Part shown: positions 1 to 64,000 of the stretch, piece after piece
How positions within the stretch are numbered: the first letter of the stretch is position 1
How the letters are laid out: every line of letters begins with the position of its first letter
Origin: Candidatus Aminicenantes bacterium
GTDB lineage: Bacteria > Acidobacteriota > Aminicenantia > Aminicenantales > Saccharicenantaceae
NCBI GenBank assembly: GCA_034679465.1
Contig: JAXDAV010000032.1
Coordinates: 59,247-123,246 of the forward strand
Direction: 5' to 3'
Length of the DNA stretch: 64,000 bases
Program-made: the position numbers and the translations under genes
The notes under the pieces: model-generated
Told to the model about the DNA's origin: nothing
Seen by the model: the letters and a program-made list of their open reading frames with translations, nothing else
Database searches by the model: none

Positions 1-68
1 GCATCGCGGACTACTCGCAGATCGTCGTCGAAGGGGAGAAGGCGGCCAAGCCGAAGGGATCGCGCTAG
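1..68 (+). CDS. 3' end of an unidentified CDS (partial, ...IADYSQIVVEGEKAAKPKGSR*)
   Basis: Open frame 3 runs to TAG at 66-68 with high GC3 codons. Only 22 codons are visible. Confidence 0.25.
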   Translation, partial: IADYSQIVVEGEKAAKPKGSR

Positions 69-78
69 GCCCGGGGGA

Positions 79-501
79 TCATCCGGCCTGAGCTTGTCCG
101 GCCGGCGCTTCCGGTTCCACGAACTTCACTTCCAAGGCCACGAGCTTCGTCAGGACCTGGGGGACATTCTGTCCCCTCTCGAGGCCGTAGGGATTGAACT
201 GCACGCCGGCCTGGTATTTGTAGCTCTGGCCGGCGTTGAACGCCGACCAGCGCACCCGGCCCCGGAGATCGAGCGGCACCCGCTCGCCGGGGACCGACAG
301 CTGGAGCCAGATCCTGGACTTGAATTTCAGAGGCTTCCGGGTCAGGAAGCGGACGCCGCCGCGGCTGAGGTCGAGGACCGGGCAGAACTCCTCGTCGACC
401 CCGGCCTTGGACGAGAAGAGCCTCTCCCTTCGGTAGGAAACGGTCGCCCCGGGGATCTTGAACCGCTGACAGAGACGTCTTTCGACTTCCTTTTCGGCCA
501 T
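79..501 (-). CDS. PilZ domain protein (c-di-GMP binding)
   Basis: RxxxR (QRFKIPGATVSYRRER) followed by DLSRGG matches the PilZ RxxxR...D/NxSxGG motif. Start taken at the internal ATG (MAEKEVERR), not the upstream ATG at 552. Confidence 0.6.
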   Translation of the reverse strand: MAEKEVERRLCQRFKIPGATVSYRRERLFSSKAGVDEEFCPVLDLSRGGVRFLTRKPLKFKSRIWLQLSVPGERVPLDLRGRVRWSAFNAGQSYKYQAGVQFNPYGLERGQNVPQVLTKLVALEVKFVEPEAPAGQAQAG

Positions 502-576
502 TCGGGTCCTCCGTAAGGGATGCCTCCACTTGCTCGAAGGTATACCAAACACCGGACGCGGAAGTCAAATCGGGGC

Positions 577-1650
577 CTATTCCTCGAGGATGACGGCCCT
601 CGCCGGGGGAAGCGAAAGCGAGGCCCGGGCGGAAACGGAGCTGCCGCCCGAGGTGGTCCGGGCGTAGGCGAAAGACAGGACGCTGACCTTCTGATAGGAA
701 GGCGGCAGGGGCCTCGGCGGCTTCTTGGCTATGAGGTCTTTGATCGCTTTGTAGGCCAGGGCCAGGGCGTCGACGATGTTGACCCCGCTGGCCATGGGGT
801 CGTTCTTCGGCGGCGGCATGTACGGCTTCTGGCCCTGCATGAGCGGCCCGCCGAGGGGGAAGGTGAACGCGGCCGGAGTGGCGGCGATCTTGCGGCTGCG
901 CAAGACCAGCTTGCCGTCGATATAGAGGGAGATCTCGCCCTCCCGGACCGGGTTCGACGGCGTGGCCGGGCGCGGCGAGAACAAGTCCTGGGACGACGGT
1001 CCGGCCGGCTGGGCCATGTCGACGATGTCGACGTGGAGGCGGATCGGCTTGCGGCAGATGATATCGCCGGCTTTGAGATCGAGGATGAACTCGTAGGTGT
1101 CCGTGCGATCGAAGAGCCCGCGCAGGGGTATGGTCAGGATGTGAAAGCCCTTCGGCCAGTGGCCCCCCTCGAGGACGTAGGGACCGAGCGAGATCCGGTA
1201 GAACGCCTCGTTCAGGAGCTCGAGACCGACGTCGACCGAAGCCGGAAGGCCGGTCGCCGGCGTCCTGGCGTAGGAGAGGAGGTTGAGATCGTAGACCAGG
1301 GGATAGACCCGCTTCCAGGAGGCCCAGAAGCTGAGGAGGCCGCGGATGGCGTATTCGTTGAGAAAGCCGAAGTCGGGGTCGTTGTCGAGATAGGTCTCGA
1401 AATAGTCCGCGGTCAGGGCCCTTTCGGCCGCCCGGTCGCCCAGCTTGGAGGCGAGGAAAGGCAGGATGAACGCCGCGGCCTGCCTGTCTTCCGCTTCGAG
1501 ATTTTTGGACTCCTCGGAGAGGTAATCCCAGGCGGCCCGGTAGTCGGGAGCGCGGCCGAGGAGCGAACTCAGCTCCTGCTTCCAGTCCGCCCGCAGAGAG
1601 GCGGCGACGGCGAGGAGGACGGCCAGGGCAACCGCGAATCTTCTAATCAT
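577..1650 (-). CDS. secreted hypothetical protein (N-terminal signal peptide)
   Basis: N-terminus MIRRFAVALAVLLAVAASLRA looks like a signal peptide. No recognisable catalytic motif. Its start overlaps the upstream TonB gene by 8 nt (1643-1650). Confidence 0.55.
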   Translation of the reverse strand: MIRRFAVALAVLLAVAASLRADWKQELSSLLGRAPDYRAAWDYLSEESKNLEAEDRQAAAFILPFLASKLGDRAAERALTADYFETYLDNDPDFGFLNEYAIRGLLSFWASWKRVYPLVYDLNLLSYARTPATGLPASVDVGLELLNEAFYRISLGPYVLEGGHWPKGFHILTIPLRGLFDRTDTYEFILDLKAGDIICRKPIRLHVDIVDMAQPAGPSSQDLFSPRPATPSNPVREGEISLYIDGKLVLRSRKIAATPAAFTFPLGGPLMQGQKPYMPPPKNDPMASGVNIVDALALAYKAIKDLIAKKPPRPLPPSYQKVSVLSFAYARTTSGGSSVSARASLSLPPARAVILEE

Positions 1651-2584
1651 TGTAGACGAACTCGAAGGTTATCTCGAGGAGGTCGCCGGGGAAATCGGCG
1701 GGCAGGGCGGGGAAGGGGAGCGAGGCCCGGAGGGCTTCGAGCGCGGACCGGTCGAGGAGCTCGAGGCTGGTCCCTTCGAGGATCTCGATCGAATCGAGCT
1801 CGCCGGTCTTCTTGATGACGACGATCATGCTGATCTTGGCCGCTTGGGGGACCTCCGGCACGGAGGGCAGGGTCCAGTTGACCTGCAGCCGGTCGATGAC
1901 GGACGTGGCCCACGGCAGAAGATCGTAGTCCTTGATGGGGATGGACATCCCGACCCGCTGGCGTCCGCCGCCGCCGCCGCTGCCCGATCCCCGGCCGCCG
2001 GTCCCGGGGCCGTATCCGCCCACGCCCCCGGGATAGGCGCCCCGGCTGTATTTCGAAAAATCAGGGAGGGGGGCCCCGCCGCCGATCCCGGGAGGGCCGG
2101 GAGGCGTTCCCGGCGGGGCGAGGGGGATGGTCAGGTCTGATTTGCCGTGCGTGGTGATCGACTCCCGGAACTTGGAAGACAGGGAGGGGATGGCGGAACC
2201 GGAGCCCGGGGGCGGGACGAGCCAACCAGCGCCCGGGATGGCATCCCCCGGGGCGAGCGTCTGCTCGGGCGCGGCTTCCGGGCCCGGCTCGGGCTCCGCC
2301 GGGCGCTTGGCCTCCGGGCCGGGCCCGGCGGGCCCCTGCGGTCCCGGAACGTCGGCGAGGCCCCGGCCTCCGACGATCCGGGGGATGCTCACCCCGAGGG
2401 GCGGAACGATGACGACCGAGCGGACCTCCTCCTTCCCGACGGGCAGGATCTTGACCGTGAACCGGCCGTAATAGACGAGCACGCCCAGGAGGGCATGAAA
2501 GAGCAGAGTGACGATGAGACCGAGGGCCCGATCGCGGCGCGACAAGGAGCTCTTTTCCGGCGGGGAGAGCGGATTCTCTTGCAT
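1643..2584 (-). CDS. tonB: TonB family protein (energy transducer, C-terminal domain)
   Basis: N-terminal TM anchor (LIVTLLFHALLGVLVYY), a long Pro/Gly-rich spacer, and a C-terminal TonB-like fold (...SIEILEGTSLELLDRSALEALRASLPFPALP...). Confidence 0.7.
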   Translation of the reverse strand: MQENPLSPPEKSSLSRRDRALGLIVTLLFHALLGVLVYYGRFTVKILPVGKEEVRSVVIVPPLGVSIPRIVGGRGLADVPGPQGPAGPGPEAKRPAEPEPGPEAAPEQTLAPGDAIPGAGWLVPPPGSGSAIPSLSSKFRESITTHGKSDLTIPLAPPGTPPGPPGIGGGAPLPDFSKYSRGAYPGGVGGYGPGTGGRGSGSGGGGGRQRVGMSIPIKDYDLLPWATSVIDRLQVNWTLPSVPEVPQAAKISMIVVIKKTGELDSIEILEGTSLELLDRSALEALRASLPFPALPADFPGDLLEITFEFVYND

Positions 2585-2646
2585 GGCTATCGGACCTGAA
2601 GTCCTATTATATTACAATCCCCGGCCGACCCGAAGAGTTGCGGGCG

Positions 2647-4821
2647 TCAGCGTCGGGCGACGGAAACGAGGTAGAGGAAGCAGGCGGCGTTGAGGAGGGT
2701 CAGGCGGAGGAGAAGCGCCGGGATTCCGAACAGGGGGATGATCAGGCCCGAGGCGAGGATGACGCCGGCGAACGAAGCCAGCAGGTCGATGCCGTAACCG
2801 AGGCCGGGATGGGGCGTCCCGGGGAGGAGGCGCCTGTTGGCCGAGACGAAAAGGGCCCCCGAAAGGACGCCGAAGCCGAAGAGGAGGGCGAAGGGAACGG
2901 GCTCGCCGGTCCCGGCCGAAAGGCTCAGCGAGGTCAGAAGCAAAAGGCCCACGAAGAGGCCCTGGACGACGACCAGGTCCGATCGGCCCGGGCGCTTTCT
3001 CGAGCGGGCCGCGAACGATCCGATGACCAGTCCGGCCATGAACAGGGCCAGGAGAAGGGGGATCTTTCCGTAGACGAAACCGAAGCGGGACTGAATGACG
3101 ATGAAGACGGCCAGCTCGACGGCCATCGACGTGAAGCCCATGACCGCCACCGGGATAAGGAACCGGGCCGGCCCTCGCCTTCGGAAGAGCGCGAGAGCGC
3201 CGAGCCCGAGGGCGAAGAGCCCGAGCGGAGCGTCGAGGAGCCAGGCCGGGCCGATGCGGCCCGCGGCCCGGAGGAGCCCGGCTTCGAAGCCGCGGAACTG
3301 GGCCGCCCACAGGACGGCATGGAAATAGTAGCTCACCGGGACGAGGTCGCGGTTGATCCTGGCCCCGGGTGCGGACAGCTTGCCGGCGAGATATTCGAGG
3401 CGGGCCGGATCGAGGCGGGCCGGGAGCATGCCGGGGCTGACGAAGCGCAGGCCCAGGCCGAGCCGGTCGACGGCCTCCGAGAGCCGCGCGGGATCGACGG
3501 TGAGGGGGCCGTCGGAGGCCAGGAAGACGCAGTTCGCGCCGGGCACGGCCCGGACCTCGGGGAAGACGCCCCGAAGGGTGGCCGCGAGCGAGCTCAGGAA
3601 CTGGGCGAGAGGCTCGCTGATGTAATTCTCGGCCGAGGGGACGACGAAGCCGAAGACGCCCCCGGGCGAAAGCCTGTCCCGCGCCTCCAGGAAGAACTCC
3701 CGGGTGTAATACCGGTTGACCTGGGCCGTCGCCGGCGGGGGCAGGCTGAGGAGGATCGCGTCGTAGCGCTCGGCCGTCCGGGCGAGAAAGGCCCGGCCGT
3801 CGCGATGGAAGATGCCGACCCGCGGGTCGTCGAGGGCGGCGCGGTCCGACCCGGTCAGATGCTTCTTCGCCAGCCGGATGACGGCCGGGTCGATCTCGAC
3901 GCAATCGACGCGGATGCCCGGGTGCTTCAGGGCCTCGGCCGCCCCGCCGCTCGCGCCGCCGCCGATCAGCAGGACGCGGCGCGGCCCTTCGCGCTGAAGA
4001 AGCGCGAAGTGGACCGATTCCTCGGCCGCTCCCACGTCCGGGTGGGAAAAGACGGCGATGCCGTTGTCGAAGAAGGTGACCTGCTCCTCGTTCCGGATGA
4101 CCTGGAGCCGGCCGTACGGCGTGTCCTCCGTGTCGACGAGGCTCAGCGGCCGCCAGGCGGCCTTCTGGGCCGGGACGTCCCAAACGGCGATCCCGGCCGC
4201 CAGAGCCAAGGCCAGGGCCGCGGCGAGGGCCGGCTTCGCCCGCACGGGCCTCAGCGTGACCAGGACGGCGATCGCGGCCGCCGCGCCGGCCGCGGCGGCG
4301 CCCTGCCAGTTCGACAGGCGCGGGATGAGCGCGAAGTGAACGACGAGGCCGGCCGCGGCCGCCCCGGCCGATTCGAGCAGGTAGACCGTCGCGACGTCGC
4401 CGCCGAGGAGCCCGGCGTTCAGGGCGAAGGCGTGTCCCAGGGGAAAGCTCAGGAGCAGGCCCAGGGCGAAAGCGAACCCGAGGGCGGGCAAAAGGCCGGT
4501 CAGCTCGGCCGGGAGGATGCCCAAGATCCGATGGGAGAACCTCAAGGCGGCCAGCCCGAGGGCGAAAAGCGCGATCACGAGGCCGTAGAGACCCGCGAGC
4601 CTCGCCGCCCCGCCCGGCTTCCTTCCGGGCTTGATCAGGCTGCCGGCCCCGCCCCAGAAGAGCCAGGCGCCGAGAACGAGGCCGAAGATGAGCTCGTTGC
4701 CCGTGAATTCGGCGCCGAATTCCCTGAGGAGGAAGGCCTGGAAGGCCGTGGCCAGGAAGCCCAGGATGAAAGGCGGCAGCCGGGGGCTCAGGCCCAGATC
4801 CCGGGGATCGGCGTCCCGCAT
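2647..4821 (-). CDS. polytopic membrane protein fused to a spermidine synthase-like (PABS) domain
   Basis: An N-terminal block of hydrophobic helices, then a PABS-like domain (VLLIGGGASGGAAE..VDCVEIDPAVI..DAILLSLPPP), then more TM helices. True start placed at the ATG encoding MRDADPRDL, since the upstream 300 codons of the listed ORF are an Arg-rich artefact overlapping the radical SAM gene. Overlaps the radical SAM gene by 34 nt. Confidence 0.65.
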   Translation of the reverse strand: MRDADPRDLGLSPRLPPFILGFLATAFQAFLLREFGAEFTGNELIFGLVLGAWLFWGGAGSLIKPGRKPGGAARLAGLYGLVIALFALGLAALRFSHRILGILPAELTGLLPALGFAFALGLLLSFPLGHAFALNAGLLGGDVATVYLLESAGAAAAGLVVHFALIPRLSNWQGAAAAGAAAAIAVLVTLRPVRAKPALAAALALALAAGIAVWDVPAQKAAWRPLSLVDTEDTPYGRLQVIRNEEQVTFFDNGIAVFSHPDVGAAEESVHFALLQREGPRRVLLIGGGASGGAAEALKHPGIRVDCVEIDPAVIRLAKKHLTGSDRAALDDPRVGIFHRDGRAFLARTAERYDAILLSLPPPATAQVNRYYTREFFLEARDRLSPGGVFGFVVPSAENYISEPLAQFLSSLAATLRGVFPEVRAVPGANCVFLASDGPLTVDPARLSEAVDRLGLGLRFVSPGMLPARLDPARLEYLAGKLSAPGARINRDLVPVSYYFHAVLWAAQFRGFEAGLLRAAGRIGPAWLLDAPLGLFALGLGALALFRRRGPARFLIPVAVMGFTSMAVELAVFIVIQSRFGFVYGKIPLLLALFMAGLVIGSFAARSRKRPGRSDLVVVQGLFVGLLLLTSLSLSAGTGEPVPFALLFGFGVLSGALFVSANRRLLPGTPHPGLGYGIDLLASFAGVILASGLIIPLFGIPALLLRLTLLNAACFLYLVSVARR

Positions 4822-5912
4822 GTCGCGCACTTGCCCTTTTTGAGCCCGCCGGCCTCGACGCTGTATCCGGTCCTGCGGATGACCTCCTTGCCGCAACCGG
4901 GGCAGTACGTGTTCTCGCCCTCGTGGCCGGGGATGTTGCCGACGTAGACGAAGCGCAGGCCCTCCTCGAGCGCGACGCGACGGGCCGCCTCGAGCGTGGA
5001 CACGGGCGTGGGAGGCAGGTTCTTGACCAGGTACATCGGATGGAAGCGGGTGAAATGGAGCGGGACGCGGGCGCCGGCCTCGTCCCCGATCCAGCGGCAC
5101 ATGTCGCGGATGACGTCCATCCTGTCGTTCAGCGTCGGGATGACCAGGTAGACGATCTCGAGCCAGACCTTGGACCGGGCCACGGTCCGGATGGTCTCCA
5201 GCACGGGCTCGAGGCCGCCCCGCACGTACTCGGCGTAGAACGTCTCCGTGAATCCCTTGAGATCGACCTTGACGGCGTCGACGACTTCCAAGAGGTCGGT
5301 GAGCGGTCCGGGGTTGATGTGGCCGCCGGTCACCACGACGCTGCGGACGCCCCTGCGCCTGGCCTGAACGGCCGTATCGTACATGTACTCGAAGAAGACG
5401 ATCGGTTCCGAATAGGTGTAGGCGATCGAGGGACAGCGGGACGCGGCGGCCCGGGCGGCCGCGGCTTCGGGGGCCAGGTCGAAGGCCTCGATCTGCTCGG
5501 GCCGGACCTGGGAGATCTCCCAGTTCTGGCAGAACCTGCAGTTCACGTTGCATCCGGCCGTGGCCAGGGACAGGGCCGGCGTGCCCGGCAGGACATGATA
5601 GAAGGGCTTCTTTTCGATGGGGTCGATGTTGAGACTGCAGACCTTGCCGTAGACGAGCGTGTAGTAGGCGCCGCCGATGTTCTCCCGGACGCCGCAATAC
5701 CCCCGTTCCTTGTCGCCGAGCCGGCAGAGCCTGGGGCAGAGCCGGCATTCGATCTCCCGGTCGGGGAGCTTGGCGTAGTAGCGGGCCTCAACGCGGGAGA
5801 GATTCGGCCCGGACGCGGCCGCCTCCAGGCGGCGCCCGACCGCGGGCAGGCCGCCGCCCAGGACCAGGCCGGCGCCCGCGGCGCCGCCGCGCAGGAAGCT
5901 CCGCCTGTTCAT
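4788..5912 (-). CDS. radical SAM enzyme, AmmeMemoRadiSam (AmrS/TIGR04337-like) type, with N-terminal twin-arginine signal
   Basis: CNVNCRFCQNW is a Cx3Cx2C radical SAM cluster motif. N-terminal CRLCPRLC...YCGVREN...DPIEKKPFYHVLPGT is typical of AmrS-type enzymes. The first 40 aa (MNRRSFLRGGAAGAGLVLGGGLPAVGRRLEAAAS) form a canonical Tat signal. No alternative in-frame ATG/GTG/TTG start lies downstream. The ATG overlaps the DUF362 stop (ATGA). Confidence 0.8.
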   Translation of the reverse strand: MNRRSFLRGGAAGAGLVLGGGLPAVGRRLEAAASGPNLSRVEARYYAKLPDREIECRLCPRLCRLGDKERGYCGVRENIGGAYYTLVYGKVCSLNIDPIEKKPFYHVLPGTPALSLATAGCNVNCRFCQNWEISQVRPEQIEAFDLAPEAAAARAAASRCPSIAYTYSEPIVFFEYMYDTAVQARRRGVRSVVVTGGHINPGPLTDLLEVVDAVKVDLKGFTETFYAEYVRGGLEPVLETIRTVARSKVWLEIVYLVIPTLNDRMDVIRDMCRWIGDEAGARVPLHFTRFHPMYLVKNLPPTPVSTLEAARRVALEEGLRFVYVGNIPGHEGENTYCPGCGKEVIRRTGYSVEAGGLKKGKCATCGTPIPGIWA

Positions 5913-6793
5913 TCGACCGTCTCCTCGACCGTCTCGATCGATTCCGGGTCGGCGGCGCCGAGGCCCATCTTTGCGGCCGTCCGGAGATAGCCCGGGGCCC
6001 GGCCCTCTTCCCGGAGGGTCGGCAGTCCCGCGGCCCCGCGGAGCCGCTCGACAATGGACCAGCCGACGGCGTCGGCGGCCACGGGATCGAGGCTGAAGAC
6101 GAGGCCCCCGAACTTGCCGGCCCAGCGGGCATGATACGACGGGCCTCTATGGAACTGGACGACGAGGGCGTCGAGGACGGTCAGGCGGTGCTTGGATTTG
6201 ACCGGCGGCGCGTCGAAGACCTCGGCGACGAAGGGATCACAGCGGCCGTCGTGATACTTGTTCGGATTGTGGATGGCCCCGAAGTAGTTCTTCAGGCCCC
6301 CCGTCACGCCGGCCAGACCATGGTCCTTGAGGATGGCCAGGCTGATCGAGGCCGTGACGAGCTCGGTCTGGATCTTCGAAAAGAGGCTCCCCACGCCGAG
6401 GTGGGCGACGAGGTCCGGTCCGTAACCGACGCCGTCCGCGTCCGTGCCGAAGACCTTGATCCCGTTCCGGGCGGCGGTGACGGCGTAGCCGGCGTCCCGG
6501 AGCTCCCGCGTCGTCCGGTCCCAGACGAAGAGGTTCTTCTCGGCGAGGCCGTTGCGGCCGAGCCACCCGGCGAGGGACAGGGCGACCTCGGGCCGGGTGC
6601 TGAGGGCCCGGCCGCCGATGGTGTTGACCTTGATGCCGACGCGGTCGTCCGGCCGGAAGAGCCCCGGGCCGCCGCCGAGGAGGGCGAGCCCCCGGGCGAA
6701 CAGGCGGTCGACGACCGCCCGGTCGGGATCGCCGCCGGGCCTCCAGGCGCGCTCCGAGCGGACGACGACGACGCGCGATCTGGCCATGGTCAT
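5909..6793 (-). CDS. DUF362 domain protein
   Basis: Central ...AILKDHGLAGVTGGLKNYFGAIHNPNKYHDG... resembles DUF362 family members. Start taken at MTMARSRVVVV rather than the Arg-rich upstream extension. 4-nt overlap with the downstream radical SAM gene. Confidence 0.6.
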   Translation of the reverse strand: MTMARSRVVVVRSERAWRPGGDPDRAVVDRLFARGLALLGGGPGLFRPDDRVGIKVNTIGGRALSTRPEVALSLAGWLGRNGLAEKNLFVWDRTTRELRDAGYAVTAARNGIKVFGTDADGVGYGPDLVAHLGVGSLFSKIQTELVTASISLAILKDHGLAGVTGGLKNYFGAIHNPNKYHDGRCDPFVAEVFDAPPVKSKHRLTVLDALVVQFHRGPSYHARWAGKFGGLVFSLDPVAADAVGWSIVERLRGAAGLPTLREEGRAPGYLRTAAKMGLGAADPESIETVEETVE

Positions 6794-6918
6794 CCCATGA
6801 TGGGCCTTTTGGCGGGGCCTGTCAACCGAGCCCGGGGGACGACGAGGGGGGCGGCGGCTTGCCAAGAGCGGTCCCCTCCGTTATAGTAACAGGGTATTCA
6901 CCGGCCCGGAGGTTGAGG

Positions 6919-7848
6919 ATGACAAGCGCGCTTCATCAGAGGGTCCCGGCCGTCGCGGCGGTCCTGGCGGTCCTTGTCTTTCCGGCGCCGGCGGCCGTCC
7001 CCCAGGCGCGCCCGGCCAGCCCCGAGCTGGCCGCCCTGGCCCCCAGGCTCGAGTCCTGGACGGCGTCGACCGCCCCCCGGAGCTACTTCCCCGATGACCT
7101 GTTCGAGTACATCAACGGCGCGGCCGAGAGCTACCTGAGCTACGATTTCCGCGAGCTGCTTGTCGTCGACCTCGAAAGGGCGGGCGCCGAGGCCACGCTG
7201 ACGCTGGAGATCTACGACATGGGGCTTCCCCTCAACGCCTTCGGCATCTTCGCGGCCGAGCGCTATCCCGAGAACAAGGTCGTGCCCGTCGGCGAGCTGG
7301 GCTACGTCGAGGGCGAGGCCCTGAACTTCCTCGCCGGCCGGTTCTACGTGAAGATGCTGGCCTTCGGTCTCGGCGAGGCCACGGAGGCGTCCCTCGTCGA
7401 GGCCGCGGCCAAGGTGGCCGGCGGCATCAAGTCTGAGGGCCTGCTCCCGGCGCTCGTCCTGGCCTTTCCCCAAGACGGCCTCGTCGCCCGGAGCGAGCGC
7501 TACATCAAGCGCAACTTCATGGGCTACGAGTTCCTCCATGACGGCTATGTCGCGACGTACGGATCGGGCGGCCGAGAGATCGAGGGCTTCTTCATCGACG
7601 GGGGCACGGAGGCCGAGGCCCAGGGGATGCTGCCGAGGCTCCTGGACGCCCTGGCCGCGGACGGCCAGGCTGTGGAGAAGATCCCGTCCGGCCATCACGC
7701 CCGGAACCGCTACGGCCGGCACCTCTTCATCGCCCGGGTCGGGGCCGTGCTCTGCGGCGCCATGCGCGTCCCCGACGGCCTCGAAGCGGCCGGGCGATCG
7801 CTTCTCGAGTCGACGGCCGCCGCCCTGAAGGGGGGCCGCCCGAAATAG
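6919..7848 (+). CDS. secreted hypothetical protein
   Basis: Start at ATG 6919 (MTSALHQRVPAVAAVLAVLVFPAPAAVPQA looks like a signal peptide) with GGAGG about 8 nt upstream. No recognisable motif. Confidence 0.55.
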   Translation: MTSALHQRVPAVAAVLAVLVFPAPAAVPQARPASPELAALAPRLESWTASTAPRSYFPDDLFEYINGAAESYLSYDFRELLVVDLERAGAEATLTLEIYDMGLPLNAFGIFAAERYPENKVVPVGELGYVEGEALNFLAGRFYVKMLAFGLGEATEASLVEAAAKVAGGIKSEGLLPALVLAFPQDGLVARSERYIKRNFMGYEFLHDGYVATYGSGGREIEGFFIDGGTEAEAQGMLPRLLDALAADGQAVEKIPSGHHARNRYGRHLFIARVGAVLCGAMRVPDGLEAAGRSLLESTAAALKGGRPK

Positions 7849-7875
7849 GGGAGCCGGCCGGGAGTCGGAGGCGAC

Positions 7876-8889
7876 ATGGACGAGGACAGGTACTTCAAGG
7901 CCGCGCTCGCGGTCGTCCTCCTCTTCATCGCCGGCTTCGTCCTGAAGCTGGCCCGGCCGGTCCTGATCCCGTTCATCCTGGCCGTCTTCCTCTCCTACCT
8001 CGTCGACCCCGCGCTGACCTTCCTCACCCGCTGCCGCTGTCCGCGGCCGGGGGCCGTGGTCGCGGTCCTGGCGATGATGTTCGTCTTCCTCTATCTCGCC
8101 GGCGTCCTCGTCTATTCGAGCGGCAAGGCCTTCGTGGCCGAGCTGCCGAAGTACCAGGAGCGGATCGGGGACCTGGTCCGGCTCATCGAATCCGGCCTGG
8201 GCCCGTTCCGGATCGACGTGCCCGCGGCCCTGAGCGGGCTCGACGCCAATCGGGTCGGCACGGCCGTGGTCAAAGCCATCGGCCCGTTCTTCGAACTTCT
8301 CGGCAAGCTCCTGCTCGTCTTCCTCTTCCTCGTCTTTATCGTGGCCGGGCGGGGCCGGGCCGAGAGGAAATTCCCCAGGGCCGTCGGCGACGGCAAGGCC
8401 GGCCGCGTCCGCGGCATCGTCGAGCGCATCAACGTCCAGGTCCGCAAATACCTGATCATCAAGACGGGGGCCAGCCTGGTCAACGGGCTGATGGTCTATG
8501 CGGTCCTGAGCCTCTTCGGCGTCGATTTCGCCCTCCTCTTCGGCCTCGTCGCCTTCCTGCTGAACTTCATCCCCAGCATCGGCTCGCTCCTGGCCGCGAT
8601 CCTGCGCGTCGGGTTTGCCTTCTTCCAGTTCGGCACCTTCTGGACGCCGTTCTGGATCCTGGTCATCACCGTCGGCCTCGACACGATCATGGGCGATTTC
8701 GTCGAGCCGCGGGTCATGGGCAAGGGGCTGGGGCTCAGCCCTCTGCTCGTCTTCTTCTCCCTGCTCTTCTGGGGCTGGCTCTGGGGCATCCCCGGCATGA
8801 TCCTTTCGGTGCCCCTGACGGCGGTCATCAAGATCGTCTGCCAGAACATCCCGTCGCTCAAGCCGGTGGCCGTGCTGATGGGGCCGTGA
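7876..8889 (+). CDS. AI-2E family transporter (UPF0118/PerM-like)
   Basis: About eight TM helices with the characteristic C-terminal ...GIPGMILSVPLTAVIKIV... motif of AI-2E transporters. Confidence 0.75.
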   Translation: MDEDRYFKAALAVVLLFIAGFVLKLARPVLIPFILAVFLSYLVDPALTFLTRCRCPRPGAVVAVLAMMFVFLYLAGVLVYSSGKAFVAELPKYQERIGDLVRLIESGLGPFRIDVPAALSGLDANRVGTAVVKAIGPFFELLGKLLLVFLFLVFIVAGRGRAERKFPRAVGDGKAGRVRGIVERINVQVRKYLIIKTGASLVNGLMVYAVLSLFGVDFALLFGLVAFLLNFIPSIGSLLAAILRVGFAFFQFGTFWTPFWILVITVGLDTIMGDFVEPRVMGKGLGLSPLLVFFSLLFWGWLWGIPGMILSVPLTAVIKIVCQNIPSLKPVAVLMGP

Positions 8890-8907
8890 GGGCGGCCGGG
8901 GACGCCG

Positions 8908-9675
8908 TCAGGGCAGGACCAGGTCGTCGGCCTCGATGACAAAGGCCTCGGGTGAGATCCTCTTGATCTTCCGCCCGAAGAAGGCCTTGAGGGCCTTTTC
9001 GGCCGCCGCCTGTTCGGCCGCCTTCTTGGATGCACCCTTCGACTTGGACAGGACCTTCTCGCCGAGGCGCACCTCGACGGCGAAGATCCGGGCGTGGGGC
9101 GGCCCCTTTTCCGAGAGCAGGCGATAGGCGGGGGCGGGGAGCCCGGCCTTCTGGCAGATCTCCTGGAGGGCCGACTTGGAGTTGTTGATCGTTTGCGATT
9201 CGGCTCGGATGGGCTTCCGGCAGGGCTCGAGAAGGCCGCAGAGATACGATTTCGCGGCCTCGAATCCGCCGTCGAGATAGACCGCGCCGGCCAGGGCCTC
9301 GAAGGCGCCGGCCAGGATCGAGACTTTCTTCCGGCCGCCGCTCTTCTCTTCGCCGCGGCCGAGGCGGATGGCCTTGTCGAGCTTGAGGGTTCGGGCGAGA
9401 TGGGCCAGCGCCAGCGTGCTCGTCGCCGCGGCCTTGAGCTTGGACAGCTCGCCCTCGCTCCGTCCCGGGAAGGCGCGGTGGAAGAACTCGGCGGTGACCA
9501 GCCCGACGACGGAATCGCCCAGGAATTCGAGCAGCTCGTTGTCCTCCGGGGCCCCGGGGGCCTTTTCGTAGGCGTAGGAGCTGTGGGTCAGGGCTTTGGC
9601 GAGCAGGTCCCGGTCCGCGAAAGCGTAGCCGATCGCCTTCTCCAGGCGGTCGAGCGTCCTGCGGTCCGCGGTCAT
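8908..9675 (-). CDS. rnc: ribonuclease III
   Basis: RNase III signature ELLEFLGDSVVGLV plus a C-terminal dsRBD (KSALQEICQKAGLPAPAY...). Confidence 0.9.
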   Translation of the reverse strand: MTADRRTLDRLEKAIGYAFADRDLLAKALTHSSYAYEKAPGAPEDNELLEFLGDSVVGLVTAEFFHRAFPGRSEGELSKLKAAATSTLALAHLARTLKLDKAIRLGRGEEKSGGRKKVSILAGAFEALAGAVYLDGGFEAAKSYLCGLLEPCRKPIRAESQTINNSKSALQEICQKAGLPAPAYRLLSEKGPPHARIFAVEVRLGEKVLSKSKGASKKAAEQAAAEKALKAFFGRKIKRISPEAFVIEADDLVLP

Positions 9676-10973
9676 GGGCGCGCCGGCGGGGCCGTTCCGT
9701 CGAAGGGATAGGCGATCCGGCCGCCGACGATGGTCATGACCGGCCCTCCCCGGAGCGTCCAGCCGTCGAAGGGCGTGTTCCGTCCCTTGGACTCGAACGC
9801 GCTCCGGTCGACCGTGACCGGGAGGTCGAGGTCGAGGACGGTCAGATCGGCGTCGGCGCCGGCTTCGATGCGGCCCTGGCGCGGCAGGCTGAGCAGGCGG
9901 GCCGGCCCGGCGGCGAAAAGCTCGACGAACCGGGCCAGGGAGATCGTGCCCGGCCCGACCAGCCGGTCGAGAACGAGGGAGACGGCGGTCTCCAGGCCGA
10001 CGACGCCGAAGGGCGCGGCGGCCAACCCGCGGCCCTTTTCCTCGGCTGTGTGCGGGGCGTGGTCGGTGGCGACGGCGTCCACGGCCCCCGTCCGGATGGC
10101 TTCGACCAGGGCGGCCCTGTCCGCGGCCGACCGGAGCGGCGGGTTCATCTTGAAGTCCGCGTTGCCGGCGCCGAGGGCCTCCTCGGTGAGGAGCAGGTGG
10201 TGAGGGGTCGCTTCCGCCGAAACGCGGACCCCTCGGGCCTTGGCTTCTCCGACCAGGCGGACGCCGCCGGCCGTGGACAGGTGGGCGATGTGGACCGCGG
10301 TCCCCGCGGCCTCGGCCAGGATGATATCGCGGGCGACCATGATGTCCTCGGCGGCCGCGGGAATGCCGGCGACCCCGAGGCGGGCCGATACGGGCCCCTC
10401 GTTGATGACGCCGCCTTCGGCGAGCGGCCTGTCTTCGCAGTGGTCGATGATGAGCGAGCCGGCCTTCGCCGCCGCCTCCAGGGCCCGGCGCATGAGCCGG
10501 CTGTCCGCGACGGGGCGCCCGTCGTCCGAGAAGGCGACCGCCCCGGCCGCGACGAGATCGGCCATGTCGACGAGCTCCCGGCCGGTCGAACCGACGGTGA
10601 CGGCGGCGATGGGCAGGACGCGGGCCAGGCCGGCCCGCCGGGCCTCCGCCAGGATTCTCTCGGTCGTTTCCCGGCTGTCGTTCGCCGGCCGGGTGTTGGG
10701 CATGGCGCAGACCGAGGTGAAGCCGCCGCGGACGGCGGCCCGGACCCCGGTGAGAATGGTCTCTTTGGCCTCGTCCCCGGGCTCCCTCAAGTGGGCGTGC
10801 ATGTCGATGAGGCCCGGCACGACGACGAGGCCGCGGACATCGACCGCCCGCGCCCCGTCGGCCTCGAGGCGGGGTCCGACGGCGGCGATCCGGCCGCGCT
10901 CGATGAGGACGTCGAGGAGGCCGTCGAGCCCGGACGAGGGATCGACGACGCGGCCGCCGCGGAGGAGGATCAC
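9672..10973 (-). CDS. pyrC: dihydroorotase
   Basis: Amidohydrolase metal ligands (GLIDMHAHLREPG...) and overall dihydroorotase architecture. 4-nt overlaps with rnc and pyrR. Confidence 0.85.
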   Translation of the reverse strand: MILLRGGRVVDPSSGLDGLLDVLIERGRIAAVGPRLEADGARAVDVRGLVVVPGLIDMHAHLREPGDEAKETILTGVRAAVRGGFTSVCAMPNTRPANDSRETTERILAEARRAGLARVLPIAAVTVGSTGRELVDMADLVAAGAVAFSDDGRPVADSRLMRRALEAAAKAGSLIIDHCEDRPLAEGGVINEGPVSARLGVAGIPAAAEDIMVARDIILAEAAGTAVHIAHLSTAGGVRLVGEAKARGVRVSAEATPHHLLLTEEALGAGNADFKMNPPLRSAADRAALVEAIRTGAVDAVATDHAPHTAEEKGRGLAAAPFGVVGLETAVSLVLDRLVGPGTISLARFVELFAAGPARLLSLPRQGRIEAGADADLTVLDLDLPVTVDRSAFESKGRNTPFDGWTLRGGPVMTIVGGRIAYPFDGTAPPARP

Positions 10974-11539
10974 CGCTTCCTCGCGCCGCCGATCTTGACC
11001 GGCTCGGCGATGATGACCTCGTCGCTCCCGTCGATCTCCTTGAGCCGGACCCTCACGCGCTCGCGGTGGGACGTCGGCAGGACCTTGCCGACATAGTCCG
11101 GTCGGATGGGCAGCTCGCGGTGGCCGCGGTCGATGAGCACGGTGAGCTGGACCGATTGGGGCCGCCCCCGGTCGATCAGCGCGTCCATGGCCGCCCGGAT
11201 GGTCCGGCCGGTCATGAGCACGTCGTCGACGAGCAGGACGTCCTTCTTGACGACGGGGAAGCCGAGCTCGCTCTCGTCGAGCGCGGGCCCCGCCGCGCGG
11301 GCCGGCGCGTCGTCCCGGTAGGGGGTGATGTCGAGAAGGCCGGCCGGGACGTCGACGCCCTCGAGCTCCTTGACCGAGCGGGCGATCCGGCGGCCGATGG
11401 CCAGGCCCCGAGGCTTGACCGCGACGATGACCAGGTTCTTGAGGGTCCTGTTCCTCTCGATGATCTCGGTGGCGACGCGGGCGAGGACGCGGCGCATCCG
11501 GGTCGCGTCCATGATGCGGGCTTTTGTCTTTTCGACCAT
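10970..11539 (-). CDS. pyrR: bifunctional pyrimidine operon regulator / uracil phosphoribosyltransferase PyrR
   Basis: PRTase motif LLVDDVLMTGRTIRAAMDAL and a PyrR-like N-terminus (RVLARVATEIIERN). Start taken at the ATG encoding MVEKTK. Confidence 0.85.
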   Translation of the reverse strand: MVEKTKARIMDATRMRRVLARVATEIIERNRTLKNLVIVAVKPRGLAIGRRIARSVKELEGVDVPAGLLDITPYRDDAPARAAGPALDESELGFPVVKKDVLLVDDVLMTGRTIRAAMDALIDRGRPQSVQLTVLIDRGHRELPIRPDYVGKVLPTSHRERVRVRLKEIDGSDEVIIAEPVKIGGARKR

Positions 11540-11600
11540 GCCTGGGCTCCTGGCGCGGGCGGCTCCCGCCTCTTGAACATGCATGAACCCCGCCGAAATG

Positions 11601-12536
11601 TCAACCCCGCCGGGCGCCGCGCCGGGCGAACCAGGCCCGGGCCTCCTCGATGTCCCGGGCGATCCGGGCGGCGAGGGCCTCGGCGTCGGGGAACGCTCGG
11701 GTCGGGCGGAGCCGGCTCAGGAAGCGGACGGTGATCGCGGCCCCGTAGAGCGGGCCGTGGAAATCGAGGAGGAGGGTCTCGACGGTCAGGGGGCCGGGAC
11801 CGAAGGTCGGGTTGGGGCCGACGCTCGTCACCGAGCGATGGACGGTCCCGCCGCGGACCGTTTCGGTGACATACACGCCGTCGGGCAGGATCTCGCTGGC
11901 CGTCTCCAGATTGGCCGTCGGAAAGCCCAGCCGCCGGCCGCGCCGCCGGCCACGGACGACCCGGCCGGCGATCTCGTACGGCCGGCCCAGAAGCCGGGCG
12001 GCCTCTTCGACCCGGCCGCGGCTGAGGAGGCGGCGCGCCGCGGTCGAGCTGACCGTCCGCCCCCCCCGGACGGCCGGAGCCACGATATGAACGCCGAGGC
12101 CCGCCCGCCGGCCGAGCCGGGCGAGGAGGGCGGCGCCGCCGCGGCGGCCGCGGCCGAAGCGGAAGTCCCGGCCGACGACGATCTCCCGGCCGCCGAGCCG
12201 GTCCCGGAGGACGTCCTCGACGAAGGACCGACAGCCGAGGCGGGCGAACGCGCGGTCGAAAGGGATGACGACGACGGCGTCGATGCACGTGCCGCGGAGC
12301 CGGTCGAGACGCTGGTCCGGCGTGTCGATCAGGAGGACCGACCTCCGGCCGAGGGCCCGTTCGGGGTGGGGCTCGAAGGTCAGTACGAGGGAGCGCAGGC
12401 CCCGCCGGGCGGCCAGCCGGCAGAGGCGGTCGACGATCCTCCGGTGACCGAGGTGGAGGCCGTCGAAATTGCCCACGGCCACCGCGGCCGGGAGGGGCCG
12501 GAGCCGCGGATCGTCGAGGCCGCGATAAAGGACCAT
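11601..12536 (-). CDS. ribF: bifunctional riboflavin kinase / FMN adenylyltransferase
   Basis: N-terminal GNFDGLHLGHRRI (nucleotidyltransferase) and a C-terminal riboflavin kinase region (PTANL...GVY). Confidence 0.85.
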   Translation of the reverse strand: MVLYRGLDDPRLRPLPAAVAVGNFDGLHLGHRRIVDRLCRLAARRGLRSLVLTFEPHPERALGRRSVLLIDTPDQRLDRLRGTCIDAVVVIPFDRAFARLGCRSFVEDVLRDRLGGREIVVGRDFRFGRGRRGGAALLARLGRRAGLGVHIVAPAVRGGRTVSSTAARRLLSRGRVEEAARLLGRPYEIAGRVVRGRRRGRRLGFPTANLETASEILPDGVYVTETVRGGTVHRSVTSVGPNPTFGPGPLTVETLLLDFHGPLYGAAITVRFLSRLRPTRAFPDAEALAARIARDIEEARAWFARRGARRG

Positions 12537-12540
12537 CCGC

Positions 12541-12858
12541 CTACATCTTGACGACGTCGGCGATCTTGAGGTAGGCCAGCTTGAGCTGGTCGATGGCGTC
12601 GTCGAGATATTTCTGTTCCCCGGGCTCGAGGTTGCCTTTCGTCCGGTCCCTGAGCAGGTCGAGGAGGTCGATGTTCCTCTTGGCCAGGCCCAGGCTCTCC
12701 CTCTTTGCGCCCGTCACCGGGTCTTCCACGAGGCCGAGCTGGACGAGCGCGGGGAAATAGAGAAGCATGATGATGGAGCTGAGCTCAAGGGGCGGGAGGA
12801 ACTCCCTTCCCTCGGGCGCCCCGGGGCCGTCCTTCGCTTTGGTGTTCTCATCCGTCAT
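12541..12858 (-). CDS. DUF1844 domain protein
   Basis: Small acidic protein; ...LLYFPALVQLGLVEDPVTG... resembles DUF1844 family members. Confidence 0.5.
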   Translation of the reverse strand: MTDENTKAKDGPGAPEGREFLPPLELSSIIMLLYFPALVQLGLVEDPVTGAKRESLGLAKRNIDLLDLLRDRTKGNLEPGEQKYLDDAIDQLKLAYLKIADVVKM

Positions 12859-12889
12859 TGGCCTATCCTCATTTCACCGGAGTCGCCCA

Positions 12890-14006
12890 TCATACCTTCT
12901 TCTTGCGCAGGACGAGCGCCGCCTTGATGAAGTCGTCGAGGTCGCCGTCGAGGACGCGGTCGGTGTCTCCCGTTTCCAGGCGCGTCCGCAGGTCCTTGAT
13001 CATCCGGTAGGGGTGGAGGACGTAGGACCGGATCTGGTTGCCCCAGGCGATGTCGGACTTGGCGTCCTCGAGCTTCTCCAGCTTGGCGCTCTGCTTCATC
13101 TTCTCGAGCTCGTAGAGGCGGGCCTTGAGGATCTTCATGGCCATGGCCTTGTTCTTGTGCTGGGAGCGCTCGTTCTGGCACTGGACGACGATGCCGGTCG
13201 GGAGGTGGGTGATGCGGACCGCTGAATCCGTCCGGTTGACGTGCTGGCCGCCGGCGCCCGAAGCCCGGTAGGTGTCGATCCGGAGGTCCTCGGGATTGAC
13301 CTCCACTTCGATGTCCTCGTCGACCTCGGGGTAGACGAAGACCGCGGCGAAGGAGGTGTGCCGCCGCTTGGCGGCGTCGAAGGGCGAGATGCGGACGAGC
13401 CGGTGGACGCCGGTCTCCTGGCTGAGATTGCCGAAGGCGAAGTCGCCCTCGAAGCGGAGGGTCGCGCTCTTGAGGCCCGCCTCGTCCCCGGGCTGGTGGT
13501 CGAGGACCTCGGTCTTGAAGCCTTTGCGCTCGGCGTAGCGGAGGTACATCCGGAGGAGCATCTCGGCCCAATCCTGCGACTCGGTGCCGCCGGCCCCCGG
13601 ATGGACGGTCAGGATGGCGTTCCGGGGATCGTCCGGGTCATCGAACAGGGCCCTGAGCTCGGCCTCCCGGAGGTCGTTCTCGAGCCGGTCGACGGCCGCG
13701 CCGAGGTCCGCTTCGATGTTTTCGCCCTCGGCGGCGAGCTCGGTGAGGACCTCGATCTCCTCCTTCTGGCCGCTGATCCGCTTGAAGAACCCGAGGTCCT
13801 TCTCCAGGAGCTTCTTCTTCTGCTGAAGGGATTGCGAAAGCTTCTGGTCCTGCCAGACCTCGGGCGAGGCCAGGCGGGCGTTTATCGAGGCCAGCTCGGC
13901 GGTCTTGGGGTCGAGGTCAAAGAAAACCTCGGACCTCTTCGATCTTGGCGAAGAGGCCGGCGATCCGGGTCCGGATGTCGATGGCTCGGGTTTCGGGTGG
14001 GGTCAT
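12890..14006 (-). CDS. prfB: peptide chain release factor 2 (programmed +1 frameshift)
   Basis: The first 29 codons ([29 protein letters not shown]) end at an in-frame TGA within CTT TGA C (13916-13922, minus strand). A +1 shift continues [25 protein letters not shown]... in frame to 12890, with the GGQ motif ([16 protein letters not shown]) present. Confidence 0.85.
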
Positions 14007-14023
14007 GGCGATCGCTGTCCTTG

Positions 14024-14587
14024 TCAGTACTGGACGACCCAGAAGTCCGTCTTCTTGCCGGCGGCGGCGTTCAGCTTCTTCAGGAGGTCGGCGGCCCGGT
14101 CCCTGGCGGCGTAACCCCCCAGCCGGACCTTGTAGTTCACTTCGCCCCGGGGGGGATCGACGACGATGGCCGTGTGGCCCTGCTTCCGGTATTTGTCCGC
14201 CTCGGCCTGGGCCTGGGCCCGGTCGGCCACGGCGAGCACCTGGACATAGTAGAGGCCGCGCGCGGCGGGCGCGGGCGTCTTCGTCTCGACCGTCTTCGAG
14301 GGGGCCGCGGTCTCGGCCGCCGGCTGCTGGGACGGCGTCGCCTGGGGCCGGAGAGGCGCCGCGCCGCCGGCCGCGGTGTCGGACGGGGCCGGCTTGACCG
14401 AGGCCTCCTTGACGGGTTCGGGGATCTGCTGAGTGACGATCCGGGTCGGAGCGGCGGCGCGGGCCTGGGTCTTCCCGACGGAGACGCCGAGGAGGAAGAT
14501 GAACACGCCCAGCGCCAGGACGCCGAGGAAGATGACGACGAGAAGGCTGCTCGAGACCTGGATCTCGCGGAATTCTTTGTTGGCCAT
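14024..14587 (-). CDS. SPOR domain protein (peptidoglycan-binding, membrane-anchored)
   Basis: N-terminal TM helix, a Pro/Ala-rich linker, and a C-terminal SPOR-like fold (YYVQVLAVADRAQAQAEADKYRKQGHTAIVV...YKVRLGGY). Confidence 0.65.
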   Translation of the reverse strand: MANKEFREIQVSSSLLVVIFLGVLALGVFIFLLGVSVGKTQARAAAPTRIVTQQIPEPVKEASVKPAPSDTAAGGAAPLRPQATPSQQPAAETAAPSKTVETKTPAPAARGLYYVQVLAVADRAQAQAEADKYRKQGHTAIVVDPPRGEVNYKVRLGGYAARDRAADLLKKLNAAAGKKTDFWVVQY

Positions 14588-15375
14588 CAGCTCTGCTTCT
14601 TCTCCTGGCTCTTATCGTACGTGAAAGCCCGCAGGAGCTCAAGCGGCAGGGGGAAGACGATGGTCGAGTTCTTCTCCGTCGCGATCTCCCCCAGCGTGCC
14701 GAGGAACCTCAGCTGGAGCGCCTGCGGGTTCCGCGAGATGATGTCGGCGGCCTGGGTCAGCTTGTCGGCGGCCTGGAACTCGCCGTCGGCGTGGATGACC
14801 TTGGCCCGGCGATCGCGCTCGGCCTCGGCCTGCTTGGCGATGGCCCGGACCATGTTCTCCGGCAGGTCGACGTGCTTCATCTCGACCAGCTGGACCTTGA
14901 TGCCCCAGGGATCGGTGTGGCGGTCGATGATCTCCTGGAGGCGGGCGTTGAGCTTCTCCCGCTCCGAGAGGAGGTCGTCGAGATCGACCTGGCCGAGGAC
15001 GCTGCGCAGGGTGGTCTGGGCCAGCTGGGAGGTGGCGTAGAGGTAGTCCTGGACCTCGACAACGGACTTGGCGGGCTCGACGACCCGGAAGTAGAGGACG
15101 GCGTTGACCTTGACCGAGATGTTGTCGCGGGTGATGACGTCCTGAGGCGGGACGTCCATGGCGATGAGCCGCAGGCTGATGCGGACCATCCGGTCGATCG
15201 GGGAGAAGACGAGGATGAGCCCGGGGCCCTTGGGCTGGGGGAGCAGGCGCCCGAGCCGGAAGATGACGCCCCGCTCGTACTCCCGCAGGATCTTGATCGA
15301 ATTGAGGATGTAGAGAACGAGGATGCCGACGACGATGATCGGATAAGTGATCACGATGCCCTCCTGACCGGTCAT
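14587..15375 (-). CDS. SPFH/Band 7 (stomatin-like) protein
   Basis: N-terminal TM helix and an SPFH-like domain ([14 protein letters not shown]...). 4-nt overlap with the upstream NfeD gene. Confidence 0.8.
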
Positions 15376-16694
15376 GATTTGACGACCCGTATCTTCAGGC
15401 CGTCGAGAGCCTCGACGACCTTGACTTTCTCGCCGGCGCGGACGCTCTCGTCGGCCACGGCCTCCCAGAGCTCGCCGTGGACGAAGACCCAGCCGGCGGG
15501 GGAGAGGTCGGTCCGGGCCGTCCCCGTTTCGCCGATCATCCCTTCGCGCCCGGTGGTCGCGCGGCGGGTGTGGGCCTTGAACACCAGGGCGACCAGGAAC
15601 AGGACGATCGCGGCGAGGCCGAGGACGACCGGCAGGACGATGCCGAGGCTGGGCCGGAGCTCGGCGATGGGGGCCTTGATGAGCATGAGCGAGCCGATGA
15701 TCATGGCGGCGATCCCTCCGACGGCCAGCATGCCGAAGCTCTGGACCTTGATTTCGAGGATGAACAAGATGACGGCCAGGAGGATCAGGCCCAGGCCCAC
15801 GTAGTTGATGGGCAGGATCTGGAAGGCGAAGACGGCCAGGAGGAGCGAGATGCCCCCCAGGACGCCGGGCAGGATGGCCCCGGGGTTGGAGAACTCGAAA
15901 TAGAGCCCCAGGAGCCCGATCATGAGCAGGATGTAGGCCAGGTTCGGGTTGGAAATGGTCAGGAGGAACTTCTGCCGGGCCGTCAGGGGCAGGTCGACGA
16001 CGGGCCGGCCGGCCAAGGCCAGCGTCCGGGCGCTGCCGTCGAAGCGCTCGATCGTCCGGCCGTCGAGCCAGGCGATGATCTCGGCCTCGGAGGAGGCGAC
16101 GAGGTCGATGAGCCCGCCGGCCAGGGCTTCCTGTTCCGTGTAGGACAGGCTCTTGCGCACGGCGTCCTCGGCCATGCTCACGTTCCGGCCGCGCTTCTCG
16201 GCGATCGAACGGACATAGGCCGCGGCGTCGTGGGTGACCTTGTCCTCCATCGTCTTGTCCATGGCCTGGCCCGTGAGCGAGATGCCCACGGGATGGGCCG
16301 AGCCGGTGCTCGTGCCGGGGGCCATGGCGAAGACGTCGCAGGCCAGGGCGATGAGGAAGCCCGCGGAGGCGGCCCGCGAGCCGGCCGGACCGACGAACGC
16401 GGCCACGGGCGTCTCGGCGTTGACGATCGCCTCGATGATCTCGCGCATCGAGGAGTCGAGCCCGCCGGGCGTATCGAGGGTCAGGATGACCAGCTCGGCG
16501 CCGTCGCGGCCGGCCCGTTCCAGCGACTTGACCACATACTCGGAGGTGACCGGATGGATGGGGGTGTCGACCTTGATCTTGATGACGGCGGCCGAGGCCG
16601 GGACGGCCCCGCCCAGCAGGAGGGTCAGGGCCGCGAGAAGAAGGACGCTTGGGACTTTCAACGCGGCTTTATTATAAAATCGGGCCCGGCTCAA
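15372..16694 (-). CDS. NfeD-like membrane-bound serine protease (stomatin operon partner)
   Basis: Signal peptide, ClpP-like protease domain ([12 protein letters not shown]...), a multi-TM region and a C-terminal OB-fold. This is the classic pairing with stomatin. Confidence 0.8.
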
Positions 16695-16735
16695 GTCAAC
16701 CGATTCGGCTCCCCCGGTTCGCTCCCAGTTTGTGC

Positions 16736-16764
16736 TTGACTTTTTATTTTCAATAAATTAAATA
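16736..16764 (+). promoter_or_regulatory. sigma70-type promoter for the HU/IHF gene
   Basis: TTGACT (16736-16741), a 17-nt AT-rich spacer, TAAATA (16759-16764). AAGGAG RBS sits 8 nt before ATG 16797. Confidence 0.5.
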
Positions 16765-16796
16765 TAGTCTTTGTTTTTGTCCAAGGAGTGATTTCG

Positions 16797-17084
16797 ATGA
16801 TCAAGAACGATATCGCCCTGGCGATCGAGAAGAAGACCGAGTTCAGCAGGGCCAAGTCCCTGTCGATCGTCGAGGCCGTTCTGGCGTCGCTCAAGTCCGC
16901 TCTTGCCAACCGGGACAAGGTCGAGATCCGCGGCTTCGGAAGCTTCAAGGTGGTGGCCAAGAAGACCGGCTTCGGGCGCGACATCCGCCGTCAGAAGCAG
17001 ATCCGCATCGAGAAGGGCCAGCGGATCAAGTTCCGGCCCGGCCAGGAGCTCAAGACCCTCCTCTCCAAGTCCAAGGCCTCTTAA
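16797..17084 (+). CDS. HU/IHF family DNA-binding protein
   Basis: ...RGFGSFKVVAKKTGFGRDIRRQKQIRIEKGQRIKFRPG... matches the HU/IHF arm region. Start at the ATG preceded by AAGGAG. Confidence 0.8.
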   Translation: MIKNDIALAIEKKTEFSRAKSLSIVEAVLASLKSALANRDKVEIRGFGSFKVVAKKTGFGRDIRRQKQIRIEKGQRIKFRPGQELKTLLSKSKAS

Positions 17085-17090
17085 AAAGAT

Positions 17091-17168
17091 CGGACCGGGT
17101 CTTCGCAAGATCCCCCTCCGCACGCTCCCCAGTTGGCGGTTCAGGTCGTTTTGCGAAGACCCGGTCCG
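17091..17168. terminator. 18-bp perfect inverted repeat (cggaccgggtcttcgcaa ... ttgcgaagacccggtccg); candidate bidirectional terminator
   Basis: Arms at 17091-17108 and 17151-17168 with a 42-nt spacer, flanked by AAAAAG and CTTTTT. It lies between the convergent HU/IHF and coaE genes, and the coaE reading frame runs into the right arm. Confidence 0.4.
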
Positions 17169-17833
17169 TTCTTTTTGAGTTGAACGTCGAGGGCGAGCCG
17201 GGCGTAGAGGCGCTCGGCCTGCTCGACCGTTTCGGCCGGCGATCCCGACGTGTCGACCGTGTAGTCGGCGTGCTTCACCTTCTCCCGGACCGGCATCTGC
17301 GTCCCGATCCTGCGCAGGGCGTCGGCCCGGCCGATCCCGTCGCGCTCGCGGAGGCGCCGGACCTGGTCGGCCCGGCGGCAGTGGACGACGACGACGCGGT
17401 CGAAATCGCCGGCGTACCCGGCTTCGATGGTGAGGGCGGCCTCGACCACGAAGATGCGGGCCCGGCCCTCGCGGGCGAGCCTGCGGGCGGTCCTCTCCTG
17501 GTCTTCGCGGACGAGCGGATGGACGAGCCCGTCCACGAAGCGCCGCGCGGCCGGGTCGGAGAAGAGGATGGCCCCGAGGGCGGCCCGGTCGATCGTCCGG
17601 TCGGGACGGAGGACCGCGGGACCGAAGCGGGCGACGACCGCCTTCCAGGCGGCCCGGCCGGGGCCCATCAGGTCATGGGCGGCCTTGTCGGCCGAATAGA
17701 CGACACAGCCTTTTTCGGCCAGGATGCGGGCGACGACGGACTTGCCGCAGGCGATCCCTCCGGTCAGGGCGACCCGGAGGACCCTATTTCTTCCGGGCGG
17801 TCTTCTTGACCGGGACGACCTTGAACAAGTCAT
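17141..17833 (-). CDS. coaE: dephospho-CoA kinase
   Basis: P-loop ALTGGIACGKS and a CoaE-like body. The start is uncertain, because the only ATG (17833) overlaps the upstream PilZ gene by 50 nt. Confidence 0.7.
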   Translation of the reverse strand: MTCSRSSRSRRPPGRNRVLRVALTGGIACGKSVVARILAEKGCVVYSADKAAHDLMGPGRAAWKAVVARFGPAVLRPDRTIDRAALGAILFSDPAARRFVDGLVHPLVREDQERTARRLAREGRARIFVVEAALTIEAGYAGDFDRVVVVHCRRADQVRRLRERDGIGRADALRRIGTQMPVREKVKHADYTVDTSGSPAETVEQAERLYARLALDVQLKKNGPGLRKTT

Positions 17834-18188
17834 CGCTGAACCGGACGGCGACGCCCTGGCGCTTCGTCTTCTTGTCGGGTTTTTCCAGGCGGACGGTGAT
17901 GCCGCCGATGCGCAGTCTCAGCTTCTTGCCGTCGGCCAGCTTCTCCGGCAGCTCGATGTAGAGGTTGAGCTTCGAGCCGACGACGACCCCCGAATCCAGG
18001 GAGAAATAGGCCCCGCCGGAGGAGATGTTCTCGAGGTGGGTCTCCTCCTTGAACTTGGCGCCGTCGGCGGAGCTCCCTTCGATGAGCGTGTCCAGGGGGA
18101 AGTCGAACCGCCATTCGCGGCGGCGGTTGATCTCCAGGTCCTCGGGGACGGGCTTGGTCCTCTTCTTGGGGGCGGCTTTCTTGGTCAT
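17784..18188 (-). CDS. PilZ domain protein
   Basis: RRREWRF (RxxxR) and ENISSGGAYF (D/NxSxGG), with an N-terminal Lys-rich tail. Confidence 0.65.
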   Translation of the reverse strand: MTKKAAPKKRTKPVPEDLEINRRREWRFDFPLDTLIEGSSADGAKFKEETHLENISSGGAYFSLDSGVVVGSKLNLYIELPEKLADGKKLRLRIGGITVRLEKPDKKTKRQGVAVRFSDDLFKVVPVKKTARKK

Positions 18189-18208
18189 GGCGTCCTCGCT
18201 TCCTCGCT

Positions 18209-18991
18209 TTAGAACAGGGCCGAATTGATGGCGTAGAGCGCCAGCTGGAGCCGGCTGTGGGTGTCGAGCTTGGCATAGATGCTCTTGATGTGCGAGCGAA
18301 CCGTGTTCTTGCTGATGAACATCAGCTCGGCGATCTCGTCGTTACTCTTGCCCTGGCCGATCAGGCGCAGGACCTGGAACTCGGTCGGGGTGAGCTGGTC
18401 GAGCGTCTTTTCCTTGAGCTCCCGGCCGACGACCGAGATGATGCGGTCCATGATGCTGGACATCTTGTCACGGGGGAGCCAGATCTCGCCCTTGTGGACG
18501 GCGCGGACGGCCTCCGGCAGCTGGGTCGAGGCGTCGTTGAGGTCGAAGTAGCCCCGGGCCCCGGCGTTGATGAGGTTGACGATCTCCTCGTGGGCCGGGA
18601 TGCTGCCCATGAGCAGCAGCTCCGACCGGCCCTGCGTCTTGGCGATCTCGCGGATGGCTTTGCAGATTTCGCGGAGATTGGGCAGGGCCTCCATGTGGGC
18701 GAAGAGGATGACCTGGGGCCTCAGCTTCTTGATCGAATCCATGAACGACTCGATCGTGTTCTTTTCGATGTTCAGGATCTCCAGCTCCGGGTCCGCCTCG
18801 AGCGCCCTCAGGATGCCGGCCAGGATGATGTCGGACGGGCAAAAGACGAGGAGCGTGATCTTCGACTCGGAGGTCACGGGGGTCTTCTTTTTCTCCATGC
18901 TGATCTCGTCCCCCTTTGCGGGTTTTGGTGTCTTGGAAGGCTTGTCCATCGGGTCGCCCGCATCATAAGTCATTCCCGAAGGGCTTGTCAA
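18209..18991 (-). CDS. LuxR-family transcriptional regulator with atypical (probably non-phosphorylatable) receiver domain
   Basis: C-terminal LuxR/FixJ HTH (LTPTEFQVLRLIGQGKSNDEIAELMFISKNTVRSHIKSIYAKL). The N-terminal REC-like fold lacks the conserved phospho-acceptor Asp (...VILFAHMEALP...) and the conserved Lys (GARGYFDLND). Confidence 0.7.
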   Translation of the reverse strand: MTSPSGMTYDAGDPMDKPSKTPKPAKGDEISMEKKKTPVTSESKITLLVFCPSDIILAGILRALEADPELEILNIEKNTIESFMDSIKKLRPQVILFAHMEALPNLREICKAIREIAKTQGRSELLLMGSIPAHEEIVNLINAGARGYFDLNDASTQLPEAVRAVHKGEIWLPRDKMSSIMDRIISVVGRELKEKTLDQLTPTEFQVLRLIGQGKSNDEIAELMFISKNTVRSHIKSIYAKLDTHSRLQLALYAINSALF

Positions 18992-19025
18992 GCACGGGGG
19001 GTGAGGGGGGGTGAGACGGGGCGGC

Positions 19026-19053
19026 TAGCCTGGACTATTCATAAAAACGCCGG
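19026..19053. repeat. 28-bp repeat copy 1 (tagcctggactattcataaaaacgccgg)
   Basis: Exact reverse-complement of 63835-63862. It overlaps the terminator hairpin after the PilZ-like gene. Confidence 0.8.
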
Positions 19054-19066
19054 CCCTAAGCCGGCG
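19048..19066 (-). terminator. rho-independent terminator hairpin (gccggc ttagg gccggc + T-run on minus strand)
   Basis: The stem cgccggc/gccggcg is followed on the minus strand by TTTTTAT. The PilZ-like gene's stop codon lies in the loop. Confidence 0.5.
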
Positions 19067-19481
19067 GCACGCTGTTCGGGTGGAGGCGGAAGCCGCGGTC
19101 CAGGCGGGCGACGATGAACTGGGACTTCTCGTCCTTGTCTTCCAGCCGGACATAGACCACCGCGCCGGACAGGACCAGGCGCAGGGGGCTCTCGAGGATG
19201 AGGGTCCTCGGGATATCCAGGAACAGGGTCACCCGCGAGTCGATCATGAGGCGGGCCTTGAGGCGGAAGGACACCTGTTGAGCGCTGATGCCGCAGACCG
19301 CGGTCCTCTCCTCGAACTTGCGGCCCGTGGCGTCGAGGCCCTTGACCAAGGCCGGAAGAGAGAGCTCGAACGATCGCTCCCTTTTTCCGGCCTTGGCCGC
19401 GCCTTGGGTGGAGGGATCATGAAGGGACTTGACCATTTCCATGTCGTTCGCTATTCTCGCGGCTCTTTGGCCCCCGGACAA
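19056..19481 (-). CDS. PilZ-like domain protein (degenerate motif)
   Basis: KRERSFEL (RxxxR-like) and a C-terminal region paralogous to the other three PilZ proteins (RVTLFLDIPRTLILESPLRLVLSGAVVYV). Confidence 0.45.
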   Translation of the reverse strand: MSGGQRAARIANDMEMVKSLHDPSTQGAAKAGKRERSFELSLPALVKGLDATGRKFEERTAVCGISAQQVSFRLKARLMIDSRVTLFLDIPRTLILESPLRLVLSGAVVYVRLEDKDEKSQFIVARLDRGFRLHPNSVPPA

Positions 19482-19577
19482 TCGCTCCTGACGGGGAATC
19501 GCGGGGTCATATTCGGGCCGCTCGTCTCACCGCCAGGGGCTAGGCGCCCGGGCCGGCGTCGGCCGCCGGCCGTCCGG

Positions 19578-19979
19578 TCATGCGGCGTCCGCCTGGATGA
19601 TGTAGCGGGACTCGAGGCGGATGGCGACCTGGGGGGCCGCCCCGCCCTCGCTCGGGTCGATGTCGACGATCGTGCCCTTGACGACCAGGGTGAGGTTCCG
19701 TCCTTCCCCCAGCTTGGGCGGAAGGACGATCGAGAGCTTCAGGCGGGACCCCGGGGCGACGGGGCTCCAGAGCGGAAAGACGGCGCCCTGATGGCTCATG
19801 TACGCGAGGGTCGTATCCTCGCGGAAGAAGGTCCCGCTCGGGTCGGGTCCTTCGACGCTCATGGGCAAGGTGAGCTTGAATCCCCGTTCGGCAGGCCGGT
19901 GCCGGAAGGGCCTGGACTCCCAGGATGTCCTGCTCGTCATGACGACTTCCTTTTCCTTCGAAATTGGCGTGTCCAGCAT
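19578..19979 (-). CDS. PilZ-like domain protein
   Basis: RPFRHRPAER and LAYMSHQGAVF, with a C-terminal RLKLSIVLPPKLGEGRNLTLVVKGTIV paralogous to the gene at 17784-18188. Confidence 0.45.
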   Translation of the reverse strand: MLDTPISKEKEVVMTSRTSWESRPFRHRPAERGFKLTLPMSVEGPDPSGTFFREDTTLAYMSHQGAVFPLWSPVAPGSRLKLSIVLPPKLGEGRNLTLVVKGTIVDIDPSEGGAAPQVAIRLESRYIIQADAA

Positions 19980-20056
19980 GGCACGGCGGTCCGCGGACGG
20001 TCAATCACCCCTGACGATGAAGCCCCGGGGGATATTCCCGCGGCTCCGGCCTTTCC

Positions 20057-20085
20057 TTGACAATCCGCGACCTCGCGGCTAGAAT
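20057..20085 (+). promoter_or_regulatory. sigma70-type promoter for proS
   Basis: TTGACA (20057-20062), a 17-nt spacer, TAGAAT (20080-20085). GAAGGAG RBS sits 6 nt before GTG 20115. Confidence 0.55.
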
Positions 20086-20114
20086 CGTAAAACGCTCAAA
20101 GAGAAGGAGATGTC

Positions 20115-21569
20115 GTGAACGAGTCCGACCGCCAGGTGAAGCAGATCACGCCGAAGAGCGACGACTTTTCGAAGTGGTACGTCGAGATCGTCCAGAAGAC
20201 CGAGCTGGCCGACTACACCCCGATGAAGGGAATGATGGTCATCCGGCCGCACGGCTACGCGGTCTGGGAGAACGTCCAGAAGGCCCTCGATCTCCGCATC
20301 AAGGCCAGCGGCCACGTCAACGCCTACTTCCCCCTGTTCATCCCCGAGAGCTTCCTCCAGAAGGAGGCCGAGCACGTCCAGGGCTTCTCGCCCGAGGTGG
20401 CCTGGGTCACCGTCGGCGGCAAGGAGGAGCTCGAGGAACGGCTGGCCGTCCGCCCGACCTCCGAAGCCATCATCGGCCACATGTACGCCAAGTGGATCAA
20501 GTCCTGGCGGGACCTGCCGGTCCTGATCAACCAGTGGGCCAACATCGTCCGCTGGGAGAAAGTGACCCGGCCCTTCCTCCGGACGACCGAGTTCCTGTGG
20601 CAGGAAGGCCACACCTGTCACGAGACGGCCGAGGAAGGCGAGGCCGAGACGCTGAGGATCCTCGACCTCTATCGGGACGTCTGCGAGACGGAGCTGGCCA
20701 TTCCCGTCCTCACCGGCCGCAAATCGCTCAGCGAGAAATTCGCCGGGGCCTCGATGACCTACGCCGTCGAGGCCCTCATGTCCGACGGCAAGGCGCTCCA
20801 GATGGCGACCTCCCACAACCTCGGCCAGCATTTCTCCAAGGCGTTCGACATCAAGTTCGAGGACCGCAATCAGACCCTCCAGTATGTCTGGCAGACCTCC
20901 TGGGGGATGACGACCCGGACGATCGGCGCGCTCATCATGGTCCACGGCGACGATTCCGGCCTGCGCTTCCCGCCCCGGGTCGCCCCCGTCCAGGTCATGG
21001 TTGTGCCCATCTCGATCGGCAACTGGAAAGAGACGGTCCTTCCGGCCGCCCGGGCCGCGGTCGAGGGCCTGCGCCGGGCCGGCCTCCGGGCCGCGATCGA
21101 CGCCCGCGAGGAGATGACGCCGGGCTGGAAGTTCTCCGAATACGAGATGCGGGGCGTGCCCCTGCGGGTCGAGATCGGCCCCCGGGACGTCAAGGCCGGC
21201 CAGGCCGTGCTCGTCCGCCGCGACACCAAGGCCAAGGAGACCGCGCCTCTGGCCTCGCTCGCCGCCCGCGTCCCCGCGCTCCTCGACGAGATCCAGGCCG
21301 GGCTCATGGCCCAGGCCCGGGCCTTCCTCGAGGCCAACATCCGCGACGCCGCCGATTACGCGGGCTTCAAGGACATCCTCGAGAACCGGCGCGGCTTCGT
21401 CCGGGCCGCCTGGTGCGGCGACGAGGCCTGCGAGGCCCGGATCAAGGCCGAGACCATGGCCACGATCCGCGTCATCCCGCTCGACCCCGAAGAGGCCGGC
21501 CCCGGCCGGCCCTGCGCGGCCTGCGGAGCCAAGGGCCAGGCCGTGGCCTATTTCGCCCGCGCCTACTGA
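20115..21569 (+). CDS. proS: proline--tRNA ligase, archaeal/eukaryote-like type
   Basis: N-terminal DFSKWYVEIVQKTELADY...RPHGYAVWE and a C-terminal zinc-binding tail are typical of the short archaeal-type ProRS. GTG start. Confidence 0.85.
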   Translation: MNESDRQVKQITPKSDDFSKWYVEIVQKTELADYTPMKGMMVIRPHGYAVWENVQKALDLRIKASGHVNAYFPLFIPESFLQKEAEHVQGFSPEVAWVTVGGKEELEERLAVRPTSEAIIGHMYAKWIKSWRDLPVLINQWANIVRWEKVTRPFLRTTEFLWQEGHTCHETAEEGEAETLRILDLYRDVCETELAIPVLTGRKSLSEKFAGASMTYAVEALMSDGKALQMATSHNLGQHFSKAFDIKFEDRNQTLQYVWQTSWGMTTRTIGALIMVHGDDSGLRFPPRVAPVQVMVVPISIGNWKETVLPAARAAVEGLRRAGLRAAIDAREEMTPGWKFSEYEMRGVPLRVEIGPRDVKAGQAVLVRRDTKAKETAPLASLAARVPALLDEIQAGLMAQARAFLEANIRDAADYAGFKDILENRRGFVRAAWCGDEACEARIKAETMATIRVIPLDPEEAGPGRPCAACGAKGQAVAYFARAY

Positions 21570-21622
21570 TCGGAAGGGGAGGCCCCCCGTTGACGGATGA
21601 GTTCGCCCGAGAACGCCGGCTG

Positions 21623-22222
21623 ATGACGGAGTCCCAGATCCGGGCGCGCGGGGTGCGGGACCCGCTCGTCCTGGCCGCCATGGCCAAAGTCCCCCGACAC
21701 CTCTTCGTCCCCGAAGGCCTGCGGGCCCATGCCTACGCCGACGAGCCCCTGCCGATCGGCGACGGCCAGACGATCTCCCAGCCCTATATCGTGGCCTACA
21801 TGACCGAGGCCCTCGGTCTCCGGAGCGGGGAGAAGGTCCTGGAGATCGGGACCGGCTCGGGCTATCAGACGGCCGTCCTGGCCGAGATCGCCGGCGAGGT
21901 CCGGACGATCGAGATCGTCGGGGCCTTGGCCGAGCGGGCCCACGGCGTTCTCGAGAGCCTGGGCTACGCCAACATCCGCTTTCGCGTGGGCGACGGATCG
22001 GAGGGCTGGCCCGACGGGGCGCCTTTCGACGCCGTCATGGTCACGGCCGCGGCGCCGGTGATGCCCCGGAAGCTCGAGGACCAGCTCGCCGTCGGGGGCC
22101 GGATGATCGTCCCGGTGGGCACGGACCTGCAGGAGCTCGTCCTCGTGCGGCGGACCCGGAAGGGGACCGAAAAGGAGAGGCTGCTGGCCGTCCGCTTCGT
22201 CCCCCTGGTCAAGGCCCGCTGA
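21623..22222 (+). CDS. pcm: protein-L-isoaspartate O-methyltransferase
   Basis: VPRHLFVPE, TISQPYIVAYM, and the SAM-binding motif VLEIGTGSGYQTAVLA. An alternative TTG start at 21590 is possible. Confidence 0.85.
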   Translation: MTESQIRARGVRDPLVLAAMAKVPRHLFVPEGLRAHAYADEPLPIGDGQTISQPYIVAYMTEALGLRSGEKVLEIGTGSGYQTAVLAEIAGEVRTIEIVGALAERAHGVLESLGYANIRFRVGDGSEGWPDGAPFDAVMVTAAAPVMPRKLEDQLAVGGRMIVPVGTDLQELVLVRRTRKGTEKERLLAVRFVPLVKAR

Positions 22223-22260
22223 CCACAGCCGGGGGGCCTCCCGCGGCGCGCCGCGCGGAC

Positions 22261-22875
22261 TCAGTCTCGGTCGTCCTGGCCGTAATAGACGACCTTCGGC
22301 GGCTTCTGGGGGTCCAGCCCGAAAAAGAACAGCCACTTGTCGTGGCTTTCCTGGTCGTTGTAGATCTTGATCGACTTGGCGGTCGACGAGCTGACGACGC
22401 CGAGGATGCGGGGGCTCTTGATGGCGGTCAGGGCCCTTTCGGGCGCGACCAGCACCTCCTGGACGACCGGGGTCGCCGTCGGGCTCCCCCCGGCCGTCCC
22501 GGAAACGGAGCCGCCGGCGTCCCCCTGACGGGATGGCGAGAGGCCCCCTGCCCGGCCCGAGGCCAGGACGACGTTCCACCGGCCGTCCCGGCCGAACGGG
22601 TCCCGGTAGAGCCGCCGGATGCACTTCTTATCGAGAAGCTCCTTGAGGCTCTCCGGATAGCGGCCGGGGTTCTTCTGGACGTAGATGCGGACGGCCTCGG
22701 CGTACTGCCGGCCGCGGAAGATGAGCTCCTCTTCCCTCTCCCGCTGGAGCTCGGTCTGCCAGACGGGCACGGCGACGAGCAGGCCGAGGGTCATCACGAA
22801 GATCGCCATCATCAGGATGATGAGGACGTAGCCCGGCGGGCCCGGCCGGTCACCAGGTGTTATAGGGCGTTCCAT
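22261..22875 (-). CDS. GspG-like pseudopilin-family protein (atypical N-terminus)
   Basis: Hydrophobic N-terminal helix (PGYVLIILMMAIFVMTLGLLVAV) and a GspG-like core (YVQKNPGRYPESLKELLDKKCIRRLYRDPFGRD). It lacks the canonical GFTLIE cleavage motif. Start taken at ATG 22875. Confidence 0.5.
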   Translation of the reverse strand: MERPITPGDRPGPPGYVLIILMMAIFVMTLGLLVAVPVWQTELQREREEELIFRGRQYAEAVRIYVQKNPGRYPESLKELLDKKCIRRLYRDPFGRDGRWNVVLASGRAGGLSPSRQGDAGGSVSGTAGGSPTATPVVQEVLVAPERALTAIKSPRILGVVSSSTAKSIKIYNDQESHDKWLFFFGLDPQKPPKVVYYGQDDRD

Positions 22876-23305
22876 CGATGGGCGACTTGAGGTCCGATCC
22901 GGATTTGACGTCGATGACCCCGGGGATCTCGGCCAGCATGGGGTCCTCGGGGGAGGGGAGCTCGCGGACCTCGATCCAGGTCGTCGCGAGGTGGGTGACG
23001 GGGTCGACCGGGATTTCCCGGATATAGCTGTCCTGGACCAGGGTCTGGAGGGTGGCCGGGTACTTGCCCTTGTCCTGGGCGTACTGGTCGATGAGCTTGC
23101 GCAGGATGAACAGGTTCTCCTTGAGGACGGCCTCGCGGGCCTTGACCGTCGCCGACTTGTAGGTCGGCAGGCCCAGGCCGACCAGGAGCCCGATGATGCC
23201 GAGGACGATGATGATCTCGATGAGGGTGAAGCCGCGCTCACCAGTCCCTGTATTTGGTCCCGTCGAGGGCCACCGCCGGGCTCTTCGTGTAGACATCATA
23301 GACAT
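22850..23305 (-). CDS. prepilin-type N-terminal cleavage/methylation domain protein (pseudopilin)
   Basis: GFTLIEIIIVLGIIGLLV prepilin motif. The leader is unusually long and the only in-frame ATGs (23296-23305) overlap the upstream pseudopilin gene by about 60 nt. 26-nt overlap with the downstream gene. Confidence 0.6.
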   Translation of the reverse strand: MSMMSTRRARRWPSTGPNTGTGERGFTLIEIIIVLGIIGLLVGLGLPTYKSATVKAREAVLKENLFILRKLIDQYAQDKGKYPATLQTLVQDSYIREIPVDPVTHLATTWIEVRELPSPEDPMLAEIPGVIDVKSGSDLKSPIDGTPYNTW

Positions 23306-23729
23306 TCTCCTCTCCCCAGACGTCGGAATCGAAGTCGTCCTGGTAGGACCTCAGGCCCCAGTCGTAGGAATTCGTCATGGGGTCCTTGGGGATGCGGCGG
23401 AGGAGCTTGACGGTCTTCTTGGCCCCCGCTTTGCCCTTGGAGTCCTTGTCCTGGATCTCGACGCCCTCGACCAGGGTCTCGAGCGTGGGCGGATAGCCCT
23501 CGGTGTCCTCGTCGACCTCGAACTTCCTCTCGTCGGCGAGCTTCTTGTAGGCGTCGATCGCCTCGCGCATCATCCGCAGGGCCCGCTGGAGCTCGATCTC
23601 GTTGCTGCGCTTGACGGCCATCTTGCCGAGGGGCAGTCCGGCCAGGGCCAGGACGGCCACGAGCGAAAGGGTGACGATCATCTCGATGAGGGTGAAGCCC
23701 GGGCGGTCGCGTCTGTGTCGCATCGTCAT
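23238..23729 (-). CDS. prepilin-type N-terminal cleavage/methylation domain protein (GspG-like pseudopilin)
   Basis: MTMRHRRDRPGFTLIEMIVTLSLVAVLA prepilin leader plus Gly-Phe cleavage site. Confidence 0.7.
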   Translation of the reverse strand: MTMRHRRDRPGFTLIEMIVTLSLVAVLALAGLPLGKMAVKRSNEIELQRALRMMREAIDAYKKLADERKFEVDEDTEGYPPTLETLVEGVEIQDKDSKGKAGAKKTVKLLRRIPKDPMTNSYDWGLRSYQDDFDSDVWGEENVYDVYTKSPAVALDGTKYRDW

Positions 23730-23791
23730 GGCCGCCGGCCGCGGGGCGCCGCGGCAGGCTCTTTTCGATTATAGGCCAACGGCCGGGGAAA

Positions 23792-26002
23792 TCAAAACCG
23801 GCCGCGGCCGCCCCGGTCGCGTCCGCCCCCGCCTCCGCTCCGGCGGTCGGGGCCGTGGTCGCGGGGAGGGTAGCGCCGCGGCGCCGGGGGCCGCGGGGTC
23901 GAATCCGGGTTGTCCCCGCCGCCGCCCTCTTCGCAGGCCTTCTTGCTCAGGCGGATCTTGTTGTCGGCGGGGTCGATGCTGACGACTTTGACCGTGACCG
24001 TGTCGCCGAGATGGAGCGCGTCGTGGATGCTGGCGATCCGGTACGGGGCGACCTCGGAGATGTGCAGGAGGCCGACCAGGTTGGGCATGATCTCGACGAA
24101 GGCCCCGTACTCCTCGATCCGGACGACCTTGCCGGTGTAGACCTGGCCGAGCTCGGCCTCGGCCGTGAGGTCGAGGATCATCTGCTTGGCCGCCTCGGCC
24201 GCGGACATGTCCGTCGAGGCGATGAGGATCTTGCCGTCCTCCTCGATGTCGATCTTGGCCCCGGTCTGGCTGATGATCTTCTTGATGACCTTGCCGGCGG
24301 GACCGATGACCTCGCCGACCTTCTCGGGGTTGATGTTGAGGATGATGATGCGCGGCGCGTAGACGGAGATGGCCGGCCGCGGCTCGGCGATGGCCTCCTT
24401 CATCCGGGCCAGGACCTTGAGCCGGGCGGCCTTGGACTTGGCCATGATCTCGCGGAGCTGGGCCACCGTGACGCAGGGGATCTTGAGGTCGAGCTGGATG
24501 GCCGTGACGCCGGTCTCGGTGCCGGCCATCTTGAAGTCCATGTCGCCGAAATGGTCCTCGAGACCGGCGATGTCGGTCAGGACGGCGAAGTCGTCGCATT
24601 CCGAAACGAGGCCCATGGCGATGCCGGCGACGACCATCTTGAGCGGCACGCCCGCGTCCATGAGGGCCAGGACGCCGCCGCAGACGGTGGCCATCGACGA
24701 GGAGCCGTTGCTCTCGAGGATGTCCGAGACGATGCGGATGGTGTAGGGGAACGTCTCCATGTCGGGGATGGCCGGCAGGATGGACTTCTCGGCCAGGGCG
24801 CCGTGCCCGATCTCGCGGCGGCCGGGGGCGCGCAGGAAGCCGACCTCGCCGACGGAGAAGGACGGGAAGTTGTAGTGGAGCATGAACCGCTTCCTCGATT
24901 CCTCGCCCAGGCTGTCGAGGCGCTGGGCGTCCTCGAAGGTCCCCAGCGTGACCGTGGCCAGGGCCTGGGTCTCGCCGCGGGTGAACACGGCCGAGCCGTG
25001 GGTGCGGGTCAGGAGGCCGACCTCGGCCGTGATCGGCCGGATGTCGTCGAAGCCGCGGCCGTCGGTGCGGAGCTTCTTCTTGAGGACGAGGTCGCGGAAG
25101 AGCTTCTCCTCGAGCTTATAGAGGAGGGCCTTGGTCTCGATCCTCTCCTCGGGCTTGTCTTCGGGGACGAGGGCCAGGGCGGCCTCGCGGACCGCGGCCA
25201 GGGCGGCCTCGCTGGCCTTCTTGCCCTTGACCTGCATGGCCTGGAGCAGGGCCGGGCCCTGTTCGCTCTCGAGCCGGGCCAGCTTCTCGAGGTCGACGGG
25301 CTTGGCCGTGAACTCGCGCTTTTTGATCCCCAGCTGGGCGAAGAGGTCTTTCTGGGCCTGGATGATCCGCTGGTTGGTCTCGTGGGCCAGGGTCAGGCCG
25401 TCGAGGACCTTCTGCTCGTCGATCTCCTGGGCGCCGGCCTCGATCATGATGATGCCGCTCTCGTTGCTGACGACGGTCATGTTGAGCGGACTGCGGTCGA
25501 GCTCCTGGTCCGTCGGATTGACGACATAGGCCCCGTCGACGAGGCCGATCTTGACGGCGCCGAGGGGCGTCGTGAAGGGGATGTCGGAGAAGTAGAGCGC
25601 GGCCGAGGCGCCGATGACGCCGAGGGTGTCCGGCTCGCTCTCGAGGTCGGCCGACAGGAGCAGGCCGACGACCTGGGTGTCGAAGAAGTAGCCCTCCGGG
25701 AAGAGCGGCCGGATGGGGCGGTCGATCTGGCGGGCCATGAGGATCTCCCGCTCCGAGGGCCGGCCTTCGCGCTTGAAGAACCCGCCGGGGATCTTGCCCG
25801 CGGCGTAGGTGTTCTCGCGGTAATCGACGATGAGAGGCAGGAAGTCCTTGCCTTCCTTGAGCTCCTTGCGGGAGGTGGCCGTGACCAGCATCATCGTGTC
25901 GCCGTAGCGCACCAGGGCCGAGCCGTCGGCCTGCTTGGCGATCCGGCCGATGTCGATGGTCAGGGCGCGCTTGTTGATCTCCAGACTGATAGTGTGGGAC
26001 AT
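23792..26002 (-). CDS. pnp: polyribonucleotide nucleotidyltransferase (PNPase) with Arg/Gly-rich C-terminal tail
   Basis: Two RNase PH-like domains, KH and S1. The last 55 aa (...GGGGDNPDSTPRPPAPRRYPPRDHGPDRRSGGGGGRDRGGRGRF) form a low-complexity tail. Confidence 0.9.
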   Translation of the reverse strand: MSHTISLEINKRALTIDIGRIAKQADGSALVRYGDTMMLVTATSRKELKEGKDFLPLIVDYRENTYAAGKIPGGFFKREGRPSEREILMARQIDRPIRPLFPEGYFFDTQVVGLLLSADLESEPDTLGVIGASAALYFSDIPFTTPLGAVKIGLVDGAYVVNPTDQELDRSPLNMTVVSNESGIIMIEAGAQEIDEQKVLDGLTLAHETNQRIIQAQKDLFAQLGIKKREFTAKPVDLEKLARLESEQGPALLQAMQVKGKKASEAALAAVREAALALVPEDKPEERIETKALLYKLEEKLFRDLVLKKKLRTDGRGFDDIRPITAEVGLLTRTHGSAVFTRGETQALATVTLGTFEDAQRLDSLGEESRKRFMLHYNFPSFSVGEVGFLRAPGRREIGHGALAEKSILPAIPDMETFPYTIRIVSDILESNGSSSMATVCGGVLALMDAGVPLKMVVAGIAMGLVSECDDFAVLTDIAGLEDHFGDMDFKMAGTETGVTAIQLDLKIPCVTVAQLREIMAKSKAARLKVLARMKEAIAEPRPAISVYAPRIIILNINPEKVGEVIGPAGKVIKKIISQTGAKIDIEEDGKILIASTDMSAAEAAKQMILDLTAEAELGQVYTGKVVRIEEYGAFVEIMPNLVGLLHISEVAPYRIASIHDALHLGDTVTVKVVSIDPADNKIRLSKKACEEGGGGDNPDSTPRPPAPRRYPPRDHGPDRRSGGGGGRDRGGRGRF

Positions 26003-26026
26003 GGGGTGTTCCTTTGGAGGCGGGGC

Positions 26027-26293
26027 CTACTTGCGCAGGCCGAGCTTCTGGATGAGCTTCTCGTAGCGGCTGACATCTTGTTTCTTGATGTACTCGAGGA
26101 GCCGCTTTCTCTGCCCGACCAGTTTCATGAGGCCGGCCCGGGAATGAAAGTCTTTCTTGTGGTCGCCGAAGTGCCTGACGAGAAGGTTGATCCGCTCCGT
26201 CAGCAAGGCGACCTGGATCTCAGGCGATCCCGAGTCGGCGGGATGGGCCTGATTGTCCTTGACGATCTTCGTCTTCTGGTCCTTGCTAATCAC
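26027..26293 (-). CDS. rpsO: 30S ribosomal protein S15
   Basis: ...[47 protein letters not shown]... GTG start at 26291-26293 with AGGAGA 10 nt upstream. The listed ORF extends to an upstream ATG that would add 21 atypical residues. Confidence 0.85.
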
Positions 26294-26411
26294 GCTGTTC
26301 TGTTCTCCTGATGTTTTTTTCCGCCATATCTTAGCAGAAAACGGACGGAAAGACAACAGGCCTCGCGGAAGGTCGCGGAATGGGCGGGGAAAGAGGGGAG
26401 GGACCCGGGGC

Positions 26412-26576
26412 TCAGGCCGACAGGGCCTTCTTGCGGGCCTGGAGCTGGCGGGCGTACTTGGAGGTCAGGCCGCCCTGCTTCTCCCGGCACTCGGCCAGCT
26501 CGGCCTCGAGCTCGGCCAGGGTCAAGGCGTTCAGCTTCTTTCTCTTCGGCGTCGTGTCCTTCTTTTCGTCGGCCAT
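26412..26576 (-). CDS. small basic hypothetical protein (54 aa)
   Basis: ATG preceded by AAGGA about 9 nt upstream, with GC3-rich codons ([54 protein letters not shown]). Not in the six-frame track because it is under 60 aa. Confidence 0.35.
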
Positions 26577-26742
26577 TCTTGCGATCCTTTCGGGTTATCC
26601 GGGGCGCGGGACGGCCGCCGGGAGCGCCTAATCTACCAGAAACTCCGGGGGAAGGCAAATCGCGGGGGGGCCGGCCGCGGGCCGAGGGGCGGTCCGGCGG
26701 CGTGTTTACTCGCGACCGGATTTTGACTATGATGCGAAGGAC

Positions 26743-28452
26743 ATGAAAACCATGAAAAGACGGGACTTCCTTCAGGGCGCGGTCAAGACGGCGGTGGCGG
26801 CCTCGGCTGGAGGGGCCGGCCTCCTCCTCCGGGGTTGCTCCAAGGGCCGGGAATTCGACCTGCTCATCGCCGGCGGGACGATCTTCGACGGGACGGGCGG
26901 GCCGCCTTTCCGGGCCGACGTGGGCGTCTCGGGCGACACGATCCGGGCGATCGGCCGGATCGCGAGGTCCCGGGCCGCGGCGGTGATCGAGGCCGACGGG
27001 CTGGCCGTCTCGCCCGGCTTCGTCGACGTCCACGACCACACCGACACCGGCCTGCTCGTCAATCCCAAGGCCGAAAGCGCGGTCCGCCAGGGCGTGACCA
27101 CGCTGGTCAGCGGCCAGTGCGGCGGCTCTCCCTTCCCCCTGACGGACAAGGACGCGGAGGCGTTGGCCCGCCGGCTGGCCGAGGAGCACGGTCTCCAGGG
27201 GGGCTGGCGCGATATCCGGGGCTTTCTCGCGCGGATCGAAGAGGCCGGCACGGCCGTCAACTACACCACGTTCGTCGGCCACGGCACCGTTCGTTCGGCC
27301 GCCATGGGCAACGACGACAGGCCGGCCACGGCCGGGGAGCTCGAGAAGATGAAGGCCTACGTGGCCGAGGCCATGGCCGGCGGGGCCCTGGGCCTGTCGT
27401 CGGGACTCGAATACGCGCCCGGCAGCTTCGGCTCGACCGAGGAGCTCATCGAGCTCAGCCGGGTGGCCGCCCGGACCGGCGGCGTCTATGCGACCCACAT
27501 GCGGGACGAAGAGACCTTCATCCTCGAGGCGGTCGAGGAGGCCCTGCGCATCGCCAGGGAGACGCCCATCCGTCTTCAGATCTCCCACCTCAAGGTCGGG
27601 CTCGCGCCGAACTGGCCGAAGATCGAGCCGCTCCTGGACATGCTGGAGAAGGCCCGGGCGGAGGGGCTCGATTTCCGGGCCGACCGCTACCCGTATATCG
27701 CCAGCGCGACCGGCCTGGCCACGATCTTCCCGATCTGGGCGCGGGCGGGCGGCGCCGAGGGCTTCGTTGCCAGGCTCAAGGACCCGGCCCACGACGCCCG
27801 CATCCGGGCCCACATCGCCGGGCAGGAGCGAGACTACGGCTCGTGGGACAAGATCCTCATCTCCGAGGTGGGCTCGGACAAGAACCGCGCGCTCGAGGGG
27901 ACGACCGTCCTCGAAGCGGCCCAAAGGGCCGGGAAGGCCCCCTACGAGTTCATGCGCGACCTCATCGTCGAGGAGTCCAACCGCGTGGGCATGGTCGCCT
28001 TCTACGGGAACGAGGAGATCCTCGAGCGGATCCTGGCCCGCCCGTACATCGGGATCGGGGCGGACGGCAGCGCCGTCGCGCCCTACGGGGCTTTGAGCAA
28101 AGGGAAGCCCCATCCCCGGACCTACGGGACCTATCCCCGGGCCCTCGGCAGGTATGTCCGCGAAGAAAGGATGGTGCCGCTCGAGGAGATGGTCCGGAAA
28201 ATCACGGCCATGCCGGCCGCCCAGATGGGCTTCGTCCGCCGGGGCCTGCTCAAGGCCGGCTGGGCCGCCGACGTCTGCGTCTTCGACCCCGACCGGATCA
28301 TCGACAAGGCGACCTTCAAGGACCCGGCGGTCTACCCGGAAGGCGTCCACAAGGTCATCGTGAACGGCCAGCTCGTCGTCGACGAGGGGACGCACACCGG
28401 GCGCCTCCCGGGGCGGGTTCTGAGGAAGAACGAGCGGGGGGCGGTGGCGTGA
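26743..28452 (+). CDS. D-aminoacylase family amidohydrolase (N-acyl-D-amino acid deacylase-like) with Tat signal
   Basis: Tat motif MKRRDFLQGAV. Metal-dependent amidohydrolase ligands (FVDVHDHTD...) and overall similarity to the D-aminoacylase family. Confidence 0.75.
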   Translation: MKTMKRRDFLQGAVKTAVAASAGGAGLLLRGCSKGREFDLLIAGGTIFDGTGGPPFRADVGVSGDTIRAIGRIARSRAAAVIEADGLAVSPGFVDVHDHTDTGLLVNPKAESAVRQGVTTLVSGQCGGSPFPLTDKDAEALARRLAEEHGLQGGWRDIRGFLARIEEAGTAVNYTTFVGHGTVRSAAMGNDDRPATAGELEKMKAYVAEAMAGGALGLSSGLEYAPGSFGSTEELIELSRVAARTGGVYATHMRDEETFILEAVEEALRIARETPIRLQISHLKVGLAPNWPKIEPLLDMLEKARAEGLDFRADRYPYIASATGLATIFPIWARAGGAEGFVARLKDPAHDARIRAHIAGQERDYGSWDKILISEVGSDKNRALEGTTVLEAAQRAGKAPYEFMRDLIVEESNRVGMVAFYGNEEILERILARPYIGIGADGSAVAPYGALSKGKPHPRTYGTYPRALGRYVREERMVPLEEMVRKITAMPAAQMGFVRRGLLKAGWAADVCVFDPDRIIDKATFKDPAVYPEGVHKVIVNGQLVVDEGTHTGRLPGRVLRKNERGAVA

Positions 28453-29357
28453 GGCTCCACGGGCCGGGCCGGCGGCCGGCCGGGCCCGTCCTCGCTCTCG
28501 CCGCCTGGATCGCCGGGGTCGGCATGATGCGGGGCGGACAGGCCCCCGAGGTCCCGGCCGGGCCCGTCGTCCGGCTGAGCTACCGGGCTCTTCAGCCCGG
28601 GGAGCCCGTCATCATCCATCTCGACGCCGGCCCCGGGGTCCGGTCGGCCACGGTGAGCCTGTTGGGCCGGACGGCCGAGCTGAGGCCGGCCCCGGACGGC
28701 CGGAGCGTCTTCGCCTTTCTGGGGATCGACGTCCAAACCAAGCCGGGGACCCAGATCCTGACCGTTCGAGTGCTCAAGACCGGGGGCCAGGTCGAAAAGA
28801 TCGACAAGGAGCTCCTCGTCGTCGAGCGCAAGTTCCCCTCGACCAAGCTGACGCTCGACCCCAACTATGTGACCCCGCCGGCGTCCCTCCAGGCCAGGAT
28901 CAAGCGGGAGGCCGAGCTGGTCGCCCTGGCGATGAGCGTCGTCACGCCGGAATGGCTCGGCGACGGGCCGTTCGTCCTTCCGCATCCGGCGCCGTCGTGG
29001 GCCAACTTCGGCCAGAGGCGGCTCAACAACAACGTCCTGCAGTCCCTTCACACGGGCCTCGATCTCCGGGTGCCGTTCGGCGAGCCGATCGAAGCGACGA
29101 ACGCCGGGCGGGTGGCCCTGGCCGCCGACCTCTACTTGGGCGGCAAGACGGTCATCATCGACCACGGCCTCGGCGTCTTCAGCTCGTACGGCCATCTGTC
29201 GGAGCTCCTCGTCAAGAGGGGAGAGGACGTGAAGAAAGGCCGGGCGGTCGGCCTCTGCGGCACGACCGGCCGCTCGACCGGCCCCCACCTCCACTGGGCC
29301 TTCCGGATCCTCGACGCCCGCGTCGACCCCGAGGCCATGCTCCGCCTGCCCTTGTAG
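28449..29357 (+). CDS. M23 family metallopeptidase (LytM-like) with N-terminal signal anchor
   Basis: HTGLDLRVPFGEPIEA...IIDHGLGVFSSYGHL...GPHLHWA are M23 zinc-ligand motifs. The GTG start overlaps the upstream stop (GTGA). The N-terminal hydrophobic segment is PVLALAAWIAGVG. Confidence 0.7.
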   Translation: MRLHGPGRRPAGPVLALAAWIAGVGMMRGGQAPEVPAGPVVRLSYRALQPGEPVIIHLDAGPGVRSATVSLLGRTAELRPAPDGRSVFAFLGIDVQTKPGTQILTVRVLKTGGQVEKIDKELLVVERKFPSTKLTLDPNYVTPPASLQARIKREAELVALAMSVVTPEWLGDGPFVLPHPAPSWANFGQRRLNNNVLQSLHTGLDLRVPFGEPIEATNAGRVALAADLYLGGKTVIIDHGLGVFSSYGHLSELLVKRGEDVKKGRAVGLCGTTGRSTGPHLHWAFRILDARVDPEAMLRLPL

Positions 29358-29433
29358 GGCCGAGGGAATCGCCGGGGAACCAAATCCGTTGCGCCCCGTA
29401 TGTCATAGGGATTAAACTGTCGTCTGTGATGAG

Positions 29434-30345
29434 ATGAGCATCGAAGTCAAGGACCTGAGCTTCCGCTACGGGAAGATCGTCGCCCTCGACGGCGTCAGCA
29501 TGAGCCTGGGGCAGGGCGCCGTGGGCCTCCTCGGCCCGAACGGGGCCGGCAAGAGCACGCTCCTGCGCATCCTCCTCGGCTTCCTCGTCCCGGATCGCGG
29601 CCAGGGCCGCGTCCTGGGATACGACATCCGGCGCGAACAGGCCCTGATCCGCCGCTCGGTCGGCTACATGCCCGAGAGCGACTGCTTCATCGCCGGCATG
29701 GACGCCGTGACCTTCACCGCCTATTTCGGCGAGCTGTCGGGCATGCCCCGCCAGGAGGCCATGAAGCGGGCCCACGAGGTCCTCTTCTACGTCGGCCTCG
29801 GCGAGTCCCGCTACAGGCTCCTCGACACCTATTCGGCCGGCATGAAGCAGCGGCTCAAGCTGGCCCAGGCCCTGGTCCACGACCCCCGGCTGCTGTTCCT
29901 CGACGAGCCGACCTCGAACCTCGATCCGACCGGGCGCATGGAAGTCCTCGAGCTCATCCGCGACATCTCCTCGAACAAGTCCGTCCAGGTCCTGCTGTCG
30001 TCGCACATCCTCGACGACATCGAAGCCCTCTGCGAATCGGTCGTCATCCTCAAGCTCGGGCGGGTCGCCGCCGAAGGCCGGATGGCCGATCTCCGGGCCC
30101 TCGACTTCGCCCTGTACGAGCTCCGCGTCAAGGGCGAGGCCGGGGCCTTCCGCCAGGATCTCGAAGGCCTCGGCGCGAGGGTCAACGAGACCGAGGACGG
30201 CCTGATCAAGGTCTACCTGCCCGAAGCGGGCGACCGGATGGACATCTTCCGGGCCGCGGCCCGGACCGGCGTCCAGGTCCGGGCCTTCGTCAGGAGCCGG
30301 ACCTCGCTCGAGGACCTCTTTGCCGGCGTCGTGGGGGCGGACTGA
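29434..30345 (+). CDS. ABC transporter ATP-binding protein
   Basis: Walker A GPNGAGKST, signature YSAGMKQRL, Walker B LLFLDEPT. Confidence 0.85.
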   Translation: MSIEVKDLSFRYGKIVALDGVSMSLGQGAVGLLGPNGAGKSTLLRILLGFLVPDRGQGRVLGYDIRREQALIRRSVGYMPESDCFIAGMDAVTFTAYFGELSGMPRQEAMKRAHEVLFYVGLGESRYRLLDTYSAGMKQRLKLAQALVHDPRLLFLDEPTSNLDPTGRMEVLELIRDISSNKSVQVLLSSHILDDIEALCESVVILKLGRVAAEGRMADLRALDFALYELRVKGEAGAFRQDLEGLGARVNETEDGLIKVYLPEAGDRMDIFRAAARTGVQVRAFVRSRTSLEDLFAGVVGAD

Positions 30346-31217
30346 TGGCCACGGTCCGGGAAAAGGGCTACAGCCACTGGGAGGGGCGGCTCGAGGAGCG
30401 CCGCTTCCCCTGGTGGCCCATCACCCGGACGGGCATCCTGCTGGCCTTCCGCAAGAAGCGCTTCAAATTCCTCTTCGCCGGCGCGTTCTTCCCGGCGATC
30501 GTCGCCCTCGTCGGCCTCTATGTGTCCGAGCGGCTGGACGACTTCAAGGCCTTCGTCCAGGGCAGCGACCGGCTGATCGACATCGGCCCGAAATACTTCG
30601 CCTCCTATTTCCTGAGCGACTGGCTGGTGTTCATGATTCTCCTCGTCCTGGCCTATGGCGCGGGGGGGCTCATCGCCGACGACCTCAAGCACAGCTCCCT
30701 CCAGCTCTACTTCTCCCGGCCCCTCGGCAAGAAGGACTACCTCGTCGGGAAGATGGCGGTCATCGCCTTCTTCGTCCTCATCTTCACGGCCGTGCCGGGG
30801 CTCGTCCTGGTCGTCTTCAAGCTCATCTTCGCCGGCAGCTTCGAGTTCTTTCTCCTGTACCCCTGGCTGCCCCTGTCCATCCTCGGCTACGCGGCCCTGC
30901 TGACGGCGTTCTTCGGCTTCTATGTCCTCCTCCTGTCGGCCCTGAGCAAGAACTCCCGGTACGTCTTCGTCCTGACGTTCGGGACCTACACTTTCTCCTC
31001 CGTCCTCTACGGCATCCTCAACGGGATCTTCAGGGCCCCGTCCATGGCCTTGTTCTCGATCCCGGCCAATCTCCAGCAGGCCAAGGCCCTTCTCTTCGGC
31101 CTGAAGCCGCCCCACGACGTTCCGGCCGCGTGGTCGCTCGCCGTCCTGGCCGGGATCTGCGCCCTTTCGGCGGTCGTCCTCGGCCGGAAGACCCGCAGCG
31201 TCGAGGTGATCAAGTGA
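30345..31217 (+). CDS. ABC-2 family transporter permease
   Basis: Six predicted TM helices with no other domain. The start overlaps the upstream stop by 1 nt. Confidence 0.65.
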   Translation: MATVREKGYSHWEGRLEERRFPWWPITRTGILLAFRKKRFKFLFAGAFFPAIVALVGLYVSERLDDFKAFVQGSDRLIDIGPKYFASYFLSDWLVFMILLVLAYGAGGLIADDLKHSSLQLYFSRPLGKKDYLVGKMAVIAFFVLIFTAVPGLVLVVFKLIFAGSFEFFLLYPWLPLSILGYAALLTAFFGFYVLLLSALSKNSRYVFVLTFGTYTFSSVLYGILNGIFRAPSMALFSIPANLQQAKALLFGLKPPHDVPAAWSLAVLAGICALSAVVLGRKTRSVEVIK

Positions 31218-32140
31218 GCGCCGTCATCGCCGCGGCCGGCCTGTCCAAGTGGTACGGCAACATCCTCGGCCTCAACGACGTCACGCTCGAGATCGAAGAG
31301 GGCATCACCGGGCTCCTCGGCCCGAACGGCGCGGGCAAATCGACCTTCATGAAGCTCGTCACCGGCCAGCTGAAGCCCAACATCGGCGCCGTGACGGTCC
31401 GCGGCCGGAAGGTCTGGAACGAGCCGGAGACCTTCCGCGGCATCGGGTTCTGCGCCGAACAGGACGTCTTCTACGAGGACATCACCGGCTGGGAGTTCCT
31501 CACGGGCCTGCTCCGGTTCTACGGCTACGGGGCGTCCGAGATCAAGGCCCGGGCGGCCAGGGCCCTCGACATCGTCGATCTCACCGAGCACAGGGACCGG
31601 CTCATCCGCGGCTACAGCCGGGGCATGCGCCAGAGGATCAAGTTCGCCCAGGCCGTGGCCCACGATCCAGACATCCTCATCCTCGACGAGCCGCTCAGCG
31701 GGCTCGATCCGCTCGGGAAGCGGAAGCTCATCCGGCTCATCAAGGACTTCAAGAGCCAGGGCCGCACGGTCCTCGTCTCGAGCCACGTCCTGCCGGAGAT
31801 CGAGGCCCTGACCTCGCGGATCGTCCTCATCCACCAGGGCAAGATCCTGGCCCAGGGCGACATCCCCTATATCCGCGAGCTCATCGAGAAGCACCCGCAC
31901 CAGATCTCGGTGCGCTCGAGCGACCCGCGGGCGCTGGCTGCCCGCTTCGTCGGCGACCGGTCCATCCAGAAGATGACCTTCGACCCCGACGGCCGCACGG
32001 TCGTCGTGGAGACGCACAAGCGGGACGAGTTCTTCGGCCGGCTGACGGGCATCGTCCTCGAGGCCGGCATCGAGGTGGACGAGATCTCGTCGCCGGACGA
32101 CAACCTCCAGTCCGTCTTCGAGTACCTGGTGGAGAGGTGA
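31214..32140 (+). CDS. ABC transporter ATP-binding protein (second copy)
   Basis: Walker A GPNGAGKST, signature YSRGMRQRI, Walker B ILILDEP. The GTG start overlaps the upstream stop (GTGA). Confidence 0.8.
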   Translation: MSAVIAAAGLSKWYGNILGLNDVTLEIEEGITGLLGPNGAGKSTFMKLVTGQLKPNIGAVTVRGRKVWNEPETFRGIGFCAEQDVFYEDITGWEFLTGLLRFYGYGASEIKARAARALDIVDLTEHRDRLIRGYSRGMRQRIKFAQAVAHDPDILILDEPLSGLDPLGKRKLIRLIKDFKSQGRTVLVSSHVLPEIEALTSRIVLIHQGKILAQGDIPYIRELIEKHPHQISVRSSDPRALAARFVGDRSIQKMTFDPDGRTVVVETHKRDEFFGRLTGIVLEAGIEVDEISSPDDNLQSVFEYLVER

Positions 32141-32141
32141 C

Positions 32142-32933
32142 ATGACCGCCGCGAGCGCCGTCCGCCAGGTCTTCGGCTTCTTCGCCTTCCTCGGCGCGAG
32201 GACCGGCAAGACGCGCGTCTTCGCCGTCCTCGGGCTCATCCCCGTCGCCCTGGCCGTCGTCGCGCGCGTCTTCCTGCGCGGCCGGGCCGGGCTCATGGCC
32301 GACGTCTCGACCGAGATCCTGATGGTCTTCTTCCTGCAGTTCTATGTCGTCATCCTGGCCCTCTTCTACGGCACGTCGGTCGCGGCCGAAGAGGTCGAGA
32401 ACCGGACCTTGTCCTATCTCGTCACCCGGCCGATCCCCAAGTCGTCGATCGTCCTGGGCAAGTTCGCCGCCGCGGCGGCGCTCATGTTCGCGATGGTCGG
32501 CCTCAGCCTGAGCCTGTCCTATTTCATCATCAACGCCGCCCGGCTCGGGGACCCGGCGGTCGCCGGGACGTTCCTCCGCTATCTGGGCGTCCTCGGCCTC
32601 GGGATCCTCGCCTACACGGCCTTCTTCACCTTTCTCGGCACGGTCCTCAAGCGGGCCATCATCGTCGGCCTCGTCTTCGGGTTCGGGTGGGAGAACGTCA
32701 TCCAGTATTTTCCCGGCTCGACGCAGCGGTTCTCCATCGTCCACTACCTGAAATCGCTCCTGCCGTACACGCCGGGGAGCGGTCCGACGGGAAGGGGCGT
32801 CGCGCTCCTGCTCTTCCGGCTGGAGCCCACGTCGCCCGCCGCGGCCGTCCTGGCTCTGGCCGCGATCACGGGCGTGCTGCTGGCGCTGGCCTGCGTCGTT
32901 TTCCGGGCCAAAGAATACCTGCCCGAGGACTAG
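32142..32933 (+). CDS. ABC-2 family transporter permease (second copy)
   Basis: Polytopic membrane protein immediately after the second ATPase. Confidence 0.65.
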   Translation: MTAASAVRQVFGFFAFLGARTGKTRVFAVLGLIPVALAVVARVFLRGRAGLMADVSTEILMVFFLQFYVVILALFYGTSVAAEEVENRTLSYLVTRPIPKSSIVLGKFAAAAALMFAMVGLSLSLSYFIINAARLGDPAVAGTFLRYLGVLGLGILAYTAFFTFLGTVLKRAIIVGLVFGFGWENVIQYFPGSTQRFSIVHYLKSLLPYTPGSGPTGRGVALLLFRLEPTSPAAAVLALAAITGVLLALACVVFRAKEYLPED

Positions 32934-32968
32934 GGCCCGGGGGCCCTGCTTCTTCGCTTCCGCGCGGC

Positions 32969-33970
32969 TCAGTCCTTCCTGGACTTCATGAAGTCGCCGG
33001 CCCTGGATTGGGCCATCTTGCCAAGCTCGTCCATGACCTCGTGGGAGACCCTGATGGCCAGACCGGCGTAGTCCCCGCCCGAGCTGATCGTGATCCCGCT
33101 CAGCAGCTCGGCCAAGGCCGGCTCACCGGCCGCGAACATCTCGGCCATGGCCTTGAAGCCGGTGAGGGCCGACGCGAGGTCGGCGTTCTGTTCCTTGGTG
33201 CCGCCGAGGGCGCGGATGTCGGCGACGAACCCGGAGGGCCGGTCGTCGAAAGCCAGGGTCAGGGCGGTGACACCCGAGAGGACCTTGAGCTGGGGGATCG
33301 CGTCGACGCCCTTCTTGACGAGCTCGGGCGGGATCCGGAAGGCCCCCCAGGCCAGGCCGGACTTGTCGACCTTCTTGAGGATGGCGGCCATCTCCGGGCT
33401 CTTGGCCAGCGGGTCCGCTTTCTTTTGGGCGACGTCGATGACTTCCCTGATGCCTTTTTCGGTGCCCAGGACGATGTGGGAGGCGTCGAGGAAGGCGACC
33501 TGGGTCTTCGACCTGTTCTCCGGGCCTTCGATATCGGAATAGATGGTCACGCCGTTGTAGAGCGTTTCCTTGGCCTGGGGCGCCTCGGCCTTGATCAGGC
33601 CCTGAAGCCTGGCCTGGTCGTATTTCAGGTTGATGATGACGGCCCCGTCCACGCCGGCGAGGCCGCTCGGCAGCGACCCCCCCAGGCCCAGCCCGATGTA
33701 GGCGATGTCCTTGAGCGGATCGATCCCGCTCGTCGCGACGAATTCGTCGTATTTGGCCTTGCCCTCGGGGTCCTGGAGGGCCTTTTGCGCGGCCTCTCCG
33801 GCCATGAGCTTCTTGACGTCGAAGGCCATAACTCCTGTCGCGGACCTGGGCAGCATGGTGACCAGGTCCTCGCCCGCCGCGGCGCCCGACTTGACGGCCG
33901 TGGACGGGGTGCAGGCCGCGTAGGCGGCGGCGAGAACGAGGGCCAAACAGAAAGACAGAGCTCTTTTCAT
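32969..33970 (-). CDS. putative lipoprotein, hypothetical
   Basis: Start at the ATG encoding MKRALSFCLALVLAAAYAACTP (signal peptide plus Cys), with GGAGG 9 nt upstream. The upstream part of the listed ORF is artefact. Confidence 0.55.
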   Translation of the reverse strand: MKRALSFCLALVLAAAYAACTPSTAVKSGAAAGEDLVTMLPRSATGVMAFDVKKLMAGEAAQKALQDPEGKAKYDEFVATSGIDPLKDIAYIGLGLGGSLPSGLAGVDGAVIINLKYDQARLQGLIKAEAPQAKETLYNGVTIYSDIEGPENRSKTQVAFLDASHIVLGTEKGIREVIDVAQKKADPLAKSPEMAAILKKVDKSGLAWGAFRIPPELVKKGVDAIPQLKVLSGVTALTLAFDDRPSGFVADIRALGGTKEQNADLASALTGFKAMAEMFAAGEPALAELLSGITISSGGDYAGLAIRVSHEVMDELGKMAQSRAGDFMKSRKD

Positions 33971-34139
33971 CACCTGAACCTCCTCGAGAGTCGATGTTTC
34001 CCTATCTGGACTATACCATCTTCGACCCGGCCGGGCAAACCCGCGGGTCGGCGGGGAGAGAACGCGGGGGCTGACGGGCGGGGGGCATCCGGTTGCCGGG
34101 CGCGGCGTTTTGTTATAATTTGGCGAGGATGAGGTACAA

Positions 34140-34721
34140 ATGAGCGAAGAGACCAGTGCCCCCGGACCCACGCCCTTCCAGCGGATCCTGGCCGGCCGCC
34201 GGAGCATCCGCCGCTATCTGACGACGCCGGTCGAGCCGGACAAGCTCCGGGCCTGCCTCGAGGCCGCCCGGATCGCGCCCTCGGCCCACAACGCCCAGCC
34301 GTGCCGGATCGTCGTCGTCGACGAGCCCGGGCTCAAGGACCGGCTGGCGGAGAAGGCGTTCTCCGGGCTCTATCGCCGTTCGCGGTTCGCCGCCGCCGCT
34401 CCGGTGATCCTGGTCCTTCTGGCCAAGAAGTCCTTCGTCGCCCACGGCCTCGGCGCCCGGTATCAGAGGATCCCCTACTATTTCGTCGATCTCGGCATCG
34501 CCGGCGAGCACATCGTCCTCCAGGCGGAGGAGCTGGGACTCGCGACGTGCTGGATGGGCTGGTTCAGCCGGCGTCACGCGCGCAGAGTCCTGAGCGTCCC
34601 CCGCCGGCTCAAGATCGTGGCCCTGATGCCCGTCGGCTACGCCGAAAAGAGGCCGACGCGCGAGCCGCCCCGCAAGACCTACGAGGAGATCGTCGCCTTC
34701 AACAGGGTTCCCGCGGATTGA
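34140..34721 (+). CDS. nitroreductase family protein
   Basis: RRSIRRY...APSAHNAQP signature of the nitroreductase fold. Confidence 0.8.
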   Translation: MSEETSAPGPTPFQRILAGRRSIRRYLTTPVEPDKLRACLEAARIAPSAHNAQPCRIVVVDEPGLKDRLAEKAFSGLYRRSRFAAAAPVILVLLAKKSFVAHGLGARYQRIPYYFVDLGIAGEHIVLQAEELGLATCWMGWFSRRHARRVLSVPRRLKIVALMPVGYAEKRPTREPPRKTYEEIVAFNRVPAD

Positions 34722-34732
34722 AAGACCGGACC

Positions 34733-35887
34733 ATGGCCGTTTTCGTCATCATCGCGCTCAGCGTCTACGGCCTCGTCAACTTCTACATCATCCGCCGCGG
34801 CGCCCAAGCCCTGGCGCCCGTCCCTGGGGCCCGCACGGTCTTCCTCGTCCTCTTCATCGGCCTGGCGCTCCTCTTCCCGCTGGGCCGCATCCTCATGAGC
34901 TTCGCCCGGGGCGGCCTGGTCTCGCTCCTGGTCGAGGTGGGGACGTTCCACCTGGCCGTCATGCTCTACGGCTTCATGGCCGTGCTGGCCGTGGACCTCG
35001 TGCGCCTGGCCAATACGGTCGCGCGGATCCTGCCCGCGGGCCTGGCCGGCGGGGGGGCGAGGCCGGGTCCGGCCGTCTTCGCCGCCGTCGCGGGCGCCGT
35101 CGGCCTCACCGTCGCCTACGGGGCCTGGAACGCGACGCGCCTGCGGACCGTCGACCTCGACCTTCACCTTCCGGCCCAAGCGGGCGCCGCGGGCGCGCTG
35201 ACCGTGGTCGCGGCCTCCGACCTCCACCTCGGAACGATTGTGGGTCCGCGCCGCCTCGAGAAAGTCGTCGAGCGGATGGCCGCCCTCGGACCCGACGTCG
35301 TCCTCTTCGCCGGCGACATCGTCGACGAGACCGTGACCGATGAGATCGAAGCCAAGCTGGGCGGGATCATGCGCCGGCTCCGGGCGCCCCTGGGAGTCTT
35401 CGCCTGCCTGGGGAACCACGAGTCCTACAGCGGGCTCGAGAGGAACGTGGCCTGCCTCGAGTCCTGCGGCGTCACCGTCCTCCAGGACGAGGCGGTCGAG
35501 GTGGCCGGCGCGTTCGTCCTGGCCGGGAGAAGGGACCCGAGCTCACTCGCGGCCGGGGAGCGGCGGCTGTCCCTCCCGGACATCCTCTCCGGGAGCGGCG
35601 TCCGTCGGGACCTGCCCCTGGTCGTCCTCGACCACCAGCCGGTCCGCCTCGAGGAGGCCGAACAGGCCGGCGCCTCCCTCCAGATCTCCGGGCACACCCA
35701 CGACGGGCAGATGTTCCCCATCGATGTCATCAACAGCCTGATCTACGAGCTCAATTGGGGCTCGCTCGACAAAGGCGGCACCCGCTACTATGTGACGAGC
35801 GGCGCGGGAACGTGGGGGCCCCCGGTGCGGATCGGCAGCCGGGCCGAGGTTGTCCGCATCCGGCTCCATTTCGACCGGACGCCCTGA
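34733..35887 (+). CDS. membrane-anchored metallophosphoesterase (calcineurin-like)
   Basis: N-terminal TM helices followed by ASDLHLG...FAGDIVDE...GNHE...GHTHDG phosphoesterase motifs. Confidence 0.75.
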   Translation: MAVFVIIALSVYGLVNFYIIRRGAQALAPVPGARTVFLVLFIGLALLFPLGRILMSFARGGLVSLLVEVGTFHLAVMLYGFMAVLAVDLVRLANTVARILPAGLAGGGARPGPAVFAAVAGAVGLTVAYGAWNATRLRTVDLDLHLPAQAGAAGALTVVAASDLHLGTIVGPRRLEKVVERMAALGPDVVLFAGDIVDETVTDEIEAKLGGIMRRLRAPLGVFACLGNHESYSGLERNVACLESCGVTVLQDEAVEVAGAFVLAGRRDPSSLAAGERRLSLPDILSGSGVRRDLPLVVLDHQPVRLEEAEQAGASLQISGHTHDGQMFPIDVINSLIYELNWGSLDKGGTRYYVTSGAGTWGPPVRIGSRAEVVRIRLHFDRTP

Positions 35888-35914
35888 CGAAGCCGGGCGG
35901 AGAGAGTCGGGGAG

Positions 35915-36463
35915 CTACTTCTTGACCGGGGCGGCCGCGGCCTTGGACTGGTCGTAGCGGCGGACGACCTCGTCGGTGATGTCGATCGTCGGAGAGACGG
36001 TGACGACCCCGCTGTTCTGGGCGTCGAGGACGAGCTCGAGGCCGCGCTCCTTGGCCAGGGCCTCGATGATGGCGACCATCTCGACCTGGATCTTCTGAAG
36101 GACGTTGGCCGAGAGCTGTTGATAGTCGCGGGCCTGGTCCTCTTCGTAGCGCTTCCTCTTGGTCCTCTCTCTCTCGATGTCGGCCTGGAGGGCCATCAGG
36201 GCTTCGTTGGTCATCGTCAGCCGGCCCGTGTTCAGCCGGTTCTCGAGGAGCCGGATGGAGTCGTCCATCTTCTGGATATCGCCCTTGATCTTGGTTTCGC
36301 GTTCCGTCATCTGGTTCTGGGCCTTCTTGCCCTCGATCGAAGTCGCGAACGCCTTGGCCGAGTCGATGATGGCGATCTTGGCCGTCTGCTGGGCGTAGGA
36401 CGCCGCGGCGACGGCCAGGATGATCAAGACGGCAAGCGGCGCGACGGTCATCATTCTCTTCAT
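35915..36463 (-). CDS. OmpH/Skp family periplasmic chaperone
   Basis: Signal peptide and a coiled-coil-rich body typical of Skp/OmpH. Confidence 0.7.
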   Translation of the reverse strand: MKRMMTVAPLAVLIILAVAAASYAQQTAKIAIIDSAKAFATSIEGKKAQNQMTERETKIKGDIQKMDDSIRLLENRLNTGRLTMTNEALMALQADIERERTKRKRYEEDQARDYQQLSANVLQKIQVEMVAIIEALAKERGLELVLDAQNSGVVTVSPTIDITDEVVRRYDQSKAAAAPVKK

Positions 36464-36533
36464 GAGAGGCCTCCTATGGTCCTATTCCTTTGAACTCGTT
36501 CCGTCCAGGAATGGATTCGCTATCTTAGCACGA

Positions 36534-37646
36534 TTAGGCGATTTTTTTAAGTGTTTCGTCGATGCGCCCCAGGGCCCTCAGAAGATAGCCCTTCTCCGAG
36601 CCGTACCCGAAGCGCAGGTAGCCGTCCGTCTCGAAATGGTCGCCCGGGACGACGAGGACGCTCCTCTCCCGGATGAGGCGCTCGACGAGCTCGGTCGAAT
36701 TGGCCTCGAGGGCATACCCGGCGAAGCAAATGGCGCCCGCCTGGGGAGGCCGGAACTTGAACAGGCCTTCATGGTCGCCCAGCCACTTGGCCAGGACGGG
36801 GAAGTTGGCGTTCAGAATGCCGCGGGTCCGGCCGAGGACGCGCTCCCGGGTCCCCGGGGACAGGGCGATCGTGGCCAGCCTGTCGCTCAGGGCCGAGGGG
36901 GAGATGGTCGTGTAATCGTGATAGGGCCAAGTCCTCTTGACGATCTCTTTGGGGCCGACGATCCAGCCGACCCGCAGGCCCGGCAGTCCGTAGGCCTTGG
37001 ACAGGCCGTTGACGACGAGCGTCTTCTCCCACCGGCCCCAGAAGCTCGGGGTCGCGACCCCGGAGAGCTCGGCCCCCTGATAGACCTCGTCGGCCAGGAT
37101 CCAGGCGCCGGCCCGGGCGGCCAGATCGACGATGCCGGTCATGGATTCCGCGGAAAGGACCGAACCGGTCGGGTTGTTGGGATTGGTCAGGACGATGAGC
37201 TTGGTCTTCGGCGTGACCAGACGGCCCATCTCGTCGAGGTCGGGTTGCCAGCCCAGGCCCTCGCGGAGCCGGAAGGGCCTGACCTCGGCGCCGAAGGCCC
37301 GCAGCAGGCCGGCCATCTGCATGTAGTTCGGCAGCTCGAAGAGCACTTCGTCCCCGGGCTCGATGAGGCTCCACATGAGCAGGAAGTTCGCCTCCGACGA
37401 GCCGGCCGTGGCCAGGACCTGGTCCAGGCCGATGCCCGGGTAGAGACGGGCGATGCGCTCGCGGAGCGGGACCGTCCCGTTCGTCTGGGTGTAGCCGAGC
37501 TCGATCCCGGCGAGCTCGTCGATCTCGGCCGGAGTCAGGAGCTCCTTGAGGCTCAGGGGGTGGACGCCGCTCTCGGACAGGTTGTAGTCGACGACGTTCT
37601 CCCAGGTCGACTGCATGCGCTCCATCCTGAAGACGTCGATGTGCAT
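36534..37646 (-). CDS. pyridoxal phosphate-dependent aminotransferase, class I/II
   Basis: ...LTNPNNPTGSV... and the PLP-lysine region NGLSKAYGLPGLRVGW. Confidence 0.8.
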   Translation of the reverse strand: MHIDVFRMERMQSTWENVVDYNLSESGVHPLSLKELLTPAEIDELAGIELGYTQTNGTVPLRERIARLYPGIGLDQVLATAGSSEANFLLMWSLIEPGDEVLFELPNYMQMAGLLRAFGAEVRPFRLREGLGWQPDLDEMGRLVTPKTKLIVLTNPNNPTGSVLSAESMTGIVDLAARAGAWILADEVYQGAELSGVATPSFWGRWEKTLVVNGLSKAYGLPGLRVGWIVGPKEIVKRTWPYHDYTTISPSALSDRLATIALSPGTRERVLGRTRGILNANFPVLAKWLGDHEGLFKFRPPQAGAICFAGYALEANSTELVERLIRERSVLVVPGDHFETDGYLRFGYGSEKGYLLRALGRIDETLKKIA

Positions 37647-37668
37647 GGGGAAACCTCTCAGCGTGGAA

Positions 37669-38496
37669 TCAGATCTCGACTTTGAACACGCCCTTGAGGG
37701 CGAAGCCGAAGGCGATCGACAGGGCGAGGTAGGCGACGAGCCAGTGGACGCTCAGGCCGAAGGCCGAGAGGCTCTTGGCCGGATAGAGCACCTCGACGGT
37801 TCGGACGGGCGTCCCTTTGGGGAGGGGCGGCTCGCCCGGGTGGAGGAGCCTCTTCCAGAACGAGCCCCGGGAGGCCAGGGCCGAGACTTTGGTCAGGGTC
37901 CGGCCGCCCACGACGACCGACTTCTCGATCGCGAGCCCGCCCGTCCGCAGGAGAAGCTTGCCGTCGCCGGGAGCGAGGGCCTTGACCCGCCAGACGACCT
38001 CGCGCTCGTCGGGGACGCGGACGGCCGGCGCGGTGATCTCGAGGCCCGGCGGCGCTTCGAGCGCGAGGTCGAGCGTGACGGGGTCCGCGGTCCGTTCGAG
38101 ACCGGCCTTGACCAGCGTCTCCTCGCCCGGCCGGAGCGGGGCCCGGTCGAACCAGAGGCCGAGCTGGGCCAGGATGAGGACGAGCGGAACGATCATGACG
38201 GCCAGAGGCTTCAGATTGGCGGCCAGGTAGGCCAGATTGGCCCTGAGTACGGCCCCCTGGGCGGCCAGGGTGACGCGCATGTCGTCCTTGTAGAGGCGCA
38301 TCTCGTAGAGGTGAGCCTTGATCCGGTCCTTGGCCCGGCGGATGGCCGCCTGGTTCGAGGCGAGCTTGTAGACCTCGAGCATGAGCAGGGCCGTCAGGAG
38401 GGACACGGCCGCCATCCCGAACCAGGGCGAAAGGTCCCTGAACGGCAGAAGGACGAGGGCGACGGCCCGGCCGAAGACGAGGTTGACGATCGACAT
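37669..38496 (-). CDS. hypothetical membrane protein
   Basis: Several hydrophobic helices and no recognisable motif. 5-nt gap to the upstream RHH gene. Confidence 0.5.
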   Translation of the reverse strand: MSIVNLVFGRAVALVLLPFRDLSPWFGMAAVSLLTALLMLEVYKLASNQAAIRRAKDRIKAHLYEMRLYKDDMRVTLAAQGAVLRANLAYLAANLKPLAVMIVPLVLILAQLGLWFDRAPLRPGEETLVKAGLERTADPVTLDLALEAPPGLEITAPAVRVPDEREVVWRVKALAPGDGKLLLRTGGLAIEKSVVVGGRTLTKVSALASRGSFWKRLLHPGEPPLPKGTPVRTVEVLYPAKSLSAFGLSVHWLVAYLALSIAFGFALKGVFKVEI

Positions 38497-38501
38497 GGCG
38501 C

Positions 38502-38693
38502 TCAGCCGATGTAGCCCAGCCCCTTGAGCTTCTTCTTGATCTCCTCTTCCGAGTCCGCTTCCTCGATCTTGGCCACTTCCTTCTCGAGGCAGTGGCTGAC
38601 GAACTCCTCGACCGAAGAGTAGCCCGACAGCTCGGCGTATTTCTTGATCTTCCCGTACAGGGCCTTGTCGATGGCGACTTTCGCGCTGGCCAT
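38502..38693 (-). CDS. ribbon-helix-helix (CopG-like) small protein
   Basis: 63 aa (MASAKVAIDKALYGKIKKYAELSGYSSVEEFVSHCLEKEV...). Start at the internal ATG; the listed upstream extension is Arg-rich artefact. Confidence 0.45.
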   Translation of the reverse strand: MASAKVAIDKALYGKIKKYAELSGYSSVEEFVSHCLEKEVAKIEEADSEEEIKKKLKGLGYIG

Positions 38694-38713
38694 GGGGCTC
38701 TCCTTTCGACCCG

Positions 38714-40723
38714 TTATCCGAGGACGTTCCGGCCGGTCATGTCCCGGGGCTTTTCGACGCCGAAGACGCCGAGGACCGAGGCGGTCAGGTCCTCCAGGAC
38801 CGGGGCCTCGGCCGTGAACTTGCGGTTGGAGAAGGCGATGCCGGGCAGGACGTCCGGCGCGGACATGTGGTCGCCGCTCCACCTCTGGGTGTTGTTCTCG
38901 AGGACCTCCTGCGGGAAGCCGCCGAGAGGCGACTGCCACGAGATCCTGTAGCCGCGGTTGAAGCCGAGAATGATGTCAGGGGCCCGGTCCGCGTTCGCGC
39001 CCCTGTAGGCCTCTCTGGAGATGAACGCCTTGAGGATGGGGCGCTCTCCGGTCAGGGGGTCGGTCACGGCCTCGAGCTTCCGGGCGATCTCGCGGACGAG
39101 GTTGTCCTTGTCGGCGCCCGGGGCGACGATGCCCTCTCCCTCGCGCCCCTTCTCGTTGATGTAGAGGCTGTTGAGCCCGACGCCGTAGGCCCGGGACCTG
39201 GCCCAGTCGGAGTTGTCGAAGAGGGCCGACTCCTCCTGTTTCCAGGGCCTCTTCAGCCGGTGATAGCCCTCCCGGAGGAGCCAGGTATTGAGATTGAAGC
39301 CGCGGCGGAACGTGGCGAAGCCGTGGTCGGACATGGCCAGGACGACGGTGTCCTTGTCCGCCTTCCTCAGCGCCGCGTCGAGGGCCCGGTCCATCTCGCC
39401 GTATGTCCTGGCGATGACGTCGCCGAAGCGGGCGGCGAGCTTCTCGTCGTAGGCGGGGTGCCCGGGGTCGGTCAAGCGCCAGAACATGTGCTGGCGCTGG
39501 TCGGCGTTGGAGAAATAGAAGAACAGGAGGCCCTCGTCGAACCGGCCCAGCTCGTACTCGAGCATGGCCAGGCTCTCCTCATAGACCTTGTTGTCGAGCT
39601 CGAGGAACTCGGCCTCGTCGAGGATGCCGTTGTCGAGGGCGCTGGTGTCGGCGGGCAGGCCCTTGGTGAAGTAGGGCCCGAAGCGCTTCTCCAGCTCCCG
39701 GGCGTACGACTCCGGGGTGGAGAGGGGTAGGGCCGGCCGGGCCGGATCGATGTGGATGGGGGAGACGTAGAGCTTGAACTTCGGCCGGACCTCCTTGAGA
39801 TAAAAAAGGCACATGCCGTGGACGTTTTGGGTAGGAATGAGGGTGAAGCGGAGCCGGACCCAGCCGCTCCACTCCTTTTCCTTGAGCACGAATTCGTTCC
39901 CCTGGATTCGGATCTTGGCCGCCGCGTTCGAAGGGTCGATGAAGATCTGGAAGGGGATGGTGGTGTCCGGCCTGTCCGTTTTGAGGCTGTTGACGGGTCC
40001 GGGAAGCTCGGCCTCGACTCTGTTGCCGACGACATAGACGTCGTGGACCTCTCCGCCTCCCCCCGCTTCTTGGACCAGGCTCGGCGGATCGTCCGTGTAA
40101 TAGCGGAACCATCCGTATGTGCCCCTGATGTCGGGCGTGTTCATCCCGGCGAGCGTCCTCTGCTTCGTTTCCGCGGGCGGATAGTTGGTGGGCATCTTGA
40201 AGACCGTCGACGGCACGCCGGCGTCCTCGAGGATCTGCCAGAACGTTTTCCCCTTGCGCAGGCTCCGCACCCGTCCGCTCGAAAGCGGGATGAGGGTTTT
40301 GCCGAGCCGGACGGTCTTCCCGGCGCCCAAGGTCTCAGTCGAGGAGAAGACGGGGATGTACGTTTTCGGGTCGCGGTGGATGAAATCGAAGATGCCGTGA
40401 CCGCCGGGGCCCATGCCGGTGATGAAGTTCGACCAGGCCACGGGCGTTTGGGGCGGGAGGCTCGTGCCGAGCGGCCGGAAATCGCCGCCCTGGCGGAGGA
40501 GCTTGGCGAAAGCCGGGAGACGCCCTTCATCGATCCAGCGGCGGGTCAGGACCGGATCGAGGCCGTCGAGGCCGAGGACGATCATCCTGGTCGTCGTCCG
40601 GGCCTTGCCGTAAGCCTTGGGAACGAGGCGTGGGGCCCCGCCCAGGCCCAGCGCGGCCGAAGCCGCCACGCCCGCCTTGAGGAACTCCCGGCGGCTGAGG
40701 GCCGTCCGCTTGTGATCGCTCAT
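38714..40723 (-). CDS. alkaline phosphatase superfamily protein (type I phosphodiesterase/nucleotide pyrophosphatase-like), Tat-signal paralog A
   Basis: Tat signal LSRREFLKAGVAASAALGLGG. Core motifs VLGLDGLDP (N-terminal metal site) and AMSDHGF. Start at ATG 40723, which overlaps the paralog B stop (ATGA). Confidence 0.7.
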   Translation of the reverse strand: MSDHKRTALSRREFLKAGVAASAALGLGGAPRLVPKAYGKARTTTRMIVLGLDGLDPVLTRRWIDEGRLPAFAKLLRQGGDFRPLGTSLPPQTPVAWSNFITGMGPGGHGIFDFIHRDPKTYIPVFSSTETLGAGKTVRLGKTLIPLSSGRVRSLRKGKTFWQILEDAGVPSTVFKMPTNYPPAETKQRTLAGMNTPDIRGTYGWFRYYTDDPPSLVQEAGGGGEVHDVYVVGNRVEAELPGPVNSLKTDRPDTTIPFQIFIDPSNAAAKIRIQGNEFVLKEKEWSGWVRLRFTLIPTQNVHGMCLFYLKEVRPKFKLYVSPIHIDPARPALPLSTPESYARELEKRFGPYFTKGLPADTSALDNGILDEAEFLELDNKVYEESLAMLEYELGRFDEGLLFFYFSNADQRQHMFWRLTDPGHPAYDEKLAARFGDVIARTYGEMDRALDAALRKADKDTVVLAMSDHGFATFRRGFNLNTWLLREGYHRLKRPWKQEESALFDNSDWARSRAYGVGLNSLYINEKGREGEGIVAPGADKDNLVREIARKLEAVTDPLTGERPILKAFISREAYRGANADRAPDIILGFNRGYRISWQSPLGGFPQEVLENNTQRWSGDHMSAPDVLPGIAFSNRKFTAEAPVLEDLTASVLGVFGVEKPRDMTGRNVLG

Positions 40724-42846
40724 GACTCTTTCCCCTGTCGCATTCCGGCCAGCGCGGCGACGTCGACCAGGCCTTGCCCGTCCATGTGGGCCGGCGGCGC
40801 GATCCCGAAGAGCTCGAGGACCGTCGGGGCGAGGTCCATGATCGACGGCTCGGTCCGCGCGAGCCTGAGGCTGGAGAAGAGGACCCCGGGCACGAGCGCG
40901 GGATCGATGCAATGATCGCCGCTCCAGGCTTTGGTGTTGTCCTCGATGACGGTGTCGTCGACGATGCCCGTGACCCCGTCCCAGGAGGCCCGATAGCCCT
41001 CGTTGTAGCCGATGAGGAGGTCCGGGGCGTTGTCCTTGTAGGGGCCGGCGTAGATGGCTTCGCGGTCGTAGACGCGCGTGATCGCGGCCGGGCCGTTCGG
41101 CCCGTCCCTGAGGGCGGCGAGCTTCGACGCCAGCTCGGCCTTGAGCGCCGCCGCCTCGTTTCCCGGTTCGACCGTCCCCCGGGCCTCGCGGCCCCTGAGA
41201 TTGAGATAGACGCCGCCGAGGCCGAGGCCGTAGGCCTTCGTCCGGTCCCAATCGACGTCCTTGAACCACTCGCCGCTGTCGGTCTGGCCCGCGGCCAGGG
41301 CCAGGTAGCCGTTCCGGTGGAGCCACGAATTGAGGTTGACGCCCCGCCGGAAGGACTTGAAGCCGTGGTCGGACATGACGAAGAGGACGTCCTTGGGGCC
41401 GAGGTCCGCGGCGACCCGGCCGACGAGGCCGTCCATTCTTTTATAGAGGTCCTCGATGACGGCCGCGCTCAGCCGGGCCGGGGCCGCCTCGAGGGCCGGG
41501 TGGGACTTGTCGAGATAGCGGAAGAACATGTGCTGGACGCTGTCGGTCGTCTCGAAGACGATCGCGACCAGGCCGCGCGGCGTCCTGGCCAGGGCGTTCC
41601 CGAGCAGGGCCTCCCATTCGGCGTGGTTCGCGTAGGTCAGCTCGAGGAAGGCCTTTTCGTCGAGCGCCCCTTCGTTGAGGGCCCAGGTGTCGTTGGCCTC
41701 GCCGAGGGTGGTGAAGCGGCCGAGGAGCTTGGCCAGATAGACGGAGTAGATGAAGGGATGCGAGATCGGCAGGGCGGGCCTCTCCGGATCGATGTTGAGA
41801 GGCGTCACGTACATCTCGAACCGGGGCTCGAGCGCGGCGATGCGGAAGCGGCAGGCGCCCCGGACCTTCGTGCCCAGGCCGGCCTTGAAAGCGACCGGGG
41901 TCCAGGGGCTGAAGGTCCTCTCTTTCAGGAAGAACTCCTTCGACCCCTGGATTCGGAGCCGGGCCCCGCCCTTGTCCTTGTCGATGGTGATCGTCAGGGG
42001 CAGGAGGATCTCGGCGGGCTTCTTGAGCAGGGAGTTCTCGGGGCCGGAGATGGCGGTCTTGATGACCGACCCTTCCCGGCGGACGAGGACGGCGACGCCG
42101 CCTTCGTGCTTGCGGACCTTCTCGGCGTCCTCGGTGAAGAGCGCGAACGTCCCCTGACTGCCCTTGAGGTCCGGGGCGCACATGCCGGACAGAAGGCGCC
42201 CCTTGAATCTTTCGGGCGGGAAGGTGATCGGCACCCTCAGGACGGTCGAAGCGATCCCCTTGTCGCCGAGGATCTTCCAGAACGGGACGCTCTTCCGCAG
42301 GCCGCGGATCTCGGGCTTGGAGAGCGGGACGACGTACCTGCCCAGGGTGAGCGTCCGCTTCGGCCTGCCGATGCGGGCCGAGGACAGGTCGGGGAGGTAG
42401 GTCCGGGGGTCGCGGCTGAGGAAATCGAAGATATTGTGCTTGGACGGCTCGGCGCCGGTCATGAACGACGACCAGGCCACGGGCGAGATGGCCGGCGTCG
42501 TCGTCCGCAGACGGGAGTAGGTCCCTTCCTTTTTGAGCCGGGCCAGGTTCGGCAGCTTCCCCTCGGCCATGAACCTCTCCGCGAGCGTCGGCTCGAGGCC
42601 GTCGAGGCCGAGGACGACGAGCCGATCGACCGGGCTCGTCCGGTAGGCCCGTCGTCCCCGGATCGCCTTCCAGGCGAACCGGAAGGGCCAGGACAGGAAT
42701 GAGAACAAGGCCAGCAGCAGGGTCAGGAAGAGGATGAGGAAGGAGGACAGGAAGGCGAACCCGGCCCCGGGGCCGATATAGCCCAGCAGGGGGGAGGCCA
42801 GGGCCAGTCCGAGGGTCGCCGCGACGAGGAGGCCCGATTTCTTCAT
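40720..42846 (-). CDS. alkaline phosphatase superfamily protein, membrane-anchored paralog B
   Basis: Two N-terminal TM helices, then VLGLDGLEP...VMSDHGF. Clear paralogy with A across the full length. Confidence 0.7.
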   Translation of the reverse strand: MKKSGLLVAATLGLALASPLLGYIGPGAGFAFLSSFLILFLTLLLALFSFLSWPFRFAWKAIRGRRAYRTSPVDRLVVLGLDGLEPTLAERFMAEGKLPNLARLKKEGTYSRLRTTTPAISPVAWSSFMTGAEPSKHNIFDFLSRDPRTYLPDLSSARIGRPKRTLTLGRYVVPLSKPEIRGLRKSVPFWKILGDKGIASTVLRVPITFPPERFKGRLLSGMCAPDLKGSQGTFALFTEDAEKVRKHEGGVAVLVRREGSVIKTAISGPENSLLKKPAEILLPLTITIDKDKGGARLRIQGSKEFFLKERTFSPWTPVAFKAGLGTKVRGACRFRIAALEPRFEMYVTPLNIDPERPALPISHPFIYSVYLAKLLGRFTTLGEANDTWALNEGALDEKAFLELTYANHAEWEALLGNALARTPRGLVAIVFETTDSVQHMFFRYLDKSHPALEAAPARLSAAVIEDLYKRMDGLVGRVAADLGPKDVLFVMSDHGFKSFRRGVNLNSWLHRNGYLALAAGQTDSGEWFKDVDWDRTKAYGLGLGGVYLNLRGREARGTVEPGNEAAALKAELASKLAALRDGPNGPAAITRVYDREAIYAGPYKDNAPDLLIGYNEGYRASWDGVTGIVDDTVIEDNTKAWSGDHCIDPALVPGVLFSSLRLARTEPSIMDLAPTVLELFGIAPPAHMDGQGLVDVAALAGMRQGKES

Positions 42847-44138
42847 CAGAAATTCTTGAGGATGAGGGGGGCGACGTCGGCGATCTGGAGCGAGTCGCCG
42901 TGGTCCTCCGCGGCCCAGAAGAAGGCGTCGTCCCAGGTGTGCATGCCCTGGAGACCGGGCCGGCCGAAGACGTCTTTTCGCCTCACCGAGCCCTTCATGT
43001 CGAACCCGGGCTCGCCGACGACGATGAGGTCAGGGCCCTTGGCCGCGTGCGGGCCCGAGTAGACCTCCTCGGCGAAAAAGACCTTGCGGACGACCCGGCG
43101 GCCGCCGTAGTGGAGCTTGGCCAGCTTGCCGGCGATCTCCTCCTTGAGGGCCTTGCGGGCCGACCGTTCGACCGAGCCCTTGGGGAACCTGTTCTTGGCG
43201 TTGAGGTAGATCCGATTGGGATCGAGCGCGAAGGCGCGGGTGCGGCCGTGGATGTCCTCGAGCGATTCGGGCTCGGGTTTGAGGAACTTCAGATAGCCGT
43301 TCTTCTCCAGCCAGGCGTTGAGGTAGACCTCCGCGTCCGTGCCGGTGGAGCCGTGATCGGACAGGATGTAGAAGCCGGCGTAGGTGTTGGCGATCTTGTG
43401 GTAGGCGGCGACGATCTTGCCGATGAGGCGGTCGATGTGCCGGTAAAAGTCGAGAAAGCCCTGGTGGAAGGGATGGGCCGGGTCCTCGTAGGCCCGCCAG
43501 AGGAAATGGTGGAGGCGGTCGGTCCCGGTGACGACGAACTCGAAGTAATCCCAGCCTTCCTCCCAGAAGAAGTTCAGCGCTTTCTGGCCTCCGGCCATGG
43601 TCTTGCTGAGCTCCAGCCAGAGGACCTCGGGCCTTTCCCGGCACTTGAGGATGTCGACGTCGATCTGGTAGCCCATCTGCTCGAGGACGGCCCGGTAGGA
43701 CATCGGCCAGACCGCCTTGGCCAGCTCCAGGGCGACGAAGCCGGAGATGAGGGCCCCGTCGACCTTGCGGGCGGGGTAGGTCGAAGGCTGGTTGATGATG
43801 ATGCTCTTTTTCCCCTTGGCCCCGAGCCGGTCCCAGATGGTCGGGGCCTTGACGTCGAGGAAGTTGGGGAAACGGACGGCGTAGGACTTGGCCTTGAAGT
43901 CGGTGAAGCCGAAGATGCCGTGGGTCCCGGCGTTCGTCCCGGTCATGAAGTCGGTCCAGGACACCGAGGAGACCTCGGGCAGGCTGGCCCTCATCTTGTG
44001 GATCTTGCCGATATCCATGAGCCGGGCCATGGTCGACATGACCCCGCGCTGGGCCAGCTCGACGATCATCCCGTAAGGAACGCCGTCAAGGCCGATGACG
44101 CAGGCGCGATTGGTCTTTTTGGGCTTGGGGACGGCCAT
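42846..44138 (-). CDS. alkaline phosphatase superfamily protein, short cytoplasmic paralog C
   Basis: No signal peptide. VIGLDGVPY...ILSDHGS core only. Start at the ATG encoding MAVPKPKK. The TGATG stop/start overlaps paralog B. Confidence 0.65.
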   Translation of the reverse strand: MAVPKPKKTNRACVIGLDGVPYGMIVELAQRGVMSTMARLMDIGKIHKMRASLPEVSSVSWTDFMTGTNAGTHGIFGFTDFKAKSYAVRFPNFLDVKAPTIWDRLGAKGKKSIIINQPSTYPARKVDGALISGFVALELAKAVWPMSYRAVLEQMGYQIDVDILKCRERPEVLWLELSKTMAGGQKALNFFWEEGWDYFEFVVTGTDRLHHFLWRAYEDPAHPFHQGFLDFYRHIDRLIGKIVAAYHKIANTYAGFYILSDHGSTGTDAEVYLNAWLEKNGYLKFLKPEPESLEDIHGRTRAFALDPNRIYLNAKNRFPKGSVERSARKALKEEIAGKLAKLHYGGRRVVRKVFFAEEVYSGPHAAKGPDLIVVGEPGFDMKGSVRRKDVFGRPGLQGMHTWDDAFFWAAEDHGDSLQIADVAPLILKNF

Positions 44139-44256
44139 GACAGCTCGTTTCCTTCCAGAACTGACTATTTTACCGCAAGATACGGGCCCGGTCAAACGAC
44201 CCATTGACTTCGGCCGGCCGCAGGCGTTAAATGGGGGCTAAAAAAAAGAGGTCACC

Positions 44257-45657
44257 ATGACAGGATCCGAAAGGCTCCGCGGCCGTCTGGTCCGCGAATA
44301 CGAGAAAAAGACCGTCCGCAGCCGGGCGATGTTCCGGCGGGCCGGGAAGGTCATGATCGCCGGGGGGAGCCACACCATCCGGCTCTGGCGCCCGCACCCC
44401 TTTTTCGCCGTCTCGGCGGACGGCCCGATCGTCCGGGACGTCGACGGCAACGCCTACATCGACTATTGGCAGGGTCACTACGCCAACGTCCTCGGCCACA
44501 ACCCCCGGCTCATCCGCAGCCGGATCGCGCCCTCGCTCGAGCGCGGCGCCCTGCACACCGGATTCGAGGCCGCCCATCAGATCGAGCTGGCCGAGGCGCT
44601 CATCCGCGGTCTCGGCGGCCGCGACGCCAAGGTCCGCTTCACCACCTCGGGCACCCTGGCCACCATGTACGCGATCATGATGGCCCAGGGGCTGACGGGC
44701 CGGGACCACGTCCTCAAGGTCGGGGGCGGCTGGCACGGCGCTTCCCCCTACCTGCTGAAGGGCGTCAAGCATCACGGCCCGGACGGCTTTGAGGGCCGGG
44801 AATCGGCCGGGGTCCTCGAAGACATCTTCCGGAGGACGCTCATCACCCGGTTCAACGACGTCGCCGACCTCGAGCGGGTCATCGGCGAGCACGGGGACCG
44901 CATCGCCTGCTTCATCGTCGAGCCCTTCCTCGGCGTCGGCGGCTTTCTCGCGGCCTCGAAGGCCTATCTCGAGACTGCCCGCCGCCTGACGGCCCGGCGC
45001 GGCATCCTTCTCATCCTGGACGAGATCATCTCGGGGTACCGCTTCTGCCCGGGCGGGGTCCAGGGGCTCTACGGCGTCCGGCCGGACCTGACGACGGTCG
45101 GCAAGGTCATCGGCGGCGGCCACGCCGTGGCCGCGGTGGTCGGGCCGCGCGAGATCATGGAGGAGTGCGAGCGCGGCCGCGGCGGCGGCACGCGCGTCTA
45201 TTTCGAGGGCGGGACGTTCTCGGCCCACGCCGAGTACATGAAGGCCGGGCTGATCATGCTCGGCCATCTCGCCGGCCACGCCGCGACGGTCTATCCGAAG
45301 CTGGCCCGCGCCGGCGAGCGGCTGCGCCGCGGGATCGAGCGCGTCTTCGCCGAGGCCGGCATCGAGGCCCGCTGCACCGGCGACGGGAACGAGGTCGTCC
45401 CCGGCAGCTCGCTCTTCATGGTCCATTTCCCGCGGCGCCCCGGGACGGCCTACGACCGTCCCGAGGACATCCATGACGCCGAACGGTCGAACCTGGCCCT
45501 ACGGGAGGACCTGTTGAAGCTGGCCCTGCTCGTCAACGGCGTCAACGTCGTCCACGGCGGCGGCGCGGTCTCCGCGGCCCACGGGCCGAAGGAGATCGAG
45601 GCGACGATCGCCGCCTACGGGGAAGCGGCCCGGCTGTTCGGCCGCTACCTGGACTGA
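44257..45657 (+). CDS. class III aminotransferase (glutamate-1-semialdehyde aminomutase-like)
   Basis: HemL-like ...DVDGNAYIDYWQGHYANVLGHN... and the PLP-Lys region TTVGKVIGGG. Confidence 0.75.
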   Translation: MTGSERLRGRLVREYEKKTVRSRAMFRRAGKVMIAGGSHTIRLWRPHPFFAVSADGPIVRDVDGNAYIDYWQGHYANVLGHNPRLIRSRIAPSLERGALHTGFEAAHQIELAEALIRGLGGRDAKVRFTTSGTLATMYAIMMAQGLTGRDHVLKVGGGWHGASPYLLKGVKHHGPDGFEGRESAGVLEDIFRRTLITRFNDVADLERVIGEHGDRIACFIVEPFLGVGGFLAASKAYLETARRLTARRGILLILDEIISGYRFCPGGVQGLYGVRPDLTTVGKVIGGGHAVAAVVGPREIMEECERGRGGGTRVYFEGGTFSAHAEYMKAGLIMLGHLAGHAATVYPKLARAGERLRRGIERVFAEAGIEARCTGDGNEVVPGSSLFMVHFPRRPGTAYDRPEDIHDAERSNLALREDLLKLALLVNGVNVVHGGGAVSAAHGPKEIEATIAAYGEAARLFGRYLD

Positions 45658-45664
45658 CGCTTAT

Positions 45665-48373
45665 CTACCTCTTCAGCTCGAACATGTAGGCGCCGCTGCC
45701 GACCTTGAAGGCAACGCGCTTCCTGTCGTCCCCGGCCGGGTCGATCTCCGGGACCGGATCGACCGCGTGCCCGGCGCGCCAGAGGAGCTTCCCCGACTCG
45801 AGGATCCTGGCCCCGGGCCAGAGCAGGGGGACATGGACCTCGCCGGTCGCGCCGACGGGGACCGTGACTTCGAGCGAAAGCCCGTCCCCGGCCAATCTCC
45901 ACGACGCTTCGACCCGGCCGGCGACCGTGTCCAGCCGGGCCTCGACGAACGTGAGGTCTCCGAGGACGTGGGGCCGGAACCGGACCGCCCTCCAGCCCGG
46001 GAGGAGAGGGGAGAGCCCGGCCAGGACGCGATAGAACCAGCCGTCGACGGCGCCGAGCATGACGTGGTTCTGGGAGTTCATGGCCTGCCCGGTCAGCTTC
46101 TCCCAGCGCTCCCAGAGGGTCGTGGCGCCTTCGGCCAGCATATAGCCCCAGCCGGGATAGCTTTTCTGCGTGGCCGTGCGGTAGGCGGCCTCCGCTTGGC
46201 CGGCCTCGGTCAGGACGTCGAGGATATAGCGCGTCCCGAGGATCCCGGTGTCGACGTGATAGTCCTGCTGGCGGACGACGCTCTGGACGAGGCTGGCCAC
46301 GACCTTGTCCTTCCTGTCCGCCGGGACCATGTCCAGGTAGAGAGGCAGGGCGTTGGAGGTCTGGTTCGGGTAGGTGTCCACGGGGCTGACGCGGATGGCC
46401 GCGTATTGGGTCTCGCCGAGGTAGGCCCCGTTGAAGGCCGCTTTGACGGACTCGGCCAGCCGGGCGTACTGCTGGGTCTCCTCGGCCCGGCCGAGCACGG
46501 AGGCGAGGCGGGCCAGGATGAGCACGTCGTGGTAGTAATACCAGGTCGAGGTCAGGTCCACGGGCGTCTTCTTGGGCACGATCCCGCCGGGGGGGCACCA
46601 GTCGCCGTACTTGCCGAGGGAGCGGATGAGGCCCCGGTCCGCGTTCCGGCCGAGATAGTCGATGTAGCGCTTCAGGCTCCCGTAGTGGGCGGCGACGAGG
46701 CCGCGGTCGCCGTAATGGTCCCAGAGGAGCTCGACGAGCGTGGCATAGGCCGAGCTCCAGGCCGGGTCGGCGGGGTAGAGGCGCGGGAGATAGGGCGGCA
46801 CGACGTCGGGGAGGCTCCCGTCGTCCTTCTGGGCCAGACGGATGTCGTCGAGGAACTTGGCATAGAAGGCCGCCATGTTGAAGTTGAACACGGCCTCTTC
46901 GGCCGAGAGATGGGCGTCGCCGAGCCAGCCGTGCCGCTCGTCGCGCTGGGGGCAATCGGTGGGGATGCTCATGAGGTTCGAGAGCTGGCCCCAGAGGACG
47001 TTCCCGTGGATGGCGTTGACCAGCTCGCTCGACGTGCGGAGCTCGCCCGCGGGCTCGACGTCCGAATGGACGAAACGGCCCTCGAGGGCGTCGGGTCCGG
47101 GCTCGCCGGGGTACCCGGTCATCTCGACGTAGCGGAAGCCGTGGTAGGTGAACCGGGGCTCGTGGACCTCGGGCCCGCCCCCGCGCAGGATATAGATGTC
47201 GGTGGCCTCGGCGTTCTCGTTGGGCCCGAAGTTGAGCGTCCCGTCCTCGTGGAGGAGCTCGGCGTGGCGGAGGCGGACCTCCGTGCCCATCGGCCCCTCG
47301 ACGTTCAGCCGGGTCCAGCCGGAGAAGTTCTGCCCGAAGTCGAAGACGGCGGCCCCGGAGGAGAGCCGGCGGACCGACCGCGGCGCGAGCGTTGCGGCGA
47401 CCCGGACCGGGGGCATCATCTGGGAGACCAGAGGGTATCCGGCGCAGGAGACGGCCTTGTCCCAGGCCCGGTCGTCGAACCCCGGCTGGTCCCAGCCGTC
47501 GATGAGGATCCGGGCGTCGTACCGTTCGCCGTAATACAGGCCGTTCTCCTGCAGGGGACCGTTCGACGTCCTCCATCTCTCGTCGGAGAACAAGACCCGC
47601 CGCTCGCCGCTCTCGGACTCGATCTCGATGCGGCAGGTGAGCTTGGGCGCGTCGTAGCCGTAGCTCCGGATGTGGCGGCCGTTGCCGAGGATGACGCCGA
47701 CGGCGTTCTTGTCGCGGAGGAGGCCGGTCACGTCGTGGGAGGCATAGAGGGCCTTCTTCCCGTAGTCCGTCCAGCCCGGATCGAGGACGCTCGTCCCGAC
47801 CTTCGCCCCGTTCAGGCGCAGCTCGTAGTGGCCGAGGCCGGAGATGAAGATCATGGCCAGGGCGGCCCGGTCCCTGCAGGCGAATTCGTGCCGGAAGTAG
47901 ACCGCGCAGGCCTGGCTGTCCTCGGGGCCCGGGTGGCCGAGGAGGACCGTTCCCTTGGAGCGGAACTCCGTGACGCGCCGCGCGGCGATCCACTTCGGCT
48001 TCCAATCGCCGGGGTTGAGGAACCCCGTCACGAACGACGCCGGCTCGCTCCACGGGCTGACCCGGCCTTCGCGGTCCCGCCAGCGGACCTTCCAGAAGTA
48101 CCGGGCGCAGCTCGAGAGGGGCTCGCCCCGGTATTCCAGGGCCGGGGCCCCGTCCCCTTCGATCAGGCCCGTGTCCCAGAAGTCGCCGATATCGCTCCGG
48201 AGGAGCTCCTCCGCGGACGAGACGAGGACGTGGAGGCCTTTCGGGCGGTCGCCCCGGACCGGGCTCTCGACGACCCACGAAAGCCGCGGCGAAGCGGTAT
48301 CGACGCCGAGCGGTTCGTCGAGATATTGACAGCGGAGGCGGGCGGGGGGGCGCGGCGTCATGGCGGACCTCAC
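45665..48373 (-). CDS. alpha-L-rhamnosidase (glycoside hydrolase family 78)
   Basis: N-terminal ...RLSWVV...KGLHVLVSSAEEL... and overall GH78 architecture (about 900 aa). Confidence 0.75.
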   Translation of the reverse strand: MRSAMTPRPPARLRCQYLDEPLGVDTASPRLSWVVESPVRGDRPKGLHVLVSSAEELLRSDIGDFWDTGLIEGDGAPALEYRGEPLSSCARYFWKVRWRDREGRVSPWSEPASFVTGFLNPGDWKPKWIAARRVTEFRSKGTVLLGHPGPEDSQACAVYFRHEFACRDRAALAMIFISGLGHYELRLNGAKVGTSVLDPGWTDYGKKALYASHDVTGLLRDKNAVGVILGNGRHIRSYGYDAPKLTCRIEIESESGERRVLFSDERWRTSNGPLQENGLYYGERYDARILIDGWDQPGFDDRAWDKAVSCAGYPLVSQMMPPVRVAATLAPRSVRRLSSGAAVFDFGQNFSGWTRLNVEGPMGTEVRLRHAELLHEDGTLNFGPNENAEATDIYILRGGGPEVHEPRFTYHGFRYVEMTGYPGEPGPDALEGRFVHSDVEPAGELRTSSELVNAIHGNVLWGQLSNLMSIPTDCPQRDERHGWLGDAHLSAEEAVFNFNMAAFYAKFLDDIRLAQKDDGSLPDVVPPYLPRLYPADPAWSSAYATLVELLWDHYGDRGLVAAHYGSLKRYIDYLGRNADRGLIRSLGKYGDWCPPGGIVPKKTPVDLTSTWYYYHDVLILARLASVLGRAEETQQYARLAESVKAAFNGAYLGETQYAAIRVSPVDTYPNQTSNALPLYLDMVPADRKDKVVASLVQSVVRQQDYHVDTGILGTRYILDVLTEAGQAEAAYRTATQKSYPGWGYMLAEGATTLWERWEKLTGQAMNSQNHVMLGAVDGWFYRVLAGLSPLLPGWRAVRFRPHVLGDLTFVEARLDTVAGRVEASWRLAGDGLSLEVTVPVGATGEVHVPLLWPGARILESGKLLWRAGHAVDPVPEIDPAGDDRKRVAFKVGSGAYMFELKR

Positions 48374-48444
48374 GGATGCGACGGGCTGAAGGCGGGCCCA
48401 TTATAGGGATTCGGGGCCGGGTCTGTAAAGCCGGCCCCGCGGTG

Positions 48445-49914
48445 CTACAGGCCCGAGGAGGCGGAGGCCTGGGCCAGGAAGTAGTCGGCGACTTCGATGC
48501 CGTACTTGGCCGGGTCGAGGGCGGTCGCGATCGTCCGCTTGAACCGGCCCGTGGCGTCGTCCCGCTCGGTCAGGTCGACCGTCCCGCCGTCGAACTTGCG
48601 GCCCGTCGCGTCGGTGATGAGCTTGACCGCGGGCCGCAGGACGAGCTTGGGGTCGGGGTTGAGGTCCAGGACGATGCCGAGCTCTCCGGTCGTCAGGGCC
48701 ACCAGTGTGCCGATGGGGAAGATGCCCATCATGTTGACGAAGGCCTTGAGGATGACCGGGTTGAACTCCGTGCCGCTCTGCTCGAGCATGAGGCTCAGGG
48801 CCTCGGCCCGGGTGAAGTCCTTGGCCCGGTAGACGCGCTTGGTGGTGATGGCGTCGAAGACGTCGACGACCTTGACGATCTTGCTGAAGAGATTGACGTC
48901 GCCCTTCCGGAAATAGCGCGGGTAGCCGGACAGGTCCTCCTTGATATGGTGCTCGAGGGCGACGTGGATGGCCCGCAGGGGCAGGCGCCGGAACTCCTGG
49001 AGGAGGGCCAGCTTCTCGGCGCCGTGGAAGGGGTGCTTTTCCATGATGTCGCGCTCGGCCTCGGTCAGGCGGCCCGGCTTGTTCAGGATCTCGAGCGGCG
49101 TCTCGGTCTTGCCCAGGTCGTGGAAGAAGGCGGCCATGCCCAGGTCGACGAGCTCGGCTCGGCTCAGGCCGAGCCGGCGGCCGAGCGCTGTCGCCAGCAG
49201 GCAGACGTTGACGGAATGGTTGAGCGTGTACTCGTCGTGGTTCTTGATGTTGGTCAGGCCGTGGACGAAGCCCTCGTCCTCGACGATGTGGTTGTAGATC
49301 GACTGCATGAGGCGCCGCGTCGTGCTGATCTTGATGGGCTCGTTGCGCTGGTCGCGGCCGAACGACTCCTTGAGGTGGACGATGCTGAGGAAGAACAGCC
49401 GGGCCGAGCTCTGATGGATCCCCTGCGGGATCTCCTCGTCGGAGATCTTCTCCAGCCCGACGTTGCGGACGCCGGCCGCGTCGAGGTCGGCCAGGAGCTG
49501 GGCGTAGCCGTCGGCGTCCTTCTTCTCGCGCTTGGCGAAGACGGACATGAAGGCGAGGAGCTCGTCCCGGGTCAGGCCCGGCAGGAAATCGATCGCCTCG
49601 ACGTTCCGGGTGCGGAATTCCTCGATCGCCGCCTTGAACATGCCGTAGGTCCCGACGCCGAACTTGAGCCGGACGCCGTTCATGAGCAGGACGCCCTGAC
49701 GGACGCGCAGGGACGCTTCGCCGGCGTCCTTGAGGACGGCCGAGAGACTGTCGAAGAAGAGACGGCCCTGCTCCTGGAAGGCGTCGTTGCGGGTGTCGTA
49801 GATCTTGGCGATCTTGTCCACGATGTGGAACCGGGTGAGGAGCTCGACGCCGGCCCTCTGGAAGGCCTTGGCTTCGGCCCCGGTCGCTGGCTTGGGGATG
49901 CTTTTTTCGTCCAT
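48445..49914 (-). CDS. HD-GYP domain c-di-GMP phosphodiesterase
   Basis: HD motif (FFHDLGK) and HHxxxDGxGYP (EHHIKEDLSGYP). Confidence 0.8.
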   Translation of the reverse strand: MDEKSIPKPATGAEAKAFQRAGVELLTRFHIVDKIAKIYDTRNDAFQEQGRLFFDSLSAVLKDAGEASLRVRQGVLLMNGVRLKFGVGTYGMFKAAIEEFRTRNVEAIDFLPGLTRDELLAFMSVFAKREKKDADGYAQLLADLDAAGVRNVGLEKISDEEIPQGIHQSSARLFFLSIVHLKESFGRDQRNEPIKISTTRRLMQSIYNHIVEDEGFVHGLTNIKNHDEYTLNHSVNVCLLATALGRRLGLSRAELVDLGMAAFFHDLGKTETPLEILNKPGRLTEAERDIMEKHPFHGAEKLALLQEFRRLPLRAIHVALEHHIKEDLSGYPRYFRKGDVNLFSKIVKVVDVFDAITTKRVYRAKDFTRAEALSLMLEQSGTEFNPVILKAFVNMMGIFPIGTLVALTTGELGIVLDLNPDPKLVLRPAVKLITDATGRKFDGGTVDLTERDDATGRFKRTIATALDPAKYGIEVADYFLAQASASSGL

Positions 49915-49925
49915 TCCCGTTGTCC

Positions 49926-51800
49926 CTAGGCCCGGGGCCCTCCTGAGGGCGGCAGGCGGACGAGCGCGGCCTCGCAGGCTTCGCGGACCTTTTTCGTCCG
50001 GCCGAGGACGCCCTTTTGAAGCGCCTGGACGGCCTCGTCGGTCGCCATGCTCTCCAGGCCGGCCACGGCGGCCAGCCGGGCCTCGAGGCGCTTCTTCGAC
50101 GCGAACAGGCCGGACTTCAGGAGCGTTCCGCTGAGGAACTCGAGGGCTTCGGCCGATCTCGTCCGGCCGAGGTAGGCGAGCAGGGCCTCCTTCTCCTTGA
50201 GGCTTTTCGCCTGGAATTCCCGGCCCGAGGCCTCGCGCAGGATCTGCTGGACGCGCGCCCCTCCCTGGGCGGGGTCGAGGACCAGGACCGCCTGGATCCG
50301 GACCTCCTCGTCGGGGTCGTTGAGGAACCCGGCGAGGATGCGGCCGGCCATCGGGTCCCCGGACCGCCCCAGGACCCGGATGGCCTCGGACTTGATCTCC
50401 TTGTTCTGGAAATTCACGAACGGCGCGAGATGGGGGATGCCCCGGCTGTCGCGGATCCGGGCCAGGATGCCGATGATCTGACGCGCCAGGTCGGGCCGGG
50501 CGTTGTCGGCCAGGCCGGCCAGGAGCCCGGGATTGGCTTCGCCGGTCTTCTCGATGAAGTCGATGATCTTGTGCTTCGCTTCGCCGTCGGGGGCGATGTC
50601 GAAGAGGTCGGCGGCCAGGCCGAGCGAGGAGGGGCCGACCAGCCAGAAGAAGCCCAGCAGGGACTCCCAGTCCAGGGCCTTCTTCTTGTCCAGCAGGGTC
50701 TTGACCGCCTCGACCGTCTTGGGGCTGACGGTGCGCCTGAGGAAGCCGTCGAGCAGGGCCGCCTTGGCGGGGTCGTGGCCCAGGTTCCGGCCGAGATCGT
50801 GGACCTTCTGGATGATCAGCACGGCGACATGGAAACTGCCGCGCTGGAGCTGGTCGAAGTGATACGCCAGCAGGGCGTCGAGGCTGGCCTGGCAGCTCGC
50901 GGCGTTCTCCTCGAGATAGATGATCTCGACCATGAGGTCGATGTACTCTTCCTCCGGCGAGATCGTCCGGTTCGCCCGGACCATGGCCTCGAGGGCCTGG
51001 AGCTCGTCTTCGGTCAGGGTCGGGTCCATGGACGCGGCCGGGCTGATCAGGCTTTCGCCGACGGACGCGGCCGTATCGGGGCCGGCCGGCCCGGCTTCGG
51101 GGTCCTCGGCCGACGCGCCGGGGCCGGCCGGGTCCGACTGGGCGGCGGCCTGTTCGACCGCTTCCCGGTCCCGGGCGTCGAGATCGACCCGCCCCTGGGA
51201 GAATTTCGCCGTGTCGACCCGGACTTCGATCGTCTCCTGAGAGAGCCCGTCCGGAAGATCGGCCAGGTCCTGAAGGGCCCGCGAATCGCGGGTCTCGGCC
51301 AGGATGCGGTTCTCGAGGAATTCGTCCGGCGCGTAATATTGGATGTTCGGGAAATCGCGCTCCCAGAGGGCGACGACGATATCGCTGTCTTCGGCCGGCT
51401 TCTGGGCTTCCGCCGCGATCATCTCCAGGAACTCCAGGATCTCCGCCCGCTCCAGGCCCTGGTAGAAAAAGAGGGCCTGCAGGCCGTCCTTGAAGAAGAA
51501 GAACGGCAGGCTCTTGATGGCCACCTCGTCGACGTAGACGGGCTTCCCGCCGTAGGTGAAGGTGAACTCCTCGATGCCGACCTGGAGCTTCTGGTAGGCG
51601 GCCAGGAAGCCCGTGAATTTCTGGGTCAGCTGATCGACGAACCCTCTGACGGTCGTGTGCTCGCTCGGGAAGATCTTCATGGCCGAGACGGTGTTGGCCA
51701 GATAGTGGAGCAGGTCCTTGGCCCTTTCGACGCGAGCGGGATCGATGGTGTCGAGGGACGGCGCCTCGCTCGCCGGCGATGCCTTGGGCTCCATGCTCAT
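49926..51800 (-). CDS. HEAT-repeat protein
   Basis: The C-terminal half shows repeated ...AIRVLGRSGDP...AGFLNDPDEEVRIQAV... HEAT/PBS_lyase-like repeats. 11-nt gap to the HD-GYP gene. Confidence 0.6.
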   Translation of the reverse strand: MSMEPKASPASEAPSLDTIDPARVERAKDLLHYLANTVSAMKIFPSEHTTVRGFVDQLTQKFTGFLAAYQKLQVGIEEFTFTYGGKPVYVDEVAIKSLPFFFFKDGLQALFFYQGLERAEILEFLEMIAAEAQKPAEDSDIVVALWERDFPNIQYYAPDEFLENRILAETRDSRALQDLADLPDGLSQETIEVRVDTAKFSQGRVDLDARDREAVEQAAAQSDPAGPGASAEDPEAGPAGPDTAASVGESLISPAASMDPTLTEDELQALEAMVRANRTISPEEEYIDLMVEIIYLEENAASCQASLDALLAYHFDQLQRGSFHVAVLIIQKVHDLGRNLGHDPAKAALLDGFLRRTVSPKTVEAVKTLLDKKKALDWESLLGFFWLVGPSSLGLAADLFDIAPDGEAKHKIIDFIEKTGEANPGLLAGLADNARPDLARQIIGILARIRDSRGIPHLAPFVNFQNKEIKSEAIRVLGRSGDPMAGRILAGFLNDPDEEVRIQAVLVLDPAQGGARVQQILREASGREFQAKSLKEKEALLAYLGRTRSAEALEFLSGTLLKSGLFASKKRLEARLAAVAGLESMATDEAVQALQKGVLGRTKKVREACEAALVRLPPSGGPRA

Positions 51801-51904
51801 ATCGGTCCCTGTCTCCTCAGTTTATCCGGATCGGCCCGGGCGTCAATCTCCTGTTTAGTCGGGGAGGCGGGGGCCGGGGCCGAAAGAAACCGGAACAAAA
51901 GGCC

Positions 51905-53170
51905 TCAGCGGCGGCTGAGGACCCGGCGCTCGTAGGCTTCGACCTCCCGCAGCCACTCCCCGCCGGGCGGGACGGAGCTCTTCAGGCAATAGGCGTCCCA
52001 GACCGGCCCGAAGGGCAGGGCCTTGAGCTCCTCGAGAAGCGACAGGCGCTGGAGGGCCTTCGAGGGAGCGTCGAGCTCGCGGGCCTTTTCGGCGGGTTCG
52101 AGCAAAGCCAGGAGAAGCCCCTTGAGCACGGACCGGGCCCCGAGCACCCAGGCCCCGATCCTGTTGAAGCTGGCGTCGAAGTAATCGAGCGCGATGTGGA
52201 TGCGGTCGAGCGCCTGGCTGCGGACGATCTCGGCGGCCAGCTCGCGGACCTCGTCGTTGAGCAGGACGACGTGGTCGCTGTCCCAGCGCACGCCGCGGCT
52301 GACGTGGAGGAGGATCTCGCCGGAGAAGGGGAGGATGGCCGAGATCTTGTCGGCCACGGACTCGGTCGGGTGGAAGTGACCGAGGTCGAGACAGACGATC
52401 TTGCCCCGCGTCAGCGCGTAGCCCAGGTAGAATTCATGCGAGCCGACGACGAAGGACTCACTGCCGATGCCGAACAGTTTGCTCTCGACGGCGTCCTTCA
52501 TCTGCTGGGGGCTGTATTCGACCTCGTAGATCTCGTCGAGGGACTTGAGAAGCGCGGCCCGGGCCCCCCAGCGGTCGGTGGGGACGTCCTTGGCGCCGTC
52601 GGGGATCCAGAGGTTGTGCAGGCAGGAGGCCTGTTGCTCCCGGCCGATCGAGGCGGCGACCCTGCGACAGCACTTGACGTGATCGACCCAGAACCTGCGG
52701 GTGCCGTTCTCGCGGCTGCTCAGGGTCCGGCCCGAAGCCGCCTGGGGATGGGCGAAGCAGGTGGCGTTGAAGTCGAGCTTCAGGTCGTGGCGGAGGGCCC
52801 ATTCGGTCCAGCCGCGGAAATGAGCGGGCTCGATGGCGTCGCGGTCGACGGCTCCCTCCCCGAACTCGCCGTACATGGCGTGGAGGTTGACCCGATGGCG
52901 GCCGGGGATGAGGGCGAACGCCTGCTCGAGGTCGGCCCGGAGCTCCTCGACGGTGCGCGCCCGGCCCGGGTAGGCCCCGGTCACCTGGAGGCCGCTTCCG
53001 GCCAGGCCGCCGGCCCGCTTCTCGAAGCCGCCGACGTCGTCTCCCTGCCAGCAGTGGAGCGACAGCGGGATCGCCCGCAGGCGGGCCAGGGCCTTCTCGG
53101 TGTCGATGCCGCGCTCGGCGTACCGGTCGCGGGCCGAAAGGTAGGTCTTTTCGATAAGCGCCGGATCCAT
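51905..53170 (-). CDS. rhaA: L-rhamnose isomerase
   Basis: SLHCWQGDDVGGFE and overall match to RhaA (about 420 aa). Start taken at the ATG encoding MDPALIE, with GGAGG 10 nt upstream. Confidence 0.8.
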   Translation of the reverse strand: MDPALIEKTYLSARDRYAERGIDTEKALARLRAIPLSLHCWQGDDVGGFEKRAGGLAGSGLQVTGAYPGRARTVEELRADLEQAFALIPGRHRVNLHAMYGEFGEGAVDRDAIEPAHFRGWTEWALRHDLKLDFNATCFAHPQAASGRTLSSRENGTRRFWVDHVKCCRRVAASIGREQQASCLHNLWIPDGAKDVPTDRWGARAALLKSLDEIYEVEYSPQQMKDAVESKLFGIGSESFVVGSHEFYLGYALTRGKIVCLDLGHFHPTESVADKISAILPFSGEILLHVSRGVRWDSDHVVLLNDEVRELAAEIVRSQALDRIHIALDYFDASFNRIGAWVLGARSVLKGLLLALLEPAEKARELDAPSKALQRLSLLEELKALPFGPVWDAYCLKSSVPPGGEWLREVEAYERRVLSRR

Positions 53171-53223
53171 CCTCAGCCCTCCTCGCAGGAACGCCATCGT
53201 TATATGCTCCCTCTCCCGGCCTG

Positions 53224-54714
53224 TCAAGCCTCGGCGAGGCTCCGGAACCGGGCCGAGGCGGCGTCCCAGGCGGCGGGAGAGCCCGAGGGGGCGTAGGTCC
53301 GGAGGTCGAAGGAGCGGCGGACGAGAGCCCTCATCTCGGCCGGCGAGGCGACGCATCCCAGGGCCATGGCCTGGACGAGGATGTTGCCGACGGCCGTCGC
53401 TTCGGCCGGGCCGGCGACGACCGGAAGCCCGGTCGCGTCGGCGGTCAGTTGGCACAGCAGGGCGTTGCGGGCGCCGCCGCCGATGACGTGGATCCTTTCG
53501 ATGGGGCGCCCCAGGACGAGCCGGAGCTCGTCGATGACCTGCCTGTACTTGAGGGCCAGGCTCTCGAGCAGGGCGCGAATGAGGGCGGCCCTCGTTAAAG
53601 GCGGCGTCTGGCCGGTCGCCCGGCAATAGGCGGCGGCGGCCTCGGGCATATCCGCCGGGTTGAGGAAGCGCGGATCGTCCGGGTCGACGAGGGCCGTGAA
53701 CGCCGGGGCCTCCGCGGCGGCCCGGGTCAGCTCGTCGTAGCTGACCGGGCCTTCCGCCGACCAGGCCCTGCGGCAGCCCTGGACGAGCCAGAGGCCGGAC
53801 ACGTTCTTGAGGAAGCGGACCGTTCCCGCGACGCCGCCCTCGTTGGTGAAGTTGGCCTCGAGCGATTGTTCCGAGATGACGGGCGCCTTCTCCTCGACGC
53901 CGACGAGCGACCAGGTCCCCGACGAGATGTAGGCCCAGCGCTCCCCCTCCGCGGGCACGGCCGCGACCGCGGCGGCGGTGTCGTGGCCGGCCGTGGCCAC
54001 CACCGGGACGCGGCGGAGCCCGGTCGCCGAGGCGACGTCCTCCGCGAGCGGCCCGAGCACGGTCCCGGGTTCGACGAGGTCCTGCAGGAGCTTCTTGGAC
54101 AGGCCCATGGCCTGGAAGAGGCCGGGGACCCAGGACTTCGTGCGGGGGTCGAGGAGCTGGGACGTCGAGGCGATCGTCAGCTCGGCGGCCTTCCGTCCGG
54201 TGAGAAGGAAATTGAACAGGTCCGGCATGAAGAGCAGGTCCGCGGCCGCGTCGAGCAGGGGCGACCTCTCCCGGACCATGGCGTAGATCTGGAAGAGAGT
54301 GTTGAAGGGCATGAGCTGGATGCCCGTCGCCTCGTAGAGGGCCGGCCGCGGGACGAGCTTGAAGTAGTCCTCCATGGCGCCCGCGTTGCGGCGGTCGCGG
54401 TAGCAGAAGGGCAGGCCGAGCAGGCTGCCGTCCCTGGCCAGCAGTCCGAAATCGACGCCCCAGGCGTCGACGGCGAGGCTCGTGGGCCGGCCGCCGATCG
54501 CGGCCGCCGCGTCCCGCATGGCCGCCTTCATCTCATCGAAGAGGGCATAGACGTTCCAATGGATGTGCCCGGCGAGGGAAAGAGGCGCGTTCGGGAAGCG
54601 GCGGACCTCGTGGACGGCGAGCCTCGGGCCGTCGAGCGTTCCGAGGACGGCCCGGCCGCTCTCGGCCCCGAGGTCGAAGGCGAGGAAATGCGCGGCGGCG
54701 GCTTTGGGTGTCAT
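53224..54714 (-). CDS. rhaB: rhamnulokinase (FGGY carbohydrate kinase)
   Basis: LAFDLGAESGR N-terminal FGGY motif, about 490 aa, adjacent to rhaA. Confidence 0.75.
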   Translation of the reverse strand: MTPKAAAAHFLAFDLGAESGRAVLGTLDGPRLAVHEVRRFPNAPLSLAGHIHWNVYALFDEMKAAMRDAAAAIGGRPTSLAVDAWGVDFGLLARDGSLLGLPFCYRDRRNAGAMEDYFKLVPRPALYEATGIQLMPFNTLFQIYAMVRERSPLLDAAADLLFMPDLFNFLLTGRKAAELTIASTSQLLDPRTKSWVPGLFQAMGLSKKLLQDLVEPGTVLGPLAEDVASATGLRRVPVVATAGHDTAAAVAAVPAEGERWAYISSGTWSLVGVEEKAPVISEQSLEANFTNEGGVAGTVRFLKNVSGLWLVQGCRRAWSAEGPVSYDELTRAAAEAPAFTALVDPDDPRFLNPADMPEAAAAYCRATGQTPPLTRAALIRALLESLALKYRQVIDELRLVLGRPIERIHVIGGGARNALLCQLTADATGLPVVAGPAEATAVGNILVQAMALGCVASPAEMRALVRRSFDLRTYAPSGSPAAWDAASARFRSLAEA

Positions 54715-54836
54715 GGCGGTCCCGAGGCTCTTCTTATATGCGGAACGCGCCCCGTTTTCAAGTCGCGGGCTTTGAAAACGGCCCGGGATTCCCCTACAAT
54801 ACAGCCGAAGTCAACGCAGTTGCCCGCAGAGGTTCC

Positions 54837-56168
54837 ATGCCGCTCGAGGACAAGCTCAAACAGCTGAGGCGCGAACGCGAGGCCCGGTCGCGGTCCCAAA
54901 ACGTCGAGGCGACCTGGGAGAAGCTCGGCGAGGACGCCGGTCTGACGGTCAAGCAAAGGCTCGAGCGCCTGATCGCGCTCACCGACAAGGGGCGGGGGCC
55001 GGCCCCGGCGCCCGAAGCGCGGACCGGCGAGAAGAGGCGCCGCGAGCCGGTCCTCGTCTTCGAGAACTCCTACGCACTCGGCGCGAGCTACGGCCAGATC
55101 CCCATCTCCATGGGGCTGCAGATCCCGGCCGGCATCATCGGGTTCCTCAGCCGCGACGCCGCCTTCGAGGGCCTCGATCTCTCGACGGCCGTCTTCCTCG
55201 ACCTCGAGACGACCGGGCTCGCCGGCGGCACGGGGACCGTGCCGTTCCTGGTCGGGCTGGCCTACTACCGCGACGAGCGGTTCCAGGTGACCCAGTTCTT
55301 CCTCAACGAGATGGCCGAGGAGGACCGTCTCGTCCGCGAGCTGGCCCAGTTCATCATCGACCGGGGCTTCAAGTCGGTCGTCACCTACAACGGCAAGGCC
55401 TTCGACCTCCCGCTCGTCGAGACGCGCTTCGCCCTGCACCGGACGCCCTGCCCGCTGCGGGGTCTGCCGCACCTCGATTTCCTGTTCTCGGCCCGGAGCC
55501 TCTGGAAGCACAAATACGACAGCTGCCGGCTGTTCAACCTGGCCCGGCAGATCGTCCAGGCGGAACGGTCCGAGGACATCCCCGGCGCGGAGATCCCGCT
55601 CCGCTACTTCCAGTACATCCGCAACGGCGATTTCGAGCTCATCGATCCCATCCTCTACCATAACCAGGAGGACCTGCTCTCGCTTCTCGGCGTCATCGTC
55701 GCGGGCGCGATCCTCGTCGAGCGCAACCGCGAGGCCGCGGCGCGGGGCGAAGGCGACGCCATGGACCTCTACGGGGTCGCCCGCCTGTTCGAGCGGGCCG
55801 GCGACGCGACGACGTCCGCGGCCCTGCTCGAAAGGGCCTTGGCCGGGGGCCGGGGCCTGACCGCCGAAGTCTCCCAGGTGGCCCGGAAGAAGCTCTCCCA
55901 TCACTTCAAGAAGAACAAGGATTGGGACAAGGCCCTGCCGTTCTGGCAGGAGATGGCCGCGGGCGAGGAGGTCGACTGCGACTGCTTCCGGGAGCTGGCG
56001 ATGTACTTCGAGCACACGGCCAAGGACTACGACGAAGCCCTCCGCGTCGCGACCGAAGGCCTGGCCCTGGCGAAAGGGAGGTCCGCCGCGGCCGAAAAGG
56101 ACTTCGAGCGTCGGATCGCCCGTCTCCGGGGCAAGAGAGCGAAGGGGAACGGGACGGCCGGCCGATGA
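54837..56168 (+). CDS. YprB-like RNase H-fold (predicted 3'-5' exonuclease) protein with C-terminal TPR-like region
   Basis: VFLDLETTGLAGGTGTVPFLVGLAYY exonuclease-like DEDD N-terminal motif. Start at ATG 54837 with AGAGG upstream. Confidence 0.55.
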   Translation: MPLEDKLKQLRREREARSRSQNVEATWEKLGEDAGLTVKQRLERLIALTDKGRGPAPAPEARTGEKRRREPVLVFENSYALGASYGQIPISMGLQIPAGIIGFLSRDAAFEGLDLSTAVFLDLETTGLAGGTGTVPFLVGLAYYRDERFQVTQFFLNEMAEEDRLVRELAQFIIDRGFKSVVTYNGKAFDLPLVETRFALHRTPCPLRGLPHLDFLFSARSLWKHKYDSCRLFNLARQIVQAERSEDIPGAEIPLRYFQYIRNGDFELIDPILYHNQEDLLSLLGVIVAGAILVERNREAAARGEGDAMDLYGVARLFERAGDATTSAALLERALAGGRGLTAEVSQVARKKLSHHFKKNKDWDKALPFWQEMAAGEEVDCDCFRELAMYFEHTAKDYDEALRVATEGLALAKGRSAAAEKDFERRIARLRGKRAKGNGTAGR

Positions 56169-57193
56169 GAGCGATGGTCCTCGCCGGATTCCGCCCGCCG
56201 GGGGAGAGGCCGCTTGAGGCGCGGGACGTGCCCGTTCCGAAGGTCGGGCCGGAGGACATCCTCATCAAGGTCCGCTGCTGCGGCGTCTGCCACACCGACC
56301 TTCACATCGTCGCCAGGGAGATCCCGGACGCCCGGCCGCCTCTCATCCCCGGCCACGAGGTCATCGGGACGGTGGCGCGGGCGGGGGAGAGGGCGGGCCG
56401 GTTCAGGATCGGGCAGCGCGTCGGCGCCGCCTGGCTCCGGTCGGCGTGCGGCGCGTGCCGTTTCTGCCGGAGCGGCCGGGAGAACCTTTGCGAGACGGCG
56501 CGCTTCAACGGCTATCATGCCGACGGTGGATATGCCGAATACATGGTCATGGACGAGAAGTTCGCCTACGCCGTTCCGAACGGGTTCGGAGACGCCGAGG
56601 CGGCGCCGCTTATGTGCGCCGGGATCGTCGGCTACAGGGCGCTCGTCCTGAGCGAGGTCCAGAGGGGTGGCGTCATCGGGCTCTACGGGTTCGGAGGCTC
56701 GGCCCACATCGCCATCCAGATCGCCAGGCATTGGGGCGCCCGGACCTTCGTCTTCACCAGGAGCGCCAAGCGCCAGAGCCACGCCCGCGGGCTGGGGGCC
56801 GATTGGGTCGGGACCGCTCGGGACGAGCCGCCGGCCAAGCTGACGAACGCCGTCATCTTCGCCCCGGCGGGGAGCCTGTACCTCGACGCCCTGAGGGTCA
56901 TGGACCGCGGCGGGACCGTCGTCTCGGCGGGCATCCACATGTCGCCCATCCCCGAGATGGACTACGACCGCTATCTTTATCACGAGCGGAAGATGCTGAG
57001 CGTGGCCAACGCCACCCGCCGGGACGGGGAGGAGCTCCTGCAAGTCGCGGCCGAGATCCCGGTGCGGACGACCGTCCGGTCCTACCCGCTCGAAGCGGCG
57101 AACGACGCGCTCGCCGACCTCCAAGCCGGCCGGCTCGACGGGGCCGCCGTGTTGCAGATCGATCAGTCCCCGGTCCGTTGCAAACCCGGCTGA
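56165..57193 (+). CDS. zinc-dependent alcohol dehydrogenase (MDR family)
   Basis: GVCHTDLH, the structural zinc motif CGACRFCRSGRENLC, and the NAD-binding motif GLYGFGGSAH. The start overlaps the upstream stop (ATGA). Confidence 0.8.
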   Translation: MRAMVLAGFRPPGERPLEARDVPVPKVGPEDILIKVRCCGVCHTDLHIVAREIPDARPPLIPGHEVIGTVARAGERAGRFRIGQRVGAAWLRSACGACRFCRSGRENLCETARFNGYHADGGYAEYMVMDEKFAYAVPNGFGDAEAAPLMCAGIVGYRALVLSEVQRGGVIGLYGFGGSAHIAIQIARHWGARTFVFTRSAKRQSHARGLGADWVGTARDEPPAKLTNAVIFAPAGSLYLDALRVMDRGGTVVSAGIHMSPIPEMDYDRYLYHERKMLSVANATRRDGEELLQVAAEIPVRTTVRSYPLEAANDALADLQAGRLDGAAVLQIDQSPVRCKPG

Positions 57194-57228
57194 TTTGGGC
57201 TATATTATCCCCGCTTTTCCGGTTCTGC

Positions 57229-57302
57229 GCGCCCGTAGCTCAGTTGGATAGAGCGTCTGACTACGAATCAGCAGGTCGGGTGTTCGAGTCACCCCGGGCG
57301 CG
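57229..57302 (+). tRNA. tRNA-Arg (anticodon ACG)
   Basis: Cloverleaf by eye: acceptor gcgcccg/cgggcgc, D-arm gctc...gagc, anticodon loop ctACGaa, T-arm gggtg ttcgagt caccc. CCA is not encoded. Confidence 0.8.
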
Positions 57303-57580
57303 CTTCCCTTCTTCTTCAAAATCAATCGTTTATCGGTCGCCCGCCTTTTATGGTTCCTTATCGCAATTTCAGTAATTCGTTTGGCAATGATGGAAAACCG
57401 GACCAGCGAGATCGGGCCGGGAAGTGAGGGCTGAGTGGCCGCAGCATGAATAGGCGAACCGGAGAAAACGGCGCTCAGGTGAAGCCGATGGCAACGAAGG
57501 GGCTTGTTTCGTTTCCGGCCCGGATGTAGAATCAGAACTAAGGGAAGACGAGAGCGCGTTGCGTTAAAAGGAGGTCCGAA

Positions 57581-58654
57581 ATGAGCAGGTTAACCTGGCT
57601 CGCGATGGCTTCAATCAGCTGTATGCTCGGCGCATGCACGTCCCAATCGATCATTGAGAACAAGCCAGCGCGGATCGTTGATGTGAAGATCGAAAAGGAA
57701 CTGACTTTGGGGGAGCGATCTGATGGAAAAGGGGCGCTCTTCCAATCCGTGCGTTCTTTCCGCGTCGACCATAAGGGCCATATCTATGTGCTGGATTCCC
57801 GGGCGCCAAGACTCCTCAAGTTCAACGGCACTGGGGAGCTTCTTTTTTCGATTGGCCAAAAAGGACAAGGCCCTGGTGAATTCATGGTCCCCATTGGGAT
57901 GGAGCTAGGCAAGAACGGTTCCGTCCTGATCTACGATATTGGGAATCGGAGATTGGCGTACTTTTCGGCAGATACCGGGGAACTGATTGAGGAGATATCG
58001 ACGGCCAAACAGCCGCGCATGTTTAGGATAGACGATGATTCCCAAGGCAACTTTTATTGTTACCAGGTCTTGCCCGGGCCGGAGAAAACGGTCCGGCTCA
58101 TTTCTAAGTATAGTCCTACGTTCGAGTTCATAAAGGAAATCATCCGGGTTGAGGAAAAACCGCTTGGGAACGAAATCCAAGTGATCCCGACGAGCCTGCT
58201 GTTTCGAATCCTTGCGGATGACGGGCTTCTGGTAGCGAAAAGCGATGAGTATAAATTCTATAGGTACAATTCGACAGGCGGGATAGCAAAGACAGTGTCC
58301 AATGATTACAAACGCGTCAATGTCACGGCGGCGGATAAGGAACGCGAAATCAAGATTAGGTTCGAGGGAGCGCCGGCTCCCAAAGATCAAGTCTTCGTAT
58401 TCCCGGATTATTATCCGCCGATCGAATACCTGATTACCGATGATGAAGACAACATCTTTGTCAGGCAGTATGAGGTTGACAAAGCCGGCCGTCATTTCTA
58501 TGAAGCGTTCAACCGCGAGGGCCGGTCGCTGGGGAAGTTCGCACTCGGATTCACGGTCAATTGTATAGTGGGTGACAGGATGTACTCCCTTGAAGACGAT
58601 GATGAAGGTTTCAATCAGATCTGCCGTTATAAATTCGAGATCAGAATGAAATGA
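57581..58654 (+). CDS. beta-propeller-like lipoprotein (hypothetical), in low-GC islet
   Basis: Lipoprotein signal (MLGAC), AAAGGAGG RBS, and about 50% GC against the roughly 70% background. Repeated ...GxGELxxP... blades suggest a 6-bladed beta-propeller. Confidence 0.55.
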   Translation: MSRLTWLAMASISCMLGACTSQSIIENKPARIVDVKIEKELTLGERSDGKGALFQSVRSFRVDHKGHIYVLDSRAPRLLKFNGTGELLFSIGQKGQGPGEFMVPIGMELGKNGSVLIYDIGNRRLAYFSADTGELIEEISTAKQPRMFRIDDDSQGNFYCYQVLPGPEKTVRLISKYSPTFEFIKEIIRVEEKPLGNEIQVIPTSLLFRILADDGLLVAKSDEYKFYRYNSTGGIAKTVSNDYKRVNVTAADKEREIKIRFEGAPAPKDQVFVFPDYYPPIEYLITDDEDNIFVRQYEVDKAGRHFYEAFNREGRSLGKFALGFTVNCIVGDRMYSLEDDDEGFNQICRYKFEIRMK

Positions 58655-58763
58655 CGGCGTGATTCGCGGTCTGGCTTTTTCGCCGCGTCCCTGATAAGAT
58701 AGCCCGGCGAACACGCGCCGGCGGGGGACCGAAGGCCCTGCCCCAAACAGAACGGAGGAATGA

Positions 58764-59189
58764 ATGGGCTTGATGCGGAAAGAGATACTCATGCGGCAGA
58801 AGTCGTCTCGCGAACAAGAGCTGAAGGACCGGCTGTCCGTCCTGTCGAAAAGGGGGGTCAAACCCCCGCAAGCAGATAAGGACCCTCTCGTGAGGAAGCT
58901 CAAGGCCCTGCTCAAGGACTCGACGAGACGGCTGGCTCGAATCGCCGAGATCGACCAGAGAACCCAGGAGATGGCCAAGACCAAGGCCGAGAGGGCCGCC
59001 GCCCCCAAGAAGGAAGAGGACATCGCCAAAGCCCCGAAGGCCAAGGCCGCCCCTCAGGAAGGCAAGGCCAAGAAGCCCAAGGCCCCGGAAGGCGGCAAGC
59101 CGTCGAAAAAGACCGAGTCGCCCGCAGGGGGAAAGGCGCCCGCCCCGAAGAAAGCCGAGAAGCCGAAGGAAGAGCCGGCTACCTCTTGA
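58764..59189 (+). CDS. Lys/Ala/Pro-rich basic low-complexity protein (histone H1-like)
   Basis: The C-terminal 70 aa are KAPKAKAAPQEGKAKKPKAPEGGKPSKK... Confidence 0.4.
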   Translation: MGLMRKEILMRQKSSREQELKDRLSVLSKRGVKPPQADKDPLVRKLKALLKDSTRRLARIAEIDQRTQEMAKTKAERAAAPKKEEDIAKAPKAKAAPQEGKAKKPKAPEGGKPSKKTESPAGGKAPAPKKAEKPKEEPATS

Positions 59190-60333
59190 CCGCCACCCAG
59201 CGCCCGGCCTGGTAGGACTCGACCGCGGCGTCGATGACGCACATCATGTCGTGACCGGTCCGGAAATCGGGGAAGGTCGCCACGCAGGCCTTTCCGGCCC
59301 GCTTGGCCGCCAAGGCGTCATAGTAATCCCGGAACAGGTTGAGGACCGCGTCGCGGTAACCGAGGGGATGGCCGGTGGGCAGGGTCGCGTACTTCCGTGT
59401 TTCCTCCGTCTGGAGCAACGCCGATTCGTAGAAGATCTCGTTCGCTTTCTCCCGGTGCCCGATCCAGAGGGCGTTCGGGCGGACATGGCTCCAGGCGTAG
59501 GACTCCTTCGACCCGAAGACCTGGATCTCCAGGTCGACCTTGCGACCGGCCGCGGCCTGGCAGGTGGTGAAGTTCCCACGGGCCCCGTTCTCGAGCCTGA
59601 GGAAGAGCGAGGCGTAATCGTCAAGGGTGATGGCCACGTCCTCGGTCTCCCCGGACGCCCCGGCCCCGAACGACAGGACCCCTCCCTTCGGCTTGCGGCG
59701 CTTCGGCAGGCAGGTGTGGAGCTCGGCCATGACCTCGACGATCTTCTGTCCGGTGATGAACTGGACGAGGTCGAACCAATGACTGCCCAGGTCGGCGACG
59801 ACGTTGGCCCGGCCCGCGACCTCGGGGTCCAACCGCCAGGTGTAGTCCGTCTCGTGGAAGAGCCAATCCTGGAGGAAATGGCCGACGAAGGCCCGAACCT
59901 CGCCGAGATCGCCCCGCCTCGCCCGGGCCGCCGCCTCCTGGACGACGGGGTAATAGCGATAGCAGAAATCGATGGCCGTCAGGGTGCCGTGATTCGCCGC
60001 GAGCGCGAGGAGCTCCGCGGACTCCCGCGAGTCGAGGGCCAGCGGCTTCTCGGACAGGATCTCTTTCCCGGCCCGGATGGCCGCGGCGCTGATCTCGAAA
60101 TGGACGTTGTTCGGGGCGCAGTTGTGGACGACCTCGACTTCGCCGTCGGCGATGAGGGCCTCGGCCCTCTCGTAAACCTTCCCGATGCCGAGCTTGGCCG
60201 CCGCAGCCCGGGCCAGCCCGGCGTTCGCGTCGGCCACGGCCGTGACCTCGACCCCGCCGAGCCGCCTCAGCGTCTCGAGGTGGACCAGGCCGATGTAACC
60301 CGTCCCGATGAGCCCGACCTTGATTCGCCTCAT
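59179..60333 (-). CDS. Gfo/Idh/MocA family oxidoreductase
   Basis: N-terminal Rossmann motif KVGLIGTGYIG and the characteristic EKPLA motif. Confidence 0.8.
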   Translation of the reverse strand: MRRIKVGLIGTGYIGLVHLETLRRLGGVEVTAVADANAGLARAAAAKLGIGKVYERAEALIADGEVEVVHNCAPNNVHFEISAAAIRAGKEILSEKPLALDSRESAELLALAANHGTLTAIDFCYRYYPVVQEAAARARRGDLGEVRAFVGHFLQDWLFHETDYTWRLDPEVAGRANVVADLGSHWFDLVQFITGQKIVEVMAELHTCLPKRRKPKGGVLSFGAGASGETEDVAITLDDYASLFLRLENGARGNFTTCQAAAGRKVDLEIQVFGSKESYAWSHVRPNALWIGHREKANEIFYESALLQTEETRKYATLPTGHPLGYRDAVLNLFRDYYDALAAKRAGKACVATFPDFRTGHDMMCVIDAAVESYQAGRWVAVKR

Positions 60334-60425
60334 GATGACCTCCGATCCGGCTCAAGCATAAACCAAGCCGGGTCCCGGCGCCAGGCCGCGGCCCGCCGGG
60401 CGTCGCGCCCGGCCGTCCCCCCGGA

Positions 60426-61034
60426 TCAGAAGCTGATGCCCGCGAGGGCCATGAGGCACCTGTTCTTCATCGAGGCGCCCGGCGCGGCGTCCTTGATGAG
60501 GTTCCTCAGGCCGTGGTTGTAGCGGCCCTCGATCGAGAGGCCGATCCCGGCCAGCCTGAACGCCAGCCCGACGCCCCCGACGAGGCCATAATCCAGCCGC
60601 TCGTAGTCTTCGGTCAGGTCCCCCGTCTCCGTCCCCAGGACGCCCCTGGCCTTGATCAGGTAGGCCCCATAGCCGCCGCCGCCGAGGAACGGCCTGACGG
60701 GCCCGGCCGGGACGATGTTGATCTTGAGAAGGACCGGGACCTGGACGTAGTCGAAGCGGTATTCGAGGTCCGCGGCGGCGAACTTCCCGCCCATCCGGAC
60801 ATAGAAGACCTCGGTCTGGACGGAGACGTAGGCGAAGCCGGATTCGAAGGACAGGCCGCCGGCGAAGAAGGGCAGATTCTCCCACGGGAAAGCCGGCGGG
60901 TCGGCCGACTCTTCGGAGAACTTGGCCAGCGAGAAGCCGGCCTTGATCCCGACGCCGGCGTCGAGGGCCCTCGGCGCGAGCGCGACCGCGGCCAGTGCGG
61001 CGATCGTCATGATGGCCAGTCTTTTCATGCGCAC
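60426..61034 (-). CDS. outer-membrane beta-barrel protein (OmpW/OmpA-like porin family)
   Basis: Signal peptide, alternating amphipathic beta-strands, and a C-terminal aromatic residue (F). Confidence 0.65.
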   Translation of the reverse strand: MRMKRLAIMTIAALAAVALAPRALDAGVGIKAGFSLAKFSEESADPPAFPWENLPFFAGGLSFESGFAYVSVQTEVFYVRMGGKFAAADLEYRFDYVQVPVLLKINIVPAGPVRPFLGGGGYGAYLIKARGVLGTETGDLTEDYERLDYGLVGGVGLAFRLAGIGLSIEGRYNHGLRNLIKDAAPGASMKNRCLMALAGISF

Positions 61035-61177
61035 CTCCTCAAGTGCTCTTTTTCCGCTTTGAGTCTATCTTACCACGTCGCCGACGGCATCCTCTTTTCC
61101 GATGTTCCGCGGGGTGAAATCCCCTCCGCCGGGCTAACCCAAAGAGGGGACGGGCGGGACGATGCGGAACGACGCGG

Positions 61178-61206
61178 TTGACCGTCCCGGAGCCCCGTGC
61201 TATAAG
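61178..61206 (+). promoter_or_regulatory. sigma70-type promoter upstream of the kinase-like gene
   Basis: TTGACC (61178-61183), a 17-nt spacer, TATAAG (61201-61206). Confidence 0.4.
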
Positions 61207-61270
61207 CCAAGGGGGCGGCCCATGAAGAGAAGCGATTCTGAGCCCCGTGACGCGGAGCCGGCGAGCTGAG

Positions 61271-61894
61271 ATGGAGTCCCGCCCGCTCCCGTCGGTCCTT
61301 CTCGTCGGCCCCACGGGCTCGGGCAAGACCCCGCTCGGCGAAGAGCTCGAGCGCCGCGGCTTCCTCGGGCGGCGCTGCGTCCATTTCGACTTCGGGGCCA
61401 ACCTCAGGGCCGCGGCCGCGGGACGGGCGGACGATTTCGGGCTGACGGGGCCGGAGCTGGAGGCGATCCGGACTTCGCTCGCGACGGGCGCCCTCTTCGA
61501 GGCGGGCGACAGGCCGATGATCGTCAAGATCCTGACGCGCTTCGCGGCCCTGCGCCGCCCGGACCCCGCCTCGCTTCTCGTTCTCAACGGCCTGCCCCGG
61601 CACCGGGACCAGGCCGAAAGCCTGGCGTCGGTCGTCGCCGTCGAGCGCGTCATCTCGCTCGAGGCGGACGCCGCCGTCATCGCGGAGAGGATCCGCGCGG
61701 ACCCCGGTCGGGACCGGGCCGCCAGGACCGACGACGGCCTCACGGCGGTCGCCCGCCGCCTGGTCCTCTTTCGCGAACGGACGGCGCCTCTCATCGGCTT
61801 TTATCGAGGGAGGGGCGTCCCGATCATCTCCGTCCGGGTCTCGGCCTCGATGAAGGCCGCGGCGCTGTACGACGCGGCCGTGCGGGCGGCATAA
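61271..61894 (+). CDS. adenylate kinase-like nucleoside monophosphate kinase family protein
   Basis: P-loop VGPTGSGKT, and ...LLVLNGLPRHRDQAESL... / RTDDGLTAVARRLVLFRERTAPLIGFY reminiscent of adenylate kinase NMP-binding and RxDD regions. Confidence 0.55.
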   Translation: MESRPLPSVLLVGPTGSGKTPLGEELERRGFLGRRCVHFDFGANLRAAAAGRADDFGLTGPELEAIRTSLATGALFEAGDRPMIVKILTRFAALRRPDPASLLVLNGLPRHRDQAESLASVVAVERVISLEADAAVIAERIRADPGRDRAARTDDGLTAVARRLVLFRERTAPLIGFYRGRGVPIISVRVSASMKAAALYDAAVRAA

Positions 61895-61973
61895 AATTCG
61901 GTTGACAGCGGCGGCGTCCTAATCATAATCATACATTCTTCCTGTTTTGGAAAGACCCGATGAGGAGGACTTC

Positions 61974-63665
61974 ATGACCCGATCCCTTCTGAGAAAGAGC
62001 GCCGGCCGCGGGCTCGTCTTCGCCCTCGCGCTCGCGGCCGCCTTCACCGTTTTCAGCGCGCGTCAGGACGAGACGACGCTCGCCCCGGTCGCCGAGGCCT
62101 GGGTCGAGGATCCCGACAGCTGCACGTCGATCCAGGTCGGCCGCCTGGCCACGGTCGACGGCTCGGTCATCACCTGCCACACCTGTGACGGCCCCTACCG
62201 GCAGTGGGTCAACATCGTCCCGGGCCAGAAATGGCCCGAAAAATCGATGGCCAAGATATACTCCGGGAAGATGCACACGGAGACGCCGACCGATCTGCGC
62301 GGCCTCGTCCAGACGGGCGAGATCCCCCAGGTCCCCGAGACCTACCGCTTCCTGAACACCGCTTATCCGGCCCTCAACGAGCACGGGCTGGCCATCGGCG
62401 AGACGACGATCGGCGGCCGCCGGGAGCTCGTCAACAACGAAGGCATGTTCATGATCGAGGAGCTCGAGCGCATCGCCCTGGAGCGCTGCAAGACCGCCCG
62501 CGAGGCCATCCGGCTCATCGGCCGGCTGGTCAAGGACCACGGCTACGGCGACATGGGCGAGTGCCTCACCATCGCCGACGGCAAGGAGGTCTGGCACTTC
62601 GAGCTCATGGGGGCCGGGCCGCTCGAGAAGGGCGCCGTCTGGGCCGCCGTCCGCATCCCCGACGACCACGTCGGCATCTCCGCCAACATCCCCCGCATCC
62701 CCGAGATCGACCTCAAGAACCCGGACCGCTACATGGCCTCGGAGAACGTCTTCCAGCTGGCCCAGGACATGGGTTGGTGGGACCCGAAGAGCGGCCGGCC
62801 GTTCAAGTTCTGGGAGGCCTACGGCGGGGGACGGGGCAAGCCCTTCTCGACGCGCGAGTTCTTCGTCCTCAGCACGCTCGCGCCCTCGCTCAAGCTGTCC
62901 ATGGACCTCGCGGAGCTGCCGTTCTCGGTGAAGCCCGAGAAGAAGCTTTCCGTCCGCGACGTCCTGGCCCTCTACCGCGATCCCTATGAGGGGACCGACC
63001 TCGACCTGACCCAGAACCTGATGGTCCGCCGTCCCCAGCCCCGGCAGAAGCCGGGCCAGACGCCTACGGCCCCGGCGGCCGAGCCGGAGATGGTCCTGAG
63101 CCCCATCGCCAGCGCCTGGATGCCCCGGGACCTCACGAACCTGGCCAACACCCTGAAGCCGGGCGTGATCCAGCCCCAGAGGACCATCCCCATCTCCGGA
63201 TGCGCCTATGCCACCGTCCTCCAGATCAGGGGCTGGCTGCCGCCCGCGGTCGGCGCGATCTGCTGGTTCAGCTTCGACAATCCGGCCATGAGCGCCCGCA
63301 TCCCCATCTTCGCCGGGACGACGGAGCTGCCTCCGGGCTTCGGCATCTGCGCCCAGCACGGCTTCCGGCTCGATTCGGCGGCGTGGGCCTTCCGGCGGGC
63401 CAATCGGCTGGCCACCCTGAAGTGGGGCGCGACCCGGAAGACGGTCGAGGCGGCCATCGCCGAGTTCGAGGACAAGGCCTTCGCCGATCTGCCGTTCATC
63501 GAGAAGAGGGTCCAGGAGATCCTGGCCGGCCAGGCGCCCGGCCGAGAGCCGTTCACGGTCGAGCAGTACCTGACGAAGTACACCAACGACATGGCCCGCT
63601 CCGCCATCCAGAAGTACCTGGAGCTCGGCGACAAGTTCTGGATGCTCATCGCCATGGGCCTGTAG
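61974..63665 (+). CDS. C69 family dipeptidase
   Basis: Catalytic Cys context (SVITCHTCDG) typical of C69, with a signal peptide. An alternative start lies at 61947. Confidence 0.7.
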   Translation: MTRSLLRKSAGRGLVFALALAAAFTVFSARQDETTLAPVAEAWVEDPDSCTSIQVGRLATVDGSVITCHTCDGPYRQWVNIVPGQKWPEKSMAKIYSGKMHTETPTDLRGLVQTGEIPQVPETYRFLNTAYPALNEHGLAIGETTIGGRRELVNNEGMFMIEELERIALERCKTAREAIRLIGRLVKDHGYGDMGECLTIADGKEVWHFELMGAGPLEKGAVWAAVRIPDDHVGISANIPRIPEIDLKNPDRYMASENVFQLAQDMGWWDPKSGRPFKFWEAYGGGRGKPFSTREFFVLSTLAPSLKLSMDLAELPFSVKPEKKLSVRDVLALYRDPYEGTDLDLTQNLMVRRPQPRQKPGQTPTAPAAEPEMVLSPIASAWMPRDLTNLANTLKPGVIQPQRTIPISGCAYATVLQIRGWLPPAVGAICWFSFDNPAMSARIPIFAGTTELPPGFGICAQHGFRLDSAAWAFRRANRLATLKWGATRKTVEAAIAEFEDKAFADLPFIEKRVQEILAGQAPGREPFTVEQYLTKYTNDMARSAIQKYLELGDKFWMLIAMGL

Positions 63666-63834
63666 CCCTTAGCCTGGATTAGTCACGAGTCGAGGCGGCT
63701 GCAGATGCGAGGCGTCAAAGGGTGAAGCTGTACTCCTGGTACTGCGAACCCTTTGCAACGAAGCAGATGCGGCCGGCTCGGCTTGCCCGAAGGGTAAAAA
63801 CGCCGGTCTTGGGTTTTCTTGTCTTATGAGAAAA

Positions 63835-63862
63835 CCGGCGTTTTTATGAATAGTCCAGGCTA
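63835..63862. repeat. 28-bp repeat copy 2 (ccggcgtttttatgaatagtccaggcta)
   Basis: Exact inverted copy of 19026-19053. It is part of the hairpin aaaaacgccgg...ccggcgttttt (63796-63845) between convergent genes. A degenerate third copy, tagcctggattagtca, lies at 63670-63685. Confidence 0.8.
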
Positions 63863-64000
63863 AAGCGTGTACTTGAAGAGGTTCATCCCGGCGGGGAGCT
63901 TGGCCCGTTCCCTGTAGATGTCCCAATAGACGGCCTTGGCTTCCGCCAGCTTCGCGTACAGGGGATGCCCCGTGTCGGGGACATGGGTCGCCGCGACGGC
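63860..64000 (-). CDS. 3' end of unidentified CDS (partial; ...HPLYAKLAEAKAVYWDIYRERAKLPAGMNLFKYTL*)
   Basis: Open, GC3-rich frame running off the window end. The TAG stop lies inside repeat copy 2. Confidence 0.4.
   Translation of the reverse strand, partial: AVAATHVPDTGHPLYAKLAEAKAVYWDIYRERAKLPAGMNLFKYTL

Follow-up and report, generated by a model that had tools for sequence, protein, structure and literature searches.

The three translationally coupled genes on the minus strand of this Candidatus Aminicenantes contig, which encode a DUF362 protein, a radical SAM enzyme of AmrS type and a membrane protein of 724 aa, probably belong to an oxygen-sensitive, SAM-dependent enzyme system that is exported and works outside the cytoplasm, and we put at about even the chances that the operon represents, in Aminicenantes, a variant of AmmeMemoRadiSam that is widespread and extracytoplasmic. 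The AmmeMemoRadiSam system was defined from gene neighbourhoods and consists of a radical SAM enzyme (TIGR04337), an AMMECR1-like protein A (TIGR04335) and a Memo-like protein B (TIGR04336). To our knowledge, radical SAM enzymes are regarded as confined to the cytoplasm, given their need for SAM, a low-potential electron donor and shelter from oxygen; a broad clade with conserved export signals, exported partners and a linked, outward-facing SAM-type binding domain would challenge that view.

Were the reading to hold in full, the module would rank as the first radical SAM system of the periplasm, with the first dedicated bacterial SAM exporter among its parts. The long-enigmatic Memo and AMMECR1 proteins, whose conservation extends from bacteria to humans and which have been tied to human disease, would then gain a concrete cellular location, and the bacterial system would offer a tractable handle on them by supplying a compartment, a membrane partner and an accessory list (DUF362, DUF6599 and DsbD_2). 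Searchable literature yielded no functional study of AmmeMemoRadiSam, of AMMECR1 together with Memo, of DUF362, of a Tat-exported or periplasmic radical SAM enzyme or of an MFS-spermidine synthase fusion, and none that names the MFS/aminopropyltransferase-like fusion, DUF362 or DUF6599 as AmmeMemoRadiSam partners, in agreement with the first-pass annotation, which knew of no characterised pathway with this gene combination; part of the system may already be described.

Structure of the operon and its protein families

The gene order and the two overlaps that had been proposed for the operon hold both in coordinates and at the junctions, and the translational coupling is real: the DUF362 stop and the radical SAM start share the sequence ATGA (4-nt overlap), and the membrane gene contains the radical SAM stop 34 nt inside it (34-nt overlap). 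Positions below are those of the window, i.e. the whole 64-kb stretch of DNA that was analysed.

5909-6793, minus strand: DUF362 protein gene (294 aa, LarA-like fold in the predicted structure, without signal peptide)
4788-5912, minus strand: AmrS-type radical SAM enzyme gene, TIGR04337 family (374 aa)
5814-5912, minus strand: predicted Tat (twin-arginine) signal peptide of that enzyme, roughly residues 1-33, MNRRSFLRGGAAGAGLVLGGGLPAVGRRLEAAA, as read from the sequence
5694-5747, minus strand: N-terminal four-cysteine motif (C56, C59, C63, C73), invariant in the orthologue alignment
5529-5552, minus strand: radical SAM cluster motif CNVNCRFC (C121, C125, C128), invariant in the orthologue alignment and matched by PF04055
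2647-4821, minus strand: membrane fusion protein gene (724 aa)
4156-4821, minus strand: N-terminal MFS half, six core helices and helix 7, residues 1-222 (DSSP on the structure model)
3250-4155, minus strand: aminopropyltransferase-fold domain, about residues 223-524, predicted periplasmic (PF01564, Foldseek)
2647-3249, minus strand: helix 8 and C-terminal MFS half, residues 525-724 and stop codon (structure model, positive-inside count)

The public gene call places the DUF362 start two codons later.

All three families named in the first-pass annotation (TIGR04337, PF04015 and PF01564) are matched above their cut-offs. The radical SAM enzyme scores 376.4 bits against a TIGR04337 cut-off of 220, its match beginning at residue 43, and reaches only 49.8 on the PFL-activase model TIGR02493, far under the cut-off of 231.75, so that placement in the PFL-activase subfamily, which had been considered from the outset, is dropped on the HMM scores. 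PflA (3c8f) is nevertheless the closest solved structure by sequence (E 3e-7), and the Cx3Cx2C core is common to the glycyl-radical activases; unlike these, the window enzyme carries additional N-terminal four-cysteine and C-terminal cysteine motifs together with an export signal, and no glycyl-radical enzyme gene lies nearby. The N-terminal cysteine motif and the Cx3Cx2C reported earlier are both present, as CRLCPRLC...YCGVREN and CNVNCRFC, and ten cysteines of the enzyme are invariant among orthologues of six or more phyla. The four-cysteine motif could be a candidate auxiliary Fe-S cluster or metal site.

The DUF362 protein passes PF04015 with 68.4 bits against 24. Its predicted structure adopts a LarA-like fold, although the model, built on a shallow alignment, is of moderate quality and its conserved loops are of low confidence; the fold would relate the protein to the LarA superfamily of nickel-pincer nucleotide enzymes (Pfam clan CL0471), from which it differs in being about 130 residues shorter and in giving no match to any PDB entry in a sequence search. 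K55, K156-D157-H158 and N176-P-N-K-Y-H181 are invariant. Because the protein has a single cysteine and a LarA-like fold, we do not regard it as an Fe-S protein, and the earlier suggestion that all three components use SAM, dcSAM or Fe-S chemistry fails for DUF362 in that respect.

According to its structure model, the 724-aa protein combines an MFS transporter of 14 helices with a domain of aminopropyltransferase fold, which is inserted at the centre, between helices 7 and 8. A test for the twelve-helix MFS fold was positive, the inserted domain passes PF01564 (74.4 bits against 22.9), and its PABS fold superposes on 1uir with a Foldseek TM-score of 0.73. The NF037959 model, 'fused MFS/spermidine synthase', is passed marginally (42.7 against 40); what sets the protein apart from other 14-helix MFS proteins is the 300-residue enzyme-like domain between the central helices and the linkage of its gene to that of an exported radical SAM enzyme. 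The number of K+R per loop favours an N-terminus inside the cell, and a positive-inside count over 100 homologues predicts that helix 7 runs from inside to outside and helix 8 from outside to inside. Since the domain is inserted between these two helices, opposite the K/R-rich loops, it is placed outside the cytoplasm.

Export signals, conservation and partner proteins

The N-terminus of the radical SAM enzyme reads NRRSFLR, followed by GGAAGAGLVLGGGLPAVG and then by EAAAS, which fits the Tat pattern of S/T-R-R-x-F-L-K, a weakly hydrophobic region and an A-x-A-like site; the Pfam TAT_signal model, which is short, gives 18 bits against a gathering threshold of 22.7. The TIGR04337 model does not cover this segment. 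Of the 120 closest homologues, 116 share an RRx-hydrophobic motif, and the Tat motif recurs in orthologues of seven other lineages, including Zixibacteria, Ignavibacteria, Terriglobales, Latescibacterota, Thermodesulfobacteriota and Clostridia-labelled MAGs, while six orthologues from Omnitrophota and Planctomycetes have hydrophobic, Sec-like signals in place of Tat. Tat- and Sec-type orthologues alike score 358-398 bits on TIGR04337 (cut-off 220), with model starts at residues 33-61. Among the radical SAM genes with an intact N-terminus in an AMMECR1-anchored metagenome sample, 11 of 12 are Tat-type, and the only signal-free orthologue of those sampled is that of locus L157. L081 and L082 have a TatC gene immediately upstream, a circumstantial pointer to Tat dependence, and in four loci (L066, L068, L076 and L085) the Sec-type radical SAM gene and the MFS fusion gene flank a gene for DsbD_2. 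It counts against the proposed extracytoplasmic variant that Sec-type signals on an Fe-S enzyme, as in Omnitrophota and Planctomycetes, are hard to square with assembly of the cluster in the cytoplasm.

Export signals also occur on the partners. In ten orthologous loci (L053, L056, L065, L067, L069, L081, L083, L084, L115 and L146) DUF362 bears its own Tat signal, and because it does so in several phyla we reject the idea that DUF362 is a cytoplasmic Tat chaperone. Memo, AMMECR1 and their fusions bear Sec or lipoprotein signals: in the Memo-AMMECR1 fusions the TIGR04336 and TIGR04335 matches, both above cut-off, start only beyond an N-terminal signal, and L111 has separate genes for Memo, AMMECR1 and the radical SAM enzyme, with a signal on each. 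As points against export, AMMECR1 proteins without a signal occur in L070 and L059, and L146 has an extra signal-less copy. Counted over the module, signals are borne independently by five different proteins. The first-pass annotation had seen the Tat signal of the radical SAM enzyme but not its consequence, namely that all components are predicted to be exported or outward-facing.

Gene content of the loci was established by targeted HMM searches and greedy gene maps, clustering of stop-to-stop ORFs being swamped by antisense 'shadow' ORFs. By this measure, 67 of 80 species-level loci have a radical SAM gene no more than 8 kb from the fusion gene, co-directional or convergent and in varied gene orders, and the two are neighbours in at least nine phylum-level lineages. 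The adjacency, whose conservation in related genomes the first-pass annotation had left to be checked, thus recurs in many phyla and in different orders, and for that reason is more than chance. Some exceptions weigh against the proposed variant: the fusion gene stands without a radical SAM gene in L048, L051 and L074; conversely, L111 has a Tat-type radical SAM gene with no fusion gene within 10 kb, and the fusion is likewise absent beside those of L109, L110 and L115.

AMMECR1 and Memo, already reported as missing, were not found in the 64-kb window by phmmer with L070 queries against every ORF of 60 aa or more. The implication that the AmrS-type enzyme has been cut loose from these partners does not hold for the family, given that proteins A and B share an operon with orthologous modules in Terriglobales, Thermodesulfobacteriota and metagenomes (loci L053-L084, L059, L070 and L107-L164). 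The window enzyme therefore resembles AmmeMemoRadiSam in passing TIGR04337 and in having orthologous modules that hold A and B, and differs from it in that the window lacks both, that the enzyme carries a Tat signal and that the module adds the MFS fusion, DUF362 and DUF6599.

The last of these is encoded divergently from the operon:

6859-7848, plus strand: DUF6599 protein gene (PF20244), with signal peptide, likely ATG at 6919 (309 aa)

With 154.5 bits on PF20244 (cut-off 27), the gene adjoins the module in 38 of 41 Aminicenantes-type loci, the other three being cut by a contig end, and in Terriglobales it is co-directional with the DUF362 and radical SAM genes. Its orthologues have Sec or lipoprotein-type (lipobox) N-termini. 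DUF6599, which the first-pass annotation left out, is a conserved fourth core member of the module; a PDB sequence search with the protein gave no match.

Location of the chemistry and cargo of the transporter

We propose that the radical SAM enzyme would acquire its clusters in the cytoplasm before Tat carries it out in folded form, and that the signal-less DUF362 of Aminicenantes might leave with it as a complex. Such hitchhiking is known for the HybO/HybC hydrogenase, to which the present case would be analogous in that translational coupling ties the gene of a signal-less DUF362 to that of a Tat-signal partner; for DUF362 we purely infer it. Both enzymes would then act on the outer side of the membrane, either on the outward domain of the MFS fusion or beside it. 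DUF362, with its LarA-like fold, might serve the redox side, a role that a CcdA-like DsbD_2 could fill in the Sec-type lineages, where DsbD_2 genes in the operons recall, by analogy, the known CcdA/DsbD transfer of electrons to the periplasm.

What the transporter might carry depends on how its inserted domain is read. The acid of GGG[DE]G in spermidine synthase selects dcSAM and excludes the carboxylate of SAM. Aligned to SpeE of Thermus thermophilus (1uir/3anx), the window domain, which unlike SpeE sits in an outward transporter loop, has the hydrophobic A290 in place of the E of GGGEG, and S359 and P362 in place of the aspartates of DLTDP; among 100 members of the fusion family, position 290 is D/E in none, 359 is D in 8 and 362 is D/E in 82, the DSTDP site of SpeE appearing as SLPPP in the window protein and mostly as NLP[DE]P across the family. 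The adenosine-binding residues E309, D311 and D341 are kept in the alignment. The earlier description of a membrane protein with an internal aminopropyltransferase-like domain was thus right as to the fold (PF01564), but the protein is an MFS transporter and the domain is without the dcSAM acid and the catalytic aspartates. The last acid conserved in the family (D/E362) is a proline in the window protein, whose domain may hence be catalytically inert.

Because the adenosine residues are kept and the carboxylate-excluding acid is gone, we propose that the outward domain may accept SAM. The mechanism that we favour for the fusion, though only tentatively, is that its MFS part exports SAM or a close adenosyl/amine metabolite, which the outward domain would capture and pass to the radical SAM enzyme, or from which it would move a SAM-derived group onto a substrate in the periplasm or the membrane; we infer, in particular, that the transporter supplies the SAM. 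A full radical SAM pathway outside the cytoplasm, comprising Tat-exported AmrS and DUF362, elsewhere Memo and AMMECR1, and fed SAM by a dedicated MFS transporter, is possible yet doubtful; against extracytoplasmic action of the enzyme in general, we know of no periplasmic radical SAM enzyme, and of neither a recognised SAM pool nor a low-potential reductant in the periplasm. Architecture and export could also be the same with another cargo, a polyamine or other amine being exported, or a lipid-linked precursor flipped, for the outward domain and the exported AmrS, DUF362 and Memo/AMMECR1 enzymes to modify, e.g. in envelope or lipid modification, which we consider unlikely but worth weighing.

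Placing the chemistry in the cytoplasm, so that the signals only target or anchor the proteins or the partners are modified before export, and the MFS fusion handles a product or by-product, would agree with the fact that SAM and reductant are both cytoplasmic, as well as with the signal-less AMMECR1 of L070 and L059 and the signal-free enzyme of L157. We nonetheless judge it improbable, for a Tat or Sec signal with a positive n-region puts the domain that follows it outside, five module proteins bear signals independently, TatC and DsbD_2 are adjacent in some lineages, and the fusion domain itself is predicted to lie outside. Still far less credible is an ordinary membrane spermidine synthase or polyamine exporter that came to lie beside an unrelated radical SAM operon by inherited synteny. 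PF01564 and PRK03612/PRK00811 do give significant E-values, and homologues of the fusion are labelled spermidine synthase by JGI; but all SpeE equivalog HMMs stay far under cut-off (TIGR00417 79 against 249.55, NF002010 103.3 against 260, NF002956 123.4 against 472), and on these scores, together with the active-site residues, we reject a canonical spermidine synthase; the JGI label is probably wrong. Moreover, no family member has the dcSAM-selecting acid and few have the first catalytic aspartate, the adjacency to the radical SAM gene survives rearrangement over at least nine phyla, and the domain is predicted to face away from the cytoplasmic dcSAM pool.

Promoter-like sequences and downstream genes

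The region between the divergent genes, and the genes that follow the operon, comprise the following features.

6797-6887, no strand given: intergenic region with back-to-back promoter-like hexamers for the DUF362 operon and DUF6599 (consensus match only)
1643-2584, minus strand: TonB_2 protein gene (Pfam match), 62 nt past the membrane gene
577-1650, minus strand: gene for a 357-aa secreted hypothetical protein with signal peptide, overlapping the TonB gene by 8 nt
79-552, minus strand: PilZ protein gene (Pfam match), with a 75-nt gap if the ATG at 501 is used

The minus-strand hexamers read TTGACA-17-CATCAT, those of the plus strand TTGCCA-17-TATAGT; by consensus match, three such sites occur in 8 kb against 0.3 expected. 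Downstream, the order of TonB, secreted protein and PilZ genes given in the first-pass annotation stands, as does the 75-bp PilZ gap with the ATG at 501, the TonB spacing being 62 rather than 63 nt. These three genes are ruled out as parts of the system, being absent outside a subset of Aminicenantes: they follow the operon in only about 14 Aminicenantes loci, and L003 has genes for FBPase and a kinase in their place.

Operon structure and conservation of the neighbourhood

The first-pass annotation had described an operon of three coupled minus-strand genes in a window from which AMMECR1 and Memo, the other two components of the AmmeMemoRadiSam system, were absent, and the coordinates, junctions, HMM scores and a phmmer search confirm that observation. 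The genes, in order of transcription, are:

5909-6793, minus strand: DUF362 protein, 294 aa
4788-5912, minus strand: AmrS-type radical SAM enzyme, 374 aa
2647-4821, minus strand: membrane protein (an MFS transporter with an inserted aminopropyltransferase-fold domain, hereafter the MFS fusion), 724 aa

The DUF362 and radical SAM genes meet in an ATGA junction, the radical SAM and MFS fusion genes overlap by 34 nt, and the three-gene arrangement is present on two independent assemblies. The radical SAM enzyme belongs to TIGR04337 (376.4 bits against a cut-off of 220) and not to the PFL-activases, the subfamily that had been named as the competing assignment and whose model gives 49.8 against 231.75; the DUF362 protein passes PF04015 (68.4 bits) and the membrane protein PF01564 (74.4 bits). 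No phmmer match to AMMECR1 or Memo was found among the window ORFs with queries recovered from another locus. The window has a G+C content of about 70%, and its proteins are 65-100% identical to those of MAGs labelled Candidatus Aminicenantes.

Conservation was assessed on 80 loci from species-representative genomes, fetched with a fusion protein alignment and annotated with HMMs built in this analysis. Of the 80, 67 carry a TIGR04337-type gene no further than 8 kb from the fusion gene; the sole loci devoid of one among those with at least 8 kb of flank on both sides are L048, L051 and L074. All tested radical SAM orthologues pass TIGR04337 (358-398 bits). The adjacency outlasts rearrangement of the surrounding genes across phyla, which argues for a functional link between the radical SAM enzyme and the MFS fusion.

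Gene arrangements around the MFS fusion gene differ between lineages. Aminicenantes (41 loci) have a divergent DUF6599 gene followed by the DUF362, radical SAM and fusion genes; Zixibacteria and a MAG with an Ignavibacteria label have the last three of these in that order. In Omnitrophota and Planctomycetes the radical SAM gene comes first and the fusion gene last, in some cases with DsbD_2 between them, and in MAGs labelled Clostridia the order is TatC, radical SAM gene, fusion gene. In Terriglobales, Latescibacterota and Thermodesulfobacteriota the fusion gene converges on an operon whose last gene is that of the radical SAM enzyme.

The trio downstream of the module, which encodes a TonB_2 protein, a secreted 357-aa protein and a PilZ protein, follows it in just some 14 Aminicenantes loci and may be a separate unit. 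This block (window 79-2584, minus strand) is kept also in L006, L008, L009, L017, L023, L025, L031, L032, L037, L040, L041, L047 and L049, and its 357-aa protein has no Pfam match. On the other side of the module, the gap between the DUF362 and DUF6599 genes (6797-6887) holds back-to-back sigma-70-like promoter hexamers; the minus-strand -10 element ends 3 nt ahead of the DUF362 ATG at 6793, and either the transcript is leaderless or a start two codons downstream is used.

Predicted topology and putative binding site of the MFS fusion

Over 150 cluster representatives, 700-780 aa long and 30-53% identical to the window protein, have the identical full-length layout. A very confident AlphaFold2 model built on 100 of these relatives (pLDDT 94.4, pTM 0.94) puts the soluble domain between two sets of seven helices. 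Across the 100 homologues, lysine and arginine are concentrated in the two termini and in every second loop, at means of 1.5-3.4 per loop, as against means of 0.02-0.9 in the alternate loops. Both termini of MFS transporters are cytoplasmic and, together with this charge distribution, that puts the domain between helices 7 and 8, at about residues 223-524, on the outer side.

The nucleotide-binding residues of the domain are kept, namely the glycine-rich loop, E309, D311 and the invariant D341. The dcSAM-selecting acid of the GGG[DE]G motif is hydrophobic in every family member, and most of them have N, S or A in place of the first DSTDP aspartate; the second acid of that motif is kept in 82 of 100 members and is proline in the window protein, a substitution common to just 4 of 120 close homologues. 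The fusion passes NF037959 ('fused MFS/spermidine synthase') narrowly and scores far under the cut-offs of the SpeE equivalog models; on the strength of the latter scores and of the missing aminopropyltransferase acids, a spermidine synthase identity was rejected. We conclude that the protein is an MFS transporter whose predicted outward domain probably has SAM or an adenosyl compound as its ligand.

The model NF002956 (PRK03612, 'membrane-bound SpeE') aligns to fusion residues 41-397, covering the N-terminal seven helices together with the soluble domain. If the topology reasoning used here also applies to spermidine synthases annotated as PRK03612, their catalytic domain might be outward-facing too.

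Export signals of the module and its partners

The radical SAM enzyme begins with MNRRSFLRGGAAGAGLVLGGGLPAVGRRLEAAAS, close to the twin-arginine consensus, and no part of this stretch is covered by the TIGR04337 model, whose match starts at residue 43. The motif recurs in 116 of the 120 closest homologues, the other four resembling truncated gene calls, and orthologues from seven further lineages carry RRxF[LIF][KR]. Ten cysteines, including the N-terminal four-cysteine motif and Cx3Cx2C, are invariant in distant orthologues, and the closest solved relative is PflA. In two Clostridia-labelled MAGs a TatC gene (L082:7799-8488 and L081:7988-8707) directly precedes the genes for the Tat-signal radical SAM enzyme and the MFS fusion. 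Elsewhere in the window, an amidohydrolase (PF07969; 26743-28452, plus strand) starts with MKRRDFLQG, a second Tat-type signal, which suggests that this Candidatus Aminicenantes bacterium makes use of the Tat pathway.

A different type of signal occurs in the Omnitrophota and Planctomycetes, where the radical SAM genes of six loci (L063, L066, L068, L073, L076 and L085) encode short, very hydrophobic Sec-like sequences; these orthologues retain all the invariant cysteines, and their loci are devoid of DUF362. A Sec signal on an Fe-S enzyme fits poorly with assembly of its clusters in the cytoplasm and counts against an extracytoplasmic system. Four of these six loci carry, between the radical SAM and fusion genes, a gene of the CcdA-like DsbD_2 family, which delivers reducing power to the periplasm:

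L066:8285-8935
L076:9318-9977
L068:9197-9868
L085:7610-8281

The partner proteins carry signals of their own in many lineages. DUF362 has a Tat signal in Terriglobales, Latescibacterota, one Clostridia-labelled MAG and metagenome loci; in Aminicenantes, Zixibacteria and Ignavibacteria it has none, and there its gene is closely coupled to that of the Tat-signal radical SAM enzyme, with which it may be co-exported. The N-termini of DUF6599 proteins are of Sec or lipoprotein type. In Terriglobales, the gene immediately downstream of the radical SAM gene encodes a Memo-AMMECR1 fusion that passes both TIGR04336 (266-279 bits) and TIGR04335 (about 179 bits, cut-off 99) and has a signal or lipobox sequence at its start, ahead of both models. 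A metagenome scan anchored on AMMECR1 yielded 12 neighbouring radical SAM genes whose N-terminus is intact, 11 of them Tat-type, and many Memo ORFs in that sample have in-frame signal peptides; at L111 (8836-11755), Memo, AMMECR1 and the radical SAM enzyme are encoded separately, and all three proteins have an export signal of their own. AMMECR1 is signal-less in two Thermodesulfobacteriota loci, and the Tat-type systems at L109, L110, L111 and L115 have no adjacent fusion gene. Tandem Memo-AMMECR1 copies (n=2) occur at L087:7727-10564, and an additional signal-less AMMECR1 at L146:9977-10546. In a Solibacteraceae operon, a gene with a 4Fe-4S ferredoxin domain (L053:16640-17053, minus strand) adjoins DUF6599 at the operon head; its product might carry electrons for the module.

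A proposed extracytoplasmic system and further window features

Family memberships, folds, signal motifs and their conservation, charge-based topology and cross-phylum linkage were computed; from these we infer that the components are actually exported and that they probably cooperate physically at the outer face of the membrane. Taken together, we lean, with moderate confidence, towards an extracytoplasmic variant of AmmeMemoRadiSam functionally tied to the MFS fusion. The part played by the transporter is a more tentative matter: on the reading that we favour, with low confidence, its MFS portion would export SAM, or a closely related adenosyl or amine compound, for the outward domain to receive, and this would supply co-substrate to the exported radical SAM enzyme. 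The main alternative keeps the same architecture and has the transporter export the substrate instead of SAM.

The TIGR04337 family is named and uncharacterised, the fusion architecture has an NCBIfam name, and DUF362 and DUF6599 are Pfam families. In the literature searched we found no description of a coherent extracytoplasmic prediction for the whole system, nor of its conserved link to the MFS/aminopropyltransferase-like fusion, and an earlier mention of either is possible. In radical SAM enzymology the extracytoplasmic prediction is unexpected, and it opens the function of Memo and AMMECR1 to experiment.

Several other features of the window deserve mention. The prfB gene (release factor 2; 12890-14010, minus strand) has a classical programmed +1 frameshift with its site near 13922, the short first frame stopping after ...RGFL at CTT TGA C and the +1 frame encoding the body of RF2 (PCRF and RF-1 domains). 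A cluster of NfeD, SPFH/Band 7 and SPOR-domain proteins lies at 14024-16694 (minus strand), and three consecutive genes at 38714-44204 (minus strand) encode type I phosphodiesterase/nucleotide pyrophosphatase domains (PF01663). At 57229-58654 (plus strand), a tRNA-Arg(ACG) is followed by a DUF5128 six-bladed beta-propeller gene with an unusually low third-position G+C (0.61 against about 0.9); locus L083 of the Latescibacterota also has an NHL/DUF5128 gene (8728-9858) just upstream of the one for the MFS fusion, which may be a coincidence.

Follow-up and report, generated by a model that had tools for sequence, protein, structure and literature searches.

A candidate twin-arginine leader on an AmmeMemoRadiSam-type radical SAM enzyme of Aminicenantes and related bacteria

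Radical SAM enzymes are viewed as strictly cytoplasmic because they require SAM, Fe-S cluster assembly, and low-potential electrons. What, then, is to be made of a gene whose product is a radical SAM enzyme with what looks like a twin-arginine (Tat) export signal at its N-terminus? We met this question in a 64,000-nucleotide stretch of a Candidatus Aminicenantes genome (hereafter the window), where an earlier note had drawn attention to such a leader on a homologue of AmrS, the radical SAM protein of the AmmeMemoRadiSam system, and had called export of such an enzyme very unusual. That judgement stands because the literature we searched offered no precedent for an exported or periplasmic radical SAM enzyme, only exported substrates of such enzymes; Burroughs et al. 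2019 (JBC), which reportedly gives the chief comparison of gene contexts for Memo, AMMECR1, and the radical SAM enzyme, may mention secreted versions. Our preferred answer, to which we assign a probability of roughly 0.6, is that residues 1-41 serve as a functional Tat signal and that AmrS is exported and acts in a version of the AmmeMemoRadiSam system that works outside the cytoplasm.

The gene, its start, and its leader

The gene at window positions 4788-5912 (minus strand) encodes a 374-aa AmmeMemoRadiSam-type enzyme whose translation begins MNRRSFLRGGAAGAGLVLGGGLPAVGRRLEAAASGPNLSRVEARYY. It matches TIGR04337 at 376.4 bits (cut-off 220) across residues 43-373, and canonical AmrS homologues begin at the position where this match begins. 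The extension therefore precedes the canonical start, as had been proposed, with the TIGR04337 match opening only at residue 43. On the basis of the translation, the TIGR04337 boundary, the AF2 model, and the conservation profile, we delimit the leader as codons 1-41 (5790-5912, minus strand), followed by a mature catalytic domain comprising residues 42-374 and the stop codon (4788-5789, minus strand), which is matched by both TIGR04337 and PF04055. Residues 1-38 have pLDDT values below 50 in the AF2 model and the fold starts at about residue 41, which leaves the leader unstructured and outside the AmrS fold.

This leader is not a start-codon artefact. The first in-frame ATG, GTG, or TTG after the annotated ATG is codon 123, which lies within the CX3CX2C motif, and translation from that point would miss the N-terminal Cys4 set as well as the first cysteine of the radical SAM motif. 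The leader has a GC3 of 0.95 and the remaining codons one of 0.92. The AmrS start codon overlaps the stop codon of an upstream DUF362 gene in an ATGA sequence at 5909-5912 (minus strand), an arrangement suited to translational coupling, and direct reading of the sequence places a Shine-Dalgarno-like GAGGAG 8 nt 5' of the ATG (5921-5926, minus strand). Thus, the absence of an alternative start, the coding-like GC3, and the coupling to DUF362, all claimed in the earlier note, were borne out. A tight DUF362-AmrS junction (-3 to +9 nt) is also found in Aminicenantes-type loci L003-L008 and L024, and the identical AmrS gene call has been obtained independently in other assemblies. A 1033-aa ORF at 2647-5748 (minus strand) was rejected as an extra gene; it is an over-extended in-frame upstream reading of the SpeE-like gene described below, and its upstream part overlaps AmrS in a different frame.

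The leader reads as MNRRSFLR, a Gly/Ala-rich h-region, and then RRLEAAAS, and all three elements were confirmed in the translation as first described. The sequence N-R-R-S-F-L-R at residues 2-8 follows the S/T-R-R-x-F-L-K-like Tat motif, with RRxFL at residues 3-7 and the Arg3-Arg4 pair encoded by AGG CGG at 5901-5906 (minus strand); this pair is marked out by its conservation, by alignment A1, and by codon usage. The h-region, GGAAGAGLVLGGGLPAVG, occupies residues 9-26 (5835-5888, minus strand) and is Gly/Ala-rich with moderate hydrophobicity only, and the c-region, residues 27-34 (5811-5834, minus strand), combines basic residues with a candidate site for signal peptidase I of A-x-A-like form. 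Together these segments give the tripartite conservation profile of a Tat leader, including a predicted cleavage site. Furthermore, the passenger appears to be of the kind that Tat carries, namely a protein that would fold and receive its cofactor in the cytoplasm, as judged from its Fe-S cysteine motifs and radical SAM fold. These motifs are an N-terminal Cys4 set (C56/C59/C63/C73), the radical SAM motif C121-x3-C125-x2-C128 (5529-5552, minus strand), and a C-terminal Cys4 set (C337/C340/C362/C365).

The Pfam TAT_signal family PF10518 scored AmrS at 18.0 bits (E = 0.0026), below its gathering score of 22.7, and TIGR01409 was absent among the 15 NCBIfam families listed for AmrS at E <= 0.01. 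The Pfam family matches just 2 of 27 clade members and is therefore too insensitive to weigh against a Tat signal. An N-terminal RRx-hydrophobic motif with an uncharged stretch behind it occurs in only 2 of the 133 window ORFs that are at least 150 aa long, so the pattern exceeds what chance would supply. The second of these ORFs, at 26743-28452, is a plausible Tat or lipoprotein amidohydrolase, and its leader suggests that the organism uses Tat. Neither tatA nor tatC was found within the 64-kb window or in 80 related loci, which is weak evidence because the TatA and TatC probes were approximate E. coli sequences. A lipobox reading of Cys26 (LPSLC, present in 48% of close homologues) was also considered and set aside, as positions -3 to -1 depart from the lipobox consensus.

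Conservation and phylogenetic range of the leader

Among the outcomes that would count against an export signal, the earlier note had named orthologues that universally lack the extension, together with use of a non-canonical start. The extension is not missing: 116 of 120 close homologues have the leader, and some 50 of the 80 genome loci retrieved from many phyla, with an 8-sequence alignment as the scan query, retain it with an invariant RR pair. Among the close homologues (n = 117), R3 is conserved at 0.98 and R4 at 0.99, and R3, R4, and F6 all stand at 98-99%. The composition of the h-region is kept in an AAGAGLxLGxGLP pattern, and the window protein has one inserted residue there (G9) that 99% of close homologues do not share. 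The c-region is the most variable part of AmrS, with a mean column entropy of 2.26 bits versus 0.38 in the mature domain. At greater distance, the RR pair is invariant among 27 relatives of 36-78% identity spanning many phyla (alignment A1), and its coding varies widely, with all six Arg codons in use and 29 different codon pairs among 52 loci.

We also compared 150 representatives drawn from 50%-identity clusters. An RR leader is present in 31 of these, an RK leader in 2, a hydrophobic leader in 5, and a long N-terminal extension or fusion in 14, while 67 are canonical, leaderless proteins of 330-350 aa. All but two of the 52 leader- or extension-bearing representatives group in one clade of 57, which places the leader-bearing AmrS proteins in one clade apart from the leaderless canonical enzymes. 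The catalytic cysteine motifs and other conserved columns are common to 31 RR-leader and 55 canonical representatives. Taken together, the comparisons show a leader that is real, evidently selected at the protein level, and restricted to one clade.

The canonical AmmeMemoRadiSam system, in which TIGR04337 accompanies an AMMECR1-like A protein (TIGR04335) and a Memo-like B protein (TIGR04336), has the same catalytic domain as the window AmrS, down to all three cysteine motifs and the conserved residues. Canonical AmrS is taken to be cytoplasmic because it is leaderless, whereas the window clade adds a Tat or other leader. The nearest solved fold to the AmrS model is that of PFL-AE (TM-score 0.76, target-normalised). 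AmrS resembles PFL-AE and other glycyl-radical activases in its CX3CX2C core, in this nearest fold, and in weak sequence matches; it differs from them by its extra N- and C-terminal Cys4 motifs, and PFL-AE is cytoplasmic, unlike the predicted exported AmrS. Membership of the activase family was rejected (TIGR02493 scores 49.8 bits and has its cut-off at 231.75), and no glycyl-radical enzyme is encoded in the AmrS gene neighbourhood.

Partner proteins and their predicted export

The gene upstream of AmrS encodes a 292-aa DUF362 protein (5909-6787, minus strand; PF04015, 68 bits) that begins directly with MARSRVVVV, has no leader, and overlaps the AmrS start. The upstream DUF362 has an RR leader of its own in 22 loci that are not of the Aminicenantes type; the leaderless form is confined to the Aminicenantes type, with about 8 copies. 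DUF362 adjacency is in turn confined to RR-leader AmrS genes, being found in 30 of 50 such loci versus 0 of 30 others. Since DUF362 is leaderless here and has a Tat leader in most relatives, and since it adjoins the signal-bearing AmrS, it is likely to be a hitch-hiker of AmrS in this lineage. The earlier note had raised the hitch-hiker idea with AmrS as one of the pair; a likely co-export pair is upheld, but with the roles reversed, in that AmrS bears the signal and the leaderless DUF362 would be the passenger. Known Tat-exported Fe-S hitch-hiker complexes include the small and large subunits of NiFe-hydrogenase, formate dehydrogenase, and DmsAB (PMC10924467). As in those complexes, an S/T-RRxFLK-type leader on an Fe-S passenger here stands next to a leaderless partner, a likeness that is drawn from the genes. 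The known substrates are electron-transfer proteins or molybdo- or Ni-enzymes that need no cytoplasmic co-substrate, whereas AmrS is SAM-dependent.

Directly downstream, and overlapping the 3' end of AmrS by 34 nt, lies a gene for a 724-aa polytopic membrane protein with a central spermidine-synthase-like Rossmann domain (2647-4821, minus strand; PF01564, NF037959). Of the 80 loci, 41 have a homologue of this SpeE-like protein beside AmrS, with the orientation varying. The SpeE-like protein has a nucleotide-binding loop, LLIGGG[AV]xG, and its soluble domain (~310 aa) is predicted by the positive-inside heuristic to be periplasmic in 34 homologues. On the other side, a DUF6599 protein with an N-terminal signal peptide is divergently transcribed (6919-7848, plus strand; PF20244), and DUF6599 adjoins the DUF362-AmrS pair in 12 loci.

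In relatives, the neighbourhood extends to the other components of the AmmeMemoRadiSam system. A Memo-AMMECR1 fusion (or, in a handful of cases, AMMECR1 or Memo as a gene of its own) adjoins AmrS in about 35 of 80 loci; the adjacent proteins match TIGR04336 and/or TIGR04335, and the fusion matches both. All 30 of the 30 full-length adjacent fusions begin with a hydrophobic Sec- or lipoprotein-type leader. Compared with the canonical system, then, the leader clade carries a Memo-AMMECR1 with a signal peptide and has gained DUF362, SpeE-like, DUF6599, and NapH-/CcdA-like neighbours. NapH-like genes neighbour AmrS in 10 loci and DsbD_2 (CcdA-like) genes in 11. In the window, no gene for Memo or AMMECR1 was found, nor was one found in Aminicenantes-type loci L003-L008, and the window likewise has no NapH-like or DsbD_2 gene. 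Because these components and tat genes were not found in the window, the full system is seen in relatives only.

Gene fusions point in the same direction. Proteins P0139 and P0144 join a transmembrane segment, FMN_bind, and AmrS with no transmembrane helix between the two domains, and other relatives are built as DsbD_2-AmrS, FMN_bind-Fer4_5-AmrS, or a signal peptide followed by CBM11-AmrS, propeller-AmrS, or Memo-AMMECR1-AmrS. FMN_bind domains of the kind fused to AmrS are extracytosolic, transmembrane electron transfer is the role of NapH-like and DsbD proteins, and Meheust et al. 2021 described such modules as electron conduits to extracytosolic enzymes (PMC8238504). AmrS relatives resemble these flavinylation systems in being fused to, or encoded beside, FMN_bind, Fer4_5 (NapH-like), and DsbD_2, and the window itself has no such module. 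Radical SAM, Memo, and AMMECR1 did not come up as clients in a text search of Meheust et al. 2021 (PMC8238504). Overall, the comparisons show that the AmrS leader co-varies with the predicted export signals of its partners and with its gene neighbours, and the window gene belongs to a large clade in which the partner proteins appear to be likewise exported.

Where the enzyme would act

An AmmeMemoRadiSam pathway operating outside the cytoplasm, in the periplasm, would probably account for these patterns. In our preferred reading, AmrS would fold and be loaded with its Fe-S clusters in the cytoplasm, and the folded protein would then be exported by the Tat translocase, probably with the leaderless, translationally coupled DUF362 co-exported as its hitch-hiker in the Aminicenantes lineage. 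The leader would be cleaved between AAAS and GP, and AmrS would act at the periplasmic side of the membrane in an extracytoplasmic AmmeMemoRadiSam variant, whose partners in relatives would be a Sec- or lipoprotein-exported Memo-AMMECR1, the SpeE-like membrane protein, and NapH-like, FMN_bind, or CcdA-like electron conduits. SAM might arrive pre-bound to AmrS or by way of the SpeE-like protein, and electrons might come through the membrane modules. We infer export, cleavage, co-export, and extracellular catalysis alike, and every one of the localisation arguments rests on sequence heuristics. Neither SAM nor low-potential reductants are known to be available in the periplasm. More tentatively, and with slightly less than even odds in our estimation, the clade may possess a complete periplasmic radical SAM modification pathway comprising Tat-exported AmrS and DUF362, Sec-exported Memo-AMMECR1, transmembrane electron supply through NapH-like, flavinylated, or CcdA-like modules, and SAM or a SAM-derived ligand that is carried with the enzyme or handled by the SpeE-like protein.

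The alternative that survives best is in fact a sub-variant of Tat export and does not contradict it: a Tat-targeted leader may stay uncleaved and, in the manner of Rieske proteins, anchor AmrS by its N-terminus at the periplasmic face near the SpeE-like protein. The adjoining gene does encode a membrane protein, the c-region site is variable, with a strict A-x-A lacking in some homologues, and leaders in sister lineages are strongly hydrophobic and anchor-like. Indeed, in Omnitrophota, Elusimicrobia, and WOR-3 the same Fe-S enzyme has a Sec-like leader that lacks RR, which fits poorly with export of a folded Fe-S protein, so some leaders may be membrane anchors. However, the short, Gly/Pro-rich, and only moderately hydrophobic h-region of the window protein would make a poor stable transmembrane helix, and most homologues have small residues at -3/-1, some 30-35 residues from the start. 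We regard permanent anchoring as unlikely.

Alternatively, the radical SAM chemistry may take place in the cytoplasm before export, with AmrS maturing or activating a distantly LarA-like DUF362 and the leader merely exporting the finished complex. This would dispose of the SAM supply problem, since no periplasmic SAM would be required, and it agrees with the relationship of AmrS to activating enzymes such as PFL-AE and with the tight coupling of the leaderless window DUF362 to AmrS. DUF362 is a member of the LarA clan (PMC11770544) and may bind a cofactor; its AF2 model (pTM 0.83) has a weak similarity to the LarA fold. Yet AmrS and DUF362 each have a Tat leader in most phyla, which makes AmrS unnecessary as a carrier, and 20 of 50 RR-leader AmrS loci have no DUF362 at all. 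The FMN_bind fusions and the CcdA- and NapH-like neighbours, moreover, argue that AmrS needs electrons at a site outside the cell. We consider this proposal a little less likely than a retained anchor.

Less likely again is a leader that does not export, acting instead as a chaperone-binding or proofreading tag, like the vestigial leader of NarG, or as a tether holding the enzyme at the cytoplasmic side of the membrane, within reach of SAM and reductant. These two are known to be at hand in the cytoplasm only, tat genes were not seen nearby with the approximate probes, and the sister lineages have Sec-like leaders, through which a folded Fe-S protein could not be exported. Vestigial Tat leaders, however, have lost the RR pair, which is 98-99% conserved here. 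DUF362 and Memo-AMMECR1 bear independent Tat and Sec/lipoprotein signals, and the fusions to FMN_bind, CBM11, and beta-propeller domains would give the AmrS domain an extracellular position. That the leader is a product of misannotation or chance, with a true start downstream or a non-coding region, is effectively already refuted and close to negligible, as this reading has the sub-threshold Pfam score in its favour and nothing else, and against it stand the want of any in-frame start before codon 123, the cysteines that a start at that codon would lose, the coding-type GC3, the amino acids conserved while codons vary, and the independently repeated gene call.

Clade-wide export signals on a radical SAM enzyme and its partners would overturn the strictly cytoplasmic view of these enzymes. 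Exported AmrS would be a Tat substrate of a new class, and one would have to ask by what route the periplasm obtains SAM and reducing power. The enigmatic Memo and AMMECR1 proteins, which archaea and humans alike have conserved, are linked to human disease. If the periplasmic pathway is real, the substrate of the exported Memo/AMMECR1 branch would be an envelope or lipid molecule rather than RNA. The DUF362-AmrS-SpeE-like gene set, with Memo-AMMECR1 in relatives, is a compact and experimentally tractable operon in which to pursue this. Radical SAM chemistry is already tied to the cell envelope through the maturases of exported proteins, such as anaerobic sulfatase maturases, QhpD, and HxsB/C-type enzymes, in which the enzyme is cytoplasmic and the modified substrate alone is exported. 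A periplasmic effector matured by a radical SAM enzyme is one such case of an exported substrate (PMC13128918). AmrS differs from these maturases in that the predicted export signal lies on the enzyme itself.

The AmrS start and its leader

AmrS, the radical SAM enzyme of the AmmeMemoRadiSam system, is encoded at 4788-5912 on the reverse strand as a 374-aa protein with the N-terminus MNRRSFLRGGAAGAGLVLGGGLPAVGRRLEAAASGPNLSRVEARYY. It matches TIGR04337 with 376 bits against an NCBIfam cut-off of 220, and Pfam finds Radical_SAM; Pfam TAT_signal matches residues 1-18 with 18 bits, which is below its gathering score of 22.7. The TIGR04337 match begins at residue 43, so the twin-arginine (RR) extension of residues 1-41 (5790-5912, reverse strand) does precede the usual AmrS start, as claimed in an earlier note made from the sequence alone. 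That note had also described a coding-like GC3, coupling to the upstream gene and the lack of an alternative in-frame start, all of which held up. GC3 reaches 0.95 over the leader, compared with 0.92 over the remainder of the gene; the ATG, with a GAGGAG Shine-Dalgarno-like site 8 nt 5' of it, overlaps the stop codon of the DUF362 gene (5909-6787, reverse strand) as ATGA; and the next in-frame ATG, GTG or TTG is codon 123, within the CX3CX2C motif, so that any later start would cost the protein its N-terminal Cys4 motif and first radical SAM cysteine. Gene calls from independent assemblies use the same start. A 1033-aa ORF at 2647-5748 (reverse strand), which covers most of AmrS in another frame, was rejected as an extra gene; it is an over-extended reading of the SpeE-like gene downstream, and such in-frame upstream over-extension is frequent in the window's DNA (67.5% GC).

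Whether orthologues share the extension, a question raised in the earlier note, can be answered clearly. The closest homologues come from Candidatus Aminicenantes MAGs, and the leader is present in 116 of 120 (66-91% identity), the other four being N-terminally truncated calls. Across 117 aligned close homologues, R3, R4 and F6 are 98-99% conserved and the h-region keeps its composition as AAGAGLxLGxGLP, while no part of AmrS varies more than the c-region (residues 25-37), whose mean column entropy is 2.26 bits versus 0.38 in the mature domain. The RR pair is invariant amid varying surroundings among 27 AmrS sequences of 36-78% identity, and over 52 loci its coding sequence draws on all six Arg codons, in 29 distinct pairings, a variety that points to selection on Arg-Arg and not on DNA. 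Judged from sequence, then, the leader is clade-specific, is selected as protein and bears every hallmark that a Tat signal should show. This confirms the observation of a Tat-type leader, and we consider it very probable that selection maintains it as a genuine Tat-type targeting signal.

An AlphaFold2 model of AmrS (pTM 0.79) gives residues 1-38 pLDDT values below 50, with the fold starting near residue 41. Among solved structures the PFL-activating enzyme is the closest; membership of the glycyl-radical activases is ruled out by NCBIfam scores. The window copy has an extra Gly9 (codon 9, 5886-5888, reverse strand) relative to 99% of the 117 close homologues, which makes it 374 aa long rather than 373.

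Leader variants in related loci

We sorted the 150 nearest AmrS representatives of 50%-identity clusters by N-terminus. An RR leader was found in 31, an RK leader in 2, a hydrophobic leader without RR in 5, and a long N-terminal extension or fusion in 14; 67 were canonical enzymes of 330-350 aa with no leader, and the remaining 31 consisted of 8 truncated calls and 23 others, mainly with short hydrophilic extensions. In a neighbour-joining tree of the catalytic domain, one clade of 57 takes in 50 of the 52 proteins with a leader or fusion. The leader group retains the residues that canonical enzymes conserve (among them all three Cys motifs, H106, K219, E252, D263 and H286), so that by sequence AmrS proteins of the exported type appear to remain competent radical SAM enzymes.

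Scanning one genome per species yielded 80 AmrS loci from Aminicenantes, Acidobacteriota, Thermodesulfobacteriota/Deltaproteobacteria, Planctomycetota, KSB1, Poribacteria, Eisenbacteria, Latescibacterota, Zixibacteria, Omnitrophota, WOR-3, Elusimicrobia, Brocadiaceae and Bacteroidales. With the window added, regular expressions assigned the 81 loci to an RR leader (50), KR or RK (12), a hydrophobic leader without RR (16) or no leader (2); in one more, L004, the RR pair is there and the uncharged stretch is too short to count as an RR leader. KR or RK stands in place of RR in L054, L070, L073, L077 and L078 (Bacteroidales/Odoribacter/Sunxiuqinia) and in L020, L028, L035 and L043, and examples such as MNKREFLK and LTKREFLRF are natural variants of the twin-arginine motif.

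A Sec-like signal peptide or anchor replaces the Tat leader in L050, L053, L056, L060, L066, L067, L071, L074, L076, L080 and L082, where AmrS lies at about 8001-9100 or at another position of the locus. These orthologues, from Omnitrophota, Elusimicrobia and WOR-3, carry a classical Sec-like leader (for example MKKSLLLLILLLSVLFPAIGADQ in L082), and near them, usually directly downstream, lies a gene for a CcdA-like DsbD_2 protein. No Fe-S enzyme is known to be exported by Sec. Anchors or Tat signals of an atypical kind are possible explanations for these leaders, and another is that the clusters are inserted only once the protein has been exported.

Neighbouring genes and fusions

Neighbour counts come from our own ORF calling and phmmer at loci often cut by contig ends and are lower bounds. 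About 30 loci have a same-strand DUF362 gene directly upstream of AmrS, and in all of them AmrS bears an RR leader (30/50 such loci vs 0/30 of the others). In 22 loci, all outside the Aminicenantes type, this DUF362 starts with an RRxFLK leader of its own; in the window, L003-L008 and L024 it is leaderless and abuts or overlaps the AmrS start. Such a pattern would be expected if the two proteins cooperate extracellularly and the Aminicenantes DUF362 rides on the AmrS signal, which favours the hitch-hiker idea put forward in the earlier note, with AmrS as the carrier and DUF362 as the passenger.

About 35 loci have a Memo-AMMECR1 fusion (TIGR04336 Memo-like B with TIGR04335 AMMECR1-like A) next to AmrS, or in a few cases a separate AMMECR1 or Memo gene in its place. 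Every one of the 30 full-length copies starts with a hydrophobic leader, and a lipobox-like motif occurs in 6. In L038, L041 and L072, a stand-alone leaderless AMMECR1 is encoded just upstream of an AmrS with an N-terminal extension (an RR leader in the first two, a long putative extension in L072). Such loci may represent additional hitch-hiker pairs or mixed localisation.

The SpeE-like gene (2647-4821, reverse strand; 724 aa) shares 34 nt with the 3' end of AmrS, and its product has about seven TM helices, a 310-aa spermidine-synthase-like Rossmann domain and about six further TM helices. Homologues of 700-850 aa, likewise polytopic with a central spermidine-synthase-like domain, adjoin AmrS in 41 of 80 loci in varied orientations. 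In 34 homologues, Lys and Arg abound in the short loops past the TM helices that flank the soluble domain, and the positive-inside rule, a heuristic only, thus places the domain in the periplasm. Its nucleotide (Gly) loop reads LLIGGG[AV]xG. True spermidine synthases have the motif GGGDGG, whose Asp favours decarboxylated SAM; the SpeE-like loop lacks this Asp. Two more same-strand genes follow downstream with an 8-nt mutual overlap, encoding a 313-aa protein with a TonB C-terminal-like domain (1643-2584, reverse strand) and a 357-aa protein (577-1650, reverse strand) with no match in Pfam or NCBIfam.

Divergent from the DUF362-AmrS operon is a gene for a DUF6599 protein with an N-terminal signal peptide (6919-7848, forward strand), a secreted family found beside the operon in 12 loci (Aminicenantes, Acidobacteriota and L024). 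NapH-like polyferredoxin membrane proteins are encoded near AmrS in 10 loci, FMN_bind+Fer4_5 proteins in 5, and CcdA-like DsbD_2 proteins in 11, the last only beside AmrS with a non-RR leader. Partners in this clade thus have predicted export signals of their own together with electron-transfer neighbours, which supports the earlier interpretation and extends it beyond AmrS itself.

Fusions among the nearest AmrS representatives point the same way, towards an extracytoplasmic AmrS. They comprise TM-FMN_bind-AmrS (P0139 and P0144, with no TM helix between FMN_bind and AmrS), FMN_bind-Fer4_5-AmrS (P0140, P0141), DsbD_2-AmrS (P0131, P0135), DsbD_2-FMN_bind-Fer4_5-AmrS (P0132), TM-AmrS-Memo-AMMECR1 (P0138), and AmrS behind a signal peptide followed by CBM11 (P0133), a beta-propeller (P0124) or Memo-AMMECR1 (P0148). 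According to Meheust et al. 2021 (PMC8238504), domains of the FMN_bind type lie outside the cytosol and electrons cross the membrane through NapH-like and DsbD proteins; searching the text of that paper brought up no radical SAM or Memo clients.

Place of action and known systems

We favour, with a probability of roughly 0.6, a Tat-exported AmrS that works extracytoplasmically. AmrS would gain its Fe-S clusters in the cytoplasm, be exported already folded, in Aminicenantes taking the leaderless DUF362 along, and probably be cut near the AAAS-GP junction. It would then act on the periplasmic side with Memo-AMMECR1, which for the window organism may be encoded elsewhere in the genome or be absent from it, and with the SpeE-like membrane protein. 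SAM might be bound before export and used catalytically, the SpeE-like protein might deliver or handle it, or the radical chemistry might be finished before export.

A sub-variant in which the leader stays uncleaved as a Tat anchor is unlikely, as the weak, Gly/Pro-rich h-region seems unfit for a stable helix. Catalysis in the cytoplasm followed by escort export would remove the problem of SAM supply, but AmrS and DUF362 have independent leaders in most phyla and AmrS is fused to extracytosolic electron donors, and we regard this as improbable. Cytoplasmic retention or a vestigial leader is likewise improbable, being contradicted by the conserved RR pair and the exported partners. That the leader is an artefact has a negligible chance, given its coding-type GC3, its agreement across assemblies and the distance to the next start codon.

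If exported, AmrS would represent, as seems somewhat the better bet, a new, extracytoplasmic variant of a known yet uncharacterised system. The window protein is a TIGR04337 member by score and motifs, but the defining Memo/AMMECR1 context is found only in its relatives and not in the 64-kb window. Memo contexts are reportedly tied to nucleotide-base and isoprenoid modification (a view attributed to Burroughs et al. 2019). Earlier comparative work tied AMMECR1 to RNA base modification (PMC4075521); for an exported branch, a lipid or envelope substrate fits better than RNA. AmrS resembles Tat-exported Fe-S proteins and hitch-hiker pairs (PMC10924467) but differs in requiring a cytoplasmic co-substrate. 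No exported radical SAM enzyme or AmmeMemoRadiSam system was found in the literature searched, a set to which Burroughs et al. 2019 did not belong, in keeping with the earlier note's view that such an enzyme would be unusual.

Among the 133 window ORFs of at least 150 aa, an N-terminal RRx-hydrophobic motif followed by an uncharged stretch occurs in two, AmrS and a 569-aa amidohydrolase (PF07969, PF01979; 26743-28452, forward strand). The amidohydrolase begins MKTMKRRDFLQGAVKTAVAASAGGAGLLLRGCSKG, a plausible Tat/lipoprotein leader in which a lipobox-like LLRGC follows the Tat-type part, and this second candidate leader hints at use of the Tat pathway by the organism.

Follow-up and report, generated by a model that had tools for sequence, protein, structure and literature searches.

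A conserved bacterial gene module combining two NPP-type enzymes with an RHH-like protein and a DUF106/Ylp1-like membrane protein

Comparison of complete gene neighbourhoods shows that two NPP-type enzymes of the alkaline phosphatase (AlkP) superfamily, encoded by genes B and A, a 63-aa RHH-like protein and a 275-aa membrane protein form one conserved four-gene module, as judged from their linkage across phyla. The module is previously undescribed and is without a characterised ortholog among those searched. The window (the whole 64,000-nt stretch of Candidatus Aminicenantes DNA analysed here) also carries gene C, which the same comparison shows to be a short, predicted cytoplasmic paralog added to the front of the operon in Aminicenantes.

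Conservation of the module

About 48 complete loci from at least eight phyla were compared, 17 of them Aminicenantes-like and 31 from other phyla. Carriers of the module include Aminicenantes, Terriglobia and other Acidobacteriota, Dadabacteria, Planctomycetota, Calditrichota-like bacteria, Gemmatimonadota, Myxococcota, Eiseniibacteriota and others. Among the 31 complete non-Aminicenantes loci with B, the RHH-like gene is present in all 31, the membrane protein gene in 30 and A in 28. An earlier note on this DNA had centred on C, B and A as a triplet; C is largely confined to Aminicenantes and occurs in only one of these 31 loci, the conserved unit being B, A, the RHH-like gene and the membrane protein gene. 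The RHH-like gene (38502..38693, minus strand) is likewise invariant in the Aminicenantes-like loci (17 of 17), and all 26 loci recovered by a reverse search from the membrane protein have B with its hairpin motif, A and the RHH-like gene. Two gene orders exist, B-A-RHH-MP and A-RHH-MP-B (MP, membrane protein), hence the linkage has survived rearrangement. The identity of B orthologs is 75-91% across Aminicenantes and 52-57% in other phyla.

The other neighbours in the window are those described in the earlier note, a class I/II aminotransferase (36534..37646, minus strand, PF00155 E=6.7e-48) and an OmpH/Skp-like periplasmic chaperone (35915..36463, minus strand, PF03938 E=1.8e-22) downstream of the 63-aa and 275-aa proteins, and a divergent, HemL-like class III aminotransferase (44257..45657, plus strand, PF00202 E=4e-38). 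These genes are lineage-specific, being adjacent in 12, 5 and 8 of the 17 Aminicenantes-like loci, respectively, and in none of the 31 loci of other phyla, so that their proposed role as functional partners is not borne out. The best NCBIfam matches of the class I/II enzyme are PRK07324, GntC and VioD, each below its own cutoff, and the class III enzyme scores 266 bits against TIGR00713, below the HemL cutoff of 527.

Three NPP-type paralogs at the head of the operon

The three PF01663 paralogs overlap one another on the minus strand (window 38714-44138) and belong to the NPP-type AlkP superfamily, COG3379. Gene C (42846..44138) encodes a 430-aa short form without insertion (PF01663 E=3.3e-31), gene B (40720..42846) a 708-aa long form with a beta-rich insertion (E=1.2e-34) and gene A (38714..40723) a 669-aa long form (E=8.1e-33). 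Their reading frames and coordinates, as well as the single catalytic fold, agree with the earlier description, and so do the overlapping stop and start codons, which are directly visible as ttcTGATGaag at the C/B junction (overlap of 1 nt) and tcATGAgc at the B/A junction (overlap of 4 nts). A sigma70-like promoter, TTGACC-17-TAAAAT (44167..44195, minus strand), lies just upstream of the C start codon and is the sole promoter-like match in 35500-44400, and about 20 Aminicenantes loci have TTGAC..TAtAAT boxes at the equivalent position before C. These features support the view that C, B and A are translationally linked and come first in an operon whose promoter is conserved. Because the promoter falls inside a longer alternative ORF, it also supports the C start at 44138.

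The PF01663 match in C is a single stretch (residues 13-403), and those in B and A are each split into two. A and B share 40% identity over 624 aa, and C is 25-32% identical to both in two blocks. The segment present in B and A and absent from C (B residues 158-184 and 233-363) is beta-rich; put earlier at about 250 aa, it amounts to about 160 aligned residues, or about 200 when judged from the protein lengths. The seven positions that supply the metal ligands and nucleophile of an NPP-type site are intact in all three proteins (D82, S/T121, D435, H439, D493, H494 and H645 in B numbering). Since a complete two-metal site with a Ser/Thr nucleophile is thus kept in each, the three enzymes are probably active, as phospho- or sulfo-ester transferases or hydrolases.

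None of the three falls into a characterised orthologous group. They score 17-28 bits against the PhnA equivalog (cutoff 407), a phmmer search of the PDB with the enzymes gave no match, and no known substrate was found for any COG3379 member. A profile search with the catalytic core matches ENPP1 and NPP. An AlphaFold2 model of B (pLDDT 71, pTM 0.74, with only moderate confidence in the nucleophile loop region) finds Xanthomonas (Xac) NPP (E=2e-7), ENPP1 and PhnA as its best Foldseek matches, ENPP6 and ENPP7 also being among its structural neighbours. Xanthomonas NPP, ENPP1 and PhnA share with C, B and A the Pfam family and the seven positions, yet are only 11-18% identical to B in structural alignments. 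Unlike these enzymes, B and A have the extra beta-rich insertion of about 160-200 aa, and B is membrane-tethered and predicted to face the cytoplasm.

Predicted locations of C, B and A

Topology was judged from hydropathy, HMMs, conservation and the AlphaFold2 model. Three different locations had been proposed earlier, and this holds for C (cytoplasmic), B (inner-membrane-tethered) and A (exported), except that the catalytic domain of B is predicted to face the cytoplasm rather than to lie in the membrane or periplasm. No hydrophobic segment or signal was detected in C by hydropathy, consistent with a soluble cytoplasmic protein; its orthologs are 430-431 aa long. Residues 1-39 of A (40607..40723, minus strand) form a twin-arginine signal peptide with SRREFLK, a mildly hydrophobic h-region and an A-Y-G cleavage-like site. 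The Tat signal noticed earlier matches TIGR01409 at 18.4 bits (cutoff 16.7), its RR motif is kept in Aminicenantes orthologs, and the match to Pfam TAT_signal PF10518 (19.9 bits, E=6.6e-4) is below the gathering score of 22.7. In Aminicenantes the orthologs of A have a Tat signal, and those of other phyla have a Sec lipoprotein signal with a lipobox Cys, which suggests that A is always exported, through Tat in this lineage and as a lipoprotein in the others.

Residues 1-68 of B (42643..42846, minus strand) comprise, by hydropathy and alignment, a signal-peptide-like helix, an (L/A)-x-A|Y site, an invariant Y(I/V)GPGAGF, a TM helix and an Arg/Lys cluster. The two hydrophobic segments (residues 6-24 and 30-48) are conserved in orthologs of other phyla, and Y23, G25, P26, G27, A28, G29, F30 and A31 are invariant in the ortholog alignments. 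In 51 orthologs, the cleavage-like site has Ala at -1 in 49 and Leu or Ala at -3 in 47, and the 20 residues after TM2 contain a mean of 7.5 K/R and 0.6 D/E. Because of this strong positive cluster, the catalytic domain is predicted to be cytoplasmic, behind a procoat-like, cleavable-looking signal peptide, an exoplasmic N-terminus of 8-9 residues (YIGPGAGFA) and one TM helix. M13 procoat and other YidC-only substrates resemble this anchor in that a signal peptide and a very short translocated stretch are followed by a single TM helix and a positive cytoplasmic side; unlike procoat, B would continue as a cytoplasmic enzyme of about 640 aa. Substrates handled by YidC/Oxa1 alone are described as simple proteins that have few TM helices and of which only small regions are translocated (PMC5868721), a description that the anchor fits.

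The DUF106/Ylp1-like membrane protein

The 275-aa protein (37669..38496, minus strand) was assigned to the Oxa1/YidC superfamily by profile search and AlphaFold2. The sole match of its profile in the PDB is Mj0480 (Ylp1, 5c8j; E=1.6e-9), aligned over residues 5-124 against 6-133, the match to TM3 being weak. PF01956 matches 10 of 24 orthologs, of which one exceeds the gathering score, and JGI annotates the orthologs as 'DUF106 family'. In the AlphaFold2 model (pLDDT 90.6), a coiled coil lies between TM1 and TM2 and an Ig-like domain between TM2 and TM3, this beta domain being Ig/filamin-like in predicted structure. Homology to Ylp1 and EMC3/TMCO1 (PF01956) covers TM1, the coiled coil and TM2, and all have the same predicted layout, in which three TM helices are combined with a coiled coil on the cytoplasmic side and a conserved Trp marks the beginning of TM3. 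Profile matching thus shows this protein to be a bacterial homolog of archaeal-type YidC (DUF106/Ylp1), a family described as archaeal and eukaryotic (PMC5868721; 10.1101/2020.12.20.422553). Unlike Ylp1, EMC3 and TMCO1, it is bacterial, its TM2-TM3 loop holds an Ig-like domain of about 130 aa, and its gene lies in an enzyme operon and is not housekeeping. The coiled coil would be cytoplasmic and the Ig-like domain periplasmic.

The RHH-like protein and its C-terminal tail

Mean column identity of the RHH-like protein is 65% across phyla. PF01402 (RHH_1) matches 11 of 24 orthologs (best E=4e-4), the window copy itself being unmatched. Its C-terminal tail, EEADSEEEIKKKLKGLGYIG (38505..38564, minus strand), consists in the alignment of an acidic linker, an amphipathic stretch and an invariant L-x-G-L-G-Y (L56, G58, L59, G60 and Y61). 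A "…LxxLGY(I/L)" tail also ends CysC, CysD, PF00884 and PF01663 proteins that adjoin the module in other phyla. About 19 such non-RHH proteins were seen, against about 0.5 expected by chance in a rough estimate from approximate residue frequencies, and 6 loci have it on CysC or CysD. Some of the sulfatase-like proteins with this tail look exported, while CysC and CysD are cytoplasmic, so that the LGY tails cannot all be explained by one docking partner confined to one compartment. TPR-fused sulfatase-like genes flank the module in Terriglobia. Encapsulin cargo-loading peptides and the EEVD tails of Hsp70/90, which are bound by TPR domains, are C-terminal docking peptides. The LGY tail is analogous in being short, conserved and C-terminal, in following an acidic flexible linker and in occurring on unrelated enzymes of one neighbourhood, with the difference that no shell protein accompanies the module.

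Sulfate activation around the module

The module, and C-type genes above all, adjoins sulfate-activating enzymes of two non-homologous kinds in other phyla, CysDN or Sat with CysC, which often bear the LGY tail. Gene orders include CysD-CysN-C-B-A-RHH-MP (L034), B-A-RHH-MP-CysD-CysN-C-like (L081) and Sat-C'-CysC-C-B-RHH-MP (L039), and Sat or CysC is also near the module in loci L042, L050, L059, L077 and L087. C-type genes directly adjoin CysN or CysC in five lineages. Over its full length, C shares 36% identity with L087:10991-12337, a gene located between those for an APS kinase and a GT4. Gene context outside Aminicenantes therefore points to activated sulfate, not to amino groups. No sulfate-activation gene is within reach of the module in the window, nor in nearly all Aminicenantes loci, so this link may not apply to the window. 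A sulfolipid (SQDG) version of the lipid-turnover alternative discussed below was rejected, since the neighbouring epimerase reaches 59 bits where UDP-sulfoquinovose synthase requires 575 and the GT4 is of the EPS type.

A possible two-sided relay and its alternatives

The best model for the observed composition, to which we would give somewhat less than an even chance, is a two-sided relay with a sulfo- or phospho-ester precursor of the envelope as its substrate. C and/or B would accept a nucleotide-activated group in the cytoplasm, in other phyla most likely one derived from APS/PAPS, and hand it at the inner leaflet to a membrane-bound intermediate, after which exported A would use or trim it on the outer side of the membrane. 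The DUF106-like protein could insert the procoat-like anchor of B, or act as a membrane conduit or scaffold between B and A, and the shared LGY tail might be a docking element, used by the RHH-like protein and, outside Aminicenantes, also by CysC, CysD and sulfatase-like proteins. It counts against this model that an NPP-type site would be expected to attack the phosphorus, not the sulfur, of APS/PAPS. The relay idea of the earlier note is a reasonable if hypothetical model, the note's overall interpretation being only partly supported.

EptA/MCR-1, OpgB, LtaS, BcsG and the eukaryotic GPI phosphoethanolamine transferases are membrane-bound AlkP-superfamily enzymes with a Ser/Thr nucleophile, which work at the membrane surface, taking a phospho head group from a lipid and transferring it to an acceptor in the envelope. 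EptA/MCR-1-type transferases are anchored by several membrane passes, their catalytic domains are extracytoplasmic, and most of the bacterial members belong to PF00884. B differs in its single TM helix and predicted cytoplasmic domain, with A as a separate exported paralog. GtrA/B/V and ArnC/E-F/T are three-component systems for lipid-carrier modification, in which one enzyme faces the cytoplasm, another faces the periplasm and a small membrane protein is the third component; the module logic is alike and the protein families are entirely different, hence the likeness is an analogy only.

Lipid head-group turnover, in which B (inner leaflet) and A (outer leaflet) would be phospholipase C/D-like, as ENPP2, ENPP6 and ENPP7, and the DUF106-like protein only the dedicated insertase of B, is unlikely. 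The predicted positions of B and A on opposite membrane faces, the structural neighbours ENPP6 and ENPP7 and the YidC-type anchor would suit it, but a lipid-synthesis partner is missing and C, the RHH tail and the linkage to CysDN or Sat-CysC would be left unexplained. Quite unlikely is phosphate scavenging, with three Pho-type phosphodiesterases/nucleotide pyrophosphatases freeing phosphate from organic phosphorus among incidental neighbours. PF01663 does include NPPs and the alkaline phosphatase PafA, and Tat or lipoprotein export is typical of periplasmic phosphatases; however, C and B would act in the cytoplasm, the annotated neighbourhoods contain no pst or pho genes, and strict linkage to RHH-like and DUF106-like proteins across phyla is unexpected for scavenging enzymes.

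Control of the sulfonucleotide pool, by CysQ-like or NPP-like hydrolysis of APS, PAPS or PAP without transfer, is very unlikely. NPPs cleave nucleotide phosphoanhydrides, and the position of C-type genes beside CysN or CysC agrees with such a role, but A is exported to a periplasm without sulfonucleotides, a housekeeping hydrolase needs neither a membrane tether nor a DUF106-like partner, and the window is devoid of sulfate-activation genes. The least probable is the earlier note's version, in which the relay and two aminotransferases build or modify an amino- or phosphonate-containing envelope component with PhnA/PhnW-like logic: the adjacent aminotransferases, the weak PhnA-like matches and the PhnA structure among the Foldseek matches favour it, but the PhnA scores are far below the cutoff, the aminotransferases are missing from 31 of 31 non-Aminicenantes loci and from some Aminicenantes ones, and PhnW is a class V aminotransferase, as opposed to the class I/II and class III enzymes here.

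Gene Organization and Conservation of the Module

The genes of two PF01663 enzymes, B and A, form a functional unit with those of an RHH-like protein and of a membrane protein (MP), and the composition of this four-gene module is established by its recurrence across phyla. In the window, in which GC is about 67% and the closest relatives of the encoded proteins are found in Candidatus Aminicenantes MAGs, the minus strand carries in order a third PF01663 gene, C (42846-44138, 430 aa), then B (40720-42846, 708 aa), A (38714-40723, 669 aa), the RHH-like gene (38502-38693, 63 aa), MP (37669-38496, 275 aa), the class I/II aminotransferase AT1 (36534-37646, 370 aa) and OmpH/Skp (35915-36463, 182 aa). 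The class III aminotransferase AT3 (44257-45657) is divergent from this operon. The C/B junction reads TGATG and the B/A junction ATGA, a strong AAGGAG ribosome-binding site precedes the RHH-like gene, and MP starts 5 nt past the RHH stop codon. A sigma70-like promoter (TTGACC-17-TAAAAT, 44195-44167, minus strand) lies at the operon start and is the sole promoter-like match within 35500-44400; in some 20 related loci, the same boxes occupy the corresponding place 5′ of gene C. A terminator scan gave no signal above shuffled expectation. In many Aminicenantes loci (window 44139-44200 and the related loci L003-L027), the -10 box ends only about 10-30 nt from the C start codon, suggesting very short leaders. 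A classical autoregulation by the RHH-like protein through a conserved operator was rejected, as about 22 aligned C-upstream regions contain the promoter boxes only and no conserved palindrome.

Conservation was assessed by a genome scan with a B-type alignment, one genome per species, which yielded 80 loci and which, being seeded with the N-terminal motif of B itself, selects B-type loci. Counts were limited to loci with at least 5.5 kb on either side of B, in which the ORFs were searched with the window proteins, i.e., 17 Aminicenantes-like loci and 31 from other phyla (names taken from record titles, some MAG labels looking doubtful). The latter comprise Terriglobia and other Acidobacteriota, Dadabacteria, Planctomycetota, Calditrichaceae, Eiseniibacteriota, Longimicrobiales, Myxococcota and Tritonobacter. 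The RHH-like protein, MP and A accompany B in all 17 Aminicenantes-like loci and in 31/31, 30/31 and 28/31 of the others, respectively, in the orders B-A-RHH-MP and A-RHH-MP-B, with B-RHH-MP in a few loci. In a reciprocal metagenome scan from MP, all 26 informative contigs, mostly of Aminicenantes type, had B (with its motif), A and RHH upstream. Hence the adjacency counts, the two gene orders and the MP-side scan define the unit as B, A, the RHH-like protein and MP. C is present beside B in 17/17 Aminicenantes-like loci and in 1/31 elsewhere and is a lineage-specific addition.

The earlier note had proposed to check whether the phosphatase-like triplet and its aminotransferase neighbours are conserved across related genomes; B and A are conserved across phyla and C is not. 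AT1, AT3 and Skp, found beside B in 12, 8 and 5 of the 17 Aminicenantes-like loci and in none of the 31 others, are plain synteny and not conserved partners, and an aminotransferase-linked relay is the weakest of the rival explanations.

The PF01663 Enzymes

C, B and A score 109.6, 120.9 and 114.9 bits with PF01663, far above the gathering cutoff of 23, which bears out the family proposed earlier for them; PF00884, the other profile named with it, matches none of the three. A and B share 40% identity across 624 residues, and C aligns with either at 25-32% identity in two blocks. Residues 158-184 and 233-363 of B are missing from C, and this region is all-beta in the B model (pLDDT 71, pTM 0.74). 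The two-metal site (Asp, Ser/Thr nucleophile, Asp-x3-His, Asp-His, His) is complete in A, B and C: D82, S/T121, D435, H439, D493, H494 and H645 (B numbering) are kept in all three, with Thr instead of Ser at position 121 in A, and the seven positions are invariant among 22 diverse homologs of 35-54% identity.

Foldseek of the B model retrieved Xac NPP, ENPP1 and PhnA as best matches (probability 1.00, E ~1e-7). At the sequence level, the family profile matches ENPP1, Xanthomonas NPP, PhnA and iPGM weakly (E of 1e-5 or worse), and a phmmer search of the PDB with B and C returned no match. The family, labelled “predicted AlkP superfamily phosphohydrolase/phosphomutase” by JGI, is large (COG3379/PF01663, 17,929 representative clusters at 50% identity and E<=1e-3), and no characterised member or solved structure was found under this label. 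C, B and A belong to PF01663 but to no characterised subfamily, and they look like catalytically competent members of an uncharacterised branch.

Two better-known activities were rejected. For PhnA and phosphonate catabolism, the equivalog TIGR02335 gives C, B and A 17.1, 27.7 and 16.8 bits against a cutoff of 407.55, over the N-terminal 70-75 residues only, and the aminotransferases are no conserved partners. For the formylglycine sulfatases, a PF00884 match is lacking and the nucleophile contexts in the set of C, B and A (I-S-P-V-A-W, Q-T-P-V-A-W and V-S-S-V-S-W) depart from the C/S-x-P-x-R motif.

Predicted Localization of C, B and A

C contains no hydrophobic segment, in agreement with the earlier reading that it has no signal peptide. 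The N-terminus of A (SRREFLKAGVAASAALGLGGA) carries the twin-arginine motif S/T-R-R-x-F-L-K and a mildly hydrophobic h-region; it scores 18.4 bits with TIGR01409 (cutoff 16.7) and falls under the gathering score of Pfam PF10518. The motif is retained in Aminicenantes orthologs, in line with the Tat signal noted earlier, and A orthologs beyond Aminicenantes carry a Sec lipoprotein signal with a lipobox Cys instead. Export signals are thus established in both groups, pointing to an A type that is probably exported in every lineage.

B has two hydrophobic segments, corresponding to the two N-terminal TM-type helices noted earlier. Among 51 orthologs, the n-region is basic and the h-region hydrophobic, and the c-region has Pro within -4 to -6, Leu or Ala at -3 (47/51) and Ala at -1 (49/51); the invariant octapeptide Y(I/V)GPGAGF and 25 uncharged residues come next, and the 20 residues beyond them contain on average 7.5 Lys/Arg versus 0.6 Asp/Glu. 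This arrangement suggests that B has a cleavable signal peptide and, after it, a very short exoplasmic N-terminus and one TM helix, which would anchor an enzyme predicted to face the cytoplasm. If the signal remained uncleaved, a hairpin would form with identical orientation. The octapeptide, which is invariant across phyla and lies between the signal-peptide-like helix and the TM helix, is the predicted sole exoplasmic part of B (window 42691-42846, residues 1-52).

Taken with the export of A and the signal-less C, this topology would place C in the cytoplasm, B at the cytoplasmic face of the membrane and A in the periplasm. The cytoplasm-to-membrane-to-periplasm series of the earlier note keeps its three different sites, and its middle step is revised, the charge pattern putting B at the cytoplasmic face.

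The Membrane Protein

The window copy of MP has no Pfam match, and many of its orthologs are labelled “DUF106 family” by JGI. PF01956 (EMC3_TMCO1) is matched by 10 of 24 diverse orthologs across TM1, the coiled coil and TM2, with a single ortholog exceeding the gathering score (30.5 bits versus 27.1). Homology to an archaeal protein is established by the ortholog profile, of which the single PDB match is Mj0480 (E=1.6e-9, residues 5-124 versus 6-133, with a weak match at TM3), the archaeal YidC-like protein Ylp1. In the confident AlphaFold2 model (pLDDT 90.6, pTM 0.81), an N-terminal helix precedes TM1, the TM1-TM2 loop is a helical hairpin rich in Lys/Arg, and a beta domain of some 130 residues separates TM2 from TM3 (helices at 24-46, 49-68, 73-116 and 252-267). 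This gives a core of three TM helices in which a cytoplasmic coiled-coil hairpin joins TM1 to TM2. Foldseek matched the beta domain only, as Ig/filamin-like. By sequence and predicted topology, MP is a member of the DUF106/Oxa1 superfamily.

DUF106 is described as archaeal and eukaryotic (PMC5868721; 10.1101/2020.12.20.422553), and no description of a bacterial clade was found in the literature. The substrates of YidC/Oxa1 proteins have few TM helices, and little of them is translocated (PMC5868721); the anchor of B resembles such substrates in both respects. A dedicated bacterial DUF106/Ylp1 clade within an enzyme operon would lend itself to studying the role of a minimal three-TM Oxa1-type protein.

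The RHH-like Protein and the LGY Tail

The 63-aa RHH-like protein is more conserved than the enzymes, with 65% mean column identity across phyla. Its window copy has no Pfam match; RHH_1 (PF01402) is weakly matched by 11 of 24 orthologs (best E=4e-4), and the profile gives weak PDB matches only, including NikR (E=0.92). Its last residues, L-x-G-L-G-Y-(I/L)-x, are invariant and end a tail made of an acidic stretch, a basic amphipathic stretch and LGY, of the pattern ...EEE..(K/R)L(K/R)xLGY(I/L/V/M)x (window 38505-38564). In the window, the RHH-like protein is the sole carrier.

In other phyla, the same tail ends unrelated proteins encoded beside the module. It was found on APS kinases in four loci (L039:5550-6158, L059:18859-19506, L077:15281-15976 and L087), on CysD in two (L034:7042-8031 and L081:15527-16330; NF003587 349 bits, cutoff 195), on several PF00884 sulfatase-family proteins, on one PF01663 protein and on small TPR-like proteins in Planctomycetota; one of the tailed ORFs lies at L079:7223-9871. 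About 19 non-RHH ORFs carry it versus about 0.5 by chance, a rough estimate based on approximate residue frequencies. The tailed proteins include both cytoplasmic-looking and exported-looking ones. The common tail hints at a docking code between sulfate-activating enzymes and the membrane machinery. In nearly every Terriglobia locus, a PF00884-TPR fusion lies adjacent to A-RHH-MP-B and divergent from A (L045:5129-7078, minus strand, and equivalents in L047-L073). Because TPR domains can bind C-terminal peptides, this protein could be a receptor of the LGY tail.

Sulfate Activation and Wider Gene Context

Beyond Aminicenantes, the module is often followed 3′ by a SAM methyltransferase. The genes next in line are those of Sat and CysC, of C-like PF01663 proteins of 448 and 462 aa, and polysaccharide-type genes, a GT4 among them. 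The C-like gene between CysC and GT4 in one such locus (L087) is 36% identical to window C over its full length. Sulfate-activation genes occur within 10 kb of the module in ten distinct loci; the linkage is established in several phyla, and two non-homologous ATP sulfurylases are involved, as illustrated by the orders CysD-CysN-C-B-A-RHH-MP (L034), B-A-RHH-MP-CysD-CysN-C-like (L081) and Sat-C′-CysC-C-B-RHH-MP (L039). The window itself has no sulfate-activation genes, and the genes called in four annotated loci include no canonical sulfotransferase family.

Sulfolipid (SQDG) remodelling was rejected, the neighbouring SDR not being SqdB (59 bits versus 575) and the GT4 being stp2/EpsE-like. Anti-phage defence was likewise set aside, as five proteins gave no PADLOC match at E<=0.01.

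Proposed Mechanism and Rival Explanations

These features can be accommodated by a general two-sided relay, predicted from the sequences and given here somewhat less than an even chance. In the cytoplasm, C and/or B would accept a nucleotide-activated group, most plausibly one derived from APS/PAPS, B at the inner leaflet would hand it to a membrane-bound intermediate, and the exported A would use or trim the group at the outer face. The DUF106-like MP would either insert the procoat-like anchor of B or join B and A via its coiled coil and Ig-like domain, and the RHH-like protein, joined in other loci by CysC and CysD, would be docked onto the B/A/MP machinery by the LGY tail. For the window itself, sulfate chemistry is considered much less likely than this general model.

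A bolder version, which we regard as unlikely, would be a widespread and so far undescribed bacterial envelope system in which an archaeal-type YidC (DUF106) homolog acts with NPP-fold enzymes on both faces of the inner membrane to consume APS/PAPS, recruiting CysC, CysD, sulfatase-like and RHH-like proteins via the shared C-terminal LGY peptide. If true, the enzymes of the module would represent a new AlkP-fold class of sulfo- or phosphosulfo-transferases working via a membrane-bound intermediate. Rival to the relay are sulfonucleotide hydrolysis, phospholipid head-group turnover and phosphate scavenging.

Searches of the literature on COG3379, PF01663 and bacterial DUF106 returned nothing on the module, the PF01663 match concerning the unrelated ebo cluster. 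As far as the databases and literature searched show, the components are of known kinds and their combination is undescribed, and there is a real chance that the module will reveal new chemistry. Tying two COG3379/PF01663 members to a fixed four-gene module provides the family with its first testable functional frame, which covers predicted topologies, an Oxa1-superfamily partner and a recurrent linkage to sulfate activation.

Other Genes Around the Cluster

The two flanking PLP enzymes are neither HemL nor any named aminotransferase. Guanitoxin-pathway enzymes are among their better NCBIfam matches, all well under cutoff: AT1 matches GntC (260 bits, cutoff 415) and VioD (240 bits), and AT3 matches GntE (187 bits, cutoff 525). 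Downstream of the module and after the methyltransferase, two loci encode a 619-636-aa protein without Pfam or NCBIfam match (L085:11691-13550 and L086:6251-8161), which adjoins a heparinase II/III-like protein and a GT4. In the window, the cluster is adjoined by an alpha-L-rhamnosidase (GH78, five Pfam domains, 45665-48373, minus strand), beyond which lies an ORF (48445-49914, minus strand) whose ortholog in a related locus (L001) is annotated as an HD-domain protein; the synteny of both genes is confined to Aminicenantes.
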